Notes under the pieces: generated by a model
Told to the model about the DNA's origin: nothing
The model's database searches: none
The model's input: the letters and a program-made list of their open reading frames with translations, nothing else
From: Fistulifera solaris
Lineage: Eukaryota
Assembly: GCA_030295235.1 (NCBI GenBank)
Contig: AP026124.1
Location: 930,001 to 994,000, forward strand
Reading direction: 5' to 3'
DNA: 64,000 nt
Shown: positions 1-64,000 of the stretch, one piece after another
Layout: the number at the start of each line of letters is the position of its first letter
Position numbering within the stretch: position 1 is the first letter of the stretch
Program-made: the position numbers and the translations under genes

Positions 1-1488
1 TGAAATCGCTGCTTAGACTGACCCGAAACCGTCGTGATCTTCTGCGCACCGTACATGATTCCGTCTCGAAGCACGAACATCCAACCGTCCGGTCCTGTTC
101 GTACGGGATCGTTGTCTACGTCTAGAACCAGACCGCGCCCCATGTCGTCAGGTACAAAACGCATAGCATAACCATTAGTAACATCTGGATTGGAAATGTA
201 AAGTACTGTATCGGAATCGAGCTTTGCGCGAGGGCATTCCTCAAGCTCCGGTAGCGGTTGTCCAGCAGCTTCTCCTTTGCTATCGAGCCAATCGAAAAAC
301 ATATTCGCTGGACATCCCAAAGATTCCCAGTGCCTGTAGTACAATCTCAAGTTCTTCCCATATCGATGATATTTGTCTGACACCTCCAGCCATGCTTTTC
401 TGTGAAGCTGGGCATAATTTCCGCGCGACGTGCCGCTTTTGACGATCTCCGGTGGGTTGCTTTGAATGCCTTTGTAGACAAAATCCTGCGCAGCAGATCC
501 TTCTGGTAATTTGTCGAGAAAGATTCGCTTAATTGTCGCTCTCGTTCCCCCAAAAGGCCATGGAAAACGTGATTTTGTGGGCGGCGAAATCGTATCAACA
601 CTGATAGAAGTGGCGGGTTCAATTTGTTTGAGCAACGAAGTGCCTTTGTAAGACTTCAACGATACATGAACCTCCGCAGCATCGTCGTCATCGTCGTCGT
701 CGTCCACTTCTTCTTCAATGATGCGCAAGTCGTCCTGCTCACAAGGTCGTAGCTCTCCAACTGCTTCAGCGAACTGTGCAGCCTCGCGCTTGCGTCGAGA
801 GGCAGTCTCTTCTTCTGCTACCTTCGAAGAAACAGATTCTTCAATCGAAAACGGTTCTTCTTCTATACTAGCGGGCTCCGACATACCGTCTATGTCACCA
901 TACAGCGGTCTCTCTGAAATGTTATCATAGTCTTGTTGGACCCATAGCTCTCCCGATAAAGCTTTGCGGACTGCTTCAAGGTCATGGAATATATTGTCGG
1001 ATGGCGAGTTAAACGCATCACCGTTCTCCGAGAGAGCCGAGATACTCCCCCTTATTAAGTCGAAATGACGGAGATTTCTCGATTAAATGCTCGACGACTT
1101 GCTGTTCCTCTGACGACAGAAGCAACGACATTCGGGAAATAGTGCGGTTGTGTGACGGAGATGCGTGTAGCGCCGAAACACCCGTGTTACTCCCATCAAC
1201 ACAGTCTCCGCTAGCGTGAATACTCTCCAAAATATCAGCATCTTGCTCTCGCATTAAAAGTTCTAACGTATCCCTGGAAACGAACTCAGTGCGTGTCCTG
1301 TTGGAGCGACTAGAACGAACGGATCTCGTCTCTGCTGCATCGCCTTCTGCTATCTCGTCCTCTAGACTCTCGTCTTTCTCCTCTTCCCACAACTGAGAGC
1401 AGTCATCGGGTGTAAAATCAACAAGACTTTCAACGGTGTTAAGTTTGGGATGTGCAGCAATGTCAGATGTCATCTCCTTCTGCGACAA
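1..1488 (-). CDS. IQM-family (IQ-motif-containing, calmodulin-binding-like) protein; runs off the window start; frameshifted, true start uncertain
   Basis: Manual minus-strand translation of 1-410 gives WLEVSDKYHRYGKNLRLYYRHW...FFDWLD...LEECPRAKL...GWMFVL, matching the conserved IQM core. An acidic N-terminal region (ORF 1018-1488 and an alternative frame 560-1040) joins it across frame breaks. Confidence 0.7.
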
Positions 1489-1864
1489 TAAAGATGAAGC
1501 ACGATCGTTTCTGAGACTGAGCGATCAACAGCAACACGCGCATTATAACAAGAGCGAGAGAGCTCGAAAAGCATCACTGGTATCAACGAATGGCACTGTC
1601 TTCTCTACTGTAGGCAACAAGGAAGAGAGGACATTGAATTCGCTCACCTAAATTTTTTGTACATAATTCTAGAGAGATAACCAGTACCGGTTCCTGAGTC
1701 ACTGTACGTTGCAATTATTGCGCGCGCCACGCCGCAACCAGAGTTTTTCCTCCACATTACACTCTTCATAACATCGCGAAGATGAATCTTGAGCAAACGA
1801 ATCTTGTTGTTGAATCTCTTCTCTTCCCTTTTCGTCGCAAGGAACACGTAGGCAGCTTCATGAG

Positions 1865-2791
1865 ATGAGTGTGAAGCTATTGGTGACGACAGTGCTATTA
1901 TTACTTCCATACGTGCACACTTTTTCGGTGGAAAAGAGAGTGTCGAAACTGCTTTCTTGGTCGAAATCGGAAAATGAGGCACCTACTATCCTGGGATGGT
2001 GCGAGGAACGCCGTCTTCAAGACGCGACAGAATTACAGGTAACTGTCAGCTGCGGTGACAGCGAGCCGCTCGAAGTTTCTATCCCGATACCAACCGATGA
2101 GAACACCTTGGCGCGCACCTTGTGGCCTTCGTCCCTAGCAGCTGCGATTCTCCTAAGATTGCCCGCATCGGAACAACTTGTTAAAGATAGGCACATTCTC
2201 GAGCTGGGCTGTGGTCTAGGGTTGGCTGGGATTGTTACATCCAGTAGTGCAAAGAGCTGCTGTCTCACCGATCATGACGAAGAAATCATTCAGTTACTGA
2301 AAAATCAAAACATACCCAACATTGATGTCAGCTATTTGGAATGGCGTGATGAGGACCGACCTAATGATATCCCTCCATCTGACTTAGTGATCGGGGCGGA
2401 TATTGCCTACTATTTCTATCTCTTACGCCCTCTAATTGATACAACGAAGGCCATGCTAAGACCAGATAACTCAGCATTCATGGTCGTGGGGCAAGCGAAT
2501 CGAGAAAGCCAGTGGGATCTTTATCACAATGTTCGAGATGGATGCTACAATCAGCTCACTGACGAAAGAGAAGCTCCATGGAATGGGGAAACGCGCATGT
2601 TATTGTATCAGCTTCAGATGTTTAAATGGCAAGTCGATGATGATATTGCTCTCGAAAATCAGGAACTTGACGGAACAATTCCAATCGCGGTTATGATCCA
2701 TACATCTCCGGGCTTGGAAAATTTCGCTTTTACGACGTTCGACCACATTGCAACGAAGAACGACAAAGAAGGCATTATGATGTCGTTTTAA
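1865..2791 (+). CDS. METTL21/Methyltransf_16-like SAM-dependent protein methyltransferase with hydrophobic N-terminus
   Basis: Motifs LWPSS, ILELGCGLGLAG, LTD, LEW and DLVIGADIAY. Confidence 0.85.
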   Translation: MSVKLLVTTVLLLLPYVHTFSVEKRVSKLLSWSKSENEAPTILGWCEERRLQDATELQVTVSCGDSEPLEVSIPIPTDENTLARTLWPSSLAAAILLRLPASEQLVKDRHILELGCGLGLAGIVTSSSAKSCCLTDHDEEIIQLLKNQNIPNIDVSYLEWRDEDRPNDIPPSDLVIGADIAYYFYLLRPLIDTTKAMLRPDNSAFMVVGQANRESQWDLYHNVRDGCYNQLTDEREAPWNGETRMLLYQLQMFKWQVDDDIALENQELDGTIPIAVMIHTSPGLENFAFTTFDHIATKNDKEGIMMSF

Positions 2792-3821
2792 ACGCGTCGT
2801 CTTGGACATGCCAGTATGAGGACGTCATTTGACGCAACGAACGTTTGCTTGTCAAAGTAATCTGATCATGACTTGATGACCGTGTTTTGAAACTTTTTTT
2901 TTTGAGATTTTGCCGATGCGGTGTGCAATATGCCGTTGAAAGGGTGGTCAGAAAAGCTCCAGTTTCCACAACCTCGCAGTCATCATCTCTTTTCTAGATT
3001 TAGTCCAAGAGTGGAATGTCCTCAGCTTGGATATCCGTGATCGAAGCAATCAAGTCCATTCGTTTCACCGCAACACGCCCTATGAAGAGCGTGAAAATGA
3101 ACTTTAAAATTGCCGATCGTTCATACCTAATTGCTATTTTTGCTTGGCAAAAAGCTTTTTTGATTGTCTCGTTCCAGCTTTTATATTTATGTCGAGAGTT
3201 TCTTATACGTTTGACTAGCTCGAAGTCCTCAGTCTCGCCCTAGCGTTGTTGCCAGTACGACATATAGGACGACGCACGTACGTGACACGTCAAGCGCAAC
3301 TTCACTCACCGCTCACCAATCAAAAATCGACTCCGTACTATAGTAAAATGTGTACTTTCTTCCACTCCGGCATCTAAATTTTTGAACGCAACGCCCGCAC
3401 GCCGCAGACATTCTTCCCGCCAATCGAGCCCAGTGTTTTCGCGAACGGTAGCCAGTGCACTGTAGTCAAAATAGTAGAAGATACATTCGCGATTTTTGCG
3501 AGCGAAAGCGAGTGGCGAGAGGGGACGAGCTGCGTAAACAACGCGGTAAAAAACTTGCGGTACCTCCAGTAGTCGATGTTCAGTGCTTGAATGACACTTT
3601 GTCATAAATAAGTTGCAAAAGCTTGTCATTGAAAGTATCTGACGCGACTATTCTAGACTGCATTAGAGTAATTACTGGTCGGGGCGAAAAGCATCAAACA
3701 GTTTGCAACCGCATCTTCGAAAGCAATCCGAACGATCGTGTTCTGTTACGGTTTTACTTTCATCTTACTGTGAGCATTTGCTGTGTTTTTGATCTATTAT
3801 CTCAGTGGATTACTCTTTCCC

Positions 3822-4885
3822 ATGCTGAAAATGGTCACAGTTAAGGATTCGTCCTTGGTCACACCTGTCGATCCGATGAACGGTCATCTTGAAGAGCCAG
3901 GCAGCTTGAGTGACATGCATCACCACAACAAGTCCCCAGCTGTTAATTCTGCTCTCCGCGAGACGGCAATGACTACCGAAGAGCTCTCTGAAGCTGCTTT
4001 TCCCGTAGAAAAAGAACCGATGAAGTCGATTGCGGAACCGCCCCGGTAGTCTTTGCAGTTTCGGCTTCGTCGTCTATTTGCACGAGAGAAAGTGACACCG
4101 GTGTTCTATCGGATTTGGAAAGTAATAAGAACGGGATGGAGACACCGCTCAAGTTTCACCAAGGAAATTCTGAAAGGTCAAATGCTCAGCTTTCCTTGCA
4201 AAAAACTTCGCGACAGGGAAGGGATTTGCAGCGCTGGTCGATCGATGAGACCACAAACGAAACCGTAAGACTCGTTACAGGCTGCGTTCCCATCCTACGA
4301 GAAGGAAAAATACTTCTTATTTCAGCGAACCGGAAAGCCGAATGGATTCTTCCCAAAGGTGGTTGGGAACAGGATGAAACTATGGAAGAAAGTGCAGCTC
4401 GTGAATGCTTTGAAGAAGCAGGTGTACTCGGAAAGCTAGGTCCCAAACTTGCTGAGATTCAATACGAGACTCGCAAGTCGAAGAAGAGGAGGCTGGACGC
4501 TGTTAGCTTAGAAAATAAGCAAGTCGAAAATGCTGGTCTAGATACCATTGAAGCACCTGCATCAGATGGCACTGAACCGAAAACAGCATCTCTTCTCACC
4601 GACGAATCGATCAACAAAATTGAAGAAGAAACTGCTTCGGTAAGACGGCCATGCGATGAAACGCATTCCATAGCCTCTTCATACACAGGCAACTACACAC
4701 AAGTTCGAATGACACTGTTTCCGCTTTATGTCGACACAGTTTCAAGCACCTGGCCAGAAAGTGGAAGGCTGCGCAAAGCTGTTGATATTGACGAGGCGAT
4801 AGAGTTGTTAGATTCGCGCCCAGAATTCAAAGCGGCTCTTATAGAGGTGAAAAACCGCGGCTTGCATGCCCTGCCTTCGAAATAA
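3822..4885 (+). CDS. Nudix hydrolase (DIPP/NUDT3-like); 5' part in another frame (intron or frameshift near 4045-4115)
   Basis: RLVTGCVP..ILLIS..WILPKGGWEQDETMEESAARECFEEAGV Nudix box; C-terminal WPE..R.R. Confidence 0.85.
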
Positions 4886-4994
4886 TGTATCTTTTATAGG
4901 ATACATGAATTCGTGTCTTCGAAACTAAAACTGATATTGTACACTATAAAAGCATTAAATTTGATCCTGTACAACTTGTAACGGATTTCCATGG

Positions 4995-6197
4995 TTATCT
5001 CCGAAAGCTGTTATCATCAGTAGGCGCATCATAAAACACGTCATCCCAGTCATCGTCCATCTCCTGATCTTGTGGAAACTCCGTTCCATTGAATTCGTGT
5101 CTTCTGGATGCAGATGAACCGTTATCAGTGGCAATTTCTTCCTCGCTCAGTTCGTTTCGACCTTCATTTCGTTTATCTTCTAACAGTGCTACTGCGACCG
5201 TCCAAATAAAAGCGTAGACTATCATAAATATCAAGGTCCCTAACGTGTAGCATGTAAAGTACCAATCACGCAGTATATTTTGCAATGTGTTGAATTCTTT
5301 TCCCATTCTGATTTCCGCCTTCGTAATTTCAACCAAGGTACTTGCCGCTAACCGAGGCAGTATTCGAACGTGAATGTGTCTCTTCCGAAGAAGATTCAAA
5401 TGAGACGCACATGAAAAGAGTTGGTTCTCGATCATGCAAGATCACTTTGTGACGACTTACCAGAGGGTGATCGCAACTCTCAACATAATGCCGGAAGACA
5501 GGAATCACGACGTGCTTAGATTCTTCTACAGCACCGATCATCAAAGGTACAAGCAATACAGCCTTCTGCAGCACTGAAATCCATCTACTTTGGTGGGGAA
5601 ACCGCGCACTGCGGCGAGAAACGGCTAGAACTGTACCGTTGTGAGATGTAAGCTCGACCTTGACTCCAAAAATACCAGTCGAAGCACGGTTTGTTTCCGA
5701 TTCTGGTAAGACTAACACAAGTTCCATGAAATAGGCCCGATTTGTTACAAGCAAGCGATGCGATGATAGAGGAGTCGGCACAACGCGTTCGGTATCGACA
5801 AAATCCCAATGATGCTTTGCAAACAAATCGGTAGAACCCCACGGAGTCGGGAGTGAATTTCCGTTTACCTGGGTTGTTTCAACGCTTTGCAAAAAGAAGG
5901 AGCGGGCGCTCCAGTATAGTCGAGGTAAATTGGAGCAGCCACTGAGAAGGATGGCATAACGACCGTGTAGAACAGATGATATGAAAAGAGCGATATGGTG
6001 AAAATGGCTAGGAACTTCAAAAGCCTTTTGATCTGTCTAATCATGAAAGGAATGAGACCCCCGAATTCCTCTCGGTCGTAGATGCTATGAATATCAAATA
6101 AATACGTGAACGTTTCATCCTGAAATGGCTGCAGCCTTGCAATCGAACTAGAAACAGCGGGCTCAGAAAGATAACGCCTTCTCGTTAAATTTGCCAT
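4995..6197 (-). CDS. Seipin (lipid-droplet biogenesis protein); one intron near 5380-5460, frameshift near 5890
   Basis: TM1 followed by PIYLDY. Luminal YFMELVLVLPESETN..GIFGV..SRRSARFPHQS..LLVPLMIGAVEES motif. TM2 and an acidic tail. GTAAGT donor at 5460. Confidence 0.8.
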
Positions 6198-6961
6198 TTT
6201 GCTCGCTACCTGTCACTCATTTCAATAAGTATCCAATCATTAATATCACGAAGCAGCTTTCTATGCTTCTTCTCCCTTTCTGTAGGTTACAATAAATCGA
6301 AAAGGACGACGTTTGCGATTGCGATGTTTTTTTGCGATTACCATGTAATTGCGCGATGCGCTTCAGGCGCGGCAAGCTTTGCCCATAGATTTTCACGTAG
6401 AAAACACATACCCAGATTTTCTGGGCTTGTGAAAACCTGTTGCTTCGGAAAGCATTCAAAATAAATCAATCGTCTTACACTTTGATTTACTATAACCCCA
6501 AAGTGAAGACGACTTTTTATCACGACTGGATTGTGTATGAGTCATGAGCCATTTCTTTTTCTCCCTTGCAACGGATTCTAGGATTCGTCTTGCATCCGCG
6601 ATGAAAGATCTCTTGCTACTTCTTTTGAAGTGACTTTGATTTAATGTTTCATCTACTTAACTCCTCTCTTGGTCGAGCGGAGCGATACTCATAGATCCAC
6701 GAAGGACGAGCACGATGAATAGCGGATCATGTCGTACCACCAATGGATGGACTCACTTTTCCGTCGTCACAGGCGTCAGCAACAGTCCACAGATTTTCTG
6801 GCCAAGTGAGAAAAACCAGTCGCACAGATTTTTAACCACATATGGAAAGGATCGACCTGGCATTTTCTTTTGCTGCGTCGTTTGCAATAAATTTTGGTTT
6901 CCATTCCGTACCAAGTTTTATTACCAAGAAGTGCACAAACCGAAATAATTACAACTGTATC

Positions 6962-9900
6962 ATGTTTGCTGACGAGCTCGCGGGAAACTCCAGTCGTAAG
7001 CGCGCGGAAGAAAACAAAGCTCGAAGATTGAGACTCAAGGCGCAACAACAGAAAAAGGCGAATGAGAAAATTGTGTCGTCGACACCCGTTCTTGTCGCTG
7101 ACGACGTAGCGTCGCTCGCCGAGGTTTCTTTATTTAAGCCAATTTTATCTACTCTATTGACAGAGCATACTACTTCTGCAGTGGCGAAGGACGTTTCGCT
7201 GACAACAGCAGCTCCTAAAACAGTGACTTCATCCGCACAACTCTCAGCCGTCGAGAAAGCTGAACAACAGCGTCAAATTCGAGCCGAAACAGCAAAAAAG
7301 ATCCATTCTTCGATAGTAATTCAAGCATTTTATCGCAGATATCACTGTTACGTTGCTTTAAGAAAGCACCATTTTGAATCGTTATCAAAACGGACACAGG
7401 ATATTAGTACGCTTCGTGAGATGCTGCTTCAAACAAAAAAAATCAGATATGTACCCCCACCCACGACCGCGACAGTAATGGTACGGCAGCTTCTTTTTCT
7501 GACTACGCGGGTCATACATGATAACAAGACGAAAATGAGAGTGAGGGTGAAACGTATTGACTCTCTTCGCGATTTGGATTTGCTTGCGAGTTTGATGAGT
7601 GACGTATTGCTGCCTGGGATGTCTAGTGTGGACGAGAAAGTTAACCCTATGTTGTCATGGCTTGCCACACAAGAAGGCCGAATACGAATGAAACATCTTT
7701 TGCGTGTCGTGATGGTTGCTATTTCGTCAAAAAAGACAAGTGGAAATGTTCTGGATTCACTTCTCCATTTTTTGCGGTCGGTAATCGGGCTATCGAAAGA
7801 TACATCAGCTCCGAAACAGGTTCAAGATTATTGCTTTTCGTTATCATTTCCCAACAATTTGCCACTCTATGATTCGTCGCCATCAGACGATCCTCCCTAT
7901 GCTTTTGAAAGCAACGATCTACATATGATTTCCATTTTGCGTTACTTCCTACTATTCATATCCGGGGGAACGGACCCCATTCCCCTAGATGCCATGAACG
8001 CACGCGAATCATGCATTGCAGAAACTTTCAGAAAGCAGGGTGGTGAGCTATTCTTGATTATTTTACATGCTGTTAATCGTGCTCCTATGTCGAACAGACG
8101 TGGATTCCACAGCCAGATTGTTACCATGCTGATGACAATACCCCTCTTTACATGGAAGGTATCTAGTGCTGCTTTAAATGTCTTGATACATACAAATGAT
8201 GCTTCGACAAAAGCACTCATTGTTCAACTTATCGAGTCATTCATGGAGCATCGGTCGATTGATTTGTCAAATGGTTATGTTAACGCGGTTTTGACGACTC
8301 AAGATCTTGTTCTGACAAGATGCCCAGCTACACCATCACAATGTTTGTTGGCGAATGTCGTTCAGTTAGGTCGAATATGCCCGACAACGAGCGGCATTGA
8401 TACCGACTTGTTTGACTTCAAGTCAACGGCCATTTTATTTTCGATGATATCAACGCTCGTAGAAGCCATTCCAGTGGGCACTTTCACGGCAAGAGAGTCT
8501 TGCGTCGAATGGATCGATGACGGACATGGTGTTCATAAGCCCGTTGTTTTGTCTCCGGTTGTTATTGAGCAGTGCAAAGCTCTTTTGGTTGATTCCCACG
8601 TGCGCCGAATGTTCACTGTAGCAATCGACACCGATATTTTGAAGACAGACGAGGTTTTACAGAAGAAAGATGAGAAGGACCTGAAACTTGAAGATGAAAT
8701 GATGAAAGAAGGAGCTACATCGGCAGCTGCGCTAGCCGCGAGAGAAGCCCGGATTGATCGGAGTAGAAGTTTTGGAACACAAGTAAATGGGCGCGAAAGT
8801 TGACCAAAGGCGTTGCAAATTTTCTCGTCAAAGATGGAGATGCAGGTGCAAAAGGAGCCACAATTACCGACAAAATGAGTACAAATGGGTTGAAAAATAT
8901 TTCTAGTGAGTCGCGACGATATGCCGAGGGTAGTCATTCGGAATATACGAGAGATCTGTTGTTTTGTCTGACCAGGACGTACGCCATTGTCATCGCGCGA
9001 TGGGGTGGTGGAGGCAAAAACGATATCGTTCAACGAAGACAGCTAGACCGCGCGAAGGGGGGAACAGGAGGTTGCCACCACTTCTGCAGAGCCCTGTGTG
9101 ATAAGCCTCTTGAACACTCTTTGCTTTGGAACCTCTTTGCTTAAAGTTCTTTGGGCTATGATACAATCCGATAGTCAAGTGGTTGCAGAGTTGCATTCTG
9201 TGATTGATCCGGATAAAGGGCGTATTCCGGTTCGCATGCTGCGAACTAAGCCCGCGATAATTAGTGATTCGAGATGTGACGGATGGACACTGCTATTCAT
9301 GTTTGTTTCATTACTTGGCCATGTGCTGATCGTAACTGACGATGTTGAGCTCTACGATATGGACAAACCGCTTCCTCTCCACCAGATCAGACAGTGCATA
9401 CAATTTCTGAAGAAACTCCTTTATAGAGCATGTTGCCTCGACGACTTGTCTATTGCACAAAGTTCTACGTACTTTGGCCTTGCTTTGATTACCGCGTCAT
9501 CGAGAGCGATGAAAGATCTGTACGATCGCTCTAGTCGACGACCCCTCTGCACACCCAAGCTTTGGATAGTCTCTGATTTGATGGAAAGCGAAATCCGAAG
9601 TTGCAAACGGCATGAGGATTTTACGAGTCTACTTCATCTCCCTGTTCTACGATTATGCCCATTTCTTGTCTCTTTCAAGCGCCGACTGAAATTGTTCGAA
9701 TGTATTATTACTACTAGTCGCATTGAGATACAAGGCGTGAACGATGGAAACCCTTTCAACACGAACCCTTTAAAGCAAGGCATACCTGTCCGCATTACAC
9801 GCGGGCGTATCCTCGAAGATGGACTTGCCACCATGAACAACTTAGGATCTAACATGCGCCAACGTATCGTCGTGAATTATTACAACGAAGCGGGAGTTCG

Positions 9901-10881
9901 AGAAACCGGAGTTGATGCAGGAGGTCTCTTCAAAGAATTTTGGACCGACCTATGTGCTATCGCTTTTGACCCAAATTACGCTCTCTTTCGTGTCACAGAT
10001 GGTGCTGGCGATTGTATGTACCCCAACCCGTCATCTGCAGCTGCTCATGGTACTGATCACATAACTCTCTTTGAATTCCTTGGCCGCATACTCGGGAAAG
10101 CTCTTTTGAAGGAATCACGATACATCCACGATTTGCGCACTTTTTTCTGAGCTTTCTTCGCGGAGACTACAACTATCTTCACATGCTACCAGATTTAAGC
10201 ACCGTCGATCCTCAACTGTACAACAATTTAATGTTCTTGAAGACCTACGATGGCGACGCCAGAGACCTGTGTCTATCCTTTACCGTTACCACGGATGACT
10301 TTGGTGGTACGAAAGAAATTCCGTTGGTTCCGAAGGGTGATACCCTCGAGGTGACAAACGCAAATAAGTTACGATACATTGGTCTAGTTGCCAAGTATTA
10401 TGTCGTGGATCGAGTGAAGGAGCAAAGTGAAGCGTTCACTCGCGGGTTGTGGGAAGTGATTGATCGTTCGTGGTTGCGAATCTTTAACGAGCCTGAATTA
10501 CAGGTTTTAATTAGCGGAGCATCGGACGGCAGACTGGATGTTGAAGATATGAGAGCCAATACACGGTACGTTGGCGGTTTCACCGGGCTCGATCGTACAG
10601 TGACTAGATTCTGGAATGTTGTTGCTCGATTTGAGAGTAAACAGCAGGCAGATCTGTTGCGATTTGTCACAAGTTGCGAACGTCCTCCTCCTTTGGGTTT
10701 TGGGAGCATGAATCCTCCCTTTACTATCCAGCGCGTCGGCATATTGCGAGACGATGATAAACTCCCAACAGCGTCTACATGTTTCAACATTCTGAAACTC
10801 CCTACATATAGCAGCGAGAAAGTCCTTCGTGATCGACTTCTACTGGCGATTCAGTCTGGAGCTGGATTTGAATTGGCGTAG
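6962..10881 (+). CDS. HECT E3 ubiquitin ligase, UBE3B/UBE3C (UPL6/7)-like with N-terminal IQ motif; split by about 3 frameshifts
   Basis: IQAFYRRY IQ motif; ETGVDAGGLFKEF; FLGRILGKAL; LLRFVTSCERPP; LPTASTCFNILKLP catalytic Cys; terminal AGFELA. Confidence 0.92.
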
Positions 10882-10963
10882 TATGTGAATCAGTAAAATG
10901 TGGCTCTAAATGTAACCTAAGTTAACTTCACTTGATTCCCTTAAAGTTCTAAAAATGATGATG

Positions 10964-11631
10964 TTATAGTTCCGGGCTGCTGGTAGGGGTCAATTGATCA
11001 AGGATGTGAATTCGTTCTTGAAGCCAAGCTACGAAAAAGATATTGAAAGAGCAACTTATGAGACAAAGTAAGGTAACAAGCTGAAAAAGCAACGCCAGAA
11101 CTCACATTTCAATGCCTTTTCCATAGGCTTGCCTTGCATACTGATCAGGCGCTGCAACTCCTTCGATACTGCATCTACATCCTTGGCTTTCCACTTGGTA
11201 ACATAATCACGCGCCTTCTCATCGCATGTCTTTTTGGTATCATCGACATCACATTTCGCAGCAAGCTCCACGTCGACGTACGCCATCAAGTGATCAAAGG
11301 AACGTTGACCGGAGTATTTCTCCTCCTCGCCGTTCTTGTATACTTTAATTGTCGGATATCCCGTAACACCATTCTCCTTACAAAGACTTTCTTCTTCTCC
11401 GCAGTTCACATCCGCGATGAAGACGGAGCTATGAGCCTCTTCCGCCAACCGATCCCAATCGGGTTTCATCTTGGTGCAATGACCGCACCACGACTGATAA
11501 AATTTGATCATCCCATTTTTCCCAGACGACACGAGCTCATGGAAGGTTTTCTCGTTCAATTGTTGCGTACCCGCAGCACTTTGAATGTAAAGAGTGACAC
11601 TAATAAGGGAAAGGAACTTCATCTTGATCAT
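10964..11631 (-). CDS. Secreted/ER thioredoxin-domain (PDI-like) protein; intron ~11030-11106
   Basis: Signal peptide; KFYQSWCGHC; GYPTI cis-Pro loop; helical C-terminal domain. The spliced last exon ends ...TSSPEL*, a KDEL-like signal. Confidence 0.85.
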
Positions 11632-11990
11632 TTTAACCGATTAGCAGGTCTCTTTGAATGAGCACATCCATTTTCGCTCGTTTGTCACGATCGCATCGCA
11701 TACCTGGTACAGTACCGTTACTTGGTACAGTACTAGTTAGGCCTTGGCTAAGAACTAAGAATACGAAAGGGCGGGAGAGTTTCGGCTTTCGGCCAACAGT
11801 CAGCACGAGTGTGTCTGAGTACCACTCGATACCGTGACCCGTATTGCCCAAGATCTTATTTTTATCCTTTTTCGCCTCACTTTTGTTCTCCCTATCCAAC
11901 AAACAACGATCGAAGGCACAACGTTTCTTTCACACTGTCCATTAAAGACTTCCCCCCGGTTTGTTTGCTATCTTAGAAGCACAAGCGTAA

Positions 11991-12841
11991 ATGGGCCGGC
12001 CCTCGGATTCTTCTTCTCCGAGTCCGTTCGACTGGCTGAATGATTACATATACATCTCCCCGCAACTTCAAAATGTGTTAAAGATGCTACGTCGCCCCAA
12101 CTTGTCTGTATGGGGCTCGCTTGTTCCGCTTCGTTCGTCGCCGGATGGAAAATGGCACGGTCAGGGTCTTCCTGGAAACGTATCGCTTCCATTGCAGATA
12201 TTTCCTCTTCTAAGATGGGCCCAACTTCACCGTTTCTGCGCGGTCGCGTCGTGTCGGTGAGCGACGGAGATACCTTTCGATTTCTACATGTGCCTACCCG
12301 GTTTCATTCGTCTCAGTTGGGCAATCAAAAATTGGCGGATGTTACTTTGCCGATTCGAATCTGTACCATCGACACACCCGAAACAGCAAAATTTGGCAAG
12401 CAGGGACAGCCCTTTGGAGACGAGGCCAAGAATTATTTAAAGGCAATGATAATGGATCGGATTGTAAAGGTGAGAGTCCTCGAAAAAGATCAGTATGGTC
12501 GTGGTGTTGCTGAAGTCTACCAGTCCGGTCGGTTTTTTGGCTGGCCTCGAAAGTATATAGATCAGGAGATGCTGAAAGTAAGTTCGTACGCATCGCCTTT
12601 CGGCGAAGAAACATTTATCCAATGACCCTGAATAGCTCACATCGCAATACATTGTTGTTTAACTCACAAGGCGGGTCTTGCGGAAGTTTACGTAGGAGCT
12701 GGGGCTGTCTATGGACACAAGAAAAAGGAAGCCTATCTTCAGATTCAGGCCAAGGCCGAACGAAGGAAAGTCGGGATGTGGTCATTAAACAATCGCGAGT
12801 CCGCTGCTGAATTCAAATTGAGAATGAAATCAGAAACTTAG
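11991..12841 (+). CDS. Staphylococcal nuclease-like (SNase/Lcl3-type) endonuclease; frameshift near 12100, intron ~12578-12670
   Basis: VVSVSDGDTF, IRICTIDTPE, QPFGDEAK and KDQYGR motifs. After the intron: AGLAEVY..GAVYG..GMWS. Confidence 0.88.
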
Positions 12842-13737
12842 ATTGTTCATGTACTTTGTGATGGATCCAGATCTCTGGAACAAAATGGACAAGTTATGTA
12901 GATTCATGACGATGGAGTAGCGACACTTCCTGAACTAGATAACTATACTGGAGTCCATGTACAATCGATAGCAGGTATCCAAGATAGAAACGTCTTCTTT
13001 CTAAATGGATCGTTGTTCAACTGTTAGCTTTCTTGCGTTACAGATGACAGCCATTGACTACGTGCTGGTTTGCCTCGAACATGAATCATCTTTAGTTTTC
13101 CACGCTAAACTGTCATAGAAGCTCCGTTTGTTCTGTTTCTCAACTCTACGAGGACTTGGTAGGCAACTTTTGTGGTAATCGTGCTGCACTGGGAGACACG
13201 GGAACGCACCTCTGCTTGGTACATTTCTCTACGGGGGCCTACGTGGATGTACACTTTTTCCCGCACCTTCCTAAATTGTAAATTTTATCCCAAATGGTTT
13301 ACTTCCGCTACGACTGGATTTCAGTCATGAGACGCGAACTATAGATGTTGAAAAGCGTGCCGCAACATTATGTTGCCTCTTTCGTTTAAATTAAAAACCC
13401 ACATTCCCATAGAGCTACGATTAGATTTCATCAACATTTAAACTTGCTGCAATGCCCCACCAGAAGCCGTTGAAAGCTCTCGAAGTCGACCTTTCATGAT
13501 TTTACTATGGCCCAGACTGTTTGTTCTCAGGCACCACGACTGGGGTCTTCCTCTTTTCCGTTTTCCACAAAAGATCTTCGCTTCTTGAAGGGTCGCACAA
13601 ATCATCACTTCTGAGTTATTTTCATGTTATTTCGACTGCCCAAAGGCAAAAAATGAGATTGTATCATCACCCATACCTTTGCGCAATTAATTGTATTGAA
13701 AACATTGGGCAAGTGTCTATTATGTAAGCAAGCAATC

Positions 13738-14879
13738 ATGGGTACAGAGACTGATTATCCCCAATTGACGAAAGGTCTCATCATGGAGGTCATCGATCGC
13801 GTGTGTGATCGTTTGAACGTCGAAAATACCAAGTGGCAATTGACCCGCGATATTCGTCTCGATCTCAAAGATGGAGGCGATTATCTGTATGGTTTGGTTG
13901 CCAAGGCACCCGAGGGCACTGACATGACGGATATTTTGACAACGTTTTATTTGGCTTACTCGACATGGAATGGACGCGTTTTGTACATTGACGAAAGATA
14001 TCGAGGCGCAGATAACGTGCTTAAACTACACTTGCGCCGCGCTTTGGCTTGTATCGCTGTTCAGCTGCAATGTAATCGACTCACTTGGCAACACTATGCC
14101 GAAGATGACGGCGAGCCATTCTATCCGGAGAGTACCATACCTGAGACGCTCCATGGCTGGTTGACGTTGCACTGGCAGGCTGGTAGCATGCGCTCTTTTC
14201 TGAGCAAGCATGGCATCTCAATCATGTCTCAAGATAACGGCGTCCTCAACTTGGAAGACACTATCTCAAAGGTGCTGGGAAATATTCGTCACGAATCGTA
14301 TCAAGTTCGGCTGGCCACCGAAGAAGACCTGCCTCACATCTGTCGGCTGGTGCAAGGACTGGCAGACTTTGAGAAAGAGTACGACGCTGTTCATGTCACT
14401 GCGGAACATTACCGCGCTGATGGGTTTCGCTCCAAGAAACTGTTTCACTGCTTGCTCCTGGACCATGTCAGCGCAGATAAGGAGATTTACACATGCGGCA
14501 TGGCTTTTCACTATCTTGGAGCGACTGCGAATGACGGTCTTTTCTTATATCTTGAAGATCTTTTTATCGAAGAACAGTATAGAAAGAACGGTGCAGGAAC
14601 TTTGTTGATGAAAGCTTTGGCATCCGTCGGGTGTGTCCTAAATTGCAGTCGACTTGTATGGCAGGCATTGGTGAGTAAAAACAGAATTTTTTGCCTTTCT
14701 TTTTTAAAAAAAGAATCACGCTCATAATCGCCTTCTTTCAGGATTGGAACACGCCAGCACTGGCATTCTATGGAAAACTGGGGGCAAAGGTTGAGGAAGG
14801 ACTTCTCACAACTCGCTACATGAATGAAGCACTGGATGCGTTTTGCGCTAGTCCTCAAGGTAGTAATAGGCTCAATTAG
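13738..14879 (+). CDS. Tandem-domain GNAT, diamine/polyamine N-acetyltransferase (SSAT)-like; intron 14671-14741
   Basis: Domain 1: YSTWNGRVLYIDE..RLTWQ. Domain 2: VRLATEEDLPHI..LADFEK..LYLEDLFIEEQYRKNGAGTLLM..WQAL|DWNTPALAFYGKLGA. Confidence 0.85.
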
Positions 14880-15427
14880 ATAATATGTTCAATTAAAGCC
14901 TTAGAATAGCGCTTGTTAACCGGAGCAAGTTGTCAAAGCAATGAGATGCGGGCATGACTAATGACTGAAATCTAGTCTTGGTGAAAAATGACAAACACTA
15001 TAGCCTATAGTAAAGTTTGAGATGCAGTATGAGGAAACTTATCGGGCTACTACTTGTAGTAATTAATCAAAAAAATCCATTATTACAAGTGAAGCGACGG
15101 ATAAGTGTATTAACATTTCTTGTTTAAGGCTGCTATTGGTTGTTTAGGATAGAAGTGTTTCTTGTTGGAACTTTGAGGTGCGGTCGACGGACATACGTTG
15201 CGCACCCCGCGCAACGCGCAAAATTTAGCAGCCCGCAAAGCCGCATCTAAATCGAATCATGACATAATAAAATAACGCGATGATCATTAATGATCAATGC
15301 GGTCAATCATAATTCTTCGTTGCATCTACTCTTTCGTATCCCAGTCGTATAAGAGACGGTGTTTCGCTTCATTTTCGATAGAGCGCAAAGGTCGCGTCAT
15401 CTGCTTTAAAATTGTAATTTTACGGAC

Positions 15428-16781
15428 ATGTCGTCGACGTTCAAGCGAAGAATTACGTCAAACAATCAAGTCTTTCAACAATTAGAAGGAACGAGACCTA
15501 CCACAACTCCCGGTATAACGTTTACATCTACCGGCTTGCGTGACTTGGATCAGGTTCTGTCTGGAGGTCAGCCTTTGACAACATGTATATGGTTAGAAGA
15601 AGATCGATGGACATGCAGTCTTGCTCGCTGTCTGGTTCAATATTGGTGTGCTGAGGTAAGTCTTTTGAAAAGAATGCAATCTTTGACTGATTATTTATTT
15701 AAGTTCTTGTAACATATTCTCACTGTTTTGATAGGCTTTATCGCAAAATCAGCTCATCGTCGCTCCAGTAGAATTGGATGACGGCGATAGCCCTCTACTG
15801 GGGCCAATATCTTGGTGCCTCGACGAAAGAGAGCAGTTGGAGGCACCATCTCCACCATCTTCATCCTTGAAACGAGTGAAAGATCTATTGGCTGCATTAC
15901 CACGCAATTTAAACAAAGACAAGGACATCAAGCAACAAAGGATTTCCGGAGACGACCAAGCTGAAGTACTTTTGGAAACTTTGGAGGAGGAAGAGGAGGA
16001 CGAAAATAATGACGAACCACCAGACACAGCAGACGATGGTTTAAAGATTGCGTGGCAGTATAAGGAATCTGTTCAGCGCGAACGAATGGGGCATAATGAC
16101 GCGTCTCGAGGAGTCTCCTCACCTCGCTCCTCGCCGCCTGCCAACGTTTTCTGCCATTCTTACGATCTACAGGGCCATTTATCGAATCAGATGGATACCG
16201 AGCAGAACGTGTTATTTCCAGAGATCCAGTTCCGTTGTCCTGGCTGTTCCTATCCTCAACAGTGCTGTGGATTCGCTTATTATAGGAAATTGAAAGATCA
16301 GCTTCAATCGCTACCAACTTCGAAAGTACAGCGTTTGCTGCTGTATTACCCCGATCTGCGTGTCTTACACACGGCGCTTCCGTTACTGGTCTCCTTTGTT
16401 CGAAGCAGGAAACTCCCCGTTGTTGTCATGGTTGTTGTGCAGCCGTGGACGACATCAGTTTCGACGAATGTACTACGTCGAGGATGCGATTATGTTCTTG
16501 CTGCGGAATCCTTTGTATCTCGTCAACAATATCCCCCTCCACCTGAATTTCGACGGTTCCAAGGTCTCTTACATGTCCTAAAATCAGCACACAAACGGCC
16601 AATTTCAAATATATATGGCTTGAAGAGAGATAGAAGGAAGCTCTTTATTGAATTGTTGCATATTCCACCCGAAGACTACGCCGCGGGAGGAGGATCCACT
16701 GGTAGCGGGGTTCGCTCAGGGGCGGGACGTTCTTCAAGTGGATTAGGCTGCAGTTCGAGTGGCAGCGCACTGGACTTTTAG
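15428..16781 (+). CDS. ELP4: Elongator complex subunit 4 (PAXNEB); intron 15656-15734
   Basis: STGLRDLDQVLSGGQPL..WLEED; LKIAWQY; FCHSYDL; LKRDRRKLFIELLHIPPE; terminal GC...LDF. Confidence 0.88.
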
Positions 16782-17596
16782 TATGCCAAGCATTGACGCC
16801 TGACGTCTGACACCTGCTTTCTTAAACTATTGAAACTCAAGTATTCAGAAGCATCTATCAATTATCAATTTCGGATCGTATGTGCATCGTACATTCCACC
16901 TACTAAGCTCTAAGACGTCTTTGTTTATTGCCTTCTACGTTTTATGCGGTGCTCTAAAATCTAGGAACTAGCAACACTAAAGGAACTTTATTGTTTTCCC
17001 CAGAATCGTCTGAAAATTGTAGGGAACGCACAGAAGAGGGTGGGAGGGCGGCGGAGATGTCCAACTGCCACAAGCCACAACAGCAACCACAACCACAACC
17101 ACCAAATATCTAATATTAAGGTGCAGTTTACAAGTGTAAGTCGATCTCGACGACGGCAAAAATTTACTAGTGAGTAATGGAAAAATTAAGCCATAAACAA
17201 GAAGGGATTAAGATTAAAGATTGTTGATTGTTGATCATAGATGGTAAAAGGTACAACTGCGGACTTGAGGAAGAAAGAAGCATTCGTCGTTTAACCGTTC
17301 CCTACTTTTCTGGTCAGTCAAGAATTGCATATCTGTTGGAGTGTAGGACAAGTTAACTCCGCTCGCCGCGCCCCCAAAGGAGTATTTTGGGAGTATATTC
17401 ATTCGGTCATAATGGAATCGAACGTCGGAGTTTCTCGTTTACTACAAGCTACAAGCGAACAAGCAAACAACAAACAATAAACTTTCTCACATCGCACATC
17501 GCGCCAACAATCCTCTCACTATACCCTTCAGCCTTCAGTAATCAGCGAGCAACAGCACTGACCACTGACCTTGACTACAAGCATCTCCATTAAAAG

Positions 17597-18160
17597 ATGA
17601 TCCATCCATCACAAGATGATTTAAGCAGTGCTCCCGTTGAGTCTGGCAACGACAACGCAATCGACAGGGAAGAACTTCAGGGCAAATCCGAACCTCTAAG
17701 GCACGAACGTGACGAGGCTCAGAAGTCGAAAATTGAGGTTTGGGTACAACGTATCAAGATAGACGCAGTTCACGTATGGCAAGTGGACGATCTCATCAAG
17801 TACTTGAGACCCCAGGAGCTAAGCAAGCTACAAAACGGCTTCGTTCGATCCACCATGTTGTGGGTGTTAGAGCAAATCAACAATCCTGACGGAATCTCGG
17901 ATGATAAACTTGAAAAAGTGTACGAGTTGTACGTCAAGCAGTTTTGCGAAATAGCCAGCATAATGGGAAAGAAGAAAAAAACACAGAAAATTCGGCAGGC
18001 TATCCAGAAGTACGAAAGGCATTTCCGATACGGTTCAGATGATGCCAATAGCGTGAGTTCATTGCCGAGCTTACTGAAAGAAATATCAGCCCTTGATAAC
18101 GGACAAGACATTGTCTTCCACTTTCTATGCCAAAGACCTGATATTCTTCATTCGAGATGA
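17597..18160 (+). CDS. Hypothetical 187-aa protein, no recognised family
   Basis: Intact ATG-initiated ORF with protein-like, helical and charged composition in an otherwise ORF-poor segment. Confidence 0.45.
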   Translation: MIHPSQDDLSSAPVESGNDNAIDREELQGKSEPLRHERDEAQKSKIEVWVQRIKIDAVHVWQVDDLIKYLRPQELSKLQNGFVRSTMLWVLEQINNPDGISDDKLEKVYELYVKQFCEIASIMGKKKKTQKIRQAIQKYERHFRYGSDDANSVSSLPSLLKEISALDNGQDIVFHFLCQRPDILHSR

Positions 18161-19717
18161 TCCCAGTTAGTTTAGAAGCTATAATTTACAAGATAAACCG
18201 ATACAGTCTCATTATAATTTGCGGGCTTCCGCGTATCTTTTTGTCGGTCTAGCTAGTTTATATTTGTGGCTCGTAGCGCTTAATTTGGTGTTGCTCGGAA
18301 AAGCTACCATTGACGTTCTAGTATCTGGCAAGTAGCAAGTGTGGCAACATTCTCGGAAATGTTTTGGTTTTTGGTTTTTGGGTTTTGGTGCTATCGTTGG
18401 TTTACCAAATGCGGTCAACGGCAAAATACCAGGTAACCCTTGCGGCTGTGATGTGAATACCGGATGAGGCTTTTTCCTGTTCTGCCGTACCATACGTCAA
18501 GCAAGATTCACCCGCACCCTGCACACCACAAAAGTACCAGTAGCAAAAACGCAGATCGGAATGATCGGAATGGACGATGATTATAGTCGCCCATGCATGG
18601 TAATCTTGGGCTGCGTTTCATTGTGACCTCCTGCTATAAACATCATGCACTGCTGCTGGTAGAAGTTTCGATCTGACCGTGAGATAGTCGTTAGTACAGT
18701 TTTTAAAAAACCAACGCCGCGTGGAAAATGGCGCTCCAAAAGGGGAACGTAGTAGATATTCTGGTGTCTACGGCACAGGCTTTGCAATGTGGAGCGACAA
18801 GTCGTTACGGTCAAAATGATTGCTTTATGTAGCACTCTGTCAAAGTTACGCGAGTACGAGTGCCTGCGTTCTCGTCCCTGATATCCAGGATCTTACGAAG
18901 AAGTTGGTGTGAGTATATAAAGAGTTCTCGTCAGTCTTAACGCACCGAAGTATCATAGGCGTTACCCTTCAATTTCGAATGGCTTAAGAGGAGAGCTCGA
19001 AAGTAATGGCAAAATGTTGTTACATCGTTCACTCCGGTCGTTCGCATAATTGCGAGGGTGTCAAGGTCTTCGAAGAGAACAATTAAGTCGGCGTTTATAC
19101 CCAGTGCTTTTCTAATTTCCGTGAACTCACACTGGACCTGTCTGTCGTTACATTTTCTTAGGCTATCTCGTTCAACTTACGATTAATCGTCACAGCTTGA
19201 ACATCCAGATTACCTCACATGTACCTCGACACGATTTCCGTCGATAGACAGATGGACTAAAGGCGGCTTTTCTTATTGTCATTTCTTGTACTGCCGGGCG
19301 CAGTCACCAAGGCTTAACTCGTTATTCAGAGTGCCTCGCTATTTCTTGCATCAAGATATTGGTCGGTCCTAGAAGCTAATCTGTTTTCGGATTCACCATT
19401 TATTTTGAGATGTCACATTCTAGATCTTTAGGACCATTCAGTTTGTCTTGCTACACATCAAACCCTTCGAATATCAAAAATTGCTACAGCTATACTTCTA
19501 TTTGATCTATAGTTGTAGATACTAAAGTTTTTACTGGTACCGATGCTGACGAGCGTGATGTTCGCCAAGTAATTGACATTTCCGAATCAGCACTCCGTCA
19601 TCCAAGAAGCAAATAAAGGGAACGGAGTCCGAGCTCATGTCTACACTATCCGACTCCATAAATCAATCAAAAGAGAATGCAAGCACACAACAAGCAATAT
19701 TATGCCTACCAACACAA

Positions 19718-20008
19718 CTAGCAATAATCCATCAACTGCTCCGCGGCTACCTTTGTTATGTGATGAGGTTGTATCACCACCGCATCACCAGCATTTATAG
19801 ATTCGTCGATGCAGCTTTCTTTCTCACATTCCGCCTCGACTGCCGCCTTTTGATGCAACGTACGTACAAAAGTACGTAGTAATTCTCCAGTGAGCAGGAC
19901 CGCTTCATTGGTGATCCGCTTTCCATCCTTGGGCAGAACGATCTTCTTTGTGAGACCCGCGTGAAACGGCTCCTTCGACGAGAGATCTTTCAGCGTATTA
20001 CTCTTCAT
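19718..20008 (-). CDS. CENPX: CENP-X/MHF2 histone-fold protein
   Basis: RITNEAVLLTGELLRTFV..AAVEAE..IQPHHITKVAAEQLMDY resembles CENP-X (..DAL.L..ELLK.FV.EA..R...LEK.LPQLLLDF); 96 aa. Confidence 0.7.
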   Translation of the reverse strand: MKSNTLKDLSSKEPFHAGLTKKIVLPKDGKRITNEAVLLTGELLRTFVRTLHQKAAVEAECEKESCIDESINAGDAVVIQPHHITKVAAEQLMDYC

Positions 20009-20381
20009 TTGAATGGATGAAGCTGACTACGTCGGTTTTCTTGCGCTCGGTAAAACTATTTTCTATAATGCTTTGGCGCCTTTTTATTTCGAGGTATGAT
20101 GGCCTGTGGCCTGTGTGTCTTCTTTCATCGCATCATTGTTGTCACTTTTTATCACGAAAAAAACGCTGTCGACCAAAGAGTTAACGCGAGTTTCGAAAAA
20201 TATCCCACCGGTGCATTTAGCAAACAATGAAGTATAGTGCAGAAGTGTAGATCCAGTCCCGCAAATGTCGCATCGCCGTCTTTTTCGTTGCGAAGACTAT
20301 GATATTATAATAACACAATAAGGGAACTTAACAACTTATCGTCTCTTTTGCAAGATATGTTAAGCATTACATTCAGCAGAA

Positions 20382-21605
20382 ATGAGTAACGTCAAGGATA
20401 TGCCTCAACGTGCACTAGCAGGATCAAAAAGATTCCCCGTCGCGGTCTCCATCGTTGGCTTGGGTTGTTCGTCGTTTTCGACATTCTTTTGGTCTCCCGA
20501 GGAACTTCAGCAAAGTCTATCCGACTCCACGAAAAGTTGGTCCGTCAACGACCTCGACCGCAATCATCCACGCGTTCAAGAGTGGATTCGCACCATTCAT
20601 TTCGCTTTAAAACAAGGTATCACGTATCTCGATACGGCTCCGTGGTACGGTCACGGAACTTCGGAAGTTGTCATTGGCTGGGCACTTGAAGCTATCGAAC
20701 ATTTTGATCGTTCTTCCATTCAGATTAATACCAAAGTCGGAAGATACGAAGCGGATCCTTCCAAAATGTTTGACTTTTCTCGAGAAAAGACCCAAAAGTC
20801 CGTTGAGCTTTCGTTGCAGCGAATGAAATGCGGTTACATTGATATCTTACAACTGCATGACCCGGAATTTGCACCGACGTTGGATCAATTGCTGGAAGAA
20901 ACGATTCCCGTTATGCTCGAGTGTCGAAAAGCGGGACGATGCAAAGCGCTGGGTCTCACGGGATACCCGTTGCATGTTCAGCATTTGGTTTTGCAACGAT
21001 CGATGGAACGATTTGGGGAGAATATTTGGGACCAATCGTTGACGTATTGTCACTACAATTTACATGATCAGAGTCTTGTAAACCAACCTTTGTCAACGAC
21101 AAGCTTAGCTTTCCTAGAATCCTGTCAACAGCAGGGCATGGTTGTATTAGCAGCAGCTCCTCTTTCCATGGGCCTCTTATCGAACCAAGGACCACGCGAT
21201 TGGCACCCCGCGTCAGCAGAACTGAAAGAAGCCTGTCGACGCGCTGTTCAAATATGTCAACAGGAAGGAATCGACATTTCGAGATTGGCTTTACTGTTTG
21301 CTCTATCGAACGAGCGGGTTCCTTGTACCGTAGTTGGTATGAAAAATGAGGAAGAAGTCGAGCTTGTTCTCAAAATTGCGAAACGTATCGGACATGCAGT
21401 GGCTGAGGGCGCGAAGGATCAAGAAGATGTCTGGAAAGCGGTCCTCAACGATGCCGAACGTAGAACGTTGTCTCGTCTTTTGGATTTTTCGAATGGGCCA
21501 TTTTCGGATGTATTTAAGAGTGGTTTGTTTGAATGGGATGGCGTGGAAGAAGCATGGAATTTTTGGCAAGCACAAGACAAGAATATTGTCAAATGGCAAA
21601 GGTAA
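20382..21605 (+). CDS. Aldo-keto reductase, L-galactose/D-arabinose dehydrogenase-like
   Basis: LDTAPWYGHGTSE, TKVGRY, IDILQLHDPEF, LGLTGYPL and APLSMGLL. Confidence 0.85.
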   Translation: MSNVKDMPQRALAGSKRFPVAVSIVGLGCSSFSTFFWSPEELQQSLSDSTKSWSVNDLDRNHPRVQEWIRTIHFALKQGITYLDTAPWYGHGTSEVVIGWALEAIEHFDRSSIQINTKVGRYEADPSKMFDFSREKTQKSVELSLQRMKCGYIDILQLHDPEFAPTLDQLLEETIPVMLECRKAGRCKALGLTGYPLHVQHLVLQRSMERFGENIWDQSLTYCHYNLHDQSLVNQPLSTTSLAFLESCQQQGMVVLAAAPLSMGLLSNQGPRDWHPASAELKEACRRAVQICQQEGIDISRLALLFALSNERVPCTVVGMKNEEEVELVLKIAKRIGHAVAEGAKDQEDVWKAVLNDAERRTLSRLLDFSNGPFSDVFKSGLFEWDGVEEAWNFWQAQDKNIVKWQR

Positions 21606-21642
21606 TGATGAATAATGCCTCGATTTCTATGATATTGTTGCT

Positions 21643-23926
21643 CTAATCTACCTCTTCCACACTTGGGCCGTCATCGACGCCATCGAGGTCTTCTCCCATA
21701 AAATCATCGTCGGCGTGAGAACCGGAGGCCGTCCCTGCACTTTCGTAAGCTTTTTTGATGATCGGGTTGACAATCGCTTCAACTTCTTTTTGTTTATTGT
21801 CGTATTCAGCTTTTTCAGCAGCAGGGTGGTCCTCTAGCCATACCAAAGCGGCCTCCACCGTTTTAGACAGCGTTTCTCGATCATCCTCATTCAATTTCCC
21901 TGAAAGCGAATCACTAATTGAATTTTTCAAGTTGTACAAATAAGCTTCCAGTTCGTTTCTGGCCTGCACTTTTGCCCTTTCCGCTTCGTCTTGCTCGGCA
22001 AATTCTTCGGCTTCTTTTACCATTCTCTCGATCTCGTCCTCGGACAAACGGCCTTTTTCACTCGTGATGGTCAACGTCTCGGACTTGCCAGTCCCTTTGT
22101 CAGCTGCAGAGATACTCAGAATACCATTGGCATCAACATCGAAGCTCACTTCAATTTGTGGCACACCTCGGGGAGCGGGAGGAATGCCACCAAGCTCAAA
22201 CTGGCCTAGAAGTCGATTCGACTTTGTCATACTTCGTTCGCCTTCAAAAACCTGGATGTTCACACCAGGCTGGTTATCTGCGTAGGTTGAGAACACTTGA
22301 GACTTTTTGACAGGAATTGTTGTACCGCGTTTGATCAGTGCTGTCATTACTCCACCAGCAGTCTCAATTCCTAGTGAGAGCGGCGCAACATCTAAGAGCA
22401 GCACATCTTTTGTCGCCTCGGAAGCGTGACCACTGAGAATACCGCCCTGAACGGCAGCACCGTAAGCCTGTTTGATAATAAGCACAGATGAGAAAATAGG
22501 GCTGGCTTATCATTTGCCACAACACACAAATCTTGAGCTTCGGAAGTAACTTGATCATCAAGAGACACCTGAAGGTTTTGTCCGGTAACTACATCGGCCT
22601 TCAGGATCGCACACAGTAGCCAAGCGTTACGGGTTATCGTCATCAACTCAATAAAGAAGCAAAATACATGAACGCAACGTACCACGGCTTCATCTGGATT
22701 GATTCCTTTGTTCAAAACCTTGCCACCGAAATACTCCGTAAGCATTTCTTGAACTTTCGGTATCCTCGTAGATCCTCCAACTAAGATAATCTCGTCGACG
22801 TCGTTTTTGCTCATTCCAGCATCCTTCAAAACTTGCGTAACAGGGATCATTGTCTTTTGAATAGATCCAGATTCAATTCTTCGAACTTTGCGCGAGAAAT
22901 GGTCGTGGTGAAATCCACACCATTGGCGAGGGCATCGCAATCGATGGTTGCCGACGTTTGCGTCGAAAGAGTTCGTTTGGCCATTTCGCATTGCTTTCTC
23001 AGTCTTTGCACGGCCCGTTTGTCATCCGAAACATCAATACCGGACTGTCGTTTGAACTGGCTGATACAATACTCCATGAGTCTTTGATCGAAATCTTCTC
23101 CTCCCAAATGTGTGTTACCGGATGTCGCGCGCACTTCAAACACTCCATGATCGATAGATAGAAGCGTTACGTCAAATGTTCCTCCTCCCAAATCAAAGAC
23201 TAAGATGTTTTCTTCTCTATCCTGTTTGTCTAATCCGTACGCAATCGCCGCAGCGGTGGGCTCATTAATGACACGGTCAATTTGGAGGCCGGCAATCTTC
23301 CCAGCATCCTTCGTCGCTTGTCGCTGAGCATCGTTGAAGTACGCGGGAACTGTCACAACGGCATGCTTGACCTCACAACCCAAGTAGGTTTCCGCAGTCT
23401 CTTTCATTTTTCGCAAGACCATCGCACTGATTTCCTCCGGCGCAAACTCATATTTGCTGTGTTTCTGTTTCAGTTCGTTGTCTAGTTTCAATGTTGGTTT
23501 CCCGTCTTTACCAGCCGCTATTTCAAAGGGTAGTAGTTTCTTGTCTTCCTGAACCGTTCGATCTGTAAACTTCCTGCCAATGAATCGTTTTACATCAAAC
23601 AACGTCCCCGTAGGGTTGGAGGGAGCTTGGTTTTTTGCCGCATCTCCCACCAAGCGCGAACCGTCTTTGCAAAACGCCACATAGGATGGCGTGATACGAT
23701 GCCCTTGTTCGTTCGGGCACACGTCGACTCTCCCGTTCTTCCACACCGCCACACAAGAGTAGGTCGTTCCTAAATCAATACCGATGCAGGGTCCGTCGAT
23801 GGTCGAACCGGACGCCCCGCCCCGTAACTTCGCGACAGCATTTAAAGACTGTCTCGAGCCCCACAGGGAAGAGGCATTTTGTAGGAAGAAAAAAAGTAAC
23901 GTGGAAGTCAGCGATCGGGTGATCAT
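21643..23926 (-). CDS. HSP70: Hsp70 with N-terminal presequence and C-terminal EEVD (probable periplastid-compartment Hsp70); intron 22468-22682, frameshift near 22855
   Basis: [37 protein letters not shown] and [10 protein letters not shown] signatures; ends GPSVEEVD. Confidence 0.95.
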
Positions 23927-24242
23927 GATGATTTATTTATGAATGAATAATGCAAATGCTGCACGGCAGATTTTCGTTTTAAAAGAAAGTTCATCCCCCA
24001 ATTCCACGTGTACATACCTCACGGTGACCCTCTCTAGTATACAGATTGTTTGTAAGCAGTAAAAGGAGTGCGCCGTGGTAGTCATCTGTATTCCACGTGG
24101 AAACGTGTCCTTATTCGTCGCCATCTGCGGGACTTGTGAGATGCGATTGCGGTTCGCAAAATGTCGTCGTAGCTCGATAAATATCGGCAAAGTTACTCTC
24201 GGAAGCAACGGATCACTTTTGGTGCAAACGACACAGCCATCT

Positions 24243-24267
24243 AGAGAGAGAGAGAGAGAGAGAGAGA
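24243..24267. repeat. (GA)n microsatellite
   Basis: About 12 GA units. Confidence 0.9.
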
Positions 24268-24828
24268 ACTGTGTGAGCCAAAAGACTTAGTATTCGTGAT
24301 TGAAGCGAAATTGCAGTCGTGTCGAAAGGTCGCCTTCAGTTTGATCGTATAGTAAATTTTTGAGAAGGACAATCAGGGACGATTGTTACCTATACATTTG
24401 ATATTATTTGGGCAGCGGGATGAGTGTTTGCAAAATAGTTTTAACCATCGTTGGTGCGAGAGAAAATACTAGACTGAATTTCCGCGAACTAGAACATATA
24501 ACTAATGCAAAGTACCGGTATTCATAATTGAAGGCTGTACTTTGATAAGATAGTAATATTTCCGACTGCGAATAATTTTGCGGACGACTTTTGATCTTTT
24601 GCGAACAGTCTCGTCCGCGGATTTTTGTCACCTACTGGTACGGTACCTGGTACCTGATAAGAACAGCAAGTGCAATAGTGAAATGAATTTCACTTAGCGC
24701 TCTAGAGCCATTCTCCAGTGATGCACAAACATGTGAATGTTGTTTTTCATCCATTGAAACTGATTCATTGGAATTTTGTCATACCCAGTCGAAGCCGATT
24801 AGCGACGCCTTTGACTATCCGATATATT

Positions 24829-26007
24829 ATGACACACGAACCGAACTGTTCTTTGAATGCAGCCCCACCTCTACGACCGACCAACAGCTGGTGTGTCACC
24901 GCGGCGTGGGATGAAGTATCCAACAAAGTCATCTCTCAAAATGTCGACTATCCCTTTCAAACGATAAACGAAAAAATTTTGGACTTGACGACAAGTCCAG
25001 ACTGGATGGAGTATTTGGAGATTTCGGAACACAGATCGGAAGAGTCGGGCGGTGCGGGAGCGTACGATACCTTTCGTTGCGATTTGATCCTACAAGGCAC
25101 AGGTCAAAGACAATTGTGGCGCATATGGGGTCAGGACTTTCATTTGAATCGGATCGAAGAATCTTATCGGTCAATTGCAAAAGATGTTGACTCTGGCTCC
25201 TTGACGAACGCTCGAAACAAGTCAGAGTTGATTATTCAAGAACTTTTGATGAAAGCATCAACTTCGCCGACCTTACTTCAGTGCGAGAATATCAGTTCTG
25301 GCAATGCAATGTTTCAGCTGATTCGGATGACATTGCTGTGGTCGAGCACCAACGGCGAAATAACTGTACGGGGACATTCGTGTTGCTCCGGTTCGGCTCT
25401 ATTACTCGATGAACCTGTTCAGCCGATTGTAGTGTCAGTAGCAGCGAAGCAACATGGCAAGCAAATAGATATAGACACCGCCATGCCGTCTCGAGTGGAC
25501 GATCCTCGACACAAAGTTGCTTCGTGGACACGCTTACGTAAGCAGATGGAGCGTCCCGAAACGTACAAACCACCGGGTGTATCAGAAGTGTTGATGCTAC
25601 GATCAGCCAGGGACCATCAGCTCGAAGTGTTAGAAGGTCTTTCAAGCAACGTTTTTGTGGTCTACAAAGATGGGACGCTGCGGACTGCTACAGACGGTGT
25701 CCTTTTTGGATATGCTCGCCATTTGGTTTTGGAATGTGCAGAAAGTTGCGGGCTGCGCTTGGATCCTTTCAAATCGATTATATTGCAAGATGCGGAAGAA
25801 GGTTTATGGAAAGAAGCTTTCATTACATCGTCTTCACGACTCATTTATCCTATTTCGAAAATCATCATTCATAAAGACAACGAAATGGAGTTTAAAGACT
25901 ACTGGACGTATGAAAGCAATGGAGAGAAAGCAAAGTGGCAGCAGTTGCTGGATGAAATACTAAAAGGGCGGATGCCGAAATTACGGCAGTGTAACTACTC
26001 GGTATAA
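24829..26007 (+). CDS. Class IV (fold-type IV) PLP-dependent aminotransferase/ADC-lyase-like protein
   Basis: GAYDTFR, FHLNRI, LEGLSSNVFVV..LRTATDGVLFGYAR and EAFITSSSRLIYPI. The start at 24829 is inferred. Confidence 0.8.
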   Translation: MTHEPNCSLNAAPPLRPTNSWCVTAAWDEVSNKVISQNVDYPFQTINEKILDLTTSPDWMEYLEISEHRSEESGGAGAYDTFRCDLILQGTGQRQLWRIWGQDFHLNRIEESYRSIAKDVDSGSLTNARNKSELIIQELLMKASTSPTLLQCENISSGNAMFQLIRMTLLWSSTNGEITVRGHSCCSGSALLLDEPVQPIVVSVAAKQHGKQIDIDTAMPSRVDDPRHKVASWTRLRKQMERPETYKPPGVSEVLMLRSARDHQLEVLEGLSSNVFVVYKDGTLRTATDGVLFGYARHLVLECAESCGLRLDPFKSIILQDAEEGLWKEAFITSSSRLIYPISKIIIHKDNEMEFKDYWTYESNGEKAKWQQLLDEILKGRMPKLRQCNYSV

Positions 26008-26597
26008 CCTATCGAAGTCAAGTAGCGCAGTCTCCTTTAATTTTGTGACACGACTTTTGAGTCGATATAACTCGAGAACACGAGAACCCATATCATCGTT
26101 TGACAAGAGGAAAATTATTTTTGGTTAGTCTATAGTCAAAGGAAAAAGGTCTGCGAGCTTTTAAGCTAGGCTTACGAAAAATTCTATTTCGACCGGAGCC
26201 ATTCGAGACTCTGCTTTGCACCAAAGAATTTATCATCTTCCCTCTAGCATGAACGTATTGTAGAAATAACATTAATTGTCATCGATTCGCATCCGAAATG
26301 TCGATCATACGACAGATGCAACGCTTCGAATGTCTACGCCTACGCCTATTTCACGTAGCCTCGATGTGGGGGTACCCGGATATCATGAATTTCGATCTCA
26401 CCCATTTTTGGAAAGTCTATGTTTGCCTCGAACTGTCATCGTATCTTTCGGAAACATGTTTGAAATGTTTGAAATCTTTTCGTCAAACAACAGTCGGTAT
26501 CCATTTGAAGTCGAAATGGAAGGGAACAGTGAAAATGCAAGGCTTAGCTATTTGGCTATCGTACTGGTACCAGTTACTCAGCAGTAGGGGTCGATGG

Positions 26598-26621
26598 CAG
26601 ACAGACAGACAGACAGACAGA
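26598..26621. repeat. (CAGA)n microsatellite
   Basis: cagacagacagacagacagacaga. Confidence 0.85.
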
Positions 26622-27063
26622 CGCCGCCCGCCAGCTGTCTGTCATTCAACCGTTTTATTGCTTACCTGCCTACTAAAACGAAGCGCCCTATCGCTCGTTG
26701 TTGTCTCCGTCGTTGGTCAAGGCAACAACAACAATAGTGCTTGAACTTTTTCTTTGAGGTACGGAAATAATCAGACAACAATGTTACAAAGAGATTTCTT
26801 GTTATTGTCATCTAGTTATGGGTTGCTGATGCTTGAGGGTCGGTAACAGCATGGGTCTGCTTTAAGCCAATCGCGCCTCCACAACTGGACGATATGTGGG
26901 ATCTGTAGTCGTAGCAAAGGGGATTACGAAGGATGCTTCGCTCTTTTCGCAAGCAGATTGTTGTTTGTGGCAATTTTTGTAATTTTTCTTGTTGATTAGG
27001 CAAACCAATAGCATCTTGACTCACCCAGCCCTTCATTTTCCTTAGAGTAATACTACATTTATC

Positions 27064-27513
27064 ATGGCAGAAGAAGCCCGCGGTATTTGTGTGCGAGATG
27101 TATCCGCCACTGAATTTATCAAAGCTTACGCCGAACATTTGAAGAACTCGGATAAGTTCGATTTGCCTGTTTGGGCCGATACTATTAAGACGGGAGTGTT
27201 CAAGGAACTCGCCCCTTACGGTGATGACTGGTATTACATCCGTGCTGCCTCTATTGCTCGACGAGTGTACCTTCGTCCTGGAGTCGGTATGGGACAACTG
27301 CAAAAGTGGTATGGAGGCTCTTATCGCCGCGGTGCCCGCACAGAACACTTCCGAAAGGCTTCATCCGGTGTCATTCGCTCCGTTCTTCTGCAATTGGAGG
27401 AGATGAAAGTCGTAGAAAAACTTCCGTCGGGTGGACGCCAAATCACAGTTGTAGGACAACAAGATTTGGACCGAATTGCCGGATCTGTTGTCGCTGCTGC
27501 TGAAGAGGATTAA
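27064..27513 (+). CDS. RPS19: 40S ribosomal protein eS19
   Basis: VRDV..FIKAYAEHLK..PVWADTIKTGVFKELAPYGDDWYYIRAASIARRVYLR..GQQDLDRIA. Confidence 0.98.
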   Translation: MAEEARGICVRDVSATEFIKAYAEHLKNSDKFDLPVWADTIKTGVFKELAPYGDDWYYIRAASIARRVYLRPGVGMGQLQKWYGGSYRRGARTEHFRKASSGVIRSVLLQLEEMKVVEKLPSGGRQITVVGQQDLDRIAGSVVAAAEED

Positions 27514-27711
27514 AAACTAAAGCATTATGTTTTCATGCATTGTTTAGAATATTCAACGATCTTCTATTTTTTTTACACTTGGTGAACTGATCGCGTTACA
27601 CGCTCGACAATTTAGTGCACGACAGCGCAAGGTCTACAATCATCACAATACCCTTAATTGCTATAACGGCTACACTTCTAGAAATATGACGAACAAGGCT
27701 CGAGATCGACC

Positions 27712-29838
27712 TTAAGTTTGGGTCCTTTGAGGGACTGCAAAACTGGACCGTTGAAGAACGCTTCCGTCGTTGTTCTTTGAAGACTTGATTCCTCGCCTTC
27801 TTAACTTTTCAATTTTGTAGTTTGCTTTTTGAAGGTGTGGATGACTTGAACTGTATCCATGATCCGTGAAGATACGAGCTGCTTCTGTGAAGGCATCAAG
27901 AGCTCGACTGTCCTTCTTGACAGCTTCAAAGACGAGGGCCGTGTTGAACAAAACTTCAGCGCAGTCCACGCTTTCTTTGGCGTGGCGTTGGAAGATGTTC
28001 AGAGCTTCCACTAAGAATTTGAGAGAATGAGAATGATTGGCAATCTCAAATTCGGCCACACCCAAGTGATTAAGGGTGCGGGCAATGATTGGGAATTCGG
28101 GCTGGCCAATCTTTCTGCGAACCGAAAGCTCTTGCTTGAAGATTTTTGCCGCATCAGCGTGATTCTTCCTGTCTTTATTGATCAGTGCCATCTCATGCAT
28201 GATCTCTGCAATCATCTCGGCGTCAGTAAGAGCCACAGCCTTCTGGACAAAGAGTGGTAAAGCTTCTTTCATACACTTGAGTGCCTTCTCCAGCTGTCCG
28301 TTACGCCGCAAAACACGACCGAGTCTGTAGTAAGTTTCTCCAACAATAAGACTTTTCGGTCCTTGATTGACTTTGCGCCCTCGAAGGACGCCAAGGTAAG
28401 CAATGGCTGCACGGTGGTAGTCGCTCGTTGCCTCGTACAGTTGAGCCATTCTATTGAGTACCATCGTAGATTCCTCCGAAGAGTAGCCATTGATATCTGT
28501 GTAAATTTTATACGCCTTCTTCAGTGCTTTCATTGCCTTTTCAAAGTATGACGAGCATTCGTAAGTAGTCGCAAGAGTGCATAAGGAAGCAGCTACCGAA
28601 GGGTGTCCAACACCGTGCGTCGCAGCCTTCAGTTTCACAACTTCTTCGAGAATGGCCGCAGATTTTCCAAAGTCGCCTATCGTCACGTGTAATGATGCAA
28701 TTTCATCAACAGTTCGCGACACTTTTTCATGAGAGTCTCCAAGTGCCTCTCTGTAAATCTTTAAGGCCCGTTTAAGTTCCTTGATGCCCTGTGCGTATTC
28801 CTTTTTCTTTCTCAACACTTGAGCTAGGAGGACGTAGCCGTCTGCAACAGAGGGATCAGTTTCTCCCAACAGAGACCGCTTCATAACAGTTGTGTGATAG
28901 TACGTATGGATCGCTTCACTAAAGAGTCCTGCTTCCTCGTAGATATTTCCAAGGCGTATCTTTGCCGCTAGAGTCGTGTCGTTATCATCACCTAATTTGC
29001 AGGAGTAAATCGCGACAGCATCTTTGTGCAGCTGAATTGCTTGCTCGTGCTGCCCATTCTCAAGAAGTACATCACCTAAAGCAACGCTGATATTAGCGCA
29101 TTTGACGTCATATCTTCCGCTCGATGCCACGGTTTCCTTCAATTGGTTCACCAGTACATTGCGCCTCTGCATAAACGCTGATTCGACATCACCATGTCCC
29201 AAATCATCAGATTTGGCTCCATCCATGAACTGAAAGTTATTGAGGTTACTTGTTGCTCTTTCAGTAACGGACCCATCTCCACGACTTCCAATTTCGATCA
29301 GCTCGCTTCCCGCGAACGAGCGTCCTCCATTCACGGAATCATAGCCCACCATTGATGGAAGAGAGTTGAGCTCTCCCAGCAAGTTTCCTGTTCCCTCGTC
29401 TTTTGTTGAAGCCAAAGATAGACCTTCTTCGTCGTTCTCTTGGCCTGTGGTTGAACCCGCAGGACGCGTCCAACTCAACAACGACCACGTGTTCGACTTC
29501 AAGGACTCTTTCTTTTCTTTTGGCTTCGTTTCTTTCTTAACTTCGTCTGTGACCGAGTCAATGCAGGACCACAGTGAATATTTATCAGCGTTTCTTTGTT
29601 TATCACGGATATTTTCAAAGATTGAAGATCGACCCTCGGCATCTTCTCTTTCGCCGCCACCATGCTCTCTCGCGTCTTCGACATAATAACGATCGTCCAC
29701 CCATGCTTTTCCGTTGTTAGCATCTCTAGAGGCCTTCGTTTCTGATTTTTCTGGGGCGTGGAACGACTTATCGATGTTAATACTTTCAGTCATCATCTTG
29801 GGCCGTCCTCGCTGCGCAAGCTTGTTATTTCGTTCCAT
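27712..29838 (-). CDS. TPR-repeat protein (kinesin light chain/nephrocystin-3-like 42-aa repeats)
   Basis: Repeated A+.l.+.ALkIy...LG..H..VA units over the C-terminal ~450 aa; disordered N-terminus. Confidence 0.85.
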   Translation of the reverse strand: MERNNKLAQRGRPKMMTESINIDKSFHAPEKSETKASRDANNGKAWVDDRYYVEDAREHGGGEREDAEGRSSIFENIRDKQRNADKYSLWSCIDSVTDEVKKETKPKEKKESLKSNTWSLLSWTRPAGSTTGQENDEEGLSLASTKDEGTGNLLGELNSLPSMVGYDSVNGGRSFAGSELIEIGSRGDGSVTERATSNLNNFQFMDGAKSDDLGHGDVESAFMQRRNVLVNQLKETVASSGRYDVKCANISVALGDVLLENGQHEQAIQLHKDAVAIYSCKLGDDNDTTLAAKIRLGNIYEEAGLFSEAIHTYYHTTVMKRSLLGETDPSVADGYVLLAQVLRKKKEYAQGIKELKRALKIYREALGDSHEKVSRTVDEIASLHVTIGDFGKSAAILEEVVKLKAATHGVGHPSVAASLCTLATTYECSSYFEKAMKALKKAYKIYTDINGYSSEESTMVLNRMAQLYEATSDYHRAAIAYLGVLRGRKVNQGPKSLIVGETYYRLGRVLRRNGQLEKALKCMKEALPLFVQKAVALTDAEMIAEIMHEMALINKDRKNHADAAKIFKQELSVRRKIGQPEFPIIARTLNHLGVAEFEIANHSHSLKFLVEALNIFQRHAKESVDCAEVLFNTALVFEAVKKDSRALDAFTEAARIFTDHGYSSSHPHLQKANYKIEKLRRRGIKSSKNNDGSVLQRSSFAVPQRTQT

Positions 29839-30266
29839 TTAAAGTGAACGGACGCAACTATTAAACGAAATTGCCCAAAATTTCAAATCCGATCACAATT
29901 AAGTACCGTTTCCCAAGCGATGTCATGTGGATGGAGTTTTAGATATAACGGGTAGGTCGCCAAAGCAAAATAGCTTGTTTTGTATAATATGGCGTATCTA
30001 AACTTTTTCTTAATGAGTCTTTAAAGGCGGTACTCACTTATCGCCGCCGCCTTGTCATTGGCGTTCTGCATACGGCAAGAGCGTGACTGAAATTCAGTCG
30101 CGGTCTCCTCCAACCAACACAGTGATCCTATAGTGACCTGGAACGATTTCGGAGCTTCTCGCACGGCGCAAGGGGAAGGCGTATAAAATTCTTGAGGAAG
30201 CCCTTCGACCGCGATAATTTCGTTTCAGTTGCACCTTGGGCGACAATACGATAAAGGGGACTGCAA

Positions 30267-30967
30267 ATGACGAATGATTTTCCTGATAAAGAGATAAACG
30301 CATCAATTAGTTTCTGGTGAGTATTAATGTCGACCGTCATCCGCAAATGAACCATTCTGACTCCTCGTCGCACTTTCACCATTATCTAGTTGTTGGTTGA
30401 CATTGCTTCCGTGTACCTTTGGAGTTGTTCCATACAAGACTACCTTACTATTAAAGCAAGAAGAAGTCACAAAGACAGATATGTAAGTAAAGGGGTTGTT
30501 TTACGAGCCGCGGGAAGCAGTTGGTAGTTACTCATGTTCTTGAAATTTGTCGTACATTCGAAAACTATCCATCATCAGAGATCTTTGCGGTCGACACACA
30601 TCAAAACGACCTTATGGAGAGCTTGGTCATATTGAAAAGGCAAACTGTTGCTGCTTCGTAAGCGTACGATCAGGATTTGGGGAAATATCACCCGGGTGTG
30701 GATGTGAAAAGGATACCGTGGACGAAATCGTTTTGGAACTCAAACAACGTTTGCGAGCTAGAGGTGACACGGCCCAGATTGCTCGTGCGGAGGAAGCATT
30801 ATCAAAGCTGGGGGAAATTGAAGCAAAGCTTGTAAGTGGTTTGAATATTGCAATCACCGCGGCCGACAAGATGGCCATTATGTCTAATTTTTCCATTGTC
30901 CCAGGATGCAATTCTGTCCCATCTCAACATACCAGAATCAGAAATAATGACTGAACGTGGGAGCTAG
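30267..30967 (+). CDS. Small multi-exon uncharacterised Cys-containing protein (probably 4 exons)
   Basis: GT-AG introns join MTNDFPDKEINASISF / WLTLLPCTFG..EEVTKTD / DLCGRHTSKRPYGELGHIEKANCCCF..ISPGCGC..RGDTAQI / DAILSHLNI...GS*. Confidence 0.6.
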
Positions 30968-31134
30968 TCTAAACTTCACAAAGTTTTTGAGATAACTTTA
31001 AAGAGAAATTTGTGGGCTCTTGTCCTTCCCTTAATTGTCAAAGAGTTTCTTCATCATCCACTTAAAACAGTCATTGAAAGCAGCGATCGACAGGGGGTAA
31101 ACCATTTTAATAATTTAGGAAGGCTAGTAATAAT

Positions 31135-31545
31135 TTAAGCGTCGTCTTCAGTTCGCACACGTGCGTTTCCGTTTGTAACACGGATAGCCAACTGCTCAGC
31201 ACGCTCAATAATTCCTCGTCGAACTCGACTCGAGACCGATTTTCCCACAGTTGCAGCGTAGGTGCGGTTGTGCATCAAAAGCATTTCCAACTCCGATACA
31301 TTGTTGACAACAACAGTCTTGAAGCCATGAGGGTGAATGTTGCGTGTCTGTTTGTCGGAACCGTATCCGATACTGGGCATGGGGATGGCACCCTTGAAGC
31401 GACGACGAACACGTCCATCGATACCCTTGGGCTTTCTCCATGACGAACTTTGAAGACGGACGAATAGATCAGCCTGATGACGGGCGAATTTCTTCGTTCG
31501 CTTTTTGACGATAGTTTTCTTATTCAAAGGAGTTGGTCCTGCCAT
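31135..31545 (-). CDS. RPL32: 60S ribosomal protein eL32
   Basis: [40 protein letters not shown]; true start is MAGPTPL at 31545. Confidence 0.98.
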
Positions 31546-32116
31546 TTTATAAGATGTTGATCTGAAGAAGAGACGTGAGGGATGATCAATAAAGATAAAT
31601 AAATTGGATACGGATTTCCTCCCAAGACAGCAGCACAGCTGACAAATTCGTCTTATCTGGACTACCGGCGATTTGGATTGGCTATCAGATAAAATGAAGT
31701 TTAATTTCTTACCTCTGCACAAGCTTCTTGACCGAAAACAACTGTTTCAATCATGTCGAGGTGACCGAAGCAATTTTTCAGCGTTCGTTTTAGTAACGCG
31801 GTAAACGCTCGTTTGTCCGTGCACCCGTAAAGAATCGTGGGATCGCGAAACGTGAAGTCGAAACATTATTTAGCTGATAGATACCGGTACGGTTGCTTAG
31901 CTCTAGGGGTGTCTGTTTGGGCTACGATCTATCAAAACTGAATTTCGTGTTTAAATGAAAACGCCTTACGAAGCCTTGTACAATCCGCTAAACCGAGAAA
32001 CGATAACTCTATGTCGAATAGATCACGAGAACGAATAATAGGGACCAAAAAGCTTACTAGGATTATTTGCACAAATTAAAGTCGAGAGATTTTCCGGATC
32101 GCTTTGTCTGAAGCGC

Positions 32117-32970
32117 TTACGTGTCAACAAGATTTTTGTTTGCCCCAAGCATGGCTTGTTTTCGAAAGTCATTCTCGGCAGAGTAAGCAAACGCGTCGTT
32201 TAAAGGTGGTGACTTTGTTGCAGCAGGTGCGCTGGCGTGGGCTCGTTTTGTGATATACCAACCAGCAAAAGAAGTTGCTGCAATACAGAAAATCAGAATC
32301 CCAAAAGTGATGATAAAACTTTTCAAAGCTTCTGGGATGGCCACATCAGGTCGCGTGGACCAGTTGAAAAGAGGTTACCGGAGCATTTCTGCGTGTTCGC
32401 GCCACCTAGGTCATAGTGATCGGAACGAGGATCAGATGTAAAGCCAACTTCTACTTTGGGACGGAACTTGTACTGGTACGAATCCGACTGAGATCCAAAG
32501 TAGAACGTTTCTTGTAAATAGAAATACCCAGCTTGCAGAAAGCCGTTGTTGCAAAGCGTTGTTCCTGCTTTTCCATATATACTAGATACTCCGCAGATAT
32601 CTTCCAGTGCATGTACGTAGACGCTCTCTACTGTTCCATATCCTTGGACATAGACTGCAATATAGGTTGTACTTTGAATGACTTCTTTGACATAAAATTT
32701 CATGTGCACTCTACCCTTGTCGCCAGCTTGACACGTCTCCGAATTCCGATATTTCCCACTGCCGTAATAGTACGTTCCGGGACTGTCGCATGTTATGCTG
32801 AGTTCATCAACCGTAATCAATGAATCTGAACACACAGAAAACTCGCTGTACGTCTTATTACTCGAGCTTTGACTGTAGATATTATAATTGTTGCCGTATC
32901 CATTGTTGTTGCCGCACACCGATGCCACGAAAAAAACAAGCGACAAAAGTGCTTGATGCACGAATTTCAT
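32117..32970 (-). CDS. Uncharacterised Cys-rich type-I membrane protein (paralog A); frameshift near 32365 separates the TM segment
   Basis: Signal peptide, N/Y-rich leader and CDSPGTYYYGSGKYRNSETC motif. TM helix FIITFGILIFCIAATSFAGWYI lies in the adjacent frame. Confidence 0.75.
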
Positions 32971-33709
32971 TTTTTAAGCGTAAGAACGAATCCTCTTTCT
33001 TTCTTTGCAAGTAACGCTATCGTCGATCTCGAATATCGTTTCAATGATTTGCAATGCCACCGTGCAGACATCGGTGCACTGAGCGATTTCGTGAAACAGA
33101 AAAGTGAGAGAGGCGAAGTGCACGAGTTAGCGACGAAAAAACAAATCGAATATATTCTTAAAGTATGAATATGACTCTTCATCTAAGTACTCCAATTTGT
33201 GTACATTTAAATTGCATACGATTGTTTAGTGTTTATTTAGTTGTGGAACCGTCTCTCGCCAACTCCTATATCCCTCATCGTACCGGTACTCATTCTGGCG
33301 CACCGCACACCAATTAAACCGTTTTCACCAGTATAGGGCGGTCAAATGTAGGTCTAGATTGCTCTCCCTACCAAGAGCGACCTCTCCATGGCATGGCTTG
33401 CACCTTGCTCCCTCTTGCTCCCTCTTGCTTTCAAAGTAAATGAAGTGTCCCTCGCTCCCACTTCTACCAGTAAATGTAAAAGTTTGATGAAGAATCATTT
33501 CACATAGTTTTAGTGGATTAAAGTCCGTATGAAACACTACACACTAGCTCCGTACAGTGTGCGAATGATGGAGCAAATTCTCCGTAAGCCTTTCAAGTTT
33601 TGCTATGTGCACTATCTATACAATGGGTTATCACGAAAATTCATATCGTCTTTTCACCAATGGCTGTAGTTGTCTTCCGTTTCATAATTTTCGTGTCCAC
33701 CTAGACCAA

Positions 33710-34441
33710 CTACATTGTCATCATCCTGTTCCGCTTTCGTCCAAACAAACAGAGCAAAAGAAAAAGAACGGCGCACGTTCCAAGAAGTATTCCATTCCTA
33801 GCGAAGAATATTTTGCCGGGTGACAACTGCATATTCTTATTGCTCCATGGAGCATATACAAGGCCGTTATTGTCCCGTCCTGGGCATTCCATATTCACCG
33901 CCCCTAGATTAGATCCATAGTCCATTTGTGAGGAAAACGCAAGCTGAACTAAAGGATAAAAGTGCCTTCGATCCTTGCCATCCGGGGTTCCTAGTTTCAA
34001 ATTTGTCTCGAAACTGTAGGTTCCTTGTCTCGTGCAATCACCACCAATGAAGTCTTGGCAAAAATATGTCGGTTTAATTGTGAATACGAGATTTGACTCG
34101 TCATCGTAAACCCCCAGCGTGATGAAAATGTTTTCGCCGTACTGTAAATTGTCGATGACGCGGACTGTGCCTAAAATATTCATCGTGTCACCATAATTGC
34201 ACGTCTCGGAATTGCGATTGCCGCCATTTCCATAATAGAAAGTATAAGGACTGTCGCAGGAAACAGATAAAAAGGTCATGCGAACGACAGAGTTATCGCA
34301 CACGGAGAGTCTGTAGCTGGATCGTCCGTATGGATTGTAATAATGGTTGTTTCCGCTGTTGTAGTACGCCGCCACGGACCGGAGCGCCAAAGCAAGGGCT
34401 AATAATCTCCGTAACGTAAAAGCTGCTTTCGTACAAGTCAT
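33710..34441 (-). CDS. Uncharacterised Cys-rich type-I membrane protein (paralog B)
   Basis: Signal peptide, N/Y-rich leader, CDSPYTFYYGNGGNRNSETC motif and C-terminal TM GILLGTCAVLFLLLCLF. Confidence 0.78.
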   Translation of the reverse strand: MTCTKAAFTLRRLLALALALRSVAAYYNSGNNHYYNPYGRSSYRLSVCDNSVVRMTFLSVSCDSPYTFYYGNGGNRNSETCNYGDTMNILGTVRVIDNLQYGENIFITLGVYDDESNLVFTIKPTYFCQDFIGGDCTRQGTYSFETNLKLGTPDGKDRRHFYPLVQLAFSSQMDYGSNLGAVNMECPGRDNNGLVYAPWSNKNMQLSPGKIFFARNGILLGTCAVLFLLLCLFGRKRNRMMTM

Positions 34442-34593
34442 TTTATTCCTGATCTTTGGTTATAGGGGGTTGAGATGTCATGGGTAAAAGCTGCCCTGTG
34501 ATTTACAAATAATGGCGTCCATTTTAAGGAAAAATGCTCGCCAATCGCAAGCCGGCTCCCAATTACATCCAAATTATTTAGGCGCTGTGTTTT

Positions 34594-34854
34594 GAAACGG
34601 GGAAATCCTCTTTTTCGGTCTTGACCCCTTTGTCCGTCCCGAGTTTCGAACCGATGACTTGACATTTTTCATTAGTGTACAATCCCGACTTTCGAACAAC
34701 TTTGGGCCGGTACATTAATTTACACAAACTCTACGCTTTCCCGATTTTCGACTAGCCCGATTTTCGGCTCTCTAGTAAGTTTTGTAGCCCGATTTTCGGC
34801 TCACCGAGATTTCTCTGGCCCGACTTTCGGTTCATCGGATTGCCAATGGCCCGA
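34594..34854 (+). repeat. Left TIR of MULE
   Basis: Starts GAAACGGGGAAATCCTC. Reverse complement of 38758-39017, with one substitution and one homopolymer indel seen by eye. Confidence 0.95.
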
Positions 34855-35249
34855 CTTTTGGCTAAATATACATCAAAGCTGTGTTTTTGTATTTTTAAAA
34901 AGATTGGTCAGGTCTACAAGAATAGGATTATTGAATGATTTAATATGGTTTTGAGGGGCGTCTGCAAGGCTTGCAATGCAACAGACAGAGAAACTTGGAA
35001 GACGACGCTTCATAGTCGTGTGCACGTTTTGCCGTGACTTCTTCTTTACGGGACTAGTTTCAGCCCTGCAGGTTTTTCCGTTTTTTCCCAACTCTCAACG
35101 AGCAGGTTGCAACTTCCACCTGAAAAACACTACCATTAATACAATTTATACGTTAAATGTATTAATGGTACCAATATTACACCTTGCCTACAATAATACC
35201 ATCAACCTTTATCAAAGCGGTTACACTACTTTATCACCAAACCGAAATA

Positions 35250-36430
35250 TTACATCAAATGCGACCAGTCGGAGATTGTCACCTGGTTGGTCGCCATACA
35301 AGTTCCATGATCCGTCAACAAGCATTGGGCGCCCCATATGTCAAAAAGATGTCGGCGTAAAGGCATACGTAGCGCCACAATTCCAATCGTCCTTCTGTCG
35401 GAAATTGTCAGGTACAGGGAATCGATGGTAAGTCCAACGTGACATGTCTGGAATTTCTGGTCTAACTTTGTTTAAGCCCCCGTGACACGGCGATTGGCCT
35501 CTTCTTGCTCACTCTTCATCAGACGTATTCGCCACAAAGACCCAAGAGTTTGTGCATGGTCAAAATGATCGTAATCTTTTGAATCAATGGAATAAATCTC
35601 TTCCTTTTCACTGTCAACAATCATTATCCACCAGTGATCGCCGCTGCAGATTGGGAACAGGTGAAGGCCTTCATTGTCCTTGTCGTCTACCGGGGACATC
35701 ATTCTTAGTGCCTTGGCTATCCAATCCAGAGCAAGATTACCTTTACTATCCCGTTTGTTTTCAAGTGACATCAAAACAATTGACCTGTGGGCAAACACTT
35801 TTGGGCAACTGTACATCTTTCTCTTCCATATCCCAATGAACGCGTCCACCATCTTATCCGAAAACCAGGATTTCTTTCCCGCTTTCTTTGGAAGCAAAGA
35901 AAGCTATCAGTGGTGAGGACTATATGTTCATCCTCAAGTGTAATACAGACTACTGCACACTCCTGTCCATTTGCTGCCCGTGGTCGAGGGATTTCCCTCA
36001 TCAGTTCATCTAGAATCATCTCGGAACATCCAGGCTCATGGTAAAATGCGTCAGCTTTCCCTTCCCTGTTCATCAGTCTCTTCTCACGCACTGTCTCCTT
36101 TAGATAGGTACTCAGTCTTTCTCTTAAATTGTCAATGAGATTGGCCACCGCAATTCCTGCATTCCCAGCATCAACTAGAGCGGGTAACGGCGGGTCTTCA
36201 TCCATGGAGTTGTCATCTATCAGCTCAAAATAATCCTGATGGCTGCCTCTTCTTGGTACTTGCTCTGTCACTTTGAGATAGTATTCATGGTCTTGTAGTA
36301 GCATTGTGACATGCTCTTGTGTCAAAAAGAAGTCCTTGTATTTCAATAACAATCTACTCATCACTTTTTCTGATACCACCGCATGACGTTGTCCTCCGAA
36401 TATGGAGGGGCTTTGAGTCGGGCATGTCAA
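35250..36430 (-). CDS. Ulp1/C48 SUMO-protease-like coding region of the MULE (frameshifted; 3' end approximate)
   Basis: WFSDKMVD; LFPICSGDHWWIMIVD..IYSIDS (His, Asp). QKDDWNCG (Gln, catalytic Cys) is read at 35374-35397 in another frame. Confidence 0.8.
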
Positions 36431-36642
36431 TTTTCACTAAAGGAGAATCAAGGAATTCTGAGCCATTGCTTGAACTTGCAGAATCACCGGAAGAGCTTGA
36501 GCTACTTGAACCCGAACTTGTAGAACCACTGGCAGAGCTAGTGCCTGCCCCGTTAGAGTTACTTTCCATACCATTTGTAGTAGCACTGTCGTCACCCAAT
36601 GCACTATACATTTTGGCCATTGCACACACCATCGTCTCTTCC

Positions 36643-38574
36643 TTATCCATGGGAGGCCGGATTCTTCAGACAAAAGGTACCGCCCCAAGAAGGATTGAGC
36701 AATGATCTTACATACTGGCTGTGTGACAGTGACTCGGTCGCATTACGGCATAATCTACGGACCAATTCATAATCGTGTTGTAACAAACAATGCACATGTG
36801 CGCACGGGTAGGCATACATGTCGGAATAGAAGCAACAGCACTTGATGACAGGCTGACCATTGTGTTGTGCAACTTTGACTATGTGTTCTGTGGTAGTCGC
36901 ACCTTGTCTTGAATTAATACTTGCGCCAAAAGTCGTTGTCATAGATGTAGGTCCGTGATTTGGTGCAGCGAGAAGATTTCTCTTTGCCGTCGCTGAATAA
37001 GCGAGCTCCAACGCTTAGAAGTGACACACCATCCGTCCTTTCCACAACTTCAAAGTAGCTCAATAGTTTCTTTGGCAACCTGTAGCCACATTGAAATAGC
37101 TACTGCAGGTGGACTTGAGCGTATGTTGTGGTGCGCTAACCAAGAGCATGCCGATTCCACACGATTTGTTCGGCAGAATCCATACAGTGGCATTTTAATA
37201 CCAAATGGAATCTCATCCTTTAGGTGTCTTGTGTTAAATTCATTCCACGAGAGAATCTCTCCTAATAAGACCTGCGTAAAAAGTGCAGTAGTCTTCGTGC
37301 CATTCACTATCGGGGTAACTTGCCAAGTTTCCAAACACACACCAGTGTCGTGGATGGATGCCTTCGACAAGATACCGGACAATGTCAACTCCGTCCTCCG
37401 GTCGGAGATTGATAATGTTTTCACATGCGCTAATGAAGGATCCAACACTCCGGGGCGCTTTTGCATATCACCAACAAGATTACGCACAGTAGCGGTCTCT
37501 GGGTTACTAGCCTTCAGATCAAATATGTGAGCCAGATTGCGATTAATATGCTCAAGACAGTATTTGATTGAAATTTTAATGTTGTACCGATCAAGCAAAA
37601 CTTTAGCTGCACCCAAAATGTGGCCTCTGTCGGTAAAAATAGGAATGCTTTCAATATCAATGCCTGCTGCGCGCAATGATAGCAAAACAAATACAAAGTG
37701 TTCCACACTTTCGGTAGGGACCCACGCTATTCCGATTTGGATATTACCACCCGACCCGTCAGCGGCCACAATTGGAATAAGAACTCCGCCATAAGAGTGT
37801 GTTTTGCTAAAAGTTCCGTCAATGAATAATGCCGGGATGCAAAGCTTTTTAAATACATGCGCTGCATCTGGGATGGTAACAAAAGCACGGTAGAAGCAAT
37901 TCATATCATCTGTCTGAAGAACAGCTAGCAGTATTGTTGAGCTCGGCGTAGCGCCTGAGATAGGAAGGAAGAAGCAAAAGCCTCAAACTATCATCCTGAC
38001 GAAGCAGTGCACGAAAATATAGCTTCAAGCGAGTGAACTGGTTTCCATTGATTGGAAAAGTGTAGCCGGCATTCAAGAGCATTTGTTGAGCTTTTGCACG
38101 GTTTGATGCGTTTTCAAAATTTTTTGAGCGAAGTGCGATTTCGAAGAATTGGTAGAGCAAGGGGCAACTCTTCAAATATTCCATTGCTTTTCCATCGAGT
38201 TTGCCCTTTTCATTTAGAGCAAGTGCTTTTGTGGGCTGGCAACTGATGCAGTGGAGAAATGTGGACTCCTCCGTGAGAATAACGCTATTCTCACTTTTAT
38301 CTTTTCGGAACTTGAGGCAAAAACCCTTGTTGGGGTCGATAGTCTGACAGTTCTGGCAATAATATGTGGGATACTTTGAACTTTGCTTCTGGCAACGTGT
38401 TAACTCGTTCCCTTCATACCACATCGAAATACCCCGCATGAGTTCGGAATGATCTCCACGAGCAATTGGTCTGTTCAGAAGATGTAGACGGTAATTGAAC
38501 GGATTCACGCATTCAAAGCCATATCGTTCCATGATAGGCATGTATACAAATGGGCTGCTGATTGTAAACGACAT
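36643..38574 (-). CDS. MULE transposase (DBD + DDE + SWIM), interrupted by at least 2 frame breaks
   Basis: N-terminal YYC..C..FC..H.C WRKY/MuDR-like DBD; LFIDGTF (D1); IFTDRG (D2); YCLEHINRNL (CxxH); TNRVESAC (E); CCC..YPCAH SWIM. Confidence 0.88.
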
Positions 38575-38757
38575 TTACGTGAAGGAAATGAGGAGATAAG
38601 CAGGGGAAGTGATGGCGATGGAAGGGTCAACAGCGACGAAGGATAAACCAGACGCAAACAATGTTGGCCATCCGACTTGGTGAAAAAATGGTTACTCGTA
38701 ACGCACGTTTATACGTATTGAAACTCGGGTACGTTTGCACATGATCTCTCCGGATAA

Positions 38758-39017
38758 TCGGGCCATTGGCAATCCGATGAACCGAAAGTCGGGCCAGAGA
38801 AATCTCGGTGAGCCGAAAATCGGGCTACAAAACTTACTAGAGAGCCGAAAATCGGGCTAGTCGAAAATCGGGAAAGCGTAGAGTTTGTGTAGATTAATGT
38901 ACCGGCCCAAAGTTGTTCGAAAGTCGGGATTGTACACTAATGAAAAATGTCAAGTCATCGGTTCGAAACTCGGGACGGACAAAGGGGTCAAGACCGAAAA
39001 GAGGATTTCCCCGTTTC
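38758..39017 (-). repeat. Right TIR of MULE
   Basis: Ends GAGGATTTCCCCGTTTC; inverted copy of 34594-34854. Confidence 0.95.
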
Positions 39018-39260
39018 TAAGATGGACTTTTAGCTTGTCGTACCACTAGTCGCAACGGACTTCAGCTGCCGGCGACTACTGTACGTCATCCCTTCTACGT
39101 CTACTACGGTACCAGGTACCGGTACCGGTACCTGGTACAGTACCTGGGGCCGAAATTGCCACCAACGTTACGCACCATCAAAAGAGAACAAAAACAAGCA
39201 ACACAACATACCGTTCATGTCGTGTTACAATTTGCGGTTTGTTGACCCCTATTCAATACT

Positions 39261-40756
39261 ATGCCCAAAAATGATGACTCAAATATAGTTTCAGATTTAC
39301 CGGAAGACTGGGAGCGATGCCATGCTTTTATGGAAAGAAGAAGCGATTCTGTCGACAGCAGCGAGCGTCCGACAGTTCTTACTGTGGCAATCATCAACAT
39401 TTGGCTACCACTATCAACACAAAGCGCAAACGCGTTCCTTGCCCGTTAGATTCGTCACATCTTGTGTTTGAAGATTCCATTGAAAAGCACGTCTTAGTAT
39501 GTCCTAAAGCAACGAAGCAGAAAGATCAAGAACGGCAGTTTTTCTATCAGTCCAACATTAATGCGGGAGGTCACGGAATGCTTGTTGAAAGCGCAAGGTC
39601 TATCGATTTGACTCGAGCGAAGCGTCTTGCGCAGCGAATAGTATCCGTACATGTGCAAATCTTTGGTGGGGGTACTTCCTTTGCCGGAATTAACGAAGCA
39701 ACGGAACTCCTCGACTTGTCCGAGCCTGAAATGACGAAAGGTCTGCCGGAAGCCATTGCGGTTCATCGAATTAGATCGGGAGGATATCGTCACGTTCTTC
39801 AACAAGCCAGTCTTCTGGGACATTTGCGACGGATCGGAGCTTATCAAACTACTACAAAACGACGACGCCTCATTGAACTCGGTGCTGGAAGAGGAATGTC
39901 GGGACTTATTATGGCGGCAGCGTCGTCTGGTTCGGGTGTTACGACGGATTTGATTCTGGTGGAACGAAGTGGTTCGAGAGGAAAAGCGGACAAAATATTG
40001 AGAACCTTTACTACGAAGGAAACGACTTATCCATTTGATTTGAAGTCGGTCTCGTGGAAGCGTGTGCAGTGTGATATCGCTCATGTGGACTTGGTGTCTC
40101 TTCTGAATCATCATCCCAGATATAATGACGCTCATCAAATGAGTGAAGATTCAACAGACGAACTAGTTGTGGTGGCAAAGCACCTTTGTGGCGTGGGCAG
40201 TGATCTGGCATTAAAGTCATTGTATCCGATACGCTCTCGCGTCACAGCTTGTATATTTGCAACGTGTTGCCATGGTGTATGTTCTTGGAATGGATATGTC
40301 GGCCGCGATTATCTTCGAAAAGCGGTACAAACAGAAGAATTGCCTTTCGGAGAAGCCGAGTTTGATCTTGTGCGAAAATGGGCCGGAGCAGTCGTAATGG
40401 AACCCACAATCGACGGCTCGGATGATGATGAGGGAGACGATAATCGTCATTATACATCTCCCGGCAATGATAAGAATGACCTATTGAAAAGCGTAAGCAT
40501 CACTGCTGTTGCAGATGGACTGGACTGTGGCACCCGAGGTCTCAGTCGAGCTTGCCAGCGTTTGATTGACTACGGTCGTCGTGAATATATTCATCAAATT
40601 TTGGGGAATGCATCTGATTTGAATGTTGAAATGCTGCGGTATACACCGGACGAAATTACACCGCAAAATACTGCCCTTATAGGATACCGGAAGAGTCTAT
40701 CACCGCTGTCGTCGGGGGTAAAGAGGACCGCTAATTCTATGTCCGAGAGCATTTAA
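39261..40756 (+). CDS. TRM13: tRNA:m(4)X 2'-O-methyltransferase TRM13; frameshift near 39335
   Basis: C...KKRFC..YCGNH CCCH finger; RKRVPCPLDSSHLV..KHVLVC CHHC finger; IELGAGRG; AKHLCGVGSDLAL; ATCCH; RLIDYGR; TPQN. Confidence 0.92.
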
Positions 40757-41073
40757 ATGACCTCTTTGTAAATAGTCGTAGTAAACATTTATTACAACTT
40801 TTCGTGCTAGACGAGGTTGGAAAAGTCATGATAGACGCATGATAGGTAGGGAGAATAACTGCGTGCGACAAGGTGACTAATTTTCCCTCCGAACAGGCTT
40901 AACCGTCGGGTCTGAGTCCGTACCTGGCACCTGGTATCAACTCTACCAAGAGCTCTTTCCGACAAACTAAGTGTACCTTCATCCGAAAATAAACACACTA
41001 GCATACCGAATACTCAAACTGAAAATTTAGTAAGAGACCGTTGTACTTTTACAATGTCATCCCTGACAGATAT

Positions 41074-42970
41074 TTAACGCGCCAGTCCAACGGGTTTGTT
41101 CGTCAAGGGTTCACAAGCGGCCCCATCGATCGTACTGGAAACACGTTTATCATTGGCGACAGGTTCGCAACCATCGTTGCTTTGTGCCGGGCGCTTAGCA
41201 GGCCCTCCCTCTTCATTAGATCCTGAACCAATTTTCCTCTTCTCCTTCGCCTTGTCGTTTCGCAGGTCATGGAGCTTTTCAAAGTAGCTGTCGCCAATCA
41301 CCTGTCCGGTCACATAGTCCCCGCTGAAGCAACTCGAATCAAAGCGATCAAATGATCGCTCTTTCGGGGCAAGCTCCCGCAGGCAATTCTCCAAGTCATT
41401 CAGGTCCTGGTAGACCACCCAATCGCAGCCGATTTTCGCGGCTATTTCTTCTTCATTTCGATTGTACGCGATCAATTCATTTCGTGTGGGTATATCAATG
41501 CCATAAATGTTGGGATAACGGATCGGTGGGGCGGCCGAACAAAAGTATACTTTATTGGCACCTGCATCGCGCGCCATTTGAACGATTTCGTTCGAGGTAG
41601 TACCGCGTACAATGGAATCATCGACCAACAGAACATTCTTGCCTAGAAACTCTCGTTTGATCGTGTTCAACTTGAGACGCACGGACTTTCGCCGCGTGGC
41701 TTGACCAGGCATGATGAACGTGCGCGCAATGTAGCGGTTCTTGATAAATCCTTCACGAAAAGGACGATTCAAAACATAAGCTGCCTGTAAAGCTGATGTT
41801 CGGCTGGTATCAGGAATAGGAATGACCACGTCAATGTCGTGATCCGGGTACTGGCGCAAAATTTTCTTGGCCAATTTCTCTCCCATTTTGAGACGTGACT
41901 CGTAGACGCTGACACCGTCCATGATGGAGTCTGGTCTTGCAAAATAAACATACTCAAAGATGCAAGGCGAAAGAACCGATTTCGAGTGAACCATGCGGCT
42001 ATGGCAATTGCCTTCCATGTCCATGAAAATGACTTCGCCGGGTCGCACATCCCTAACAAGAGAACAATTACGTCATGTGAGATGAAAAGAGACGATAACC
42101 AAAGCACACATCGCAAATAATTAGCGTACCGAATTAACTGAAATCCTAGTGTATCAATCGCCACCGATTCACTCGATATGACATAGTCAAGCGATCTCTT
42201 GGCCGTGTCCATATGCGACGGAGTCCTGGGTATTCCTTCGTCGTCAAACGTCTCATCCGTGACCGTTGGAGACCGACGACAACCGAACACCAGAGGACGA
42301 ATACCATTTGGATCGCGAAAGCCGACGAGACCAAATCCGTTGACCAAATACAACCCCGCGTATCCGCCTTCGGTTTTGTGCATGACCGAACCGACAGCAC
42401 TGAAAATGGCTTCTTTCATGTTGAGCTGGTCCTTTCCCACTGCCAAAGTTTCTCTCGTCAATTCTTCCGAAAACAAGTTCAAGAGCAATTCAGAATCACT
42501 GTCCGTATTGACGTGTCGGCCAATCTCCGTCAATTGCTTGGCAATTTGTTCCGTATTCGTCAAGTTTCCGTTGTGCGCTACACAAATTCCGTAGGGGTAA
42601 TTGGTATACAGCGGTTGTGCTTCGGCACAAGAACTGGTTCCGGCAGTAGGATAACGGCAATGACCGACTCCGAGATGTCCCCGCAGCTCCACCATGTGAT
42701 GTTGATGAAAGACATCTTTCACCAATCCGTTGTCCTTGCGCAAATGCAAACGTCCTCCTTCCGAAGTGACCATTCCTGCAGCATCTTGTCCGCGGTGCTG
42801 CAAGACGGTAAGTCCGTCAAATATCATTTGATTGACCTGTGAAAGTAACGATGATCGTGTGAGCGGAAATTTCATAATTTTCGAATCGTACGAGCGTGAT
42901 TTGCGCATTGCTTTCATTTACTTACATGTTCCTTCTCGTTTGCTAAGAGTAGACCAATAATACCACACAT
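41074..42970 (-). CDS. purF: Amidophosphoribosyltransferase; introns 42837-42925 and 42053-42129
   Basis: N-terminal MCGIIG, LQHRGQDAAG, GHCRYPTAG, HNGNLTN, CIFEYVYFARPDS and LLVDDSIVRGTT. Confidence 0.97.
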
Positions 42971-43400
42971 AATGGATCTCTTTCGTTGCGGACGAAACGA
43001 GATTAATTCTGAGAGACCTTTTGATGACCGAAAAGCGAAATACTTGTCCTTTCCATGAAGATTCTCGAGTGGATGCGGTGCAATGGCTTTTTTTTTTCTG
43101 TTTCGGCGTTATTTTCCTTGGTTGGAGAAAATTTTCGCACCGCCACGCAGGTCAGACGGAAGGGACATGCGACAAAAGATCTCGCGTCTTTTTTGACCTC
43201 TGGCTGGTACCGGTACCGTACCGGTACATTTCTCTACGGTGTCCTACTGCGCAGGGGGAGAATGACCCCCGCCTCATTCATTTCTTTTCCCGCACCTTTC
43301 TTCTTATTTTGATGAACACATAATACTTGTATAGCTCAAGTTTACAACACTGTCAGCGAACAAGGATTATACTTTCGAACAGGAAGAAGAGCTACAAAAG

Positions 43401-45061
43401 ATGAACGAAGAGCTACTCGAACTCATTCCAGTCGACCAGTTCACGGAGCATCAAGAAAAAATGCTAGAGTTGGACATGTGCTATCCGGTCGAATTGTATC
43501 GATTTTCTCGCAAGCCTTCCAGTTTGAATGAGGTCAGCTTTAATTCAAACAAATCTATCTCGATTTGGCGTGACAATGGAACTGTCATCTGCTTGGGCGG
43601 TGACGCTCACGAAAAGTACTGTGAGCGATGCATTTGCTTTGATATCTCACACGGTGAGATTACTCGTCAGGTTGCCATCTACGGCATTGCTGACGATTAC
43701 GACGAAGAATATACACAAAGCGACGCGGGGATGGCGGAGACGACCGCCTTCTTCTGGTCTTTGAAGGACCTTGAAGCAGACATATCCATTCTCGAGATCT
43801 TTATTCACGGCAGCGAGGATCAAATCTCTTCCCCTTTTTCGTTGGAGGCACTTCAACCACACCAGCTCGCCTCTATCCTGGACGCAAATCCAACACGGAC
43901 ATTCGATATTCGATGCGGTCCTTTGACCCCGGAGCAGTCCGAGATTCTGGCAACTCGGCCGTATCCTTTGAAACTCAAATTTGGCGAGTCACTTGTGACC
44001 AATGAAGATCAATTTCATTTTCAAGATAAAGATAAGGGACGCGCATTTGTGGATGCGCTTGAGAAGCGTCAACCGCTTTTCTTTGGATCACTTTCGATTG
44101 ATCTCAGCATCTTTGATGAGATTCCTTTCGGCCCTGACGAGTTGAAACGTCTTTTAGAGCTGGATATATCTTATGATAAACTTGCGATCGCTAACGTTAT
44201 CCGGGATAAAAAGTCAGTCCTCCTACCATTCTCCGTCAAGGCAAACAGTCTCGAATGCAAGATTGAGGCACAGCGTTTTCAGGCGAATGCTTTCGATTCC
44301 CTGAATATCATCACGAGAGACCTTCGACTGATGATCGATCTAATCAACGTGACCGACTGGGAAATGTATTTGACTTTGTTCTTCAATCGAGTAGCCGTAT
44401 TGGGTCATTTTCAAAAACTGAACCTCTTGTTTGATTGTCGTCGATCTTATAGAGAGACTCAGTTATTTGAATTCGAAAGAATTGTATCGATTACGAAAGC
44501 ATTGCTACATGCAGTGAACTCTAATCCAAATCTTTCGCACTTGGATTTGAGCGATGATTCCTCGAAAATAGACTGGGTTCCACATTTGAAGGATATTTTT
44601 GAGGGCATAGAAGCGCACAAAGGGTTGCGTTTCCTCGTGGTGGAAAGTTACCCATGGACTGACGACCCCGACTACACGTGGTTGAAGCGTCTACTTTCTC
44701 GAAACCGGACGATCACAGTCTTGGATGATACAGGCACAATAATTTCTGACGGATCCAGTGTTGACGAGCTTTATTCGCTGAACCGTTTCTATAACGGTTC
44801 GAAAGCCCTTCGAAGGATTCTGCGTCCCTTCGTCGAGAGCTGGTGACGAAGACACTTCTCGAAAGCGCCTCAAATTGCTTCCAGCGCAGTGCTTTGCTGT
44901 TGTTTCATCTCACAGATGTGTTGTGCGACTTTCTTCCAGACGATGATTCGAACCAAGACGAAGGTATTGCCTCACAGACTTTGTCGGAAGCGACCGAATT
45001 TCCCGACTCTATTCCTTGTGATTTGGTTGAGACAGCGCCCAAAAAGATGCGTGCATTGTAA
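43401..45061 (+). CDS. Intronless RNI/LRR-like hypothetical protein of a probably lineage-expanded family; frameshift near 44810
   Basis: Degenerate LRR-like repeats (NPNLSHLDLS, HKGLRFL, LLSRNRTITV, LYSLNRFY); C-terminus continues in 44843-45061. Confidence 0.6.
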
Positions 45062-45385
45062 TAGAACTAAATAGGGCAAGTAGAACAGATTATTTGTGAG
45101 CATGGTTTCAAATTTTCGTAATGGGTCGCTTCAAGAATTCAGCTATATTTTTGTGTGGCACTTGTTCCTGGTACTCTACCACTATCGACGCTTCTGTCAT
45201 CCGGCACCCTGCCGGTACCCACCACATAGCACCTTGTTTTGATGTTGAAGCCATCCGACATCCGACACCCGACATCCGATCATCAAACAAATAAATAAAA
45301 CAATACTAAAAAGGCTACAAACATTGCATGTTTTCCTCTCAATCTTTCTTGTGTGTTAGTGAAGCTTCTCCTTTCCGTGATCACC

Positions 45386-46936
45386 ATGAAGGACGCGAAA
45401 TTGCTTTGGGTTTTCTACTGGATCACGACACTGACACAAGTTGATGCCTATCATTCTTCTGTGTCGTCGCCGCGTCGGCGTGTGTCACCTTGCAAGCAAC
45501 AAAACCACGAGTCGGACGTCAGAATCGCGTTCAGGAACTACTAGATTGGGCTAAAAATACAGCAGATATCAAAGCAGGTGGTATTGAGTTGAAGTCATCT
45601 CCGGAATCGGGGCTTGGATGGTTTGCTACTCGAACGATTCCGGCGAATTCTGTGCTTTTATCCGTCCCTTCGGCGCTTGTATTGAGCGTAGAAGGAACCG
45701 ATGGACCGCCACAAGTCGAGAAACTGGTCGACCGGAGTATTGTACGCACACTGCCTTGGTACGCACGCATGTCACTTTATTTGCACTATCTATCCGAGAA
45801 GGATCCCACCATTTCGGTGTCAATGTCCAACCTTGGTTGGATTCGTTACCGGCTCAATTTGATACGCCGCTGCATTGGGATTCTCTTAAGGAATTACAGT
45901 ATCCGTACATGGAAGTAGCAGTAGCTAAGCAAAGAAGGATTGGGAAGCATATCACAGGCAAGTGCAAGGCTTCCTTTCTTGGGAAGATTTTGTGTGGGGA
46001 TGCGAATGCGCACGCTCGCGAGCCTTTTCCGGTGCCTACTCGGGTGGAGCCTTCAATCCACGTATATATGTCTTCACGTTGCTGCTAGTAACGTTGTATG
46101 TCGGTTTGAATCTTGGTACTTTGGAGCAAGCAGCCAATGGGGCTGGTGTGGTCGTGAGTGCATCTATACTCAAGGACTTTGTTGTGCCCAAGTTATTCAA
46201 GCAGCAAAGGTACATTATTTGTCCAGTCATTGATATGGCGAATCATCAATCTATCGGATCGGGAGGAGAAGTCTCCTTTGAATATTTCGCAAATGCCTAC
46301 AGTCTCGCAAGCTCAAAAGAAATTCCGGCGGGAAAAGAGGTCACTATTTCCTACGGACAACGTTCTAACGATCAGTTGCTGCAGTACTACGGTTTTGTCG
46401 AGCAAGATAATCCTAACGATGTCTATATTCTCCCAGCACTGCGTGAGTGGGATATCGAGACAATTGAAAAGAAGTGCGGGCGTAAGGTTGCTGCAGGCCG
46501 ACTCGCCAAGCTTGAACGGGCTGGTCTGCTGGGAAGCACAGTCGAGAATGCTGCTGTGGAATCAAATGAAGAGGCTGCAAATGCAGCGGGTGGAGTTGTG
46601 GTAAAGCGCGGCTCGGGAATTGATCCGGCTGTATTGCAAGCCCTCCGAGCTTTACTGTCCACAGATGAAGAGTGGTCTGTTGCGAGTGAAGCGATAGGCA
46701 ACTTTGTCGAACCCGTCAATTCGGAAAATGAAAGATGTGCTCGGATCGCCGCAAGAACTGCTCTTGAACAAGAACTATCGAAAAAAGCTACGACTCTCGA
46801 AGAGGACGAGACGTTGCTGCAGCGAATGGAAAGTATGAAGAAAGCAACGGATGCTAGTGTTGAAGACTTCCTAGCCATTCAATTTCGAATAGAAAAGAAG
46901 AAATTACTTCAGGAAACGATCGACAGACTGAGATGA
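45386..46936 (+). CDS. Rubisco-LSMT-like SET-domain methyltransferase with presequence; several frameshifts
   Basis: GLGWFATRTI..LLSVP; WLDSLP..TPLHW; ARSRAF; PVIDMANH; EVTISYGQRSNDQLLQYYGFV; FRIEKKKLL. Confidence 0.88.
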
Positions 46937-47004
46937 TAATTAGGTCGGATCATGTTAGCTGTTATTAAATTATAACTTCGATAGAGAGTATCCAGTTTTT
47001 GGTA

Positions 47005-48216
47005 TCAGCGAGACGCTGTTGATGTATGTCGTCGCAATCGGGGAACAAGTAAAGACCCGATGATCAATTGAAGCGGGTGCAGAAACATGATTGGTGCGCA
47101 GTAGGCGGCCAAATTAGGATTGCCCTCAAATACAGTATTGATCAACGGCAATCCGAATGCCAAAGTCTTTTGCGCAGCACAAAACATGGAAGCGACAACT
47201 TCACCGCGCGAAAATCCAAATGCTGGGATGGAGAAAAATGCAAAGACCGTTGCTAACGATACGACATGAAGAACTGGTAGCAACAGCAAAAGCCCGATCC
47301 CACTCTGCAATTCAAGCCCAATGTTTTCCGAAATGGCTGTGCAGAATGCATTCCAAAGGATACTTAGCAAAATGACTTCCTGTAGCCGCTTGAAAAATTT
47401 CGGGTGCTTGTTGTATAAGTCTTTTGCTTTCGTCGCTCTTAACATTTGGCCGATTGTAACAGGTAGTAACACTTTATTCGCAAGCTTGACCAGCATTTCC
47501 ATAAAGGGTAAAGAGATCTGAGACCCAAAGAAACGAAACAAGAGAAAGGGTGTCGCAAAAATTCCCCCAAGATTACTGACGACAGCATTGCAGAGTGCAC
47601 TAGCCACATTCCCTCCTGAAGCAGAAGTGAGAATCACATTCATATTGACAGTGGTAGGTAGACATGTCAGTATTAAGAGACCTTCAGTTAAAGACCGAGG
47701 AAATATGCCAGGAAGGAAAGCATTCAAAAACGACGTTAGTGGAACCCCGACGAGAAAAGGCCACACGGCAAATATGATTGTTTGAACGAACGTGTTTAAC
47801 TTGACGCTGGCGAACGCTTTCGTCAGCTGTGATAATTCCAACGAAAGTCCAGAGAAAAGAAAGACTGCGGCGACTCCGTATTTTCCGATGATCAATTCTG
47901 GTTTTAGAATTCCTCCTGTTTTCCCAAGCGAAGGAAATGCTCGGGCAAATCCCACAGCAAAGAACATGCCCATAAGAAAGAAGTTTTTTTCGATAAAACT
48001 TGCTATTCTCGTGAGTTTTGGAGTAAGTGAATCTTCCTGCTCCAAGCTGGCGGAAAGAAATACGCGATCATTCGGTACACGATGAAAAATAAGGGGTCGT
48101 TCTTTGCGTAATGAGCTGGGGAACGCTTTCGGATTGCGCGGGTTGTTAGAGAACCCTTCCGCTGCAACCCAGCATCCCAGTGCGTATAAGGTTAGTACGG
48201 GGAACGCTCCTTTCAT
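47005..48216 (-). CDS. Sodium/bile-acid symporter family transporter (SLC10A7/BASS4-like), probably plastid-targeted
   Basis: [43 protein letters not shown] and HPLQL motifs; signal peptide then AEG-F. Confidence 0.88.
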
Positions 48217-48358
48217 CGAAAGGCTATCACGTCAATACTTCTTTCTTTTGAAACAATGGAATAATTGAGTATGTGATGGTTATACGTTATACTGACAGCA
48301 AGAAAGACACTCATTCACGAATGATGCGTCTCGAGTCTCGACACCGGGTGCCTGTACA

Positions 48359-48438
48359 GGAAGGACGTTAAAATTCTGCCTCCCAGTACAATATTCTACG
48401 TAGCGTCTATGAGGAGGCCGAATTTTAACGCCGTTTCC
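48359..48438. repeat. ~80 bp hairpin/MITE-like element, copy 1
   Basis: Terminal inverted CGTTAAAATTC / GAATTTTAACG; inverted homolog at 53421-53498. Confidence 0.8.
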
Positions 48439-49219
48439 AGTAGTAGTTTATTACAACGTACTCCGTATTTTCTTTCTCTCGTCGTAATTCGTAATCATCA
48501 CACACCCATCATCCTCTGTGCAAAAGATGGATGCCAGTGTTGATTCCGCGACATCAAGCTCCAGTAGACTTTTAACTTTACATACAACAAGAAGTAGAGG
48601 AAGTGGGAAACATTTTGCAGAAAGATTTCACAAAAGCCCGCCAACGAGGAAAGAAATCATTACTTTTTCATCGGAGTGAGTCGTGTGTTGTGTGATTCAC
48701 GAGACCTGTCTCCATCACGTCGTCGCTGTCACGCCGTCAGCGCATTGAACCATGGGCCAGCAAACAAACGAGCGAGCGCAAAGCAAATGAAAATCAGTTT
48801 GTCGCAGACGAAATCAAAACATGATTTTTTTTCTGTGGTGTTGGATTTTGCGGTCATCGGTCGTTGATGTGTTTGAAGCCATTGTCGTGGGCAAGCGTGG
48901 AACGAGAATGAGAATGAACGAATAGGTGATGGATGGACAGAAAGACGTCGTCGTGAGATTACTTCCAAGCTGCTTTTCTGTATGCTCACAACGTAAGACA
49001 AATAAAGCACAGCGTTTCCGTCTGGCTTGTAGCTGAAGAAAAGGGAATGAATTTGCGAAACAAATGCAAAATGCAATGCCCCTTGTTCGAATGTACAATT
49101 ATTTCTACATCCGATAGACTATAGAGATGCGGAGTAAACAACTACGTAATATTAATCATTCGAGTACCGGAAAGATATTTAGTATTTTTAAATAACAAAC
49201 TCACACAATTATTATCTAA

Positions 49220-49292
49220 TCCGGTATGATGTAGGTGGCTATCATACTTGCCTTTCACGCAGGATACCAGGGTTCGAGTCCCTGTACCGGAA
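49220..49292 (+). tRNA. trnE-UUC: tRNA-Glu (anticodon TTC)
   Basis: Acceptor TCCGGTA/TACCGGA; anticodon arm CTTGC-CT TTC AC-GCAGG (49254-49256); T-loop GGTTCGAGTCC; followed by T-runs. Confidence 0.95.
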
Positions 49293-50520
49293 ACTTTTGT
49301 ATTTTGACTCCTGGAGTCCACCAGCTGCTCACATCATTCACACAACTCTGTGAGCTTGCCGACCCTTATTCACTCCGAGCGGTGTTACGAAATTAGGAAT
49401 CGAGTGTCTTAGCGACGTTTATGGAAATAAGCGCAGAACATGGTATTGGCGATGAGGTCATTCTACCCCCCTTCCCCGCCGAAAGGTTAGATTATGACCT
49501 ATGTAATGAAACAAGTTTCGAGTTTTTCTAGCTACAGAGAGAGAATTTCTCTCTCTTCTTATATATAGAGAAAATCTCTCTCTCTCTACAGAGGGTAAAT
49601 CACTCTTTACTCTCTATTCTCTATTCCTCTTATTTCTCTCTATTGTCTACTAAGTAGGGAACGTGTATGTGAACCAAAATACTACCCATAGACATGATAC
49701 AAATGAGTGGGAAGAACGTCTTTCCGTTCAAAGAAATATTATATAGGACTAATTTGTATCTTTTGTCACGGAGAGACTTCCGACTTCCGACAAAACGATG
49801 GTTTTTTTGTACTTTGTACGATGTATTTGTACTCTACTGCTCCAGTGGGATTGAGCATCCCATAACCCACAATGGACAAGCGTCAAGCGTCCCTTGGCCA
49901 TTGAGTATCCCACTATCTATTATGGACAACTATCCATGGACAGCAATTCTTTATCGAGAATCGAGAGCCATTACAAACTACAAACCAAGCTAACATATTG
50001 AAGTATGAATATATGGTGCAAATCTGAGTCATTAGTTCCAAGAATTATCTTTTGTGCATTGGTGCAATGATACAAGCACGGCATGAAGCAACTGGCCAGT
50101 ATCACAAGCTATTTATGCAGTGCTAAAATATGACTAAACCCTATTCATTATTTATTACCGTTTACTACGAAGGATGTTCAAAGCTGCTTGTCCTTCTTTT
50201 ACTTCACGGAGGTTGGCGTTGGCGAAGGGCAAAGTGCCGATGAGGTTTCGAAGAAGCAAAGGCGGATAAAAAAGAAAAAAGTGTAAGCTCATAATCCGAT
50301 GACGCAGACACAATTTTTATACGCCCTTTTAATAGACTCAATGGGTCATCAGTCATCAAGTACACCGATTACAACAAGATGATCTATTTCTAAAAACAAA
50401 AGTGCTTACGTATACAAAAGTGAGTAGACTATATCTAAATGATGAATGATTAGCGCTGAAAATCTTCGTCCCCAGATTCATGATCAATGATCAGCCAAAG
50501 TCAAAAGCAATGTGTCGGCA

Positions 50521-51839
50521 TTACGCTGATGCCTTTCGTTCGCCCTTGATCATGTGTTTCATATAGAACTCGCCCGCCTTGTATGAACTGCGCACCATAG
50601 GCCCGCTGGCGACGTACTTAAAACCTATCTCCTCGCCAAGCTGGCGAAACATGTCAAACTTTTCTGGTCTCACATATTCTACCACCGCCAAATGTTTCTC
50701 TGTTGGCCGCAGATATTGTCCAAAAGTGACCACATCAACATCGATAGCGCGAAGATCTTTCATTGTTTGAATGACTTCCTCGTCCGTTTCGCCTAATCCA
50801 AGCATAATACTCGTCTTTGTGTAAAGACTGGGTTTCACTTTTTAGCGTGTTCCAATGTAGAAAGACTTTGTGCGTATCCAGCGCGATGGTCCCGAACAAA
50901 CCGTTGTAACCGTTCCACTGTTTCCACATTGTGTGCATATACATCCAAGCCAGACAGAGCTAACGTTTCCACCGACGACAGCATTCCCTGAAAGTCTGAA
51001 ACAAGGCACTCTACGAGCAATTCCGGTTTTTTCTGTTTTAAAAAGTTCAACTGTGTGAGCAAAATGCTGTGCTCCTCCGTCGGGGATGTCATCTCGATCT
51101 ACAGACGTCAGCACGATGTAGTCTACACCCCACTTCGTCACTGCGTCGGCTGTTTTAAAAGGCTCAAATGGGTCCGGCGGTGGAGGCTTTGCGTCTGTAT
51201 TGACAGCACAAAACATGCACCCGCGTGTACTGCAAAAGAAGCATGAGAAAAAGCTTTTTATTTCCAAAGCACGTACCGATGACTCGTTTACTTACCATGT
51301 GTCTCCAAGAAGCATGATTGTTCCGGTCCCACCGTTCCAACACTCTCCAATGTTAGGACATTGGGCTTCCTCGCAAACGGTGTGCAAATCCAAATTGCGA
51401 AGAGATTCTTTAACTTCGCTGTATCGAGAGTCTTTCGCTGCACGCAAAGAACAAGGTGATGAGTCTCTTTCAAGATGCCAGCCGACGGCAATTATGTATC
51501 ACAATAATACATACCTTGCGAGGGGGCAGGAACTTTGAACCAAGATGGTCGTCCCTTGGGCATTTCTGCACCGACTTTGGGTCGTCGTAGCTCACTTTCT
51601 TCTTTCGAAGCATTCGGCATGGCACGACCTCCTCCTCCAGACATACCATCACCTCTTAAAACAGAGTACGGCACGTGCTCTACTGCTTCCCTGGTTTCTT
51701 TTGATGCGACGTTCATCACAACATTGTTATTTCTCGATGAAGGTCGAATGATGTGTTGAAACGCCCATGATCGGTTGATCGCGTCAAGAGTCACAAGAAA
51801 CGAAATAATTGACGGCAGCTTCATTCTATTCGATTTCAA
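50521..51839 (-). CDS. lipA: Lipoyl synthase (radical SAM), plastid-type presequence; two introns, several frameshifts
   Basis: [30 protein letters not shown] (CxxxCxxC across an intron); [31 protein letters not shown] presequence. Confidence 0.95.
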
Positions 51840-52072
51840 AGTTAGTTGTCTATTAACAGCAATAGAATATTATTTGTTCGATGTGATGATTTTTGAGTTG
51901 ATCGTCGATGAAAACACTCAACACTCGCAGACGTCGAATGAAACAGAAACGTCACGTTTTATTGAGGAGACTGTCGTAGCGGGTCCCGCAACCTACAAGA
52001 ATCTGTCCCGCGTGCAGTGCTAAAGGGATCGAAAAACGTAAGGATTATTGTTATCTTAGGATTATTATTATC

Positions 52073-53315
52073 TTAGGTCGCTTTGCAGAGAAAGTACATC
52101 GTCAGGCTCATACCGTCGACGTATCCTGATGTCAAATCAAGGCCACATTTAACCAATTCACCATCGTAAAGACTCTGCACATCCTTGCTTTCAATATGCA
52201 ACCCAATATTCTTGCATGCACTCGCGAACTCGTCCACGCCAAATCGGTGCGTTGCGTCAGCACACACTACGTAGGCCACGCCTCCCGGAACAAGAATATC
52301 GTAGATTGTCTGGGCAGACGCCAATGCGTCTTCTGCTTGGCAAATCATATCTGCGGCGAGTACGACATCGACGAGTTCATGTGAATTGCCGCCCATGTCC
52401 GTCCAACCGTCACCGCTCTGTTTTTGATAAAAGTCAAGTCCCACAGCGCTGCAACGCAATGACAAATCATTGAGATTTATGTTTCTTTGCAAATTGTTCA
52501 AAACAGTTGCATTGAAATCGGTCAGAACAACACAACTATTTTTGTTTGAACACCGCTGTTGGAGAAGTGCCGCAACAAGGCCCGTCAATCCACACCCCGC
52601 TCCAATTTCGAGAACTCGCTTCCCTTCTAGAACAGAAGGCTCTGTTACGAGCCAGCGAGAAAGAATTAAGGCCGAAGGCCACAGAACTGACGCGAATTGC
52701 GGGCGCTTAAGAAAAAGTATGAATTCATCTCTCAACACAACAAGGGGCGAGACTTACCGAAGCCGACATCTTCCTGTGCCGATTGACGATCCGTCACCTG
52801 ATGGATAAGAACTTGAACCGACTGACTCGAAATGGCCGGAGCAATGTCAAGGACAACCGGTAGACGTGCCCTTAACTCGTCTGAAGTGTACGGAAGTGAT
52901 GGCTGCCGTTTCGACACAATTTGACATGCTTTGTCCTGCATGTCCATGACATCCTCTTGCTGTTCTAGTCTTTCTAATCTTGTAACGTCATACTGAATAA
53001 GCTGAGATATTATTTGCTGCGACTGTGCTCTTTGAAGCTCCTCGCCAAGTATGGCGTCTTTCTGTGTCAATTGTACTTGGAGGTCAAAAAGACGACTAAG
53101 ATAGCAAGATGTCGCATCGTCAAAAATTCTGAAAGAAGAATTGCTCTCGGCAGCACGGACTACATCCAAATAGGCTTTCACAGCATTATGAATGATAGGA
53201 TTCAAAAAGAAGCTACGCCGTCATATTCATCAAGGAACTTTCGGCGGAGAAAAGCAACCTGGCGCGGTGACGAAATGTTCGTCTCCAGAAGTTCAATGAT
53301 ATTTTCCGAATTCAT
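52073..53315 (-). CDS. METTL21/EFM-like SAM-dependent methyltransferase; intron after EDVGF, frameshift near 53205
   Basis: QSAQEDVGF|VLWPSAL, VLEIGAGCGLTGL, LTDFN and DVVLAADMI. Confidence 0.85.
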
Positions 53316-53420
53316 GAAAATAGGTGGCTCACTGCATGGTGCGTGTTTTTGCTTGGAATGAAAAATGTCGATCGACCTATAAACCTGTCATTAGAAGGAA
53401 TGTCCCCGTCATCCATCATC

Positions 53421-53498
53421 AAACGGCGTTAAAATTCTACCTCGTCGTCGACGTTACGTAGAATCTTGTACTGGGAGGCAGAATTTTAACGTCCTTCC
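53421..53498. repeat. ~80 bp hairpin/MITE-like element, copy 2 (inverted relative to copy 1)
   Basis: Shares TACGTAGAAT.TTGTACTGGGAGGCAGAATTTTAACGTCCTTCC with the reverse complement of 48359-48438. Confidence 0.8.
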
Positions 53499-53786
53499 AA
53501 TTTCGTTTGCTGTTGGCGTTTGCGATGTTGGATGGAGGTTTTGTAACCTCCTTGCATACTACAATAAGGTTTTACTTAACCGCGCACCCCTTTGAGCCGT
53601 CATCGCTTGTGGCTAAATATTTTTGACACTAGAATAAAATGTAGTCTTAACGGATGACTTCGCCGTTGGGAAACGTACTGTTTCCGTCCATCACTTTTTC
53701 TCAACATTCTGCAAATTTCCCATTGCATTCAATTACGAAAGATCGAAGAGGGAGCAAGTCGCAAGAAAAGACTCTAGACGAAAACA

Positions 53787-54931
53787 ATGAAGAAAGTCTT
53801 GCTTCACCTATGGGTGAGCATGTCGCTCTTCGTGATTCCTTCTACTGCCTTCCGTCCTCAATCGTTGACAGTCACTCGTCGTATTACCTCAACTTCTTCC
53901 ACCATCCTGTGTGCCGTCGCCGAAAATTCATCGGATGATCTCAAAACAGGATATAAGCTAGGATCGTATATGCTAGCGGCCACGGGAGCATTTCTGTTAT
54001 CGATGCCTGATCGAACGGGACGAACGTTGGTAGCCAGTAAAGTAGGGGGGAGCAACCGGTTACGGATTGGCGGCTGGTTTATGTTACATCTTGTGAGTAG
54101 AAAATATTCATCTTCATACCATCTTTCCTTATATAACTCCGTCCTGACTCATACTATTACAGAGAAGGTGCCTACGATAACAATCGTCTCGGAAGTGACA
54201 CCTACAAGCGACTCAACCTCGGCCTCTTCGCGTTTATGGTCCTGGGTCTTTTCGCTATTCCTGGTGAAGCAGGCTTCCTGCCATCTGCTGTGGGTGCCAT
54301 GATCATGAGTGTTCTTTTAACAGTTGTTAGACTCTACGGGGTAGCCTTAGCATGGAAAGGCTGGGAATATGGGGTGGGTGCGGGCAGCTTGAAGGGATTG
54401 TGGGACGAAATAGTGAATGGTACGAAGGAAACGGTCAAGGGTCTTCGAGTAAAAAAATCAGAGAAAAGCGTTGACCTATCGGAACATGCTATTCCTCATC
54501 CTAATGGGGTCGATATCAAGCTTTTTCGATGGTATCTTCCTTTGCGCTATTTGAAAGAATTCGGCAAGAGTTTGTTCGAGGTTTCACTGAAAGTGTCCGC
54601 AGTCGGCCGATTACTGATGATAACCACAATGGTATACTCACTGAAAGATGCAGCAGAGCGGGATCGACTGACTGGAACCACGTTCATACAGCTTAATCTC
54701 TTAGTGGGTACTTGGGCAGTGTTCGTCGGTTTGGGTCAAGCAGCTTTTCCTTATGGATTTGCTGCCAATCGCGGTGTAGAAATGTTTGCTATTGGCCTTC
54801 CGTTTCTTATCAAAGCCTTCAAATCACAAAAGAGAAGCTCGAAAAGGAATCATCTAAAGAGGAAAATCCATTTGAACGATAGTCAAGGCGTAAATCGTGA
54901 TGTGTTTATGTTGAGTAATAGTTACATCTAG
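53787..54931 (+). CDS. Uncharacterised multi-pass membrane protein with plastid bipartite presequence; intron ~54093-54163, frameshifts
   Basis: Signal peptide + STA-FRP. Internal duplicated motif A...RL.SDTYKRLNL / AAERDRLTGTTFIQLNL; several TM helices. Confidence 0.65.
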
Positions 54932-54986
54932 CAATGTGTGTTGTTAGTGGGGTATCACTGATAGGCTTTAGTCAATTTAAAAACGA

Positions 54987-56502
54987 TTACCAACGCCTCT
55001 GATCGAATCGCACCTCCAAGTTACGGCCTTGGAAATTAGTCCCATTGTATTCGGCAATAGCTTTCTTGGCATCCATCTCCTTGCGGAACTGGACTATACC
55101 ATAGCCTCTCTTGACTTCTGCATGTATAATCTCACCGCACTGCTTGAAATGATCTTTCACTTCTGACCAGTTTGTCTCGAATGGCAGATTTCCGACAAAC
55201 AAAATTGCTCCGTCTGTTGTATCGTCTCGCCCGCCAACAAAATCACGACCTCCTCTTCCGCTTCCGCGGCCTCCGAAACCCCAGGTAGCTCCTCGACCAC
55301 GGCCTCCAAAACGACCACCTCCTCGGCCTTGCCACTTAGAGTTAGATCGATCTTCTTGAACACTTATTTGATAGCCCATGAGCTCCGAGTCATTCAGTTC
55401 ACGAATCGCTCGAGACGCATCCTGGGGTCTTTGATAAGTAACGATACCGCTTCCAGCTTCTCCGGATGCATTTGCGTGAATAGTCGCGGAATCGACATTA
55501 CCGGCCCGTCTCATGTAATCTTTTAGCTGAAACCAAGTCGTGTCGGGGTTCAAGTTCTTGACAAAAACAGATTTGTTTGGAGCAAAGGAGGCGGGCCCTC
55601 CACTCTGATTACTCGTTTCGCGGTCCTCGCGTACAAACACCATTCTACCTCGAAAGTCAGTATCCGTTAGCATCTCGATGGCTTGTTGTGCGCCTTCCAC
55701 GGTTGCAAATTCAACAATGCCACAGCCTTTCGACCGGATCCCACCAGATTCTTTGATGATTTCTGCGTGAACAACATCCCCGGCTGCGAAATATAAGTGA
55801 GCTGCCATGCACTCAAAACAAGATTTTCTAGAAATACACACCTTGCTTGCAGAAATCTTTGAGATCCTGCCACTCGACATCCCATGCGAGATTGCCCACG
55901 TATACTCGCCGACTTTTGGCATTGTGATCCGATGAAAAGGCGCGAGAGGAAGTGTGCGAGCCTCCATGTCCTCCCAGGCGATCCTCACGATCCTCTCGCA
56001 CAAATATTTGTCGACCTTCCAACTCACTGTCATTGAGGGTAAGCACGGCCTTTCGCGCAGCATCAGCGGTGGCAAACTCAACAATGGCGCACCCTTTACT
56101 TCGTCCATCTGGTGCCATCATTACATCAACTCGAGTCGCATCCAAATCATGAGACTTCATGAAATCTTTCAAAGACTGCCAGCTTACACGCCACGATAAA
56201 TTTCCTACGTAAACACGACGAGATCGATCCCCTTGTGCGTTCGCTGCGGAGTCGGATGCGTCAACCGTCGATTCGTACTGTTCGTTGTCGTTGGTCGATC
56301 TTGCCTCCTTCATTTCAACTTTGCTTTCATCCTTTCCTTCATCTTCGGTTGGATTTGTGTTCGGCTTCGGCTGGCTTTCATTCATATTTGCTTGCTATTA
56401 GAGAAAAACGTTTAAGAATCATTTGTTTGATGCCCCACACATTGGATGCCTCATTGACGATGCCAACTGATTAAGACCGACAATACTTACCGCAGACACC
56501 AT
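54987..56502 (-). CDS. Gbp2/Hrb1-like multi-RRM, RGG-containing RNA/G-strand binding protein; introns 56395-56490 and ~55783-55841
   Basis: VYVGNLSWRVSWQSLKDFM, RSKGCAIVEF and GRQIFVREDRE repeated; four RRMs; RGG tract. Exon 1 (MVSA) splices in frame to QANMNE. Confidence 0.88.
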
Positions 56503-57229
56503 GGCGAATCTCCTAATGGGCTTCTGTTACCTTTCCGTTTCTTTTAAACCGCTTACCGCCTTTACTAAGCTGTAGTTGTTGTAGATTCGAACACTGATGA
56601 AGTGATGTTACAGAGACAACAAGAGATCCCCGCGGAGGGGCGGAGGCTTTTGGATTTTTGTCTTGTGACATTTGGAAGGCCTGAATTTCACTGTAATACT
56701 TGTCCGTTTTAAAATTTACTTAAATGTCCTAGCGAGCGTCACGTATATAAAACACTTCTTTTCAGAGAGCTTGCCACTGTTCACGGCAATTAGGCTATTC
56801 AACGGACACGTTTTTTACTTTTTAGTTGATTGATACTCCGGGGTACCTTGTAATTTTACAACGGCTCTTCCTTTTTGCGCCCATCCTATCCTTCTGTACG
56901 GCGTCCATTCCCTTCATTCCAACGTATAGTAAACTCGACTACTATTCATCGCTGCAGTTTTGGGCTTCGACAAGGTGGCTGTTTCAGGCACCGCTCTCAT
57001 GAAAGTATTATTCAATCAATATTGGAAGCTGCGAACAATTCTTTGTTTTCAACACGAAGGCTTTCTGTTCGCTTATAGAATTCATTGTTACGTTTGAGAT
57101 CGCCGATTTGTTAGTGGAATCAGTTAAAGAAAGAAGCTTCGACAGGAGCAGAACGACCTTTGAGAAGGGTTTCGTTAATCTACTTTATAGGCCTTAACAC
57201 GTCCTCAGGAAAAGAACCTTTTAAAAAAC

Positions 57230-60200
57230 ATGCAACCCGAACGTTCTTACCCGCTACCTGCGTATTTGAAATTCTGCCCTGGTGGAATCACCTACCACGG
57301 CGCGGCGCCGGATGACTTCTATCGTTTCTCCGAGTACACGGGCACGAACAAGTCAAACTCCCGCGGCAGAAGAGGTACGCCCTCTTCTGCTGTATCGTCG
57401 CCGCGTCCCTTGCTTCCCGATACTCTTCTCACGAAAGCAAAGCAGGCGGATGTACGACTCCGTCAGTACACGCTTCTTTCTCAGCCAACAGGTGCGGTAC
57501 CCGTCTTTTTACCCAGTCTCTCTATTCTAGCTGAGCAATGTTTTGGTCGTTTGACTGGTGTCCTGCCAACGCCGCTAAATCGTGGGCCGATGCTATGATA
57601 CTACACTACTTTGAATCAGCCCTAGACGATATTGCGGTCGTTAGTGAAGAGGATATTTACCGGAGCAAACCAATCGCTACGCAACCTTTGACTGGGACTA
57701 GCACCGCCGCTGTTTTGCTCCGAAAGATACACGAAGACGCACAAGCAGGGCAGGCTAGCGACTCTCTAGTTGGTCGCCCTCGACCTTGCGGTTACGTTTT
57801 TAAAAGGGGTGACATCGCGTGGAATTGTCGGACTTGCCAAACGGACGCCACGTGTGTGATTTGTGATACTTGTTTCAGGCATAGCGATCATCAAGGACAT
57901 GAGGTGTATTTTCATCGTACTTCACCCGGAGGATGTTGCGACTGTGGGGATGCTGAAGCGTGGAAATCGGAGGGATGTTGTGATAAGCACCGACCCTTAT
58001 CGAGTCCAGTCGGTCAAGAGCGACCATCAATTGAACTTGATCCTATGGAAGCAGTGGCGATGTCTTTGAAAGGTTTGAAAGATGGAATTGACACCGTCTC
58101 TTCTCATCCTGCTACAAAACTACCTCCCCGTCTAGCTGCTGCCCTGGGGGTTGTGATTGGAGCCGTTGTTAACTCCATTTTGGATGCCGTGGATGGTGCG
58201 GCAGTCGGTGCCGATCCTGTCCAATGGAAACGGCGCTGGGCTCACGAAGCCGCTTGCATTTATAATGGTGTTTCAAACAATGAGCAATACTATCTAGCTG
58301 CAAAGCATGCATTTGCAACCCCTGCTACTTTCGCCAGCAATCCTGCTCAAACGCTTCCAGAGTCATTTGACGTCCAACTGAGACTTCATAATGACGACGT
58401 ACACACTTTTGACGAAGTGATAGAAGCCTTGCACGGCGATCCTCGTATGCGAAGGCATATGGAAGACCCCGCTAGTATCTTGGTGCCAGTACGGGAGAAT
58501 GCAACCGAGATGACCCACCACGTCGATGCTGACGGACAAGTGACCGTCAAAGTGTACTCCTCCATATCGAATGCATTGCATGGGTTTAAAAGGTTGAAAG
58601 CTTCCGGACTTCATTGTGCTGTGGTTAGTAATGTCCAAGTTCAGATGGAATTGAGAGCTAGAGTATTAATCTCTTGGCTATCTGAGATTTGCGCTGCTCA
58701 TCCTGCTGCTGCAGCTCTTGTTGTTCACGCGCTTGTCCAAGTAGATCCTTTTCATGACTTGGGTGGAGCTCAGGTTTGGGCAGCAGCGAGAATGATTCCA
58801 CCGTGGATTGCATTTGACCAAACGGATGAGCCGCTGATTTGTCGACGAAGATTCGATGCTTTTCCACCGCATTTACACTCTAGTTATTTGACCCGTGAGG
58901 AGTGCGAGCTGTTGCACGGCATCGCGTCGGAAATGAATGCAACTGCTTTTATCTCTCTCACTGGAACGGAGCCAGGCTTTTATGCCAGAGTTCCATATCG
59001 CCTACCATCAGACAAGTATCGCAAGTCCCCGCATTCACTTTGGGGAACTCTACCCTCGCATTATTCTGATCCGGTCAGTCGCGATTCAAAACACCCTTTA
59101 CTTCGTCGTTTAATCACCGGTCGTTTCGATGTAGAGACAGCTACCTTACCGAACAAATTGACGGAATCTGTTTTCGTAGTAGACACAGATTTGCGGAAGC
59201 AGCAAAACCCAAAAATACTCACATCAAGTCTTTACACTCATAAATTGCCGGGCTTGCACATCATCAGCGGAATAGGTTCAGTGCGAATGAGCGAAATATC
59301 CGCGAGGCGTCCTCCTCTCCCGTATCCTATGCATCTCCGACACCTGTTGGGTATATCGTCGTTTCGAGCACCAGTTTCGCCGATCATGCTTCTTCTTCTC
59401 TTTGACCCATACCCTACAAAGCAATTGCGTGGGAGCTTGCATGTTCTATTCTTATCTCTTTTGACGGATTCACGATTCAAGTCGCGTTTTGCTGGTGCTT
59501 TAGGGGTCGCATACAGACCCTTGTGTACGTTGTTTTGCGCCGGCGTTGGCACGGAAGCTGATTCGCCCCTCCATTTCAGCGTTCAAATTTTTACTGCAGG
59601 AAGTTTGGTCAGGGCTCTTTGTCACAGAAATGCAGCAGAGAAACTTCTCCTTTCTGACCACCTTGCAAACTTTGTATTGCCGGAAGACAGCCATCAAAAT
59701 GAATCGTCGATTGGGGTCTTTGTTCCTCCGATTTCCCACGTCATCGTTCGATGTGTTCACACAAACCTTCTGGGAGCGACTCAAGAAATTAGTATGATTT
59801 TAAAAACACATTTTCAGGGAGTGACGAAAATAGCATCGACGGGGCCCTTCAACTGGGCAACGACAATTTACTTCCTGCTTTGACATATGTTGCTGGTGAG
59901 CATCCTCTGTTGACGCTCCTTCCTGCTGCCCACGACGATGGGTTCTTAGACTCTCGGTCTACTCGACATAAAAGGCTTCCTCACATTCTACGAGATCTCG
60001 AATATGTCATTGAAACCCCCGGGACTGCAATGCGTCTGCTTCTACCGCACAGGTTCCCTACGCAGTACGGGCCATCCTTGTCGCTGCGAGGGGAAGATAT
60101 CTTGCCATTTGCGTCGATTTTTGCTAGAATGTTGCGTTTGGCCCAAGGAATGGATACACAAAAGAGAAAAATTTCAGGAGGACACGTAGAATACGAGCAG

Positions 60201-63200
60201 AATAGATGGTTAGAAGCATTCGGACTTAGTTTGAATTTTGCTGGTACACGTGACGCTCTGGCAGAAAGTGCTTGCAGCTCAGTTGATCCATCTTCAGGTG
60301 ACATATCTCATCTGAAAGCCGTTCGTGAGGCCATTGGAACTTTTTTTTACCGCGTTACTAAGGGAGCTGAAGTTTTGGCTTTACAGAGAGAGTTTGCTAG
60401 AGACAGGACTTCCTGTTTCACCTTCCCAAGGCATCGACATTTCACAAGTCACATCTCTTCAGCGTAGTACCCTGCACGTATCAAGCTCTGAGTTCTCCGA
60501 TTACAGTGAGTCCGAAACGTTGGACGCCGTCGCACATTCAGCTCGACCGGTCAATACAGTAGCTTTGTCTTGCGCGACAGGAATTAAGATGACAGAGGCA
60601 CAACTGATTCTCATCGAAAACTCGTTAAAAGTTGCGGTTTCCCGGCAAGAATCCCATACACTAGACGATAGCCTCCCTTTTCAGACCGGTCCCCTGATCA
60701 CTGATTGGTTAAGAGTGCCTCATTCTCCTCTTGGTGGTGATGCTCTGTCTTTTCATCTGCCTCTTCACCGTGCTATGGCAAAGTGCATCAAAAGCATGTG
60801 TTCAGTGGTTGTTCCATCATCATATCGTGACTCCTTTCCGTCGACTTGGTGGCAATTACCTGTCCTTGATGACAACCAGTCTTCAGTCACTCAAATAGAT
60901 CAAGCAAGCTTCTCCCATCCTCTTGTATCAGTTCTTCGTTCGACGTTACGATCAGGCAACTGTAGAGTTAACTGGTCGTCAGGACCCGATTGTACCCCGC
61001 AAGAAGCTCAAAGACGACGTGCCAGATCAAGGGCAGTCTCTGTGAATATTGCTGTTGCAAAGGTGATACACTCGCTTGTAGACCATCCCCTTCGGTGTCT
61101 TGCAGCAGCACAACAAGTTGAACGTCATTTGTGGACAAGAAACGGCGGATCTTTGGCGGGCATGGCAATGAATTATTCAAACACTCCTTTATGTCGCTCA
61201 TTTCGGGATCTAGATCTTCTTTTGGTTCAACTTTCGGCAGCTGGCATGAGTTGTGGTTTGGGCGCCCGCCGGACTTTTTCGTTAATTTTGAGTCGCTTCA
61301 GCATGGATGGGTATTTGTGCGACCCTGAACGGCGCTCTGCCGTTGGTGCAAGTGGAAGCTCGTTCGTTTCACAACCATCGACTTGGGTAAACCCTCCACG
61401 TCTGCAGGACCCAGATCACGCAGTCATATTGGCCGAGTCTTTTTTTGCAATGATCTGCGTCCTCGTCACTGAACTTCCTCCGCCGCCTCCCGGTGCCGTT
61501 CTAGACAATGTTTCATTACGGCAAAGTATTCGCCGTGAGTTAGTCCACGCGTTACTTGCAGAGCCGAGATCGCACAGTGCAGCTATGGCAGCCGCGTCTG
61601 GAGGTATTTCCAGAAGGGAAGAAAGCGACGGCAACTCAGGATCTAGTGGTGGAGCTAGTATGTTTAGTGAGGCATTTGCTGCAGTTCTTGATGAGGTTGG
61701 CGTCCAAAAATCTCGCAGTGGTTCGAGGGCCGCCTCTGGACCTCCGATTTTTGAGCTGAAAGCTGAGGTTTGCGATGAGTACGATCCTACTTACTATCAC
61801 CTGAAAAGACAAGAACACCAGCACGCGATGGATATTGTTGAAAGACTTCGAAAACAAAAGCTTGGAAATGACAAGAGTAAGATAGATTCGACGTCGCTTC
61901 CGTTAGTGTGTCCACCTCCAAAGGCACATCCAAGATTTCTGCCTTGCCGGCTTGTGTTGCACCTTGATTTGATGGACGCTGCGATTCGGCGGTCCTTGTT
62001 ATTCGCATTGACAAATGGGTCGTGGTTACCACCCTCAGAGCCTACAACAACCACGGCAGATACGAATTCTGAAAAAGCTTCTAGTGATGACGGCGAAGTC
62101 GATGTCTCCGTTAGGGTAACGGAATCTCTCAGTGGCGCTGATGTCCCCGTGACCGCGTTTAACAGGAGAGTTCTTCATACACAGACGTCGGGGGCTTCAT
62201 TTTCGATTTCCAGGCGGGAAAACGAGACAATTCTTTTTCCAAAGAGGTTGTCGCTGCATCATCTGTATCTTTCCTTGAAATACTGCAGTTGCTTACACTT
62301 CAAATACATACCTTGGAAGAGTGCGCCTCGCTCCACCGCCTGCTTTCAAATCTGGACGATGAATCTCGACTATTGTCATCGGGATTGTCAATAAACTCAT
62401 ACCTGAGTCGCCTAATACATGTGCCGACTAGCCTCGCAGATGTCTGGGCACTTCGTCCACACCCGCATGGACCGCTGCAATCGAAAGGAAGTGGAGAGAA
62501 TCGAGGATCCATTCTTGGTCTTTTAATTGCCCTTTACGAGCATAGGTCAGATCACGGTGCTATCCTAGACTCGCAAGGAGGAGATCAAGTCGATGAAGGG
62601 CATGGGGGTGCCCGTGCACTTGCTTCCAGTGGCCTCAAATGGATCTTGAGGTTTGTTAATGCCTTAGTTGACGGTGCACCAGCTGTCAGCGCAGCAATAA
62701 GATCGGCGACCAACGGACTTCGAGAGATCAAAACGCAGGATTTCAGTGCTTTGTCGTGGACAATAGATGAAGAAGTGCGAAATATCATCCGAAGAATGTT
62801 GGCAAACCTGACTGACTTATGGCCAATGGAACGCAGCAAATCGGAGTCATCAGAAAAGGCAACACCCAAAGTATCCGAAGCTGGTAAGGCAGCCCAGAAG
62901 CGCCAGTTGGAGAAAATGAGGAAAATGCAAGCAAAGTTCGCTGCAACGATACAAGGTTTAGATGACGAGAAACAAATCAACGAAGCAGATACTGGAAGCG
63001 ACCAGTGTATTATCTGCCGCTGTGATGATGTTGATGGCGAGAACAACGGCCCATTAGGATTTTTAGGTCACGTCCAGCGCTCGCGGGTCCTCCAAATGCG
63101 TTTTACGATCGAAGCCGATAAGAGGAAGGGCGTCCCGCTTGATCTATCTCAGAGTTATCTCGTTGTCGGTCACAAAGGATGTCAGGTAAGTCGTCGTTTT

Positions 63201-64000
63201 GCTTTGCGCAATATGGCACTTTCATTTTCGCTAAGAATATCTTAAAGCTAAGAGAAACGGAAGCTATGGATTCTAGGCCTCTGACATGTTTGCCAAAAGG
63301 GAGTATTGTCACAATTCTCTCCCATAAAGTGTCCACAGAGTATGGGGTTCTATCTAGAAGAGTTTTCGTTCGTCACAGACCGGAAAACAACGCTGACGGA
63401 ACGTTAGCTGAGGGATGGGCTAGCATTCAATCCTCTCAAGGTTATGTAATTTTGAGCCCTCTGATCTCAATGTGCTTCACTAATTCGCGTTGGGGCAGTA
63501 CGCGCCCAGTTATCAAGCAATGTGGACACGCAGCACATCTAAGGTGCGTCGAGACGCACACTCTGTCTCTGCACCACCGAGCGGCGAGTGAGCAGACGTA
63601 TGATGGGCGATTTGCTGCAAATATTGACGACGGTGAATTTTTATGTCCGCTTTGCAAACAGTTGTGTAATATTCTGATACCAAGAGATAAAATGACTGAA
63701 GGAGACTCAATATTTATGGATGTAGAGGAGGTTTGTCCGTCCGGTAAATGTGAACTTTCAGCAGTCCGAATCATTTTGAGGAAAGGTTGCTCGGTTCACC
63801 TGACAAGCGCGGAAAGGGAATCTATGGCAAGCAAAGCTCTGGATCAATTCGGTTCTAAATTATATAGTGCCATGAACGTTCCGTGGGACCGAACAACCCA
63901 ATCTCAAAGAATGAATCAGCAAGAATGGCTTCGGGCTATTCAAATGTGGGATTTTGAAGACGTATCTAATGTTGATGGCAGTGTAAAGAATACGCAAGCA
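57230..64000 (+). CDS. UBR1/PRT6-like N-recognin E3 ligase; runs off the window end; several frameshifts, intron 63186-63247
   Basis: UBR box CGYVF..CRTC..CVICDTCF..H.GH..GGCCDCGD.EAW; ClpS-like LHNDDVHTFDEVI; SFHLPLHR; split RING CIIC...CGH..H..C...FLCPLCKQLCN. Confidence 0.92.

Follow-up and report, generated by a model that had tools for sequence, protein, structure and literature searches.

A probable transposase–protease fusion with an Ulp1/SENP-like C48 domain in a Mutator-like element of the diatom Fistulifera solaris

The role of the Ulp1- and OTU-type proteases carried by transposons has been a long-standing question since plant MULEs and Ginger1. Zisupton takes its name from the zinc finger and the SUMO protease found on its transposase. 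Zisupton elements (the KDZ group) are described as a separate superfamily with 8-bp target-site duplications (PMC12730594). Plant Mutator-like elements (MULEs) with a C48 Ulp1 domain include the KAONASHI/KI-MULEs of Arabidopsis and CUMULE of melon, with further examples described in rice and grapevine (PMC13317346, PMC2836005), and the Mutator transposases of hydra and lancelet, known from Repbase entries, are likewise described as containing an Ulp1 domain (PMC2836005). A C-terminal Ulp1 or OTU domain is reported for Ginger1 transposases (PMC2836005), and a C48 peptidase for certain Cryptons of oomycetes (PMC3212892). Among diatoms, Phaeodactylum tricornutum is described as having an active 3.7 kb MULE whose terminal inverted repeats (TIRs) measure about 200 bp, which encodes a MULE+SWIM transposase and whose de novo insertions are flanked by 9-bp duplications (bioRxiv 10.1101/2023.01.02.522487), and the 'MULE-Diatoms' group (group 37) of Dupeyron et al. 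(2019) carries the table entry 'No TSD and not indicated' (PMC6446971).

The DNA analysed here is a 64,000-nt stretch of an F. solaris contig (hereafter, the window) with a GC content of about 45%, a value in line with the 45–46% described for the chromosomes of this diatom (PMC5935921).

Positions 34594–39017 of the window (4,424 bp, coding strand minus) very probably represent one copy of a cut-and-paste MULE in which a single gene would specify a multidomain transposase–C48 protein of ~1,110 residues (probability roughly 0.85). The TIRs claimed in an earlier note on this DNA are present, the left one at 34594–34854 (261 nt) and the right one at 38758–39017 (260 nt). Their arms are 100% complementary over 243 nt (34612–34854 and 38758–39000) and extend outward to 34594 and 39017, that is, 18–19 nt past the perfect block; the sole difference between them is a single indel, T5 in the left arm against T4 in the right. 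The terminal 21-mer is restricted to the two ends of the element, and two matches to it occurred in none of 100 shuffled sequences. Seven copies of the motif CCCGAYTTTCG (at most one mismatch) lie on the plus strand at the left end (34638–34860), including three tandem units of ~31 nt at 34748–34841, and six mirror-image copies lie on the minus strand at the right end (38783–38974). Altogether, 13 of the 17 matches in the window fall inside the TIRs, with a chance expectation of 2.5 for the whole window, and these subterminal copies are candidate transposase binding sites. The target-site duplication expected of a Mutator-type element, about 8–11 bp by the criterion for MULE membership, is absent from the element ends: no direct repeat of 4–12 bp was found when boundaries up to a few bases from the TIR ends were tried, the lone direct repeat nearby being a trivial 4-mer inside the TIR. 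Neither the terminal 21-mer nor the subterminal motif revealed a second copy of the element in the window.

The coding region (35221–38574) runs on the minus strand, as do all features described in this paragraph, from an ATG at 38574 to a stop codon at 35223–35221. A homology-guided path through it joins 12 segments into 1,111 codons with 11 frame changes and no stops, in good agreement with the size of ~1100 aa estimated earlier, and the domains follow each other in the order claimed in the earlier note: Cys/His region, DDE core, SWIM, Ser-rich linker and C48 protease. The N-terminal Cys/His region (C-x2-C ... H-C-x2-C, 38239–38358), in which C73, C76 and H108 are invariant in all four aligned sequences, is a probable zinc DNA-binding domain; it matched no Pfam family, gave weak FLYWCH/GCM leads (Atlas, 0.82 and 0.78), and its AF2 model (pLDDT 53.5) was too poor for use. 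The DDE catalytic core (37155–37820) carries the motifs FIDGTF (D1, 37820–37818), FTDRG (D2, 37631–37629), CLEH and NRVES (E, 37157–37155), with a D-63-D-158-E spacing and a MULE-type CxxH between D2 and E. The corresponding residues in P0013, an annotated F. solaris protein of 472 aa, are D89, D152, C176-x2-H179 and E310, and those of FTDRG and CLEH are invariant in all six aligned proteins. A SWIM-type motif, CxCx10CxH, follows at 36796–36840, and then a Ser/Gly-rich low-complexity linker (36354–36665, an open frame of 103 aa) that shares only low-complexity similarity with the relatives. The conserved region directly upstream of the protease (35880–36379) aligns with residues 945–1128 of the relative P0001 at 24% identity (linked HSP set E=8.7e-62). 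In the C48 Ulp1/SENP-like domain (35224–35879), which has three frame changes inside it, the predicted catalytic residues are His (35636–35634, in HWW), Asp (35585–35583, in YSIDS), Gln (35397–35395) and Cys (35379–35377), the last two in QKDDWNCG. All seven catalytic residues are intact.

The relation between the ORF fragments goes beyond the abutting or overlapping noted earlier, since the path shifts frame 11 times. These frame changes are indels, not introns, and all lie on the minus strand. J1 (37925–37926) leads from frame -1 to -2; judged by the P0013 copy, the window lacks 2 nt here. It is followed by J2 (37452–37470, -2 to -1, at CAAAAGCGCCCCGG), J3 (37244–37249, -1 to -2, within a CTCTC run), J4 (37055–37059, -2 to -3), which accounts for the TGA at 37050, and J5 (36924–36929, -3 to -1, at TGGCGC). 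J6 (36643–36665, -1 to -2) was positioned from open frames only, and J7 (-2 to -3) falls somewhere within an ORF overlap at 36354–36433. J8 (35879–35884) leads from -3 to -2 and J9 (35474–35480), at a G5 run, from -2 to -1. J10 and J11 (35333–35372) flank 13 codons (YVCLYADIFLTYG) in a third frame and together account for the apparent TGA at 35341.

Because of these 11 frame changes, the copy as assembled is unable to make the fusion protein. In two relatives, P0001 (1,337 aa) and P0002 (1,429 aa), a single ORF runs without a break through both transposase and protease; thus, the fusion is real at the family level, and the earlier proposal of a single protein is borne out for these relatives, although not for the window copy in its assembled form. 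The window sequence is 48% identical to P0001 in the DDE core and 46–48% in the protease, and the respective values for P0002 are 41% and 29–30%. Since both domains have diverged in parallel between relatives, the fusion is old. That the element recently captured an Ulp gene from its host was rejected on this ground and also because a query with the N-terminal half of the protease domain matched no typical cellular Ulp1/SENP. Several observations count against the main reading: the Pfam scores of the window copy are below the cut-offs, the target-site duplication is missing, the gene is broken 11 times, P0003 (1,165 aa) has the transposase and lacks the C48 domain, and a CCHC knuckle found between SWIM and the C-terminus in P0001, P0002 and P0003 is missing from the window copy. 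Assignment of the element to a raphid diatom agrees with its near identity to P0013, which is 98–100% identical to the window translation once the frames are followed and adds, among public proteins, a second coding copy or version that is almost the same. P0013 is continuous across five of the window breaks and carries one break of its own, stopping after SWIM because its G run is 1 nt shorter (G3 versus G4). This public gene model, labelled only as SWIM-type domain-containing in UniRef, spans under half of the true frame and stops short of the protease.

Whether the indels reflect real decay of this copy or errors of sequencing and assembly stands at about even odds, a balance that follows from the 1-nt homopolymer frameshifts in two host genes of the same window, HSP70 (an A-run at about 22830) and a HECT gene (a T-run at about 10105–10117), neither of which has an intron there. 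If the frame changes were errors, the copy would be intact in the cell, possibly autonomous and recently active. Nearly even chances for this explanation are suggested by the lack of stops and the preserved catalytic residues, by the comparison with P0013 (five frame breaks but just two substitutions in ~463 residues away from the junctions), by the end of P0013 itself, where the window frame is the one that fits the distant relatives, and by TIR arms that differ only in the T4/T5 indel; the published F. solaris draft is described as a de novo NGS assembly only (PMC5935921). However, indels are far denser in the element (11 in 3.35 kb) than in host ORFs, six of which (1.5–2.3 kb) are uninterrupted, of the five changes seen against P0013 four resemble 2-nt events rather than classic homopolymer errors, and the absence of a target-site duplication better fits an old or rearranged copy. 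The excess of breaks over host genes and the lack of a target-site duplication, together with a linker that is shorter than in P0001–P0003 and lacks their knuckle, give a comparable standing, also just short of even, to the view that the indels are real and the copy is decayed and non-autonomous, mobile only with transposase from another copy. Yet a pseudogene with 11 indels should show many substitutions and some nonsense codons, which are not seen; there is no substitution across 243 nt of the TIR arms, and the second copy, P0013, differs almost solely by indels. Since single-base indels are also found in host genes of the window, ORF-based annotation of this assembly calls for care.

The Mutator-like identity claimed for the element is upheld by its long TIRs, by the spacing of the DDE residues, by the CxxH motif and by a match to Pfam MULE with an E-value of about 1e-5. 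Of the three Pfam families that had been named, MULE and Peptidase_C48 matched the window fragments below their cut-offs and SWIM did not match; P0002 gave a weak SWIM hit (E=0.037). The MULE family (PF10551) scored 25.5 bits on the window ORF (E=1.9e-5, cut-off 27.6) and 23.4–24.6 bits in P0001, P0003 and P0013 (E-values of about 4e-5 to 8e-5), with no match at E<=0.1 in P0002. Peptidase_C48 (PF02902) scored 14.6 bits on the window fragment (E=0.03, cut-off 20.7), a low value explained by the frame changes that split the domain; it was above cut-off in P0001 (24.1 bits), P0002 (40.5 bits) and seven of the nine short relatives. A search with the protease fragment, which corresponds to the N-terminal half of the domain only, against 1.84 billion representatives gave 10 proteins at E<=1e-3, and no typical cellular Ulp1/SENP was found among these 10 matches to that half.

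The sequence evidence supports the earlier assignment of the C-terminal module as a C48 Ulp1/SENP-like protease; its His-Asp-Cys triad is complete, and the oxyanion Gln is present. The family profile matches SENP2 (6e-9), SENP1 (5.6e-8) and yeast Ulp1 (1.6e-5), with HW, DS and Q-x5-CG aligned between the profile and SENP/Ulp1 via the relatives, and all 10 alignment rows share the protease His and Asp along with the flanking Ser residues. The AF2 model of the relative P0005, used in place of the window protein, has a core pLDDT of 70–87 (55 overall); in Foldseek its best matches are SENP1, SENP2 and Ulp1 (probability 1.0, E down to 5.6e-5), with TM scores of only 0.3–0.4. It has to be considered that the domain, located on one polypeptide with a long linker, is self-processing like the viral CE-clan proteases and cuts the fusion to free the transposase instead of acting on SUMO conjugates, given that the profile touches the adenovirus protease (E=0.08) and that P0012 matches the poxvirus I7 family (Pfam C57, E=5.9e-5). 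We consider this improbable: SENP1, SENP2 and Ulp1 are by far the best matches, inspection of the aligned linker by eye showed no Gly-Gly site that the window and P0001 have in common, and the W-x-x-D and HW tryptophans, which line the Gly-Gly tunnel of SENP, appear to be conserved. A split into one gene for the transposase and another for the protease, as in the plant KAONASHI/CUMULE elements with their captured ULP domain in an accessory gene, is very improbable. In its favour, the junction between SWIM and the pre-protease region (J6, J7) is set by open frames only, without a close homologue, and the annotated P0013 stops after SWIM. Against it, P0001 and P0002 run uninterrupted across both domains, the window frames overlap with no stop-rich spacer, and the P0013 stop is accounted for by its shorter G run.

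Under the preferred reading of a single transposase–protease gene, the N-terminal region would bind the subterminal repeats, 6–7 of which lie in each 260-nt TIR, while excision and reinsertion of the element would fall to the DDE core. The tethered protease would act on proteins present at the element's own termini and strip them of SUMO or of a related ubiquitin-like modifier; its targets could be the transposase itself, chromatin factors or repair factors, and such removal would favour transposition or escape from silencing. The anti-silencing role as a deSUMOylase that the earlier note put forward is a putative one. A broader proposal, which we regard as rather unlikely, is that diatoms and some aquatic eukaryotes harbour an old transposon-specific SENP-like lineage, fused to the MULE transposase and needed for transposition, in which the element's own deSUMOylase undoes SUMO-dependent repression at its ends or regulates the transpososome, the family being perhaps still active. 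More boldly, the clustering of indels at CpG/GCGC may reflect methylation-linked sequence errors or repeat-directed mutation and not chance. If the broader proposal is true, a Cys-to-Ser mutant in a transposition assay could reveal the role of transposon-borne Ulp1 domains, and the family would possibly be active in an oil-producing, transformable diatom. A unicellular alga that can be transformed and carries such a fusion in frame would be a simple system for testing what Ulp1/OTU proteases do on transposons.

Part of the novelty suggested in the earlier note holds: the diatom setting appears to be undescribed, and our literature searches found no diatom example of an Ulp1-bearing Mutator element, but Ulp1 on Mutator elements (in plants, hydra and lancelet) and on Ginger1 is already in print (PMC2836005). 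The closest diatom elements are compared here from their descriptions. The P. tricornutum MULE likewise has TIRs and a MULE+SWIM transposase, with frameshifted copies reported, but its second ORF is annotated as a UBR-type E3 ligase, no Ulp1 figures in its description, and it has 9-bp target-site duplications. 'MULE-Diatoms' group 37 shares with the F. solaris element a stramenopile host, a single ORF and SWIM, but its TIRs are 123–124 bp and its table entry lists no extra domain (PMC6446971). Oomycete Cryptons are also stramenopile mobile elements with an Ulp1-related peptidase, but they are tyrosine-recombinase elements, and the CryptonS peptidase is described as an additional protein. Zisupton/KDZ identity was rejected for the F. 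solaris element, in which Pfam finds MULE and no KDZ transposase, and which has no target-site duplication. The plant elements belong to the same MULE superfamily and have a C48 Ulp1 domain; there, however, a host gene is described as the source from which the domain was transduplicated, and the domain lies in an accessory gene (VANC-type) of Vandal elements, which are non-TIR, whereas in the diatom element the protease forms the C-terminus of the transposase, the TIRs are 260 nt long and the protease is very divergent from cellular Ulp1/SENP. A KAONASHI-type element was rejected on the long TIRs, the single-ORF fusion in relatives and that divergence. The hydra and lancelet Mutator transposases, going by their description, represent the same kind of fusion in animal hosts. 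Ginger1 has the same order in one protein, the transposase coming first and the Ulp1 catalytic domain last; its core is a Gypsy-integrase-like DDE, that of the diatom element is MULE, and both raise the same question about ubiquitin-like pathways in transposition (PMC2836005).

The earlier note had described terminal inverted repeats (TIRs) enclosing ordered domains on one strand, and every signal that it listed was located in the window, all protein signals of the element falling on the minus strand and in the same order. Downstream of the start ATG at 38574 come a Cys/His region, in which C73, C76 and H108 are invariant in all four aligned sequences, a DDE core with the motifs FIDGTF, FTDRG, CLEH and NRVES (spacing D-63-D-158-E), a SWIM-type motif (CxCx10CxH, 36840), a Ser-rich open frame (36354–36665) and the protease motifs HWW (35636), the Asp of YSIDS (35585) and QKDDWNCG (35397), with the stop codon at 35223–35221. 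In the HMMER comparison with Pfam proposed in that note, the ORF pieces of the window matched MULE (E = 1.9e-5, 25.5 bits; cut-off 27.6) and Peptidase_C48 (E = 0.03, 14.6 bits; cut-off 20.7) below the respective cut-offs, and neither the SWIM nor the N-terminal region of these pieces matched any Pfam family. Atlas search scores for the N-terminal domain did not exceed 0.85, and its AF2 model, built on a four-sequence alignment, had a pLDDT of 53.5. A stretch of ∼165 residues directly upstream of the protease (36379–35880, minus strand) is conserved with the long relative P0001 (24% identity) and has no Pfam match. No Pfam family was matched by the plus-strand ORFs of the element (34955–35431, 36310–36705 and 36997–37530).

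The architecture of the family was settled by its relatives, which were sought with the 310-aa DDE ORF among longer proteins and amounted to three of 3,004 candidates. P0001 (1,337 aa, with 47% identity in the core) is a single uninterrupted ORF that encodes, besides the DDE core and a C-terminal C48 domain (PF02902 at 24.1 bits), a CxCxnCxH motif, a CCHC knuckle and a linker that is long and acidic/Ser-rich. The same architecture is found in P0002 (1,429 aa, 41% identical, PF02902 at 40.5 bits); P0003 (1,165 aa, 34% identity) comprises the transposase part without a C48 domain. Identity between the window copy and P0001 is 48% in the core and 46–48% in the protease, and for P0002 the respective values are 41% and 29–30%; the near-equal identity to P0001 in both enzymatic domains is consistent with joint inheritance of the fused domains. 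The transposase–protease fusion in a single ORF is thus real for the family. The suggestion that the window element itself encodes one such ORF holds for the family, P0001 and P0002 being uninterrupted, but not for the window copy, which as assembled has 11 frame changes. Its spacer between the SWIM motif and the protease is about half the length of those in P0001 and P0002, and the CCHC knuckle is absent from every frame of this copy. All three long relatives have, between the SWIM motif and the C-terminus, a zinc knuckle (C-x2-C-x4-H-x4-C) and a stretch rich in K/R (...SNG...). A word-based search with residues 1090–1337 of P0001 returned P0001 itself alone (one of 364 candidates).

Among 1.84 billion representative proteins compared with the 143-aa protease fragment of the window, only 10 had E ≤ 1e-3, P0001 being the best and the other nine being 74–271 aa long. 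These short relatives share FPxC...HWW...SxDS and Q-x5-CG, and seven of the nine reach the PF02902 cut-off. A profile of the protease relatives matched the structures of human SENP2 (E = 6e-9), human SENP1 (E = 5.6e-8) and yeast Ulp1 (E = 1.6e-5), followed by chlamydial CE-clan deubiquitinases (E of about 3e-3 to 8e-3) and adenovirus protease (E = 0.08). Taken alone, P0002 aligns its HW, DS and QQ...CG motifs with those of SENP1. For the relative P0005, the AlphaFold model has low overall confidence (pLDDT 55) but is reasonable in the catalytic core (pLDDT 70–87); its best Foldseek matches are SENP1, SENP2 and Ulp1, with probability 1.0, E-values down to 5.6e-5 and TM scores of only 0.3–0.4. 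Based on these motif, profile and fold matches, we accept the C-terminal module as a putative C48 protease of the Ulp1/SENP type with a complete catalytic set, as the earlier note had claimed; its activity and substrate are predictions.

The TIR arms at 34612–34854 and 38758–39000 are 100% complementary over 243 nt and extend outward to GAAACGGGG... at 34594 and 39017, the sole difference between them being a T5 run in place of a T4 run. The terminal 21-mer is found at the element ends and nowhere else in the 64 kb. Each arm carries six to seven copies of CCCGAYTTTCG, three of all these copies being set in tandem units of ∼31 nt, and 13 of the 17 matches to this motif in the window are inside the two arms, with 2.5 expected by chance in the whole window. 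A search for direct repeats of 4–12 bp across 15 × 15 boundaries (34585–34599 by 39012–39026) found no target-site duplication. The element is placed in an otherwise ∼400-nt intergenic region (34460–34593 and 39018–39316) between two divergent genes, a minus-strand ORF of 249 aa with no Pfam family (33710–34459) and the plus-strand gene for the tRNA methyltransferase TRM13 (39278–40756), for which an Atlas search gave clusters of wide eukaryotic range that did not narrow the taxon. Promoter-proximal insertion is a known habit of MULEs, and the position of the element in a short region between divergent genes fits it. The GC content of the window is ∼45%, and 45–46% has been reported for F. solaris chromosomes (PMC5935921).

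Following homology, the coding path runs through frames -1, -2, -1, -2, -3, -1, -2, -3, -2, -1, -3 and -1, with junctions (J1–J11, numbered from the 5′ end of the gene) at approximately 37925, 37460, 37247, 37057, 36926, 36650, 36354–36433, 35881, 35478, 35372 and 35335 on the minus strand. Its 12 segments comprise 1,111 codons with no stops; a path based on stop codons alone requires at least nine frame changes. The in-frame stops at 37050, 36643 and 35341 were considered as signs of decay and rejected, as they are by-products of the frame changes and vanish on the homology path. The clearest case is 35341, where 13 third-frame codons (YVCLYADIFLTYG) exactly bridge NCGA and GRPML and match P0001 and P0005. 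The frame would also be restored by a 55-nt GT-AG intron at ∼35478. However, this interval is coding throughout in P0001, which makes the break a frameshift at a G5 run. More generally, introns were rejected as the source of the frame changes because P0013, a near-identical F. solaris protein, reads through J1–J5 without extra sequence; real introns in host genes of the window measure ∼230 nt (HSP70) and ∼165 nt (PurF). As assembled, the gene of the window copy is broken by indels only. The coding region (35224–38574, minus strand) has only 11 GCGC sites, and four of the 11 junctions are no more than 5 nt from one of them; most junctions have a CpG only a few bases away. The pattern was spotted after the fact, and sequencing error linked to methylation, a hot spot of mutation and chance are all candidate explanations.

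A further search with the DDE ORF, among proteins closer to it in length, gave three of 1,866 candidates, the best being P0013. It has 472 aa and is annotated as a hypothetical protein of Fistulifera solaris at NCBI and as SWIM-type domain-containing in UniRef. Outside the junctions, ∼463 of its residues can be compared with the frame-followed translation of the window, and two of them are substituted (V/A and R/S); given the frame differences, the two sequences differ mostly by private small indels. P0013 starts at an internal Met (38082) and its end, ...NPSWAVPFV, is exactly the product expected if the G4 run near 36690 in the window were G3, which creates a TGA; at this site the window frame agrees with P0001 and P0002. 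Thus, the public gene model represents 472 of ∼1,110 codons, less than half the real frame, and lacks the protease. From the near identity of P0013 and the matching GC content, we conclude that the window derives from F. solaris or a very close relative, in line with the word 'diatom' in the earlier note.

Frame breaks are also seen in host genes of the window. The HSP70 gene (21643–23932, minus strand) falls into two ORFs because the frame slips by 1 nt in an A4 run near 22830 (DLFK|KTMIPV), with no extra sequence, and this points to assembly errors in the form of single-base indels; the GT-AG intron of the gene lies further on. A HECT ubiquitin-ligase gene (9047–10881, plus strand) changes frame at a T4 run near 10105–10117 without an intron, positions 2–55 of the HECT Pfam profile being in one frame and 52–305 in the next. 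The gene for a UBR-box/UBR1-like E3 ligase (57535–64000, plus strand) comprises five overlapping ORFs in different frames, with one switch at or near a T8 run (60342–60349); each of its breaks may be an intron or an indel. The amidophosphoribosyltransferase gene purF (41074–42917, minus strand) has two ORFs that cover positions 11–196 and 205–431 of TIGR01134, and the ∼165 nt of extra DNA between them point to a probable intron rather than a frameshift.

We give roughly even odds to sequence error and to real decay as the cause of the 11 frame changes. The absence of nonsense codons and catalytic substitutions, the excess of indels over substitutions relative to P0013, TIR arms that differ in homopolymer length alone and the intronless 1-nt homopolymer frameshifts in two conserved host genes (HSP70 and HECT) all argue for error, as does the F. 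solaris draft being, according to its authors, a de novo NGS assembly only (PMC5935921). However, six host ORFs of 1.5–2.3 kb are intact whereas the element shows 11 breaks over 3.35 kb, four of its five changes relative to P0013 resemble 2-nt events, and the lack of a target-site duplication points to a copy that is old or rearranged. Which of the two applies has no effect on the identification of the element.

The analysis shows a DDE transposase of the MULE type and a protease resembling SENP on one reading frame, together with long TIRs and repeated subterminal motifs. Members of the MULE superfamily move by DDE-mediated cut-and-paste, and their long TIRs contain sites to which the transposase binds (PMC3310237). 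The N-terminal zinc region would recognize the CCCGAYTTTCG repeats, and the tethered protease may act on SUMO, or on a modifier related to it, at the element ends, its targets being either the transposase itself or chromatin or repair factors. A less likely role for the C48 domain is self-processing, as in viral CE-clan proteases, but its best family matches are SENP/Ulp1 and no conserved Gly-Gly site was seen by eye in the aligned linker. In the literature, the function of transposon Ulp1 domains is treated as unknown (PMC13317346, PMC2836005).

Our analysis confirms the observation made in the earlier note, whose structural interpretation was right. Ulp1 domains have been reported in Mutator elements of Arabidopsis, melon, rice, maize and grapevine, as well as in 'Mutator TPases' of hydra and lancelet, and Ginger1 transposases carry a C-terminal Ulp1 or OTU domain (PMC2836005, PMC13317346). 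C48 peptidases are also found in oomycete Cryptons (PMC3212892), and, in active TIR elements of plants, Peptidase_C48 recurs in proteins other than the transposase (PMC12973397). A search of the full-text literature, with Repbase and Dfam outside its scope, found no description of a diatom or Fistulifera MULE with an Ulp1/C48 domain. The reported diatom MULEs include TpMuDR1 and two Phaeodactylum families (PMC2806351), a 'MULE-Diatoms' group with SWIM only (PMC6446971) and an active 3.7-kb Phaeodactylum element with ∼200-bp TIRs and 9-bp target-site duplications, whose second ORF was called a UBR-type E3 ligase (bioRxiv 10.1101/2023.01.02.522487). In none of these sources is an Ulp1 domain mentioned for the diatom elements.
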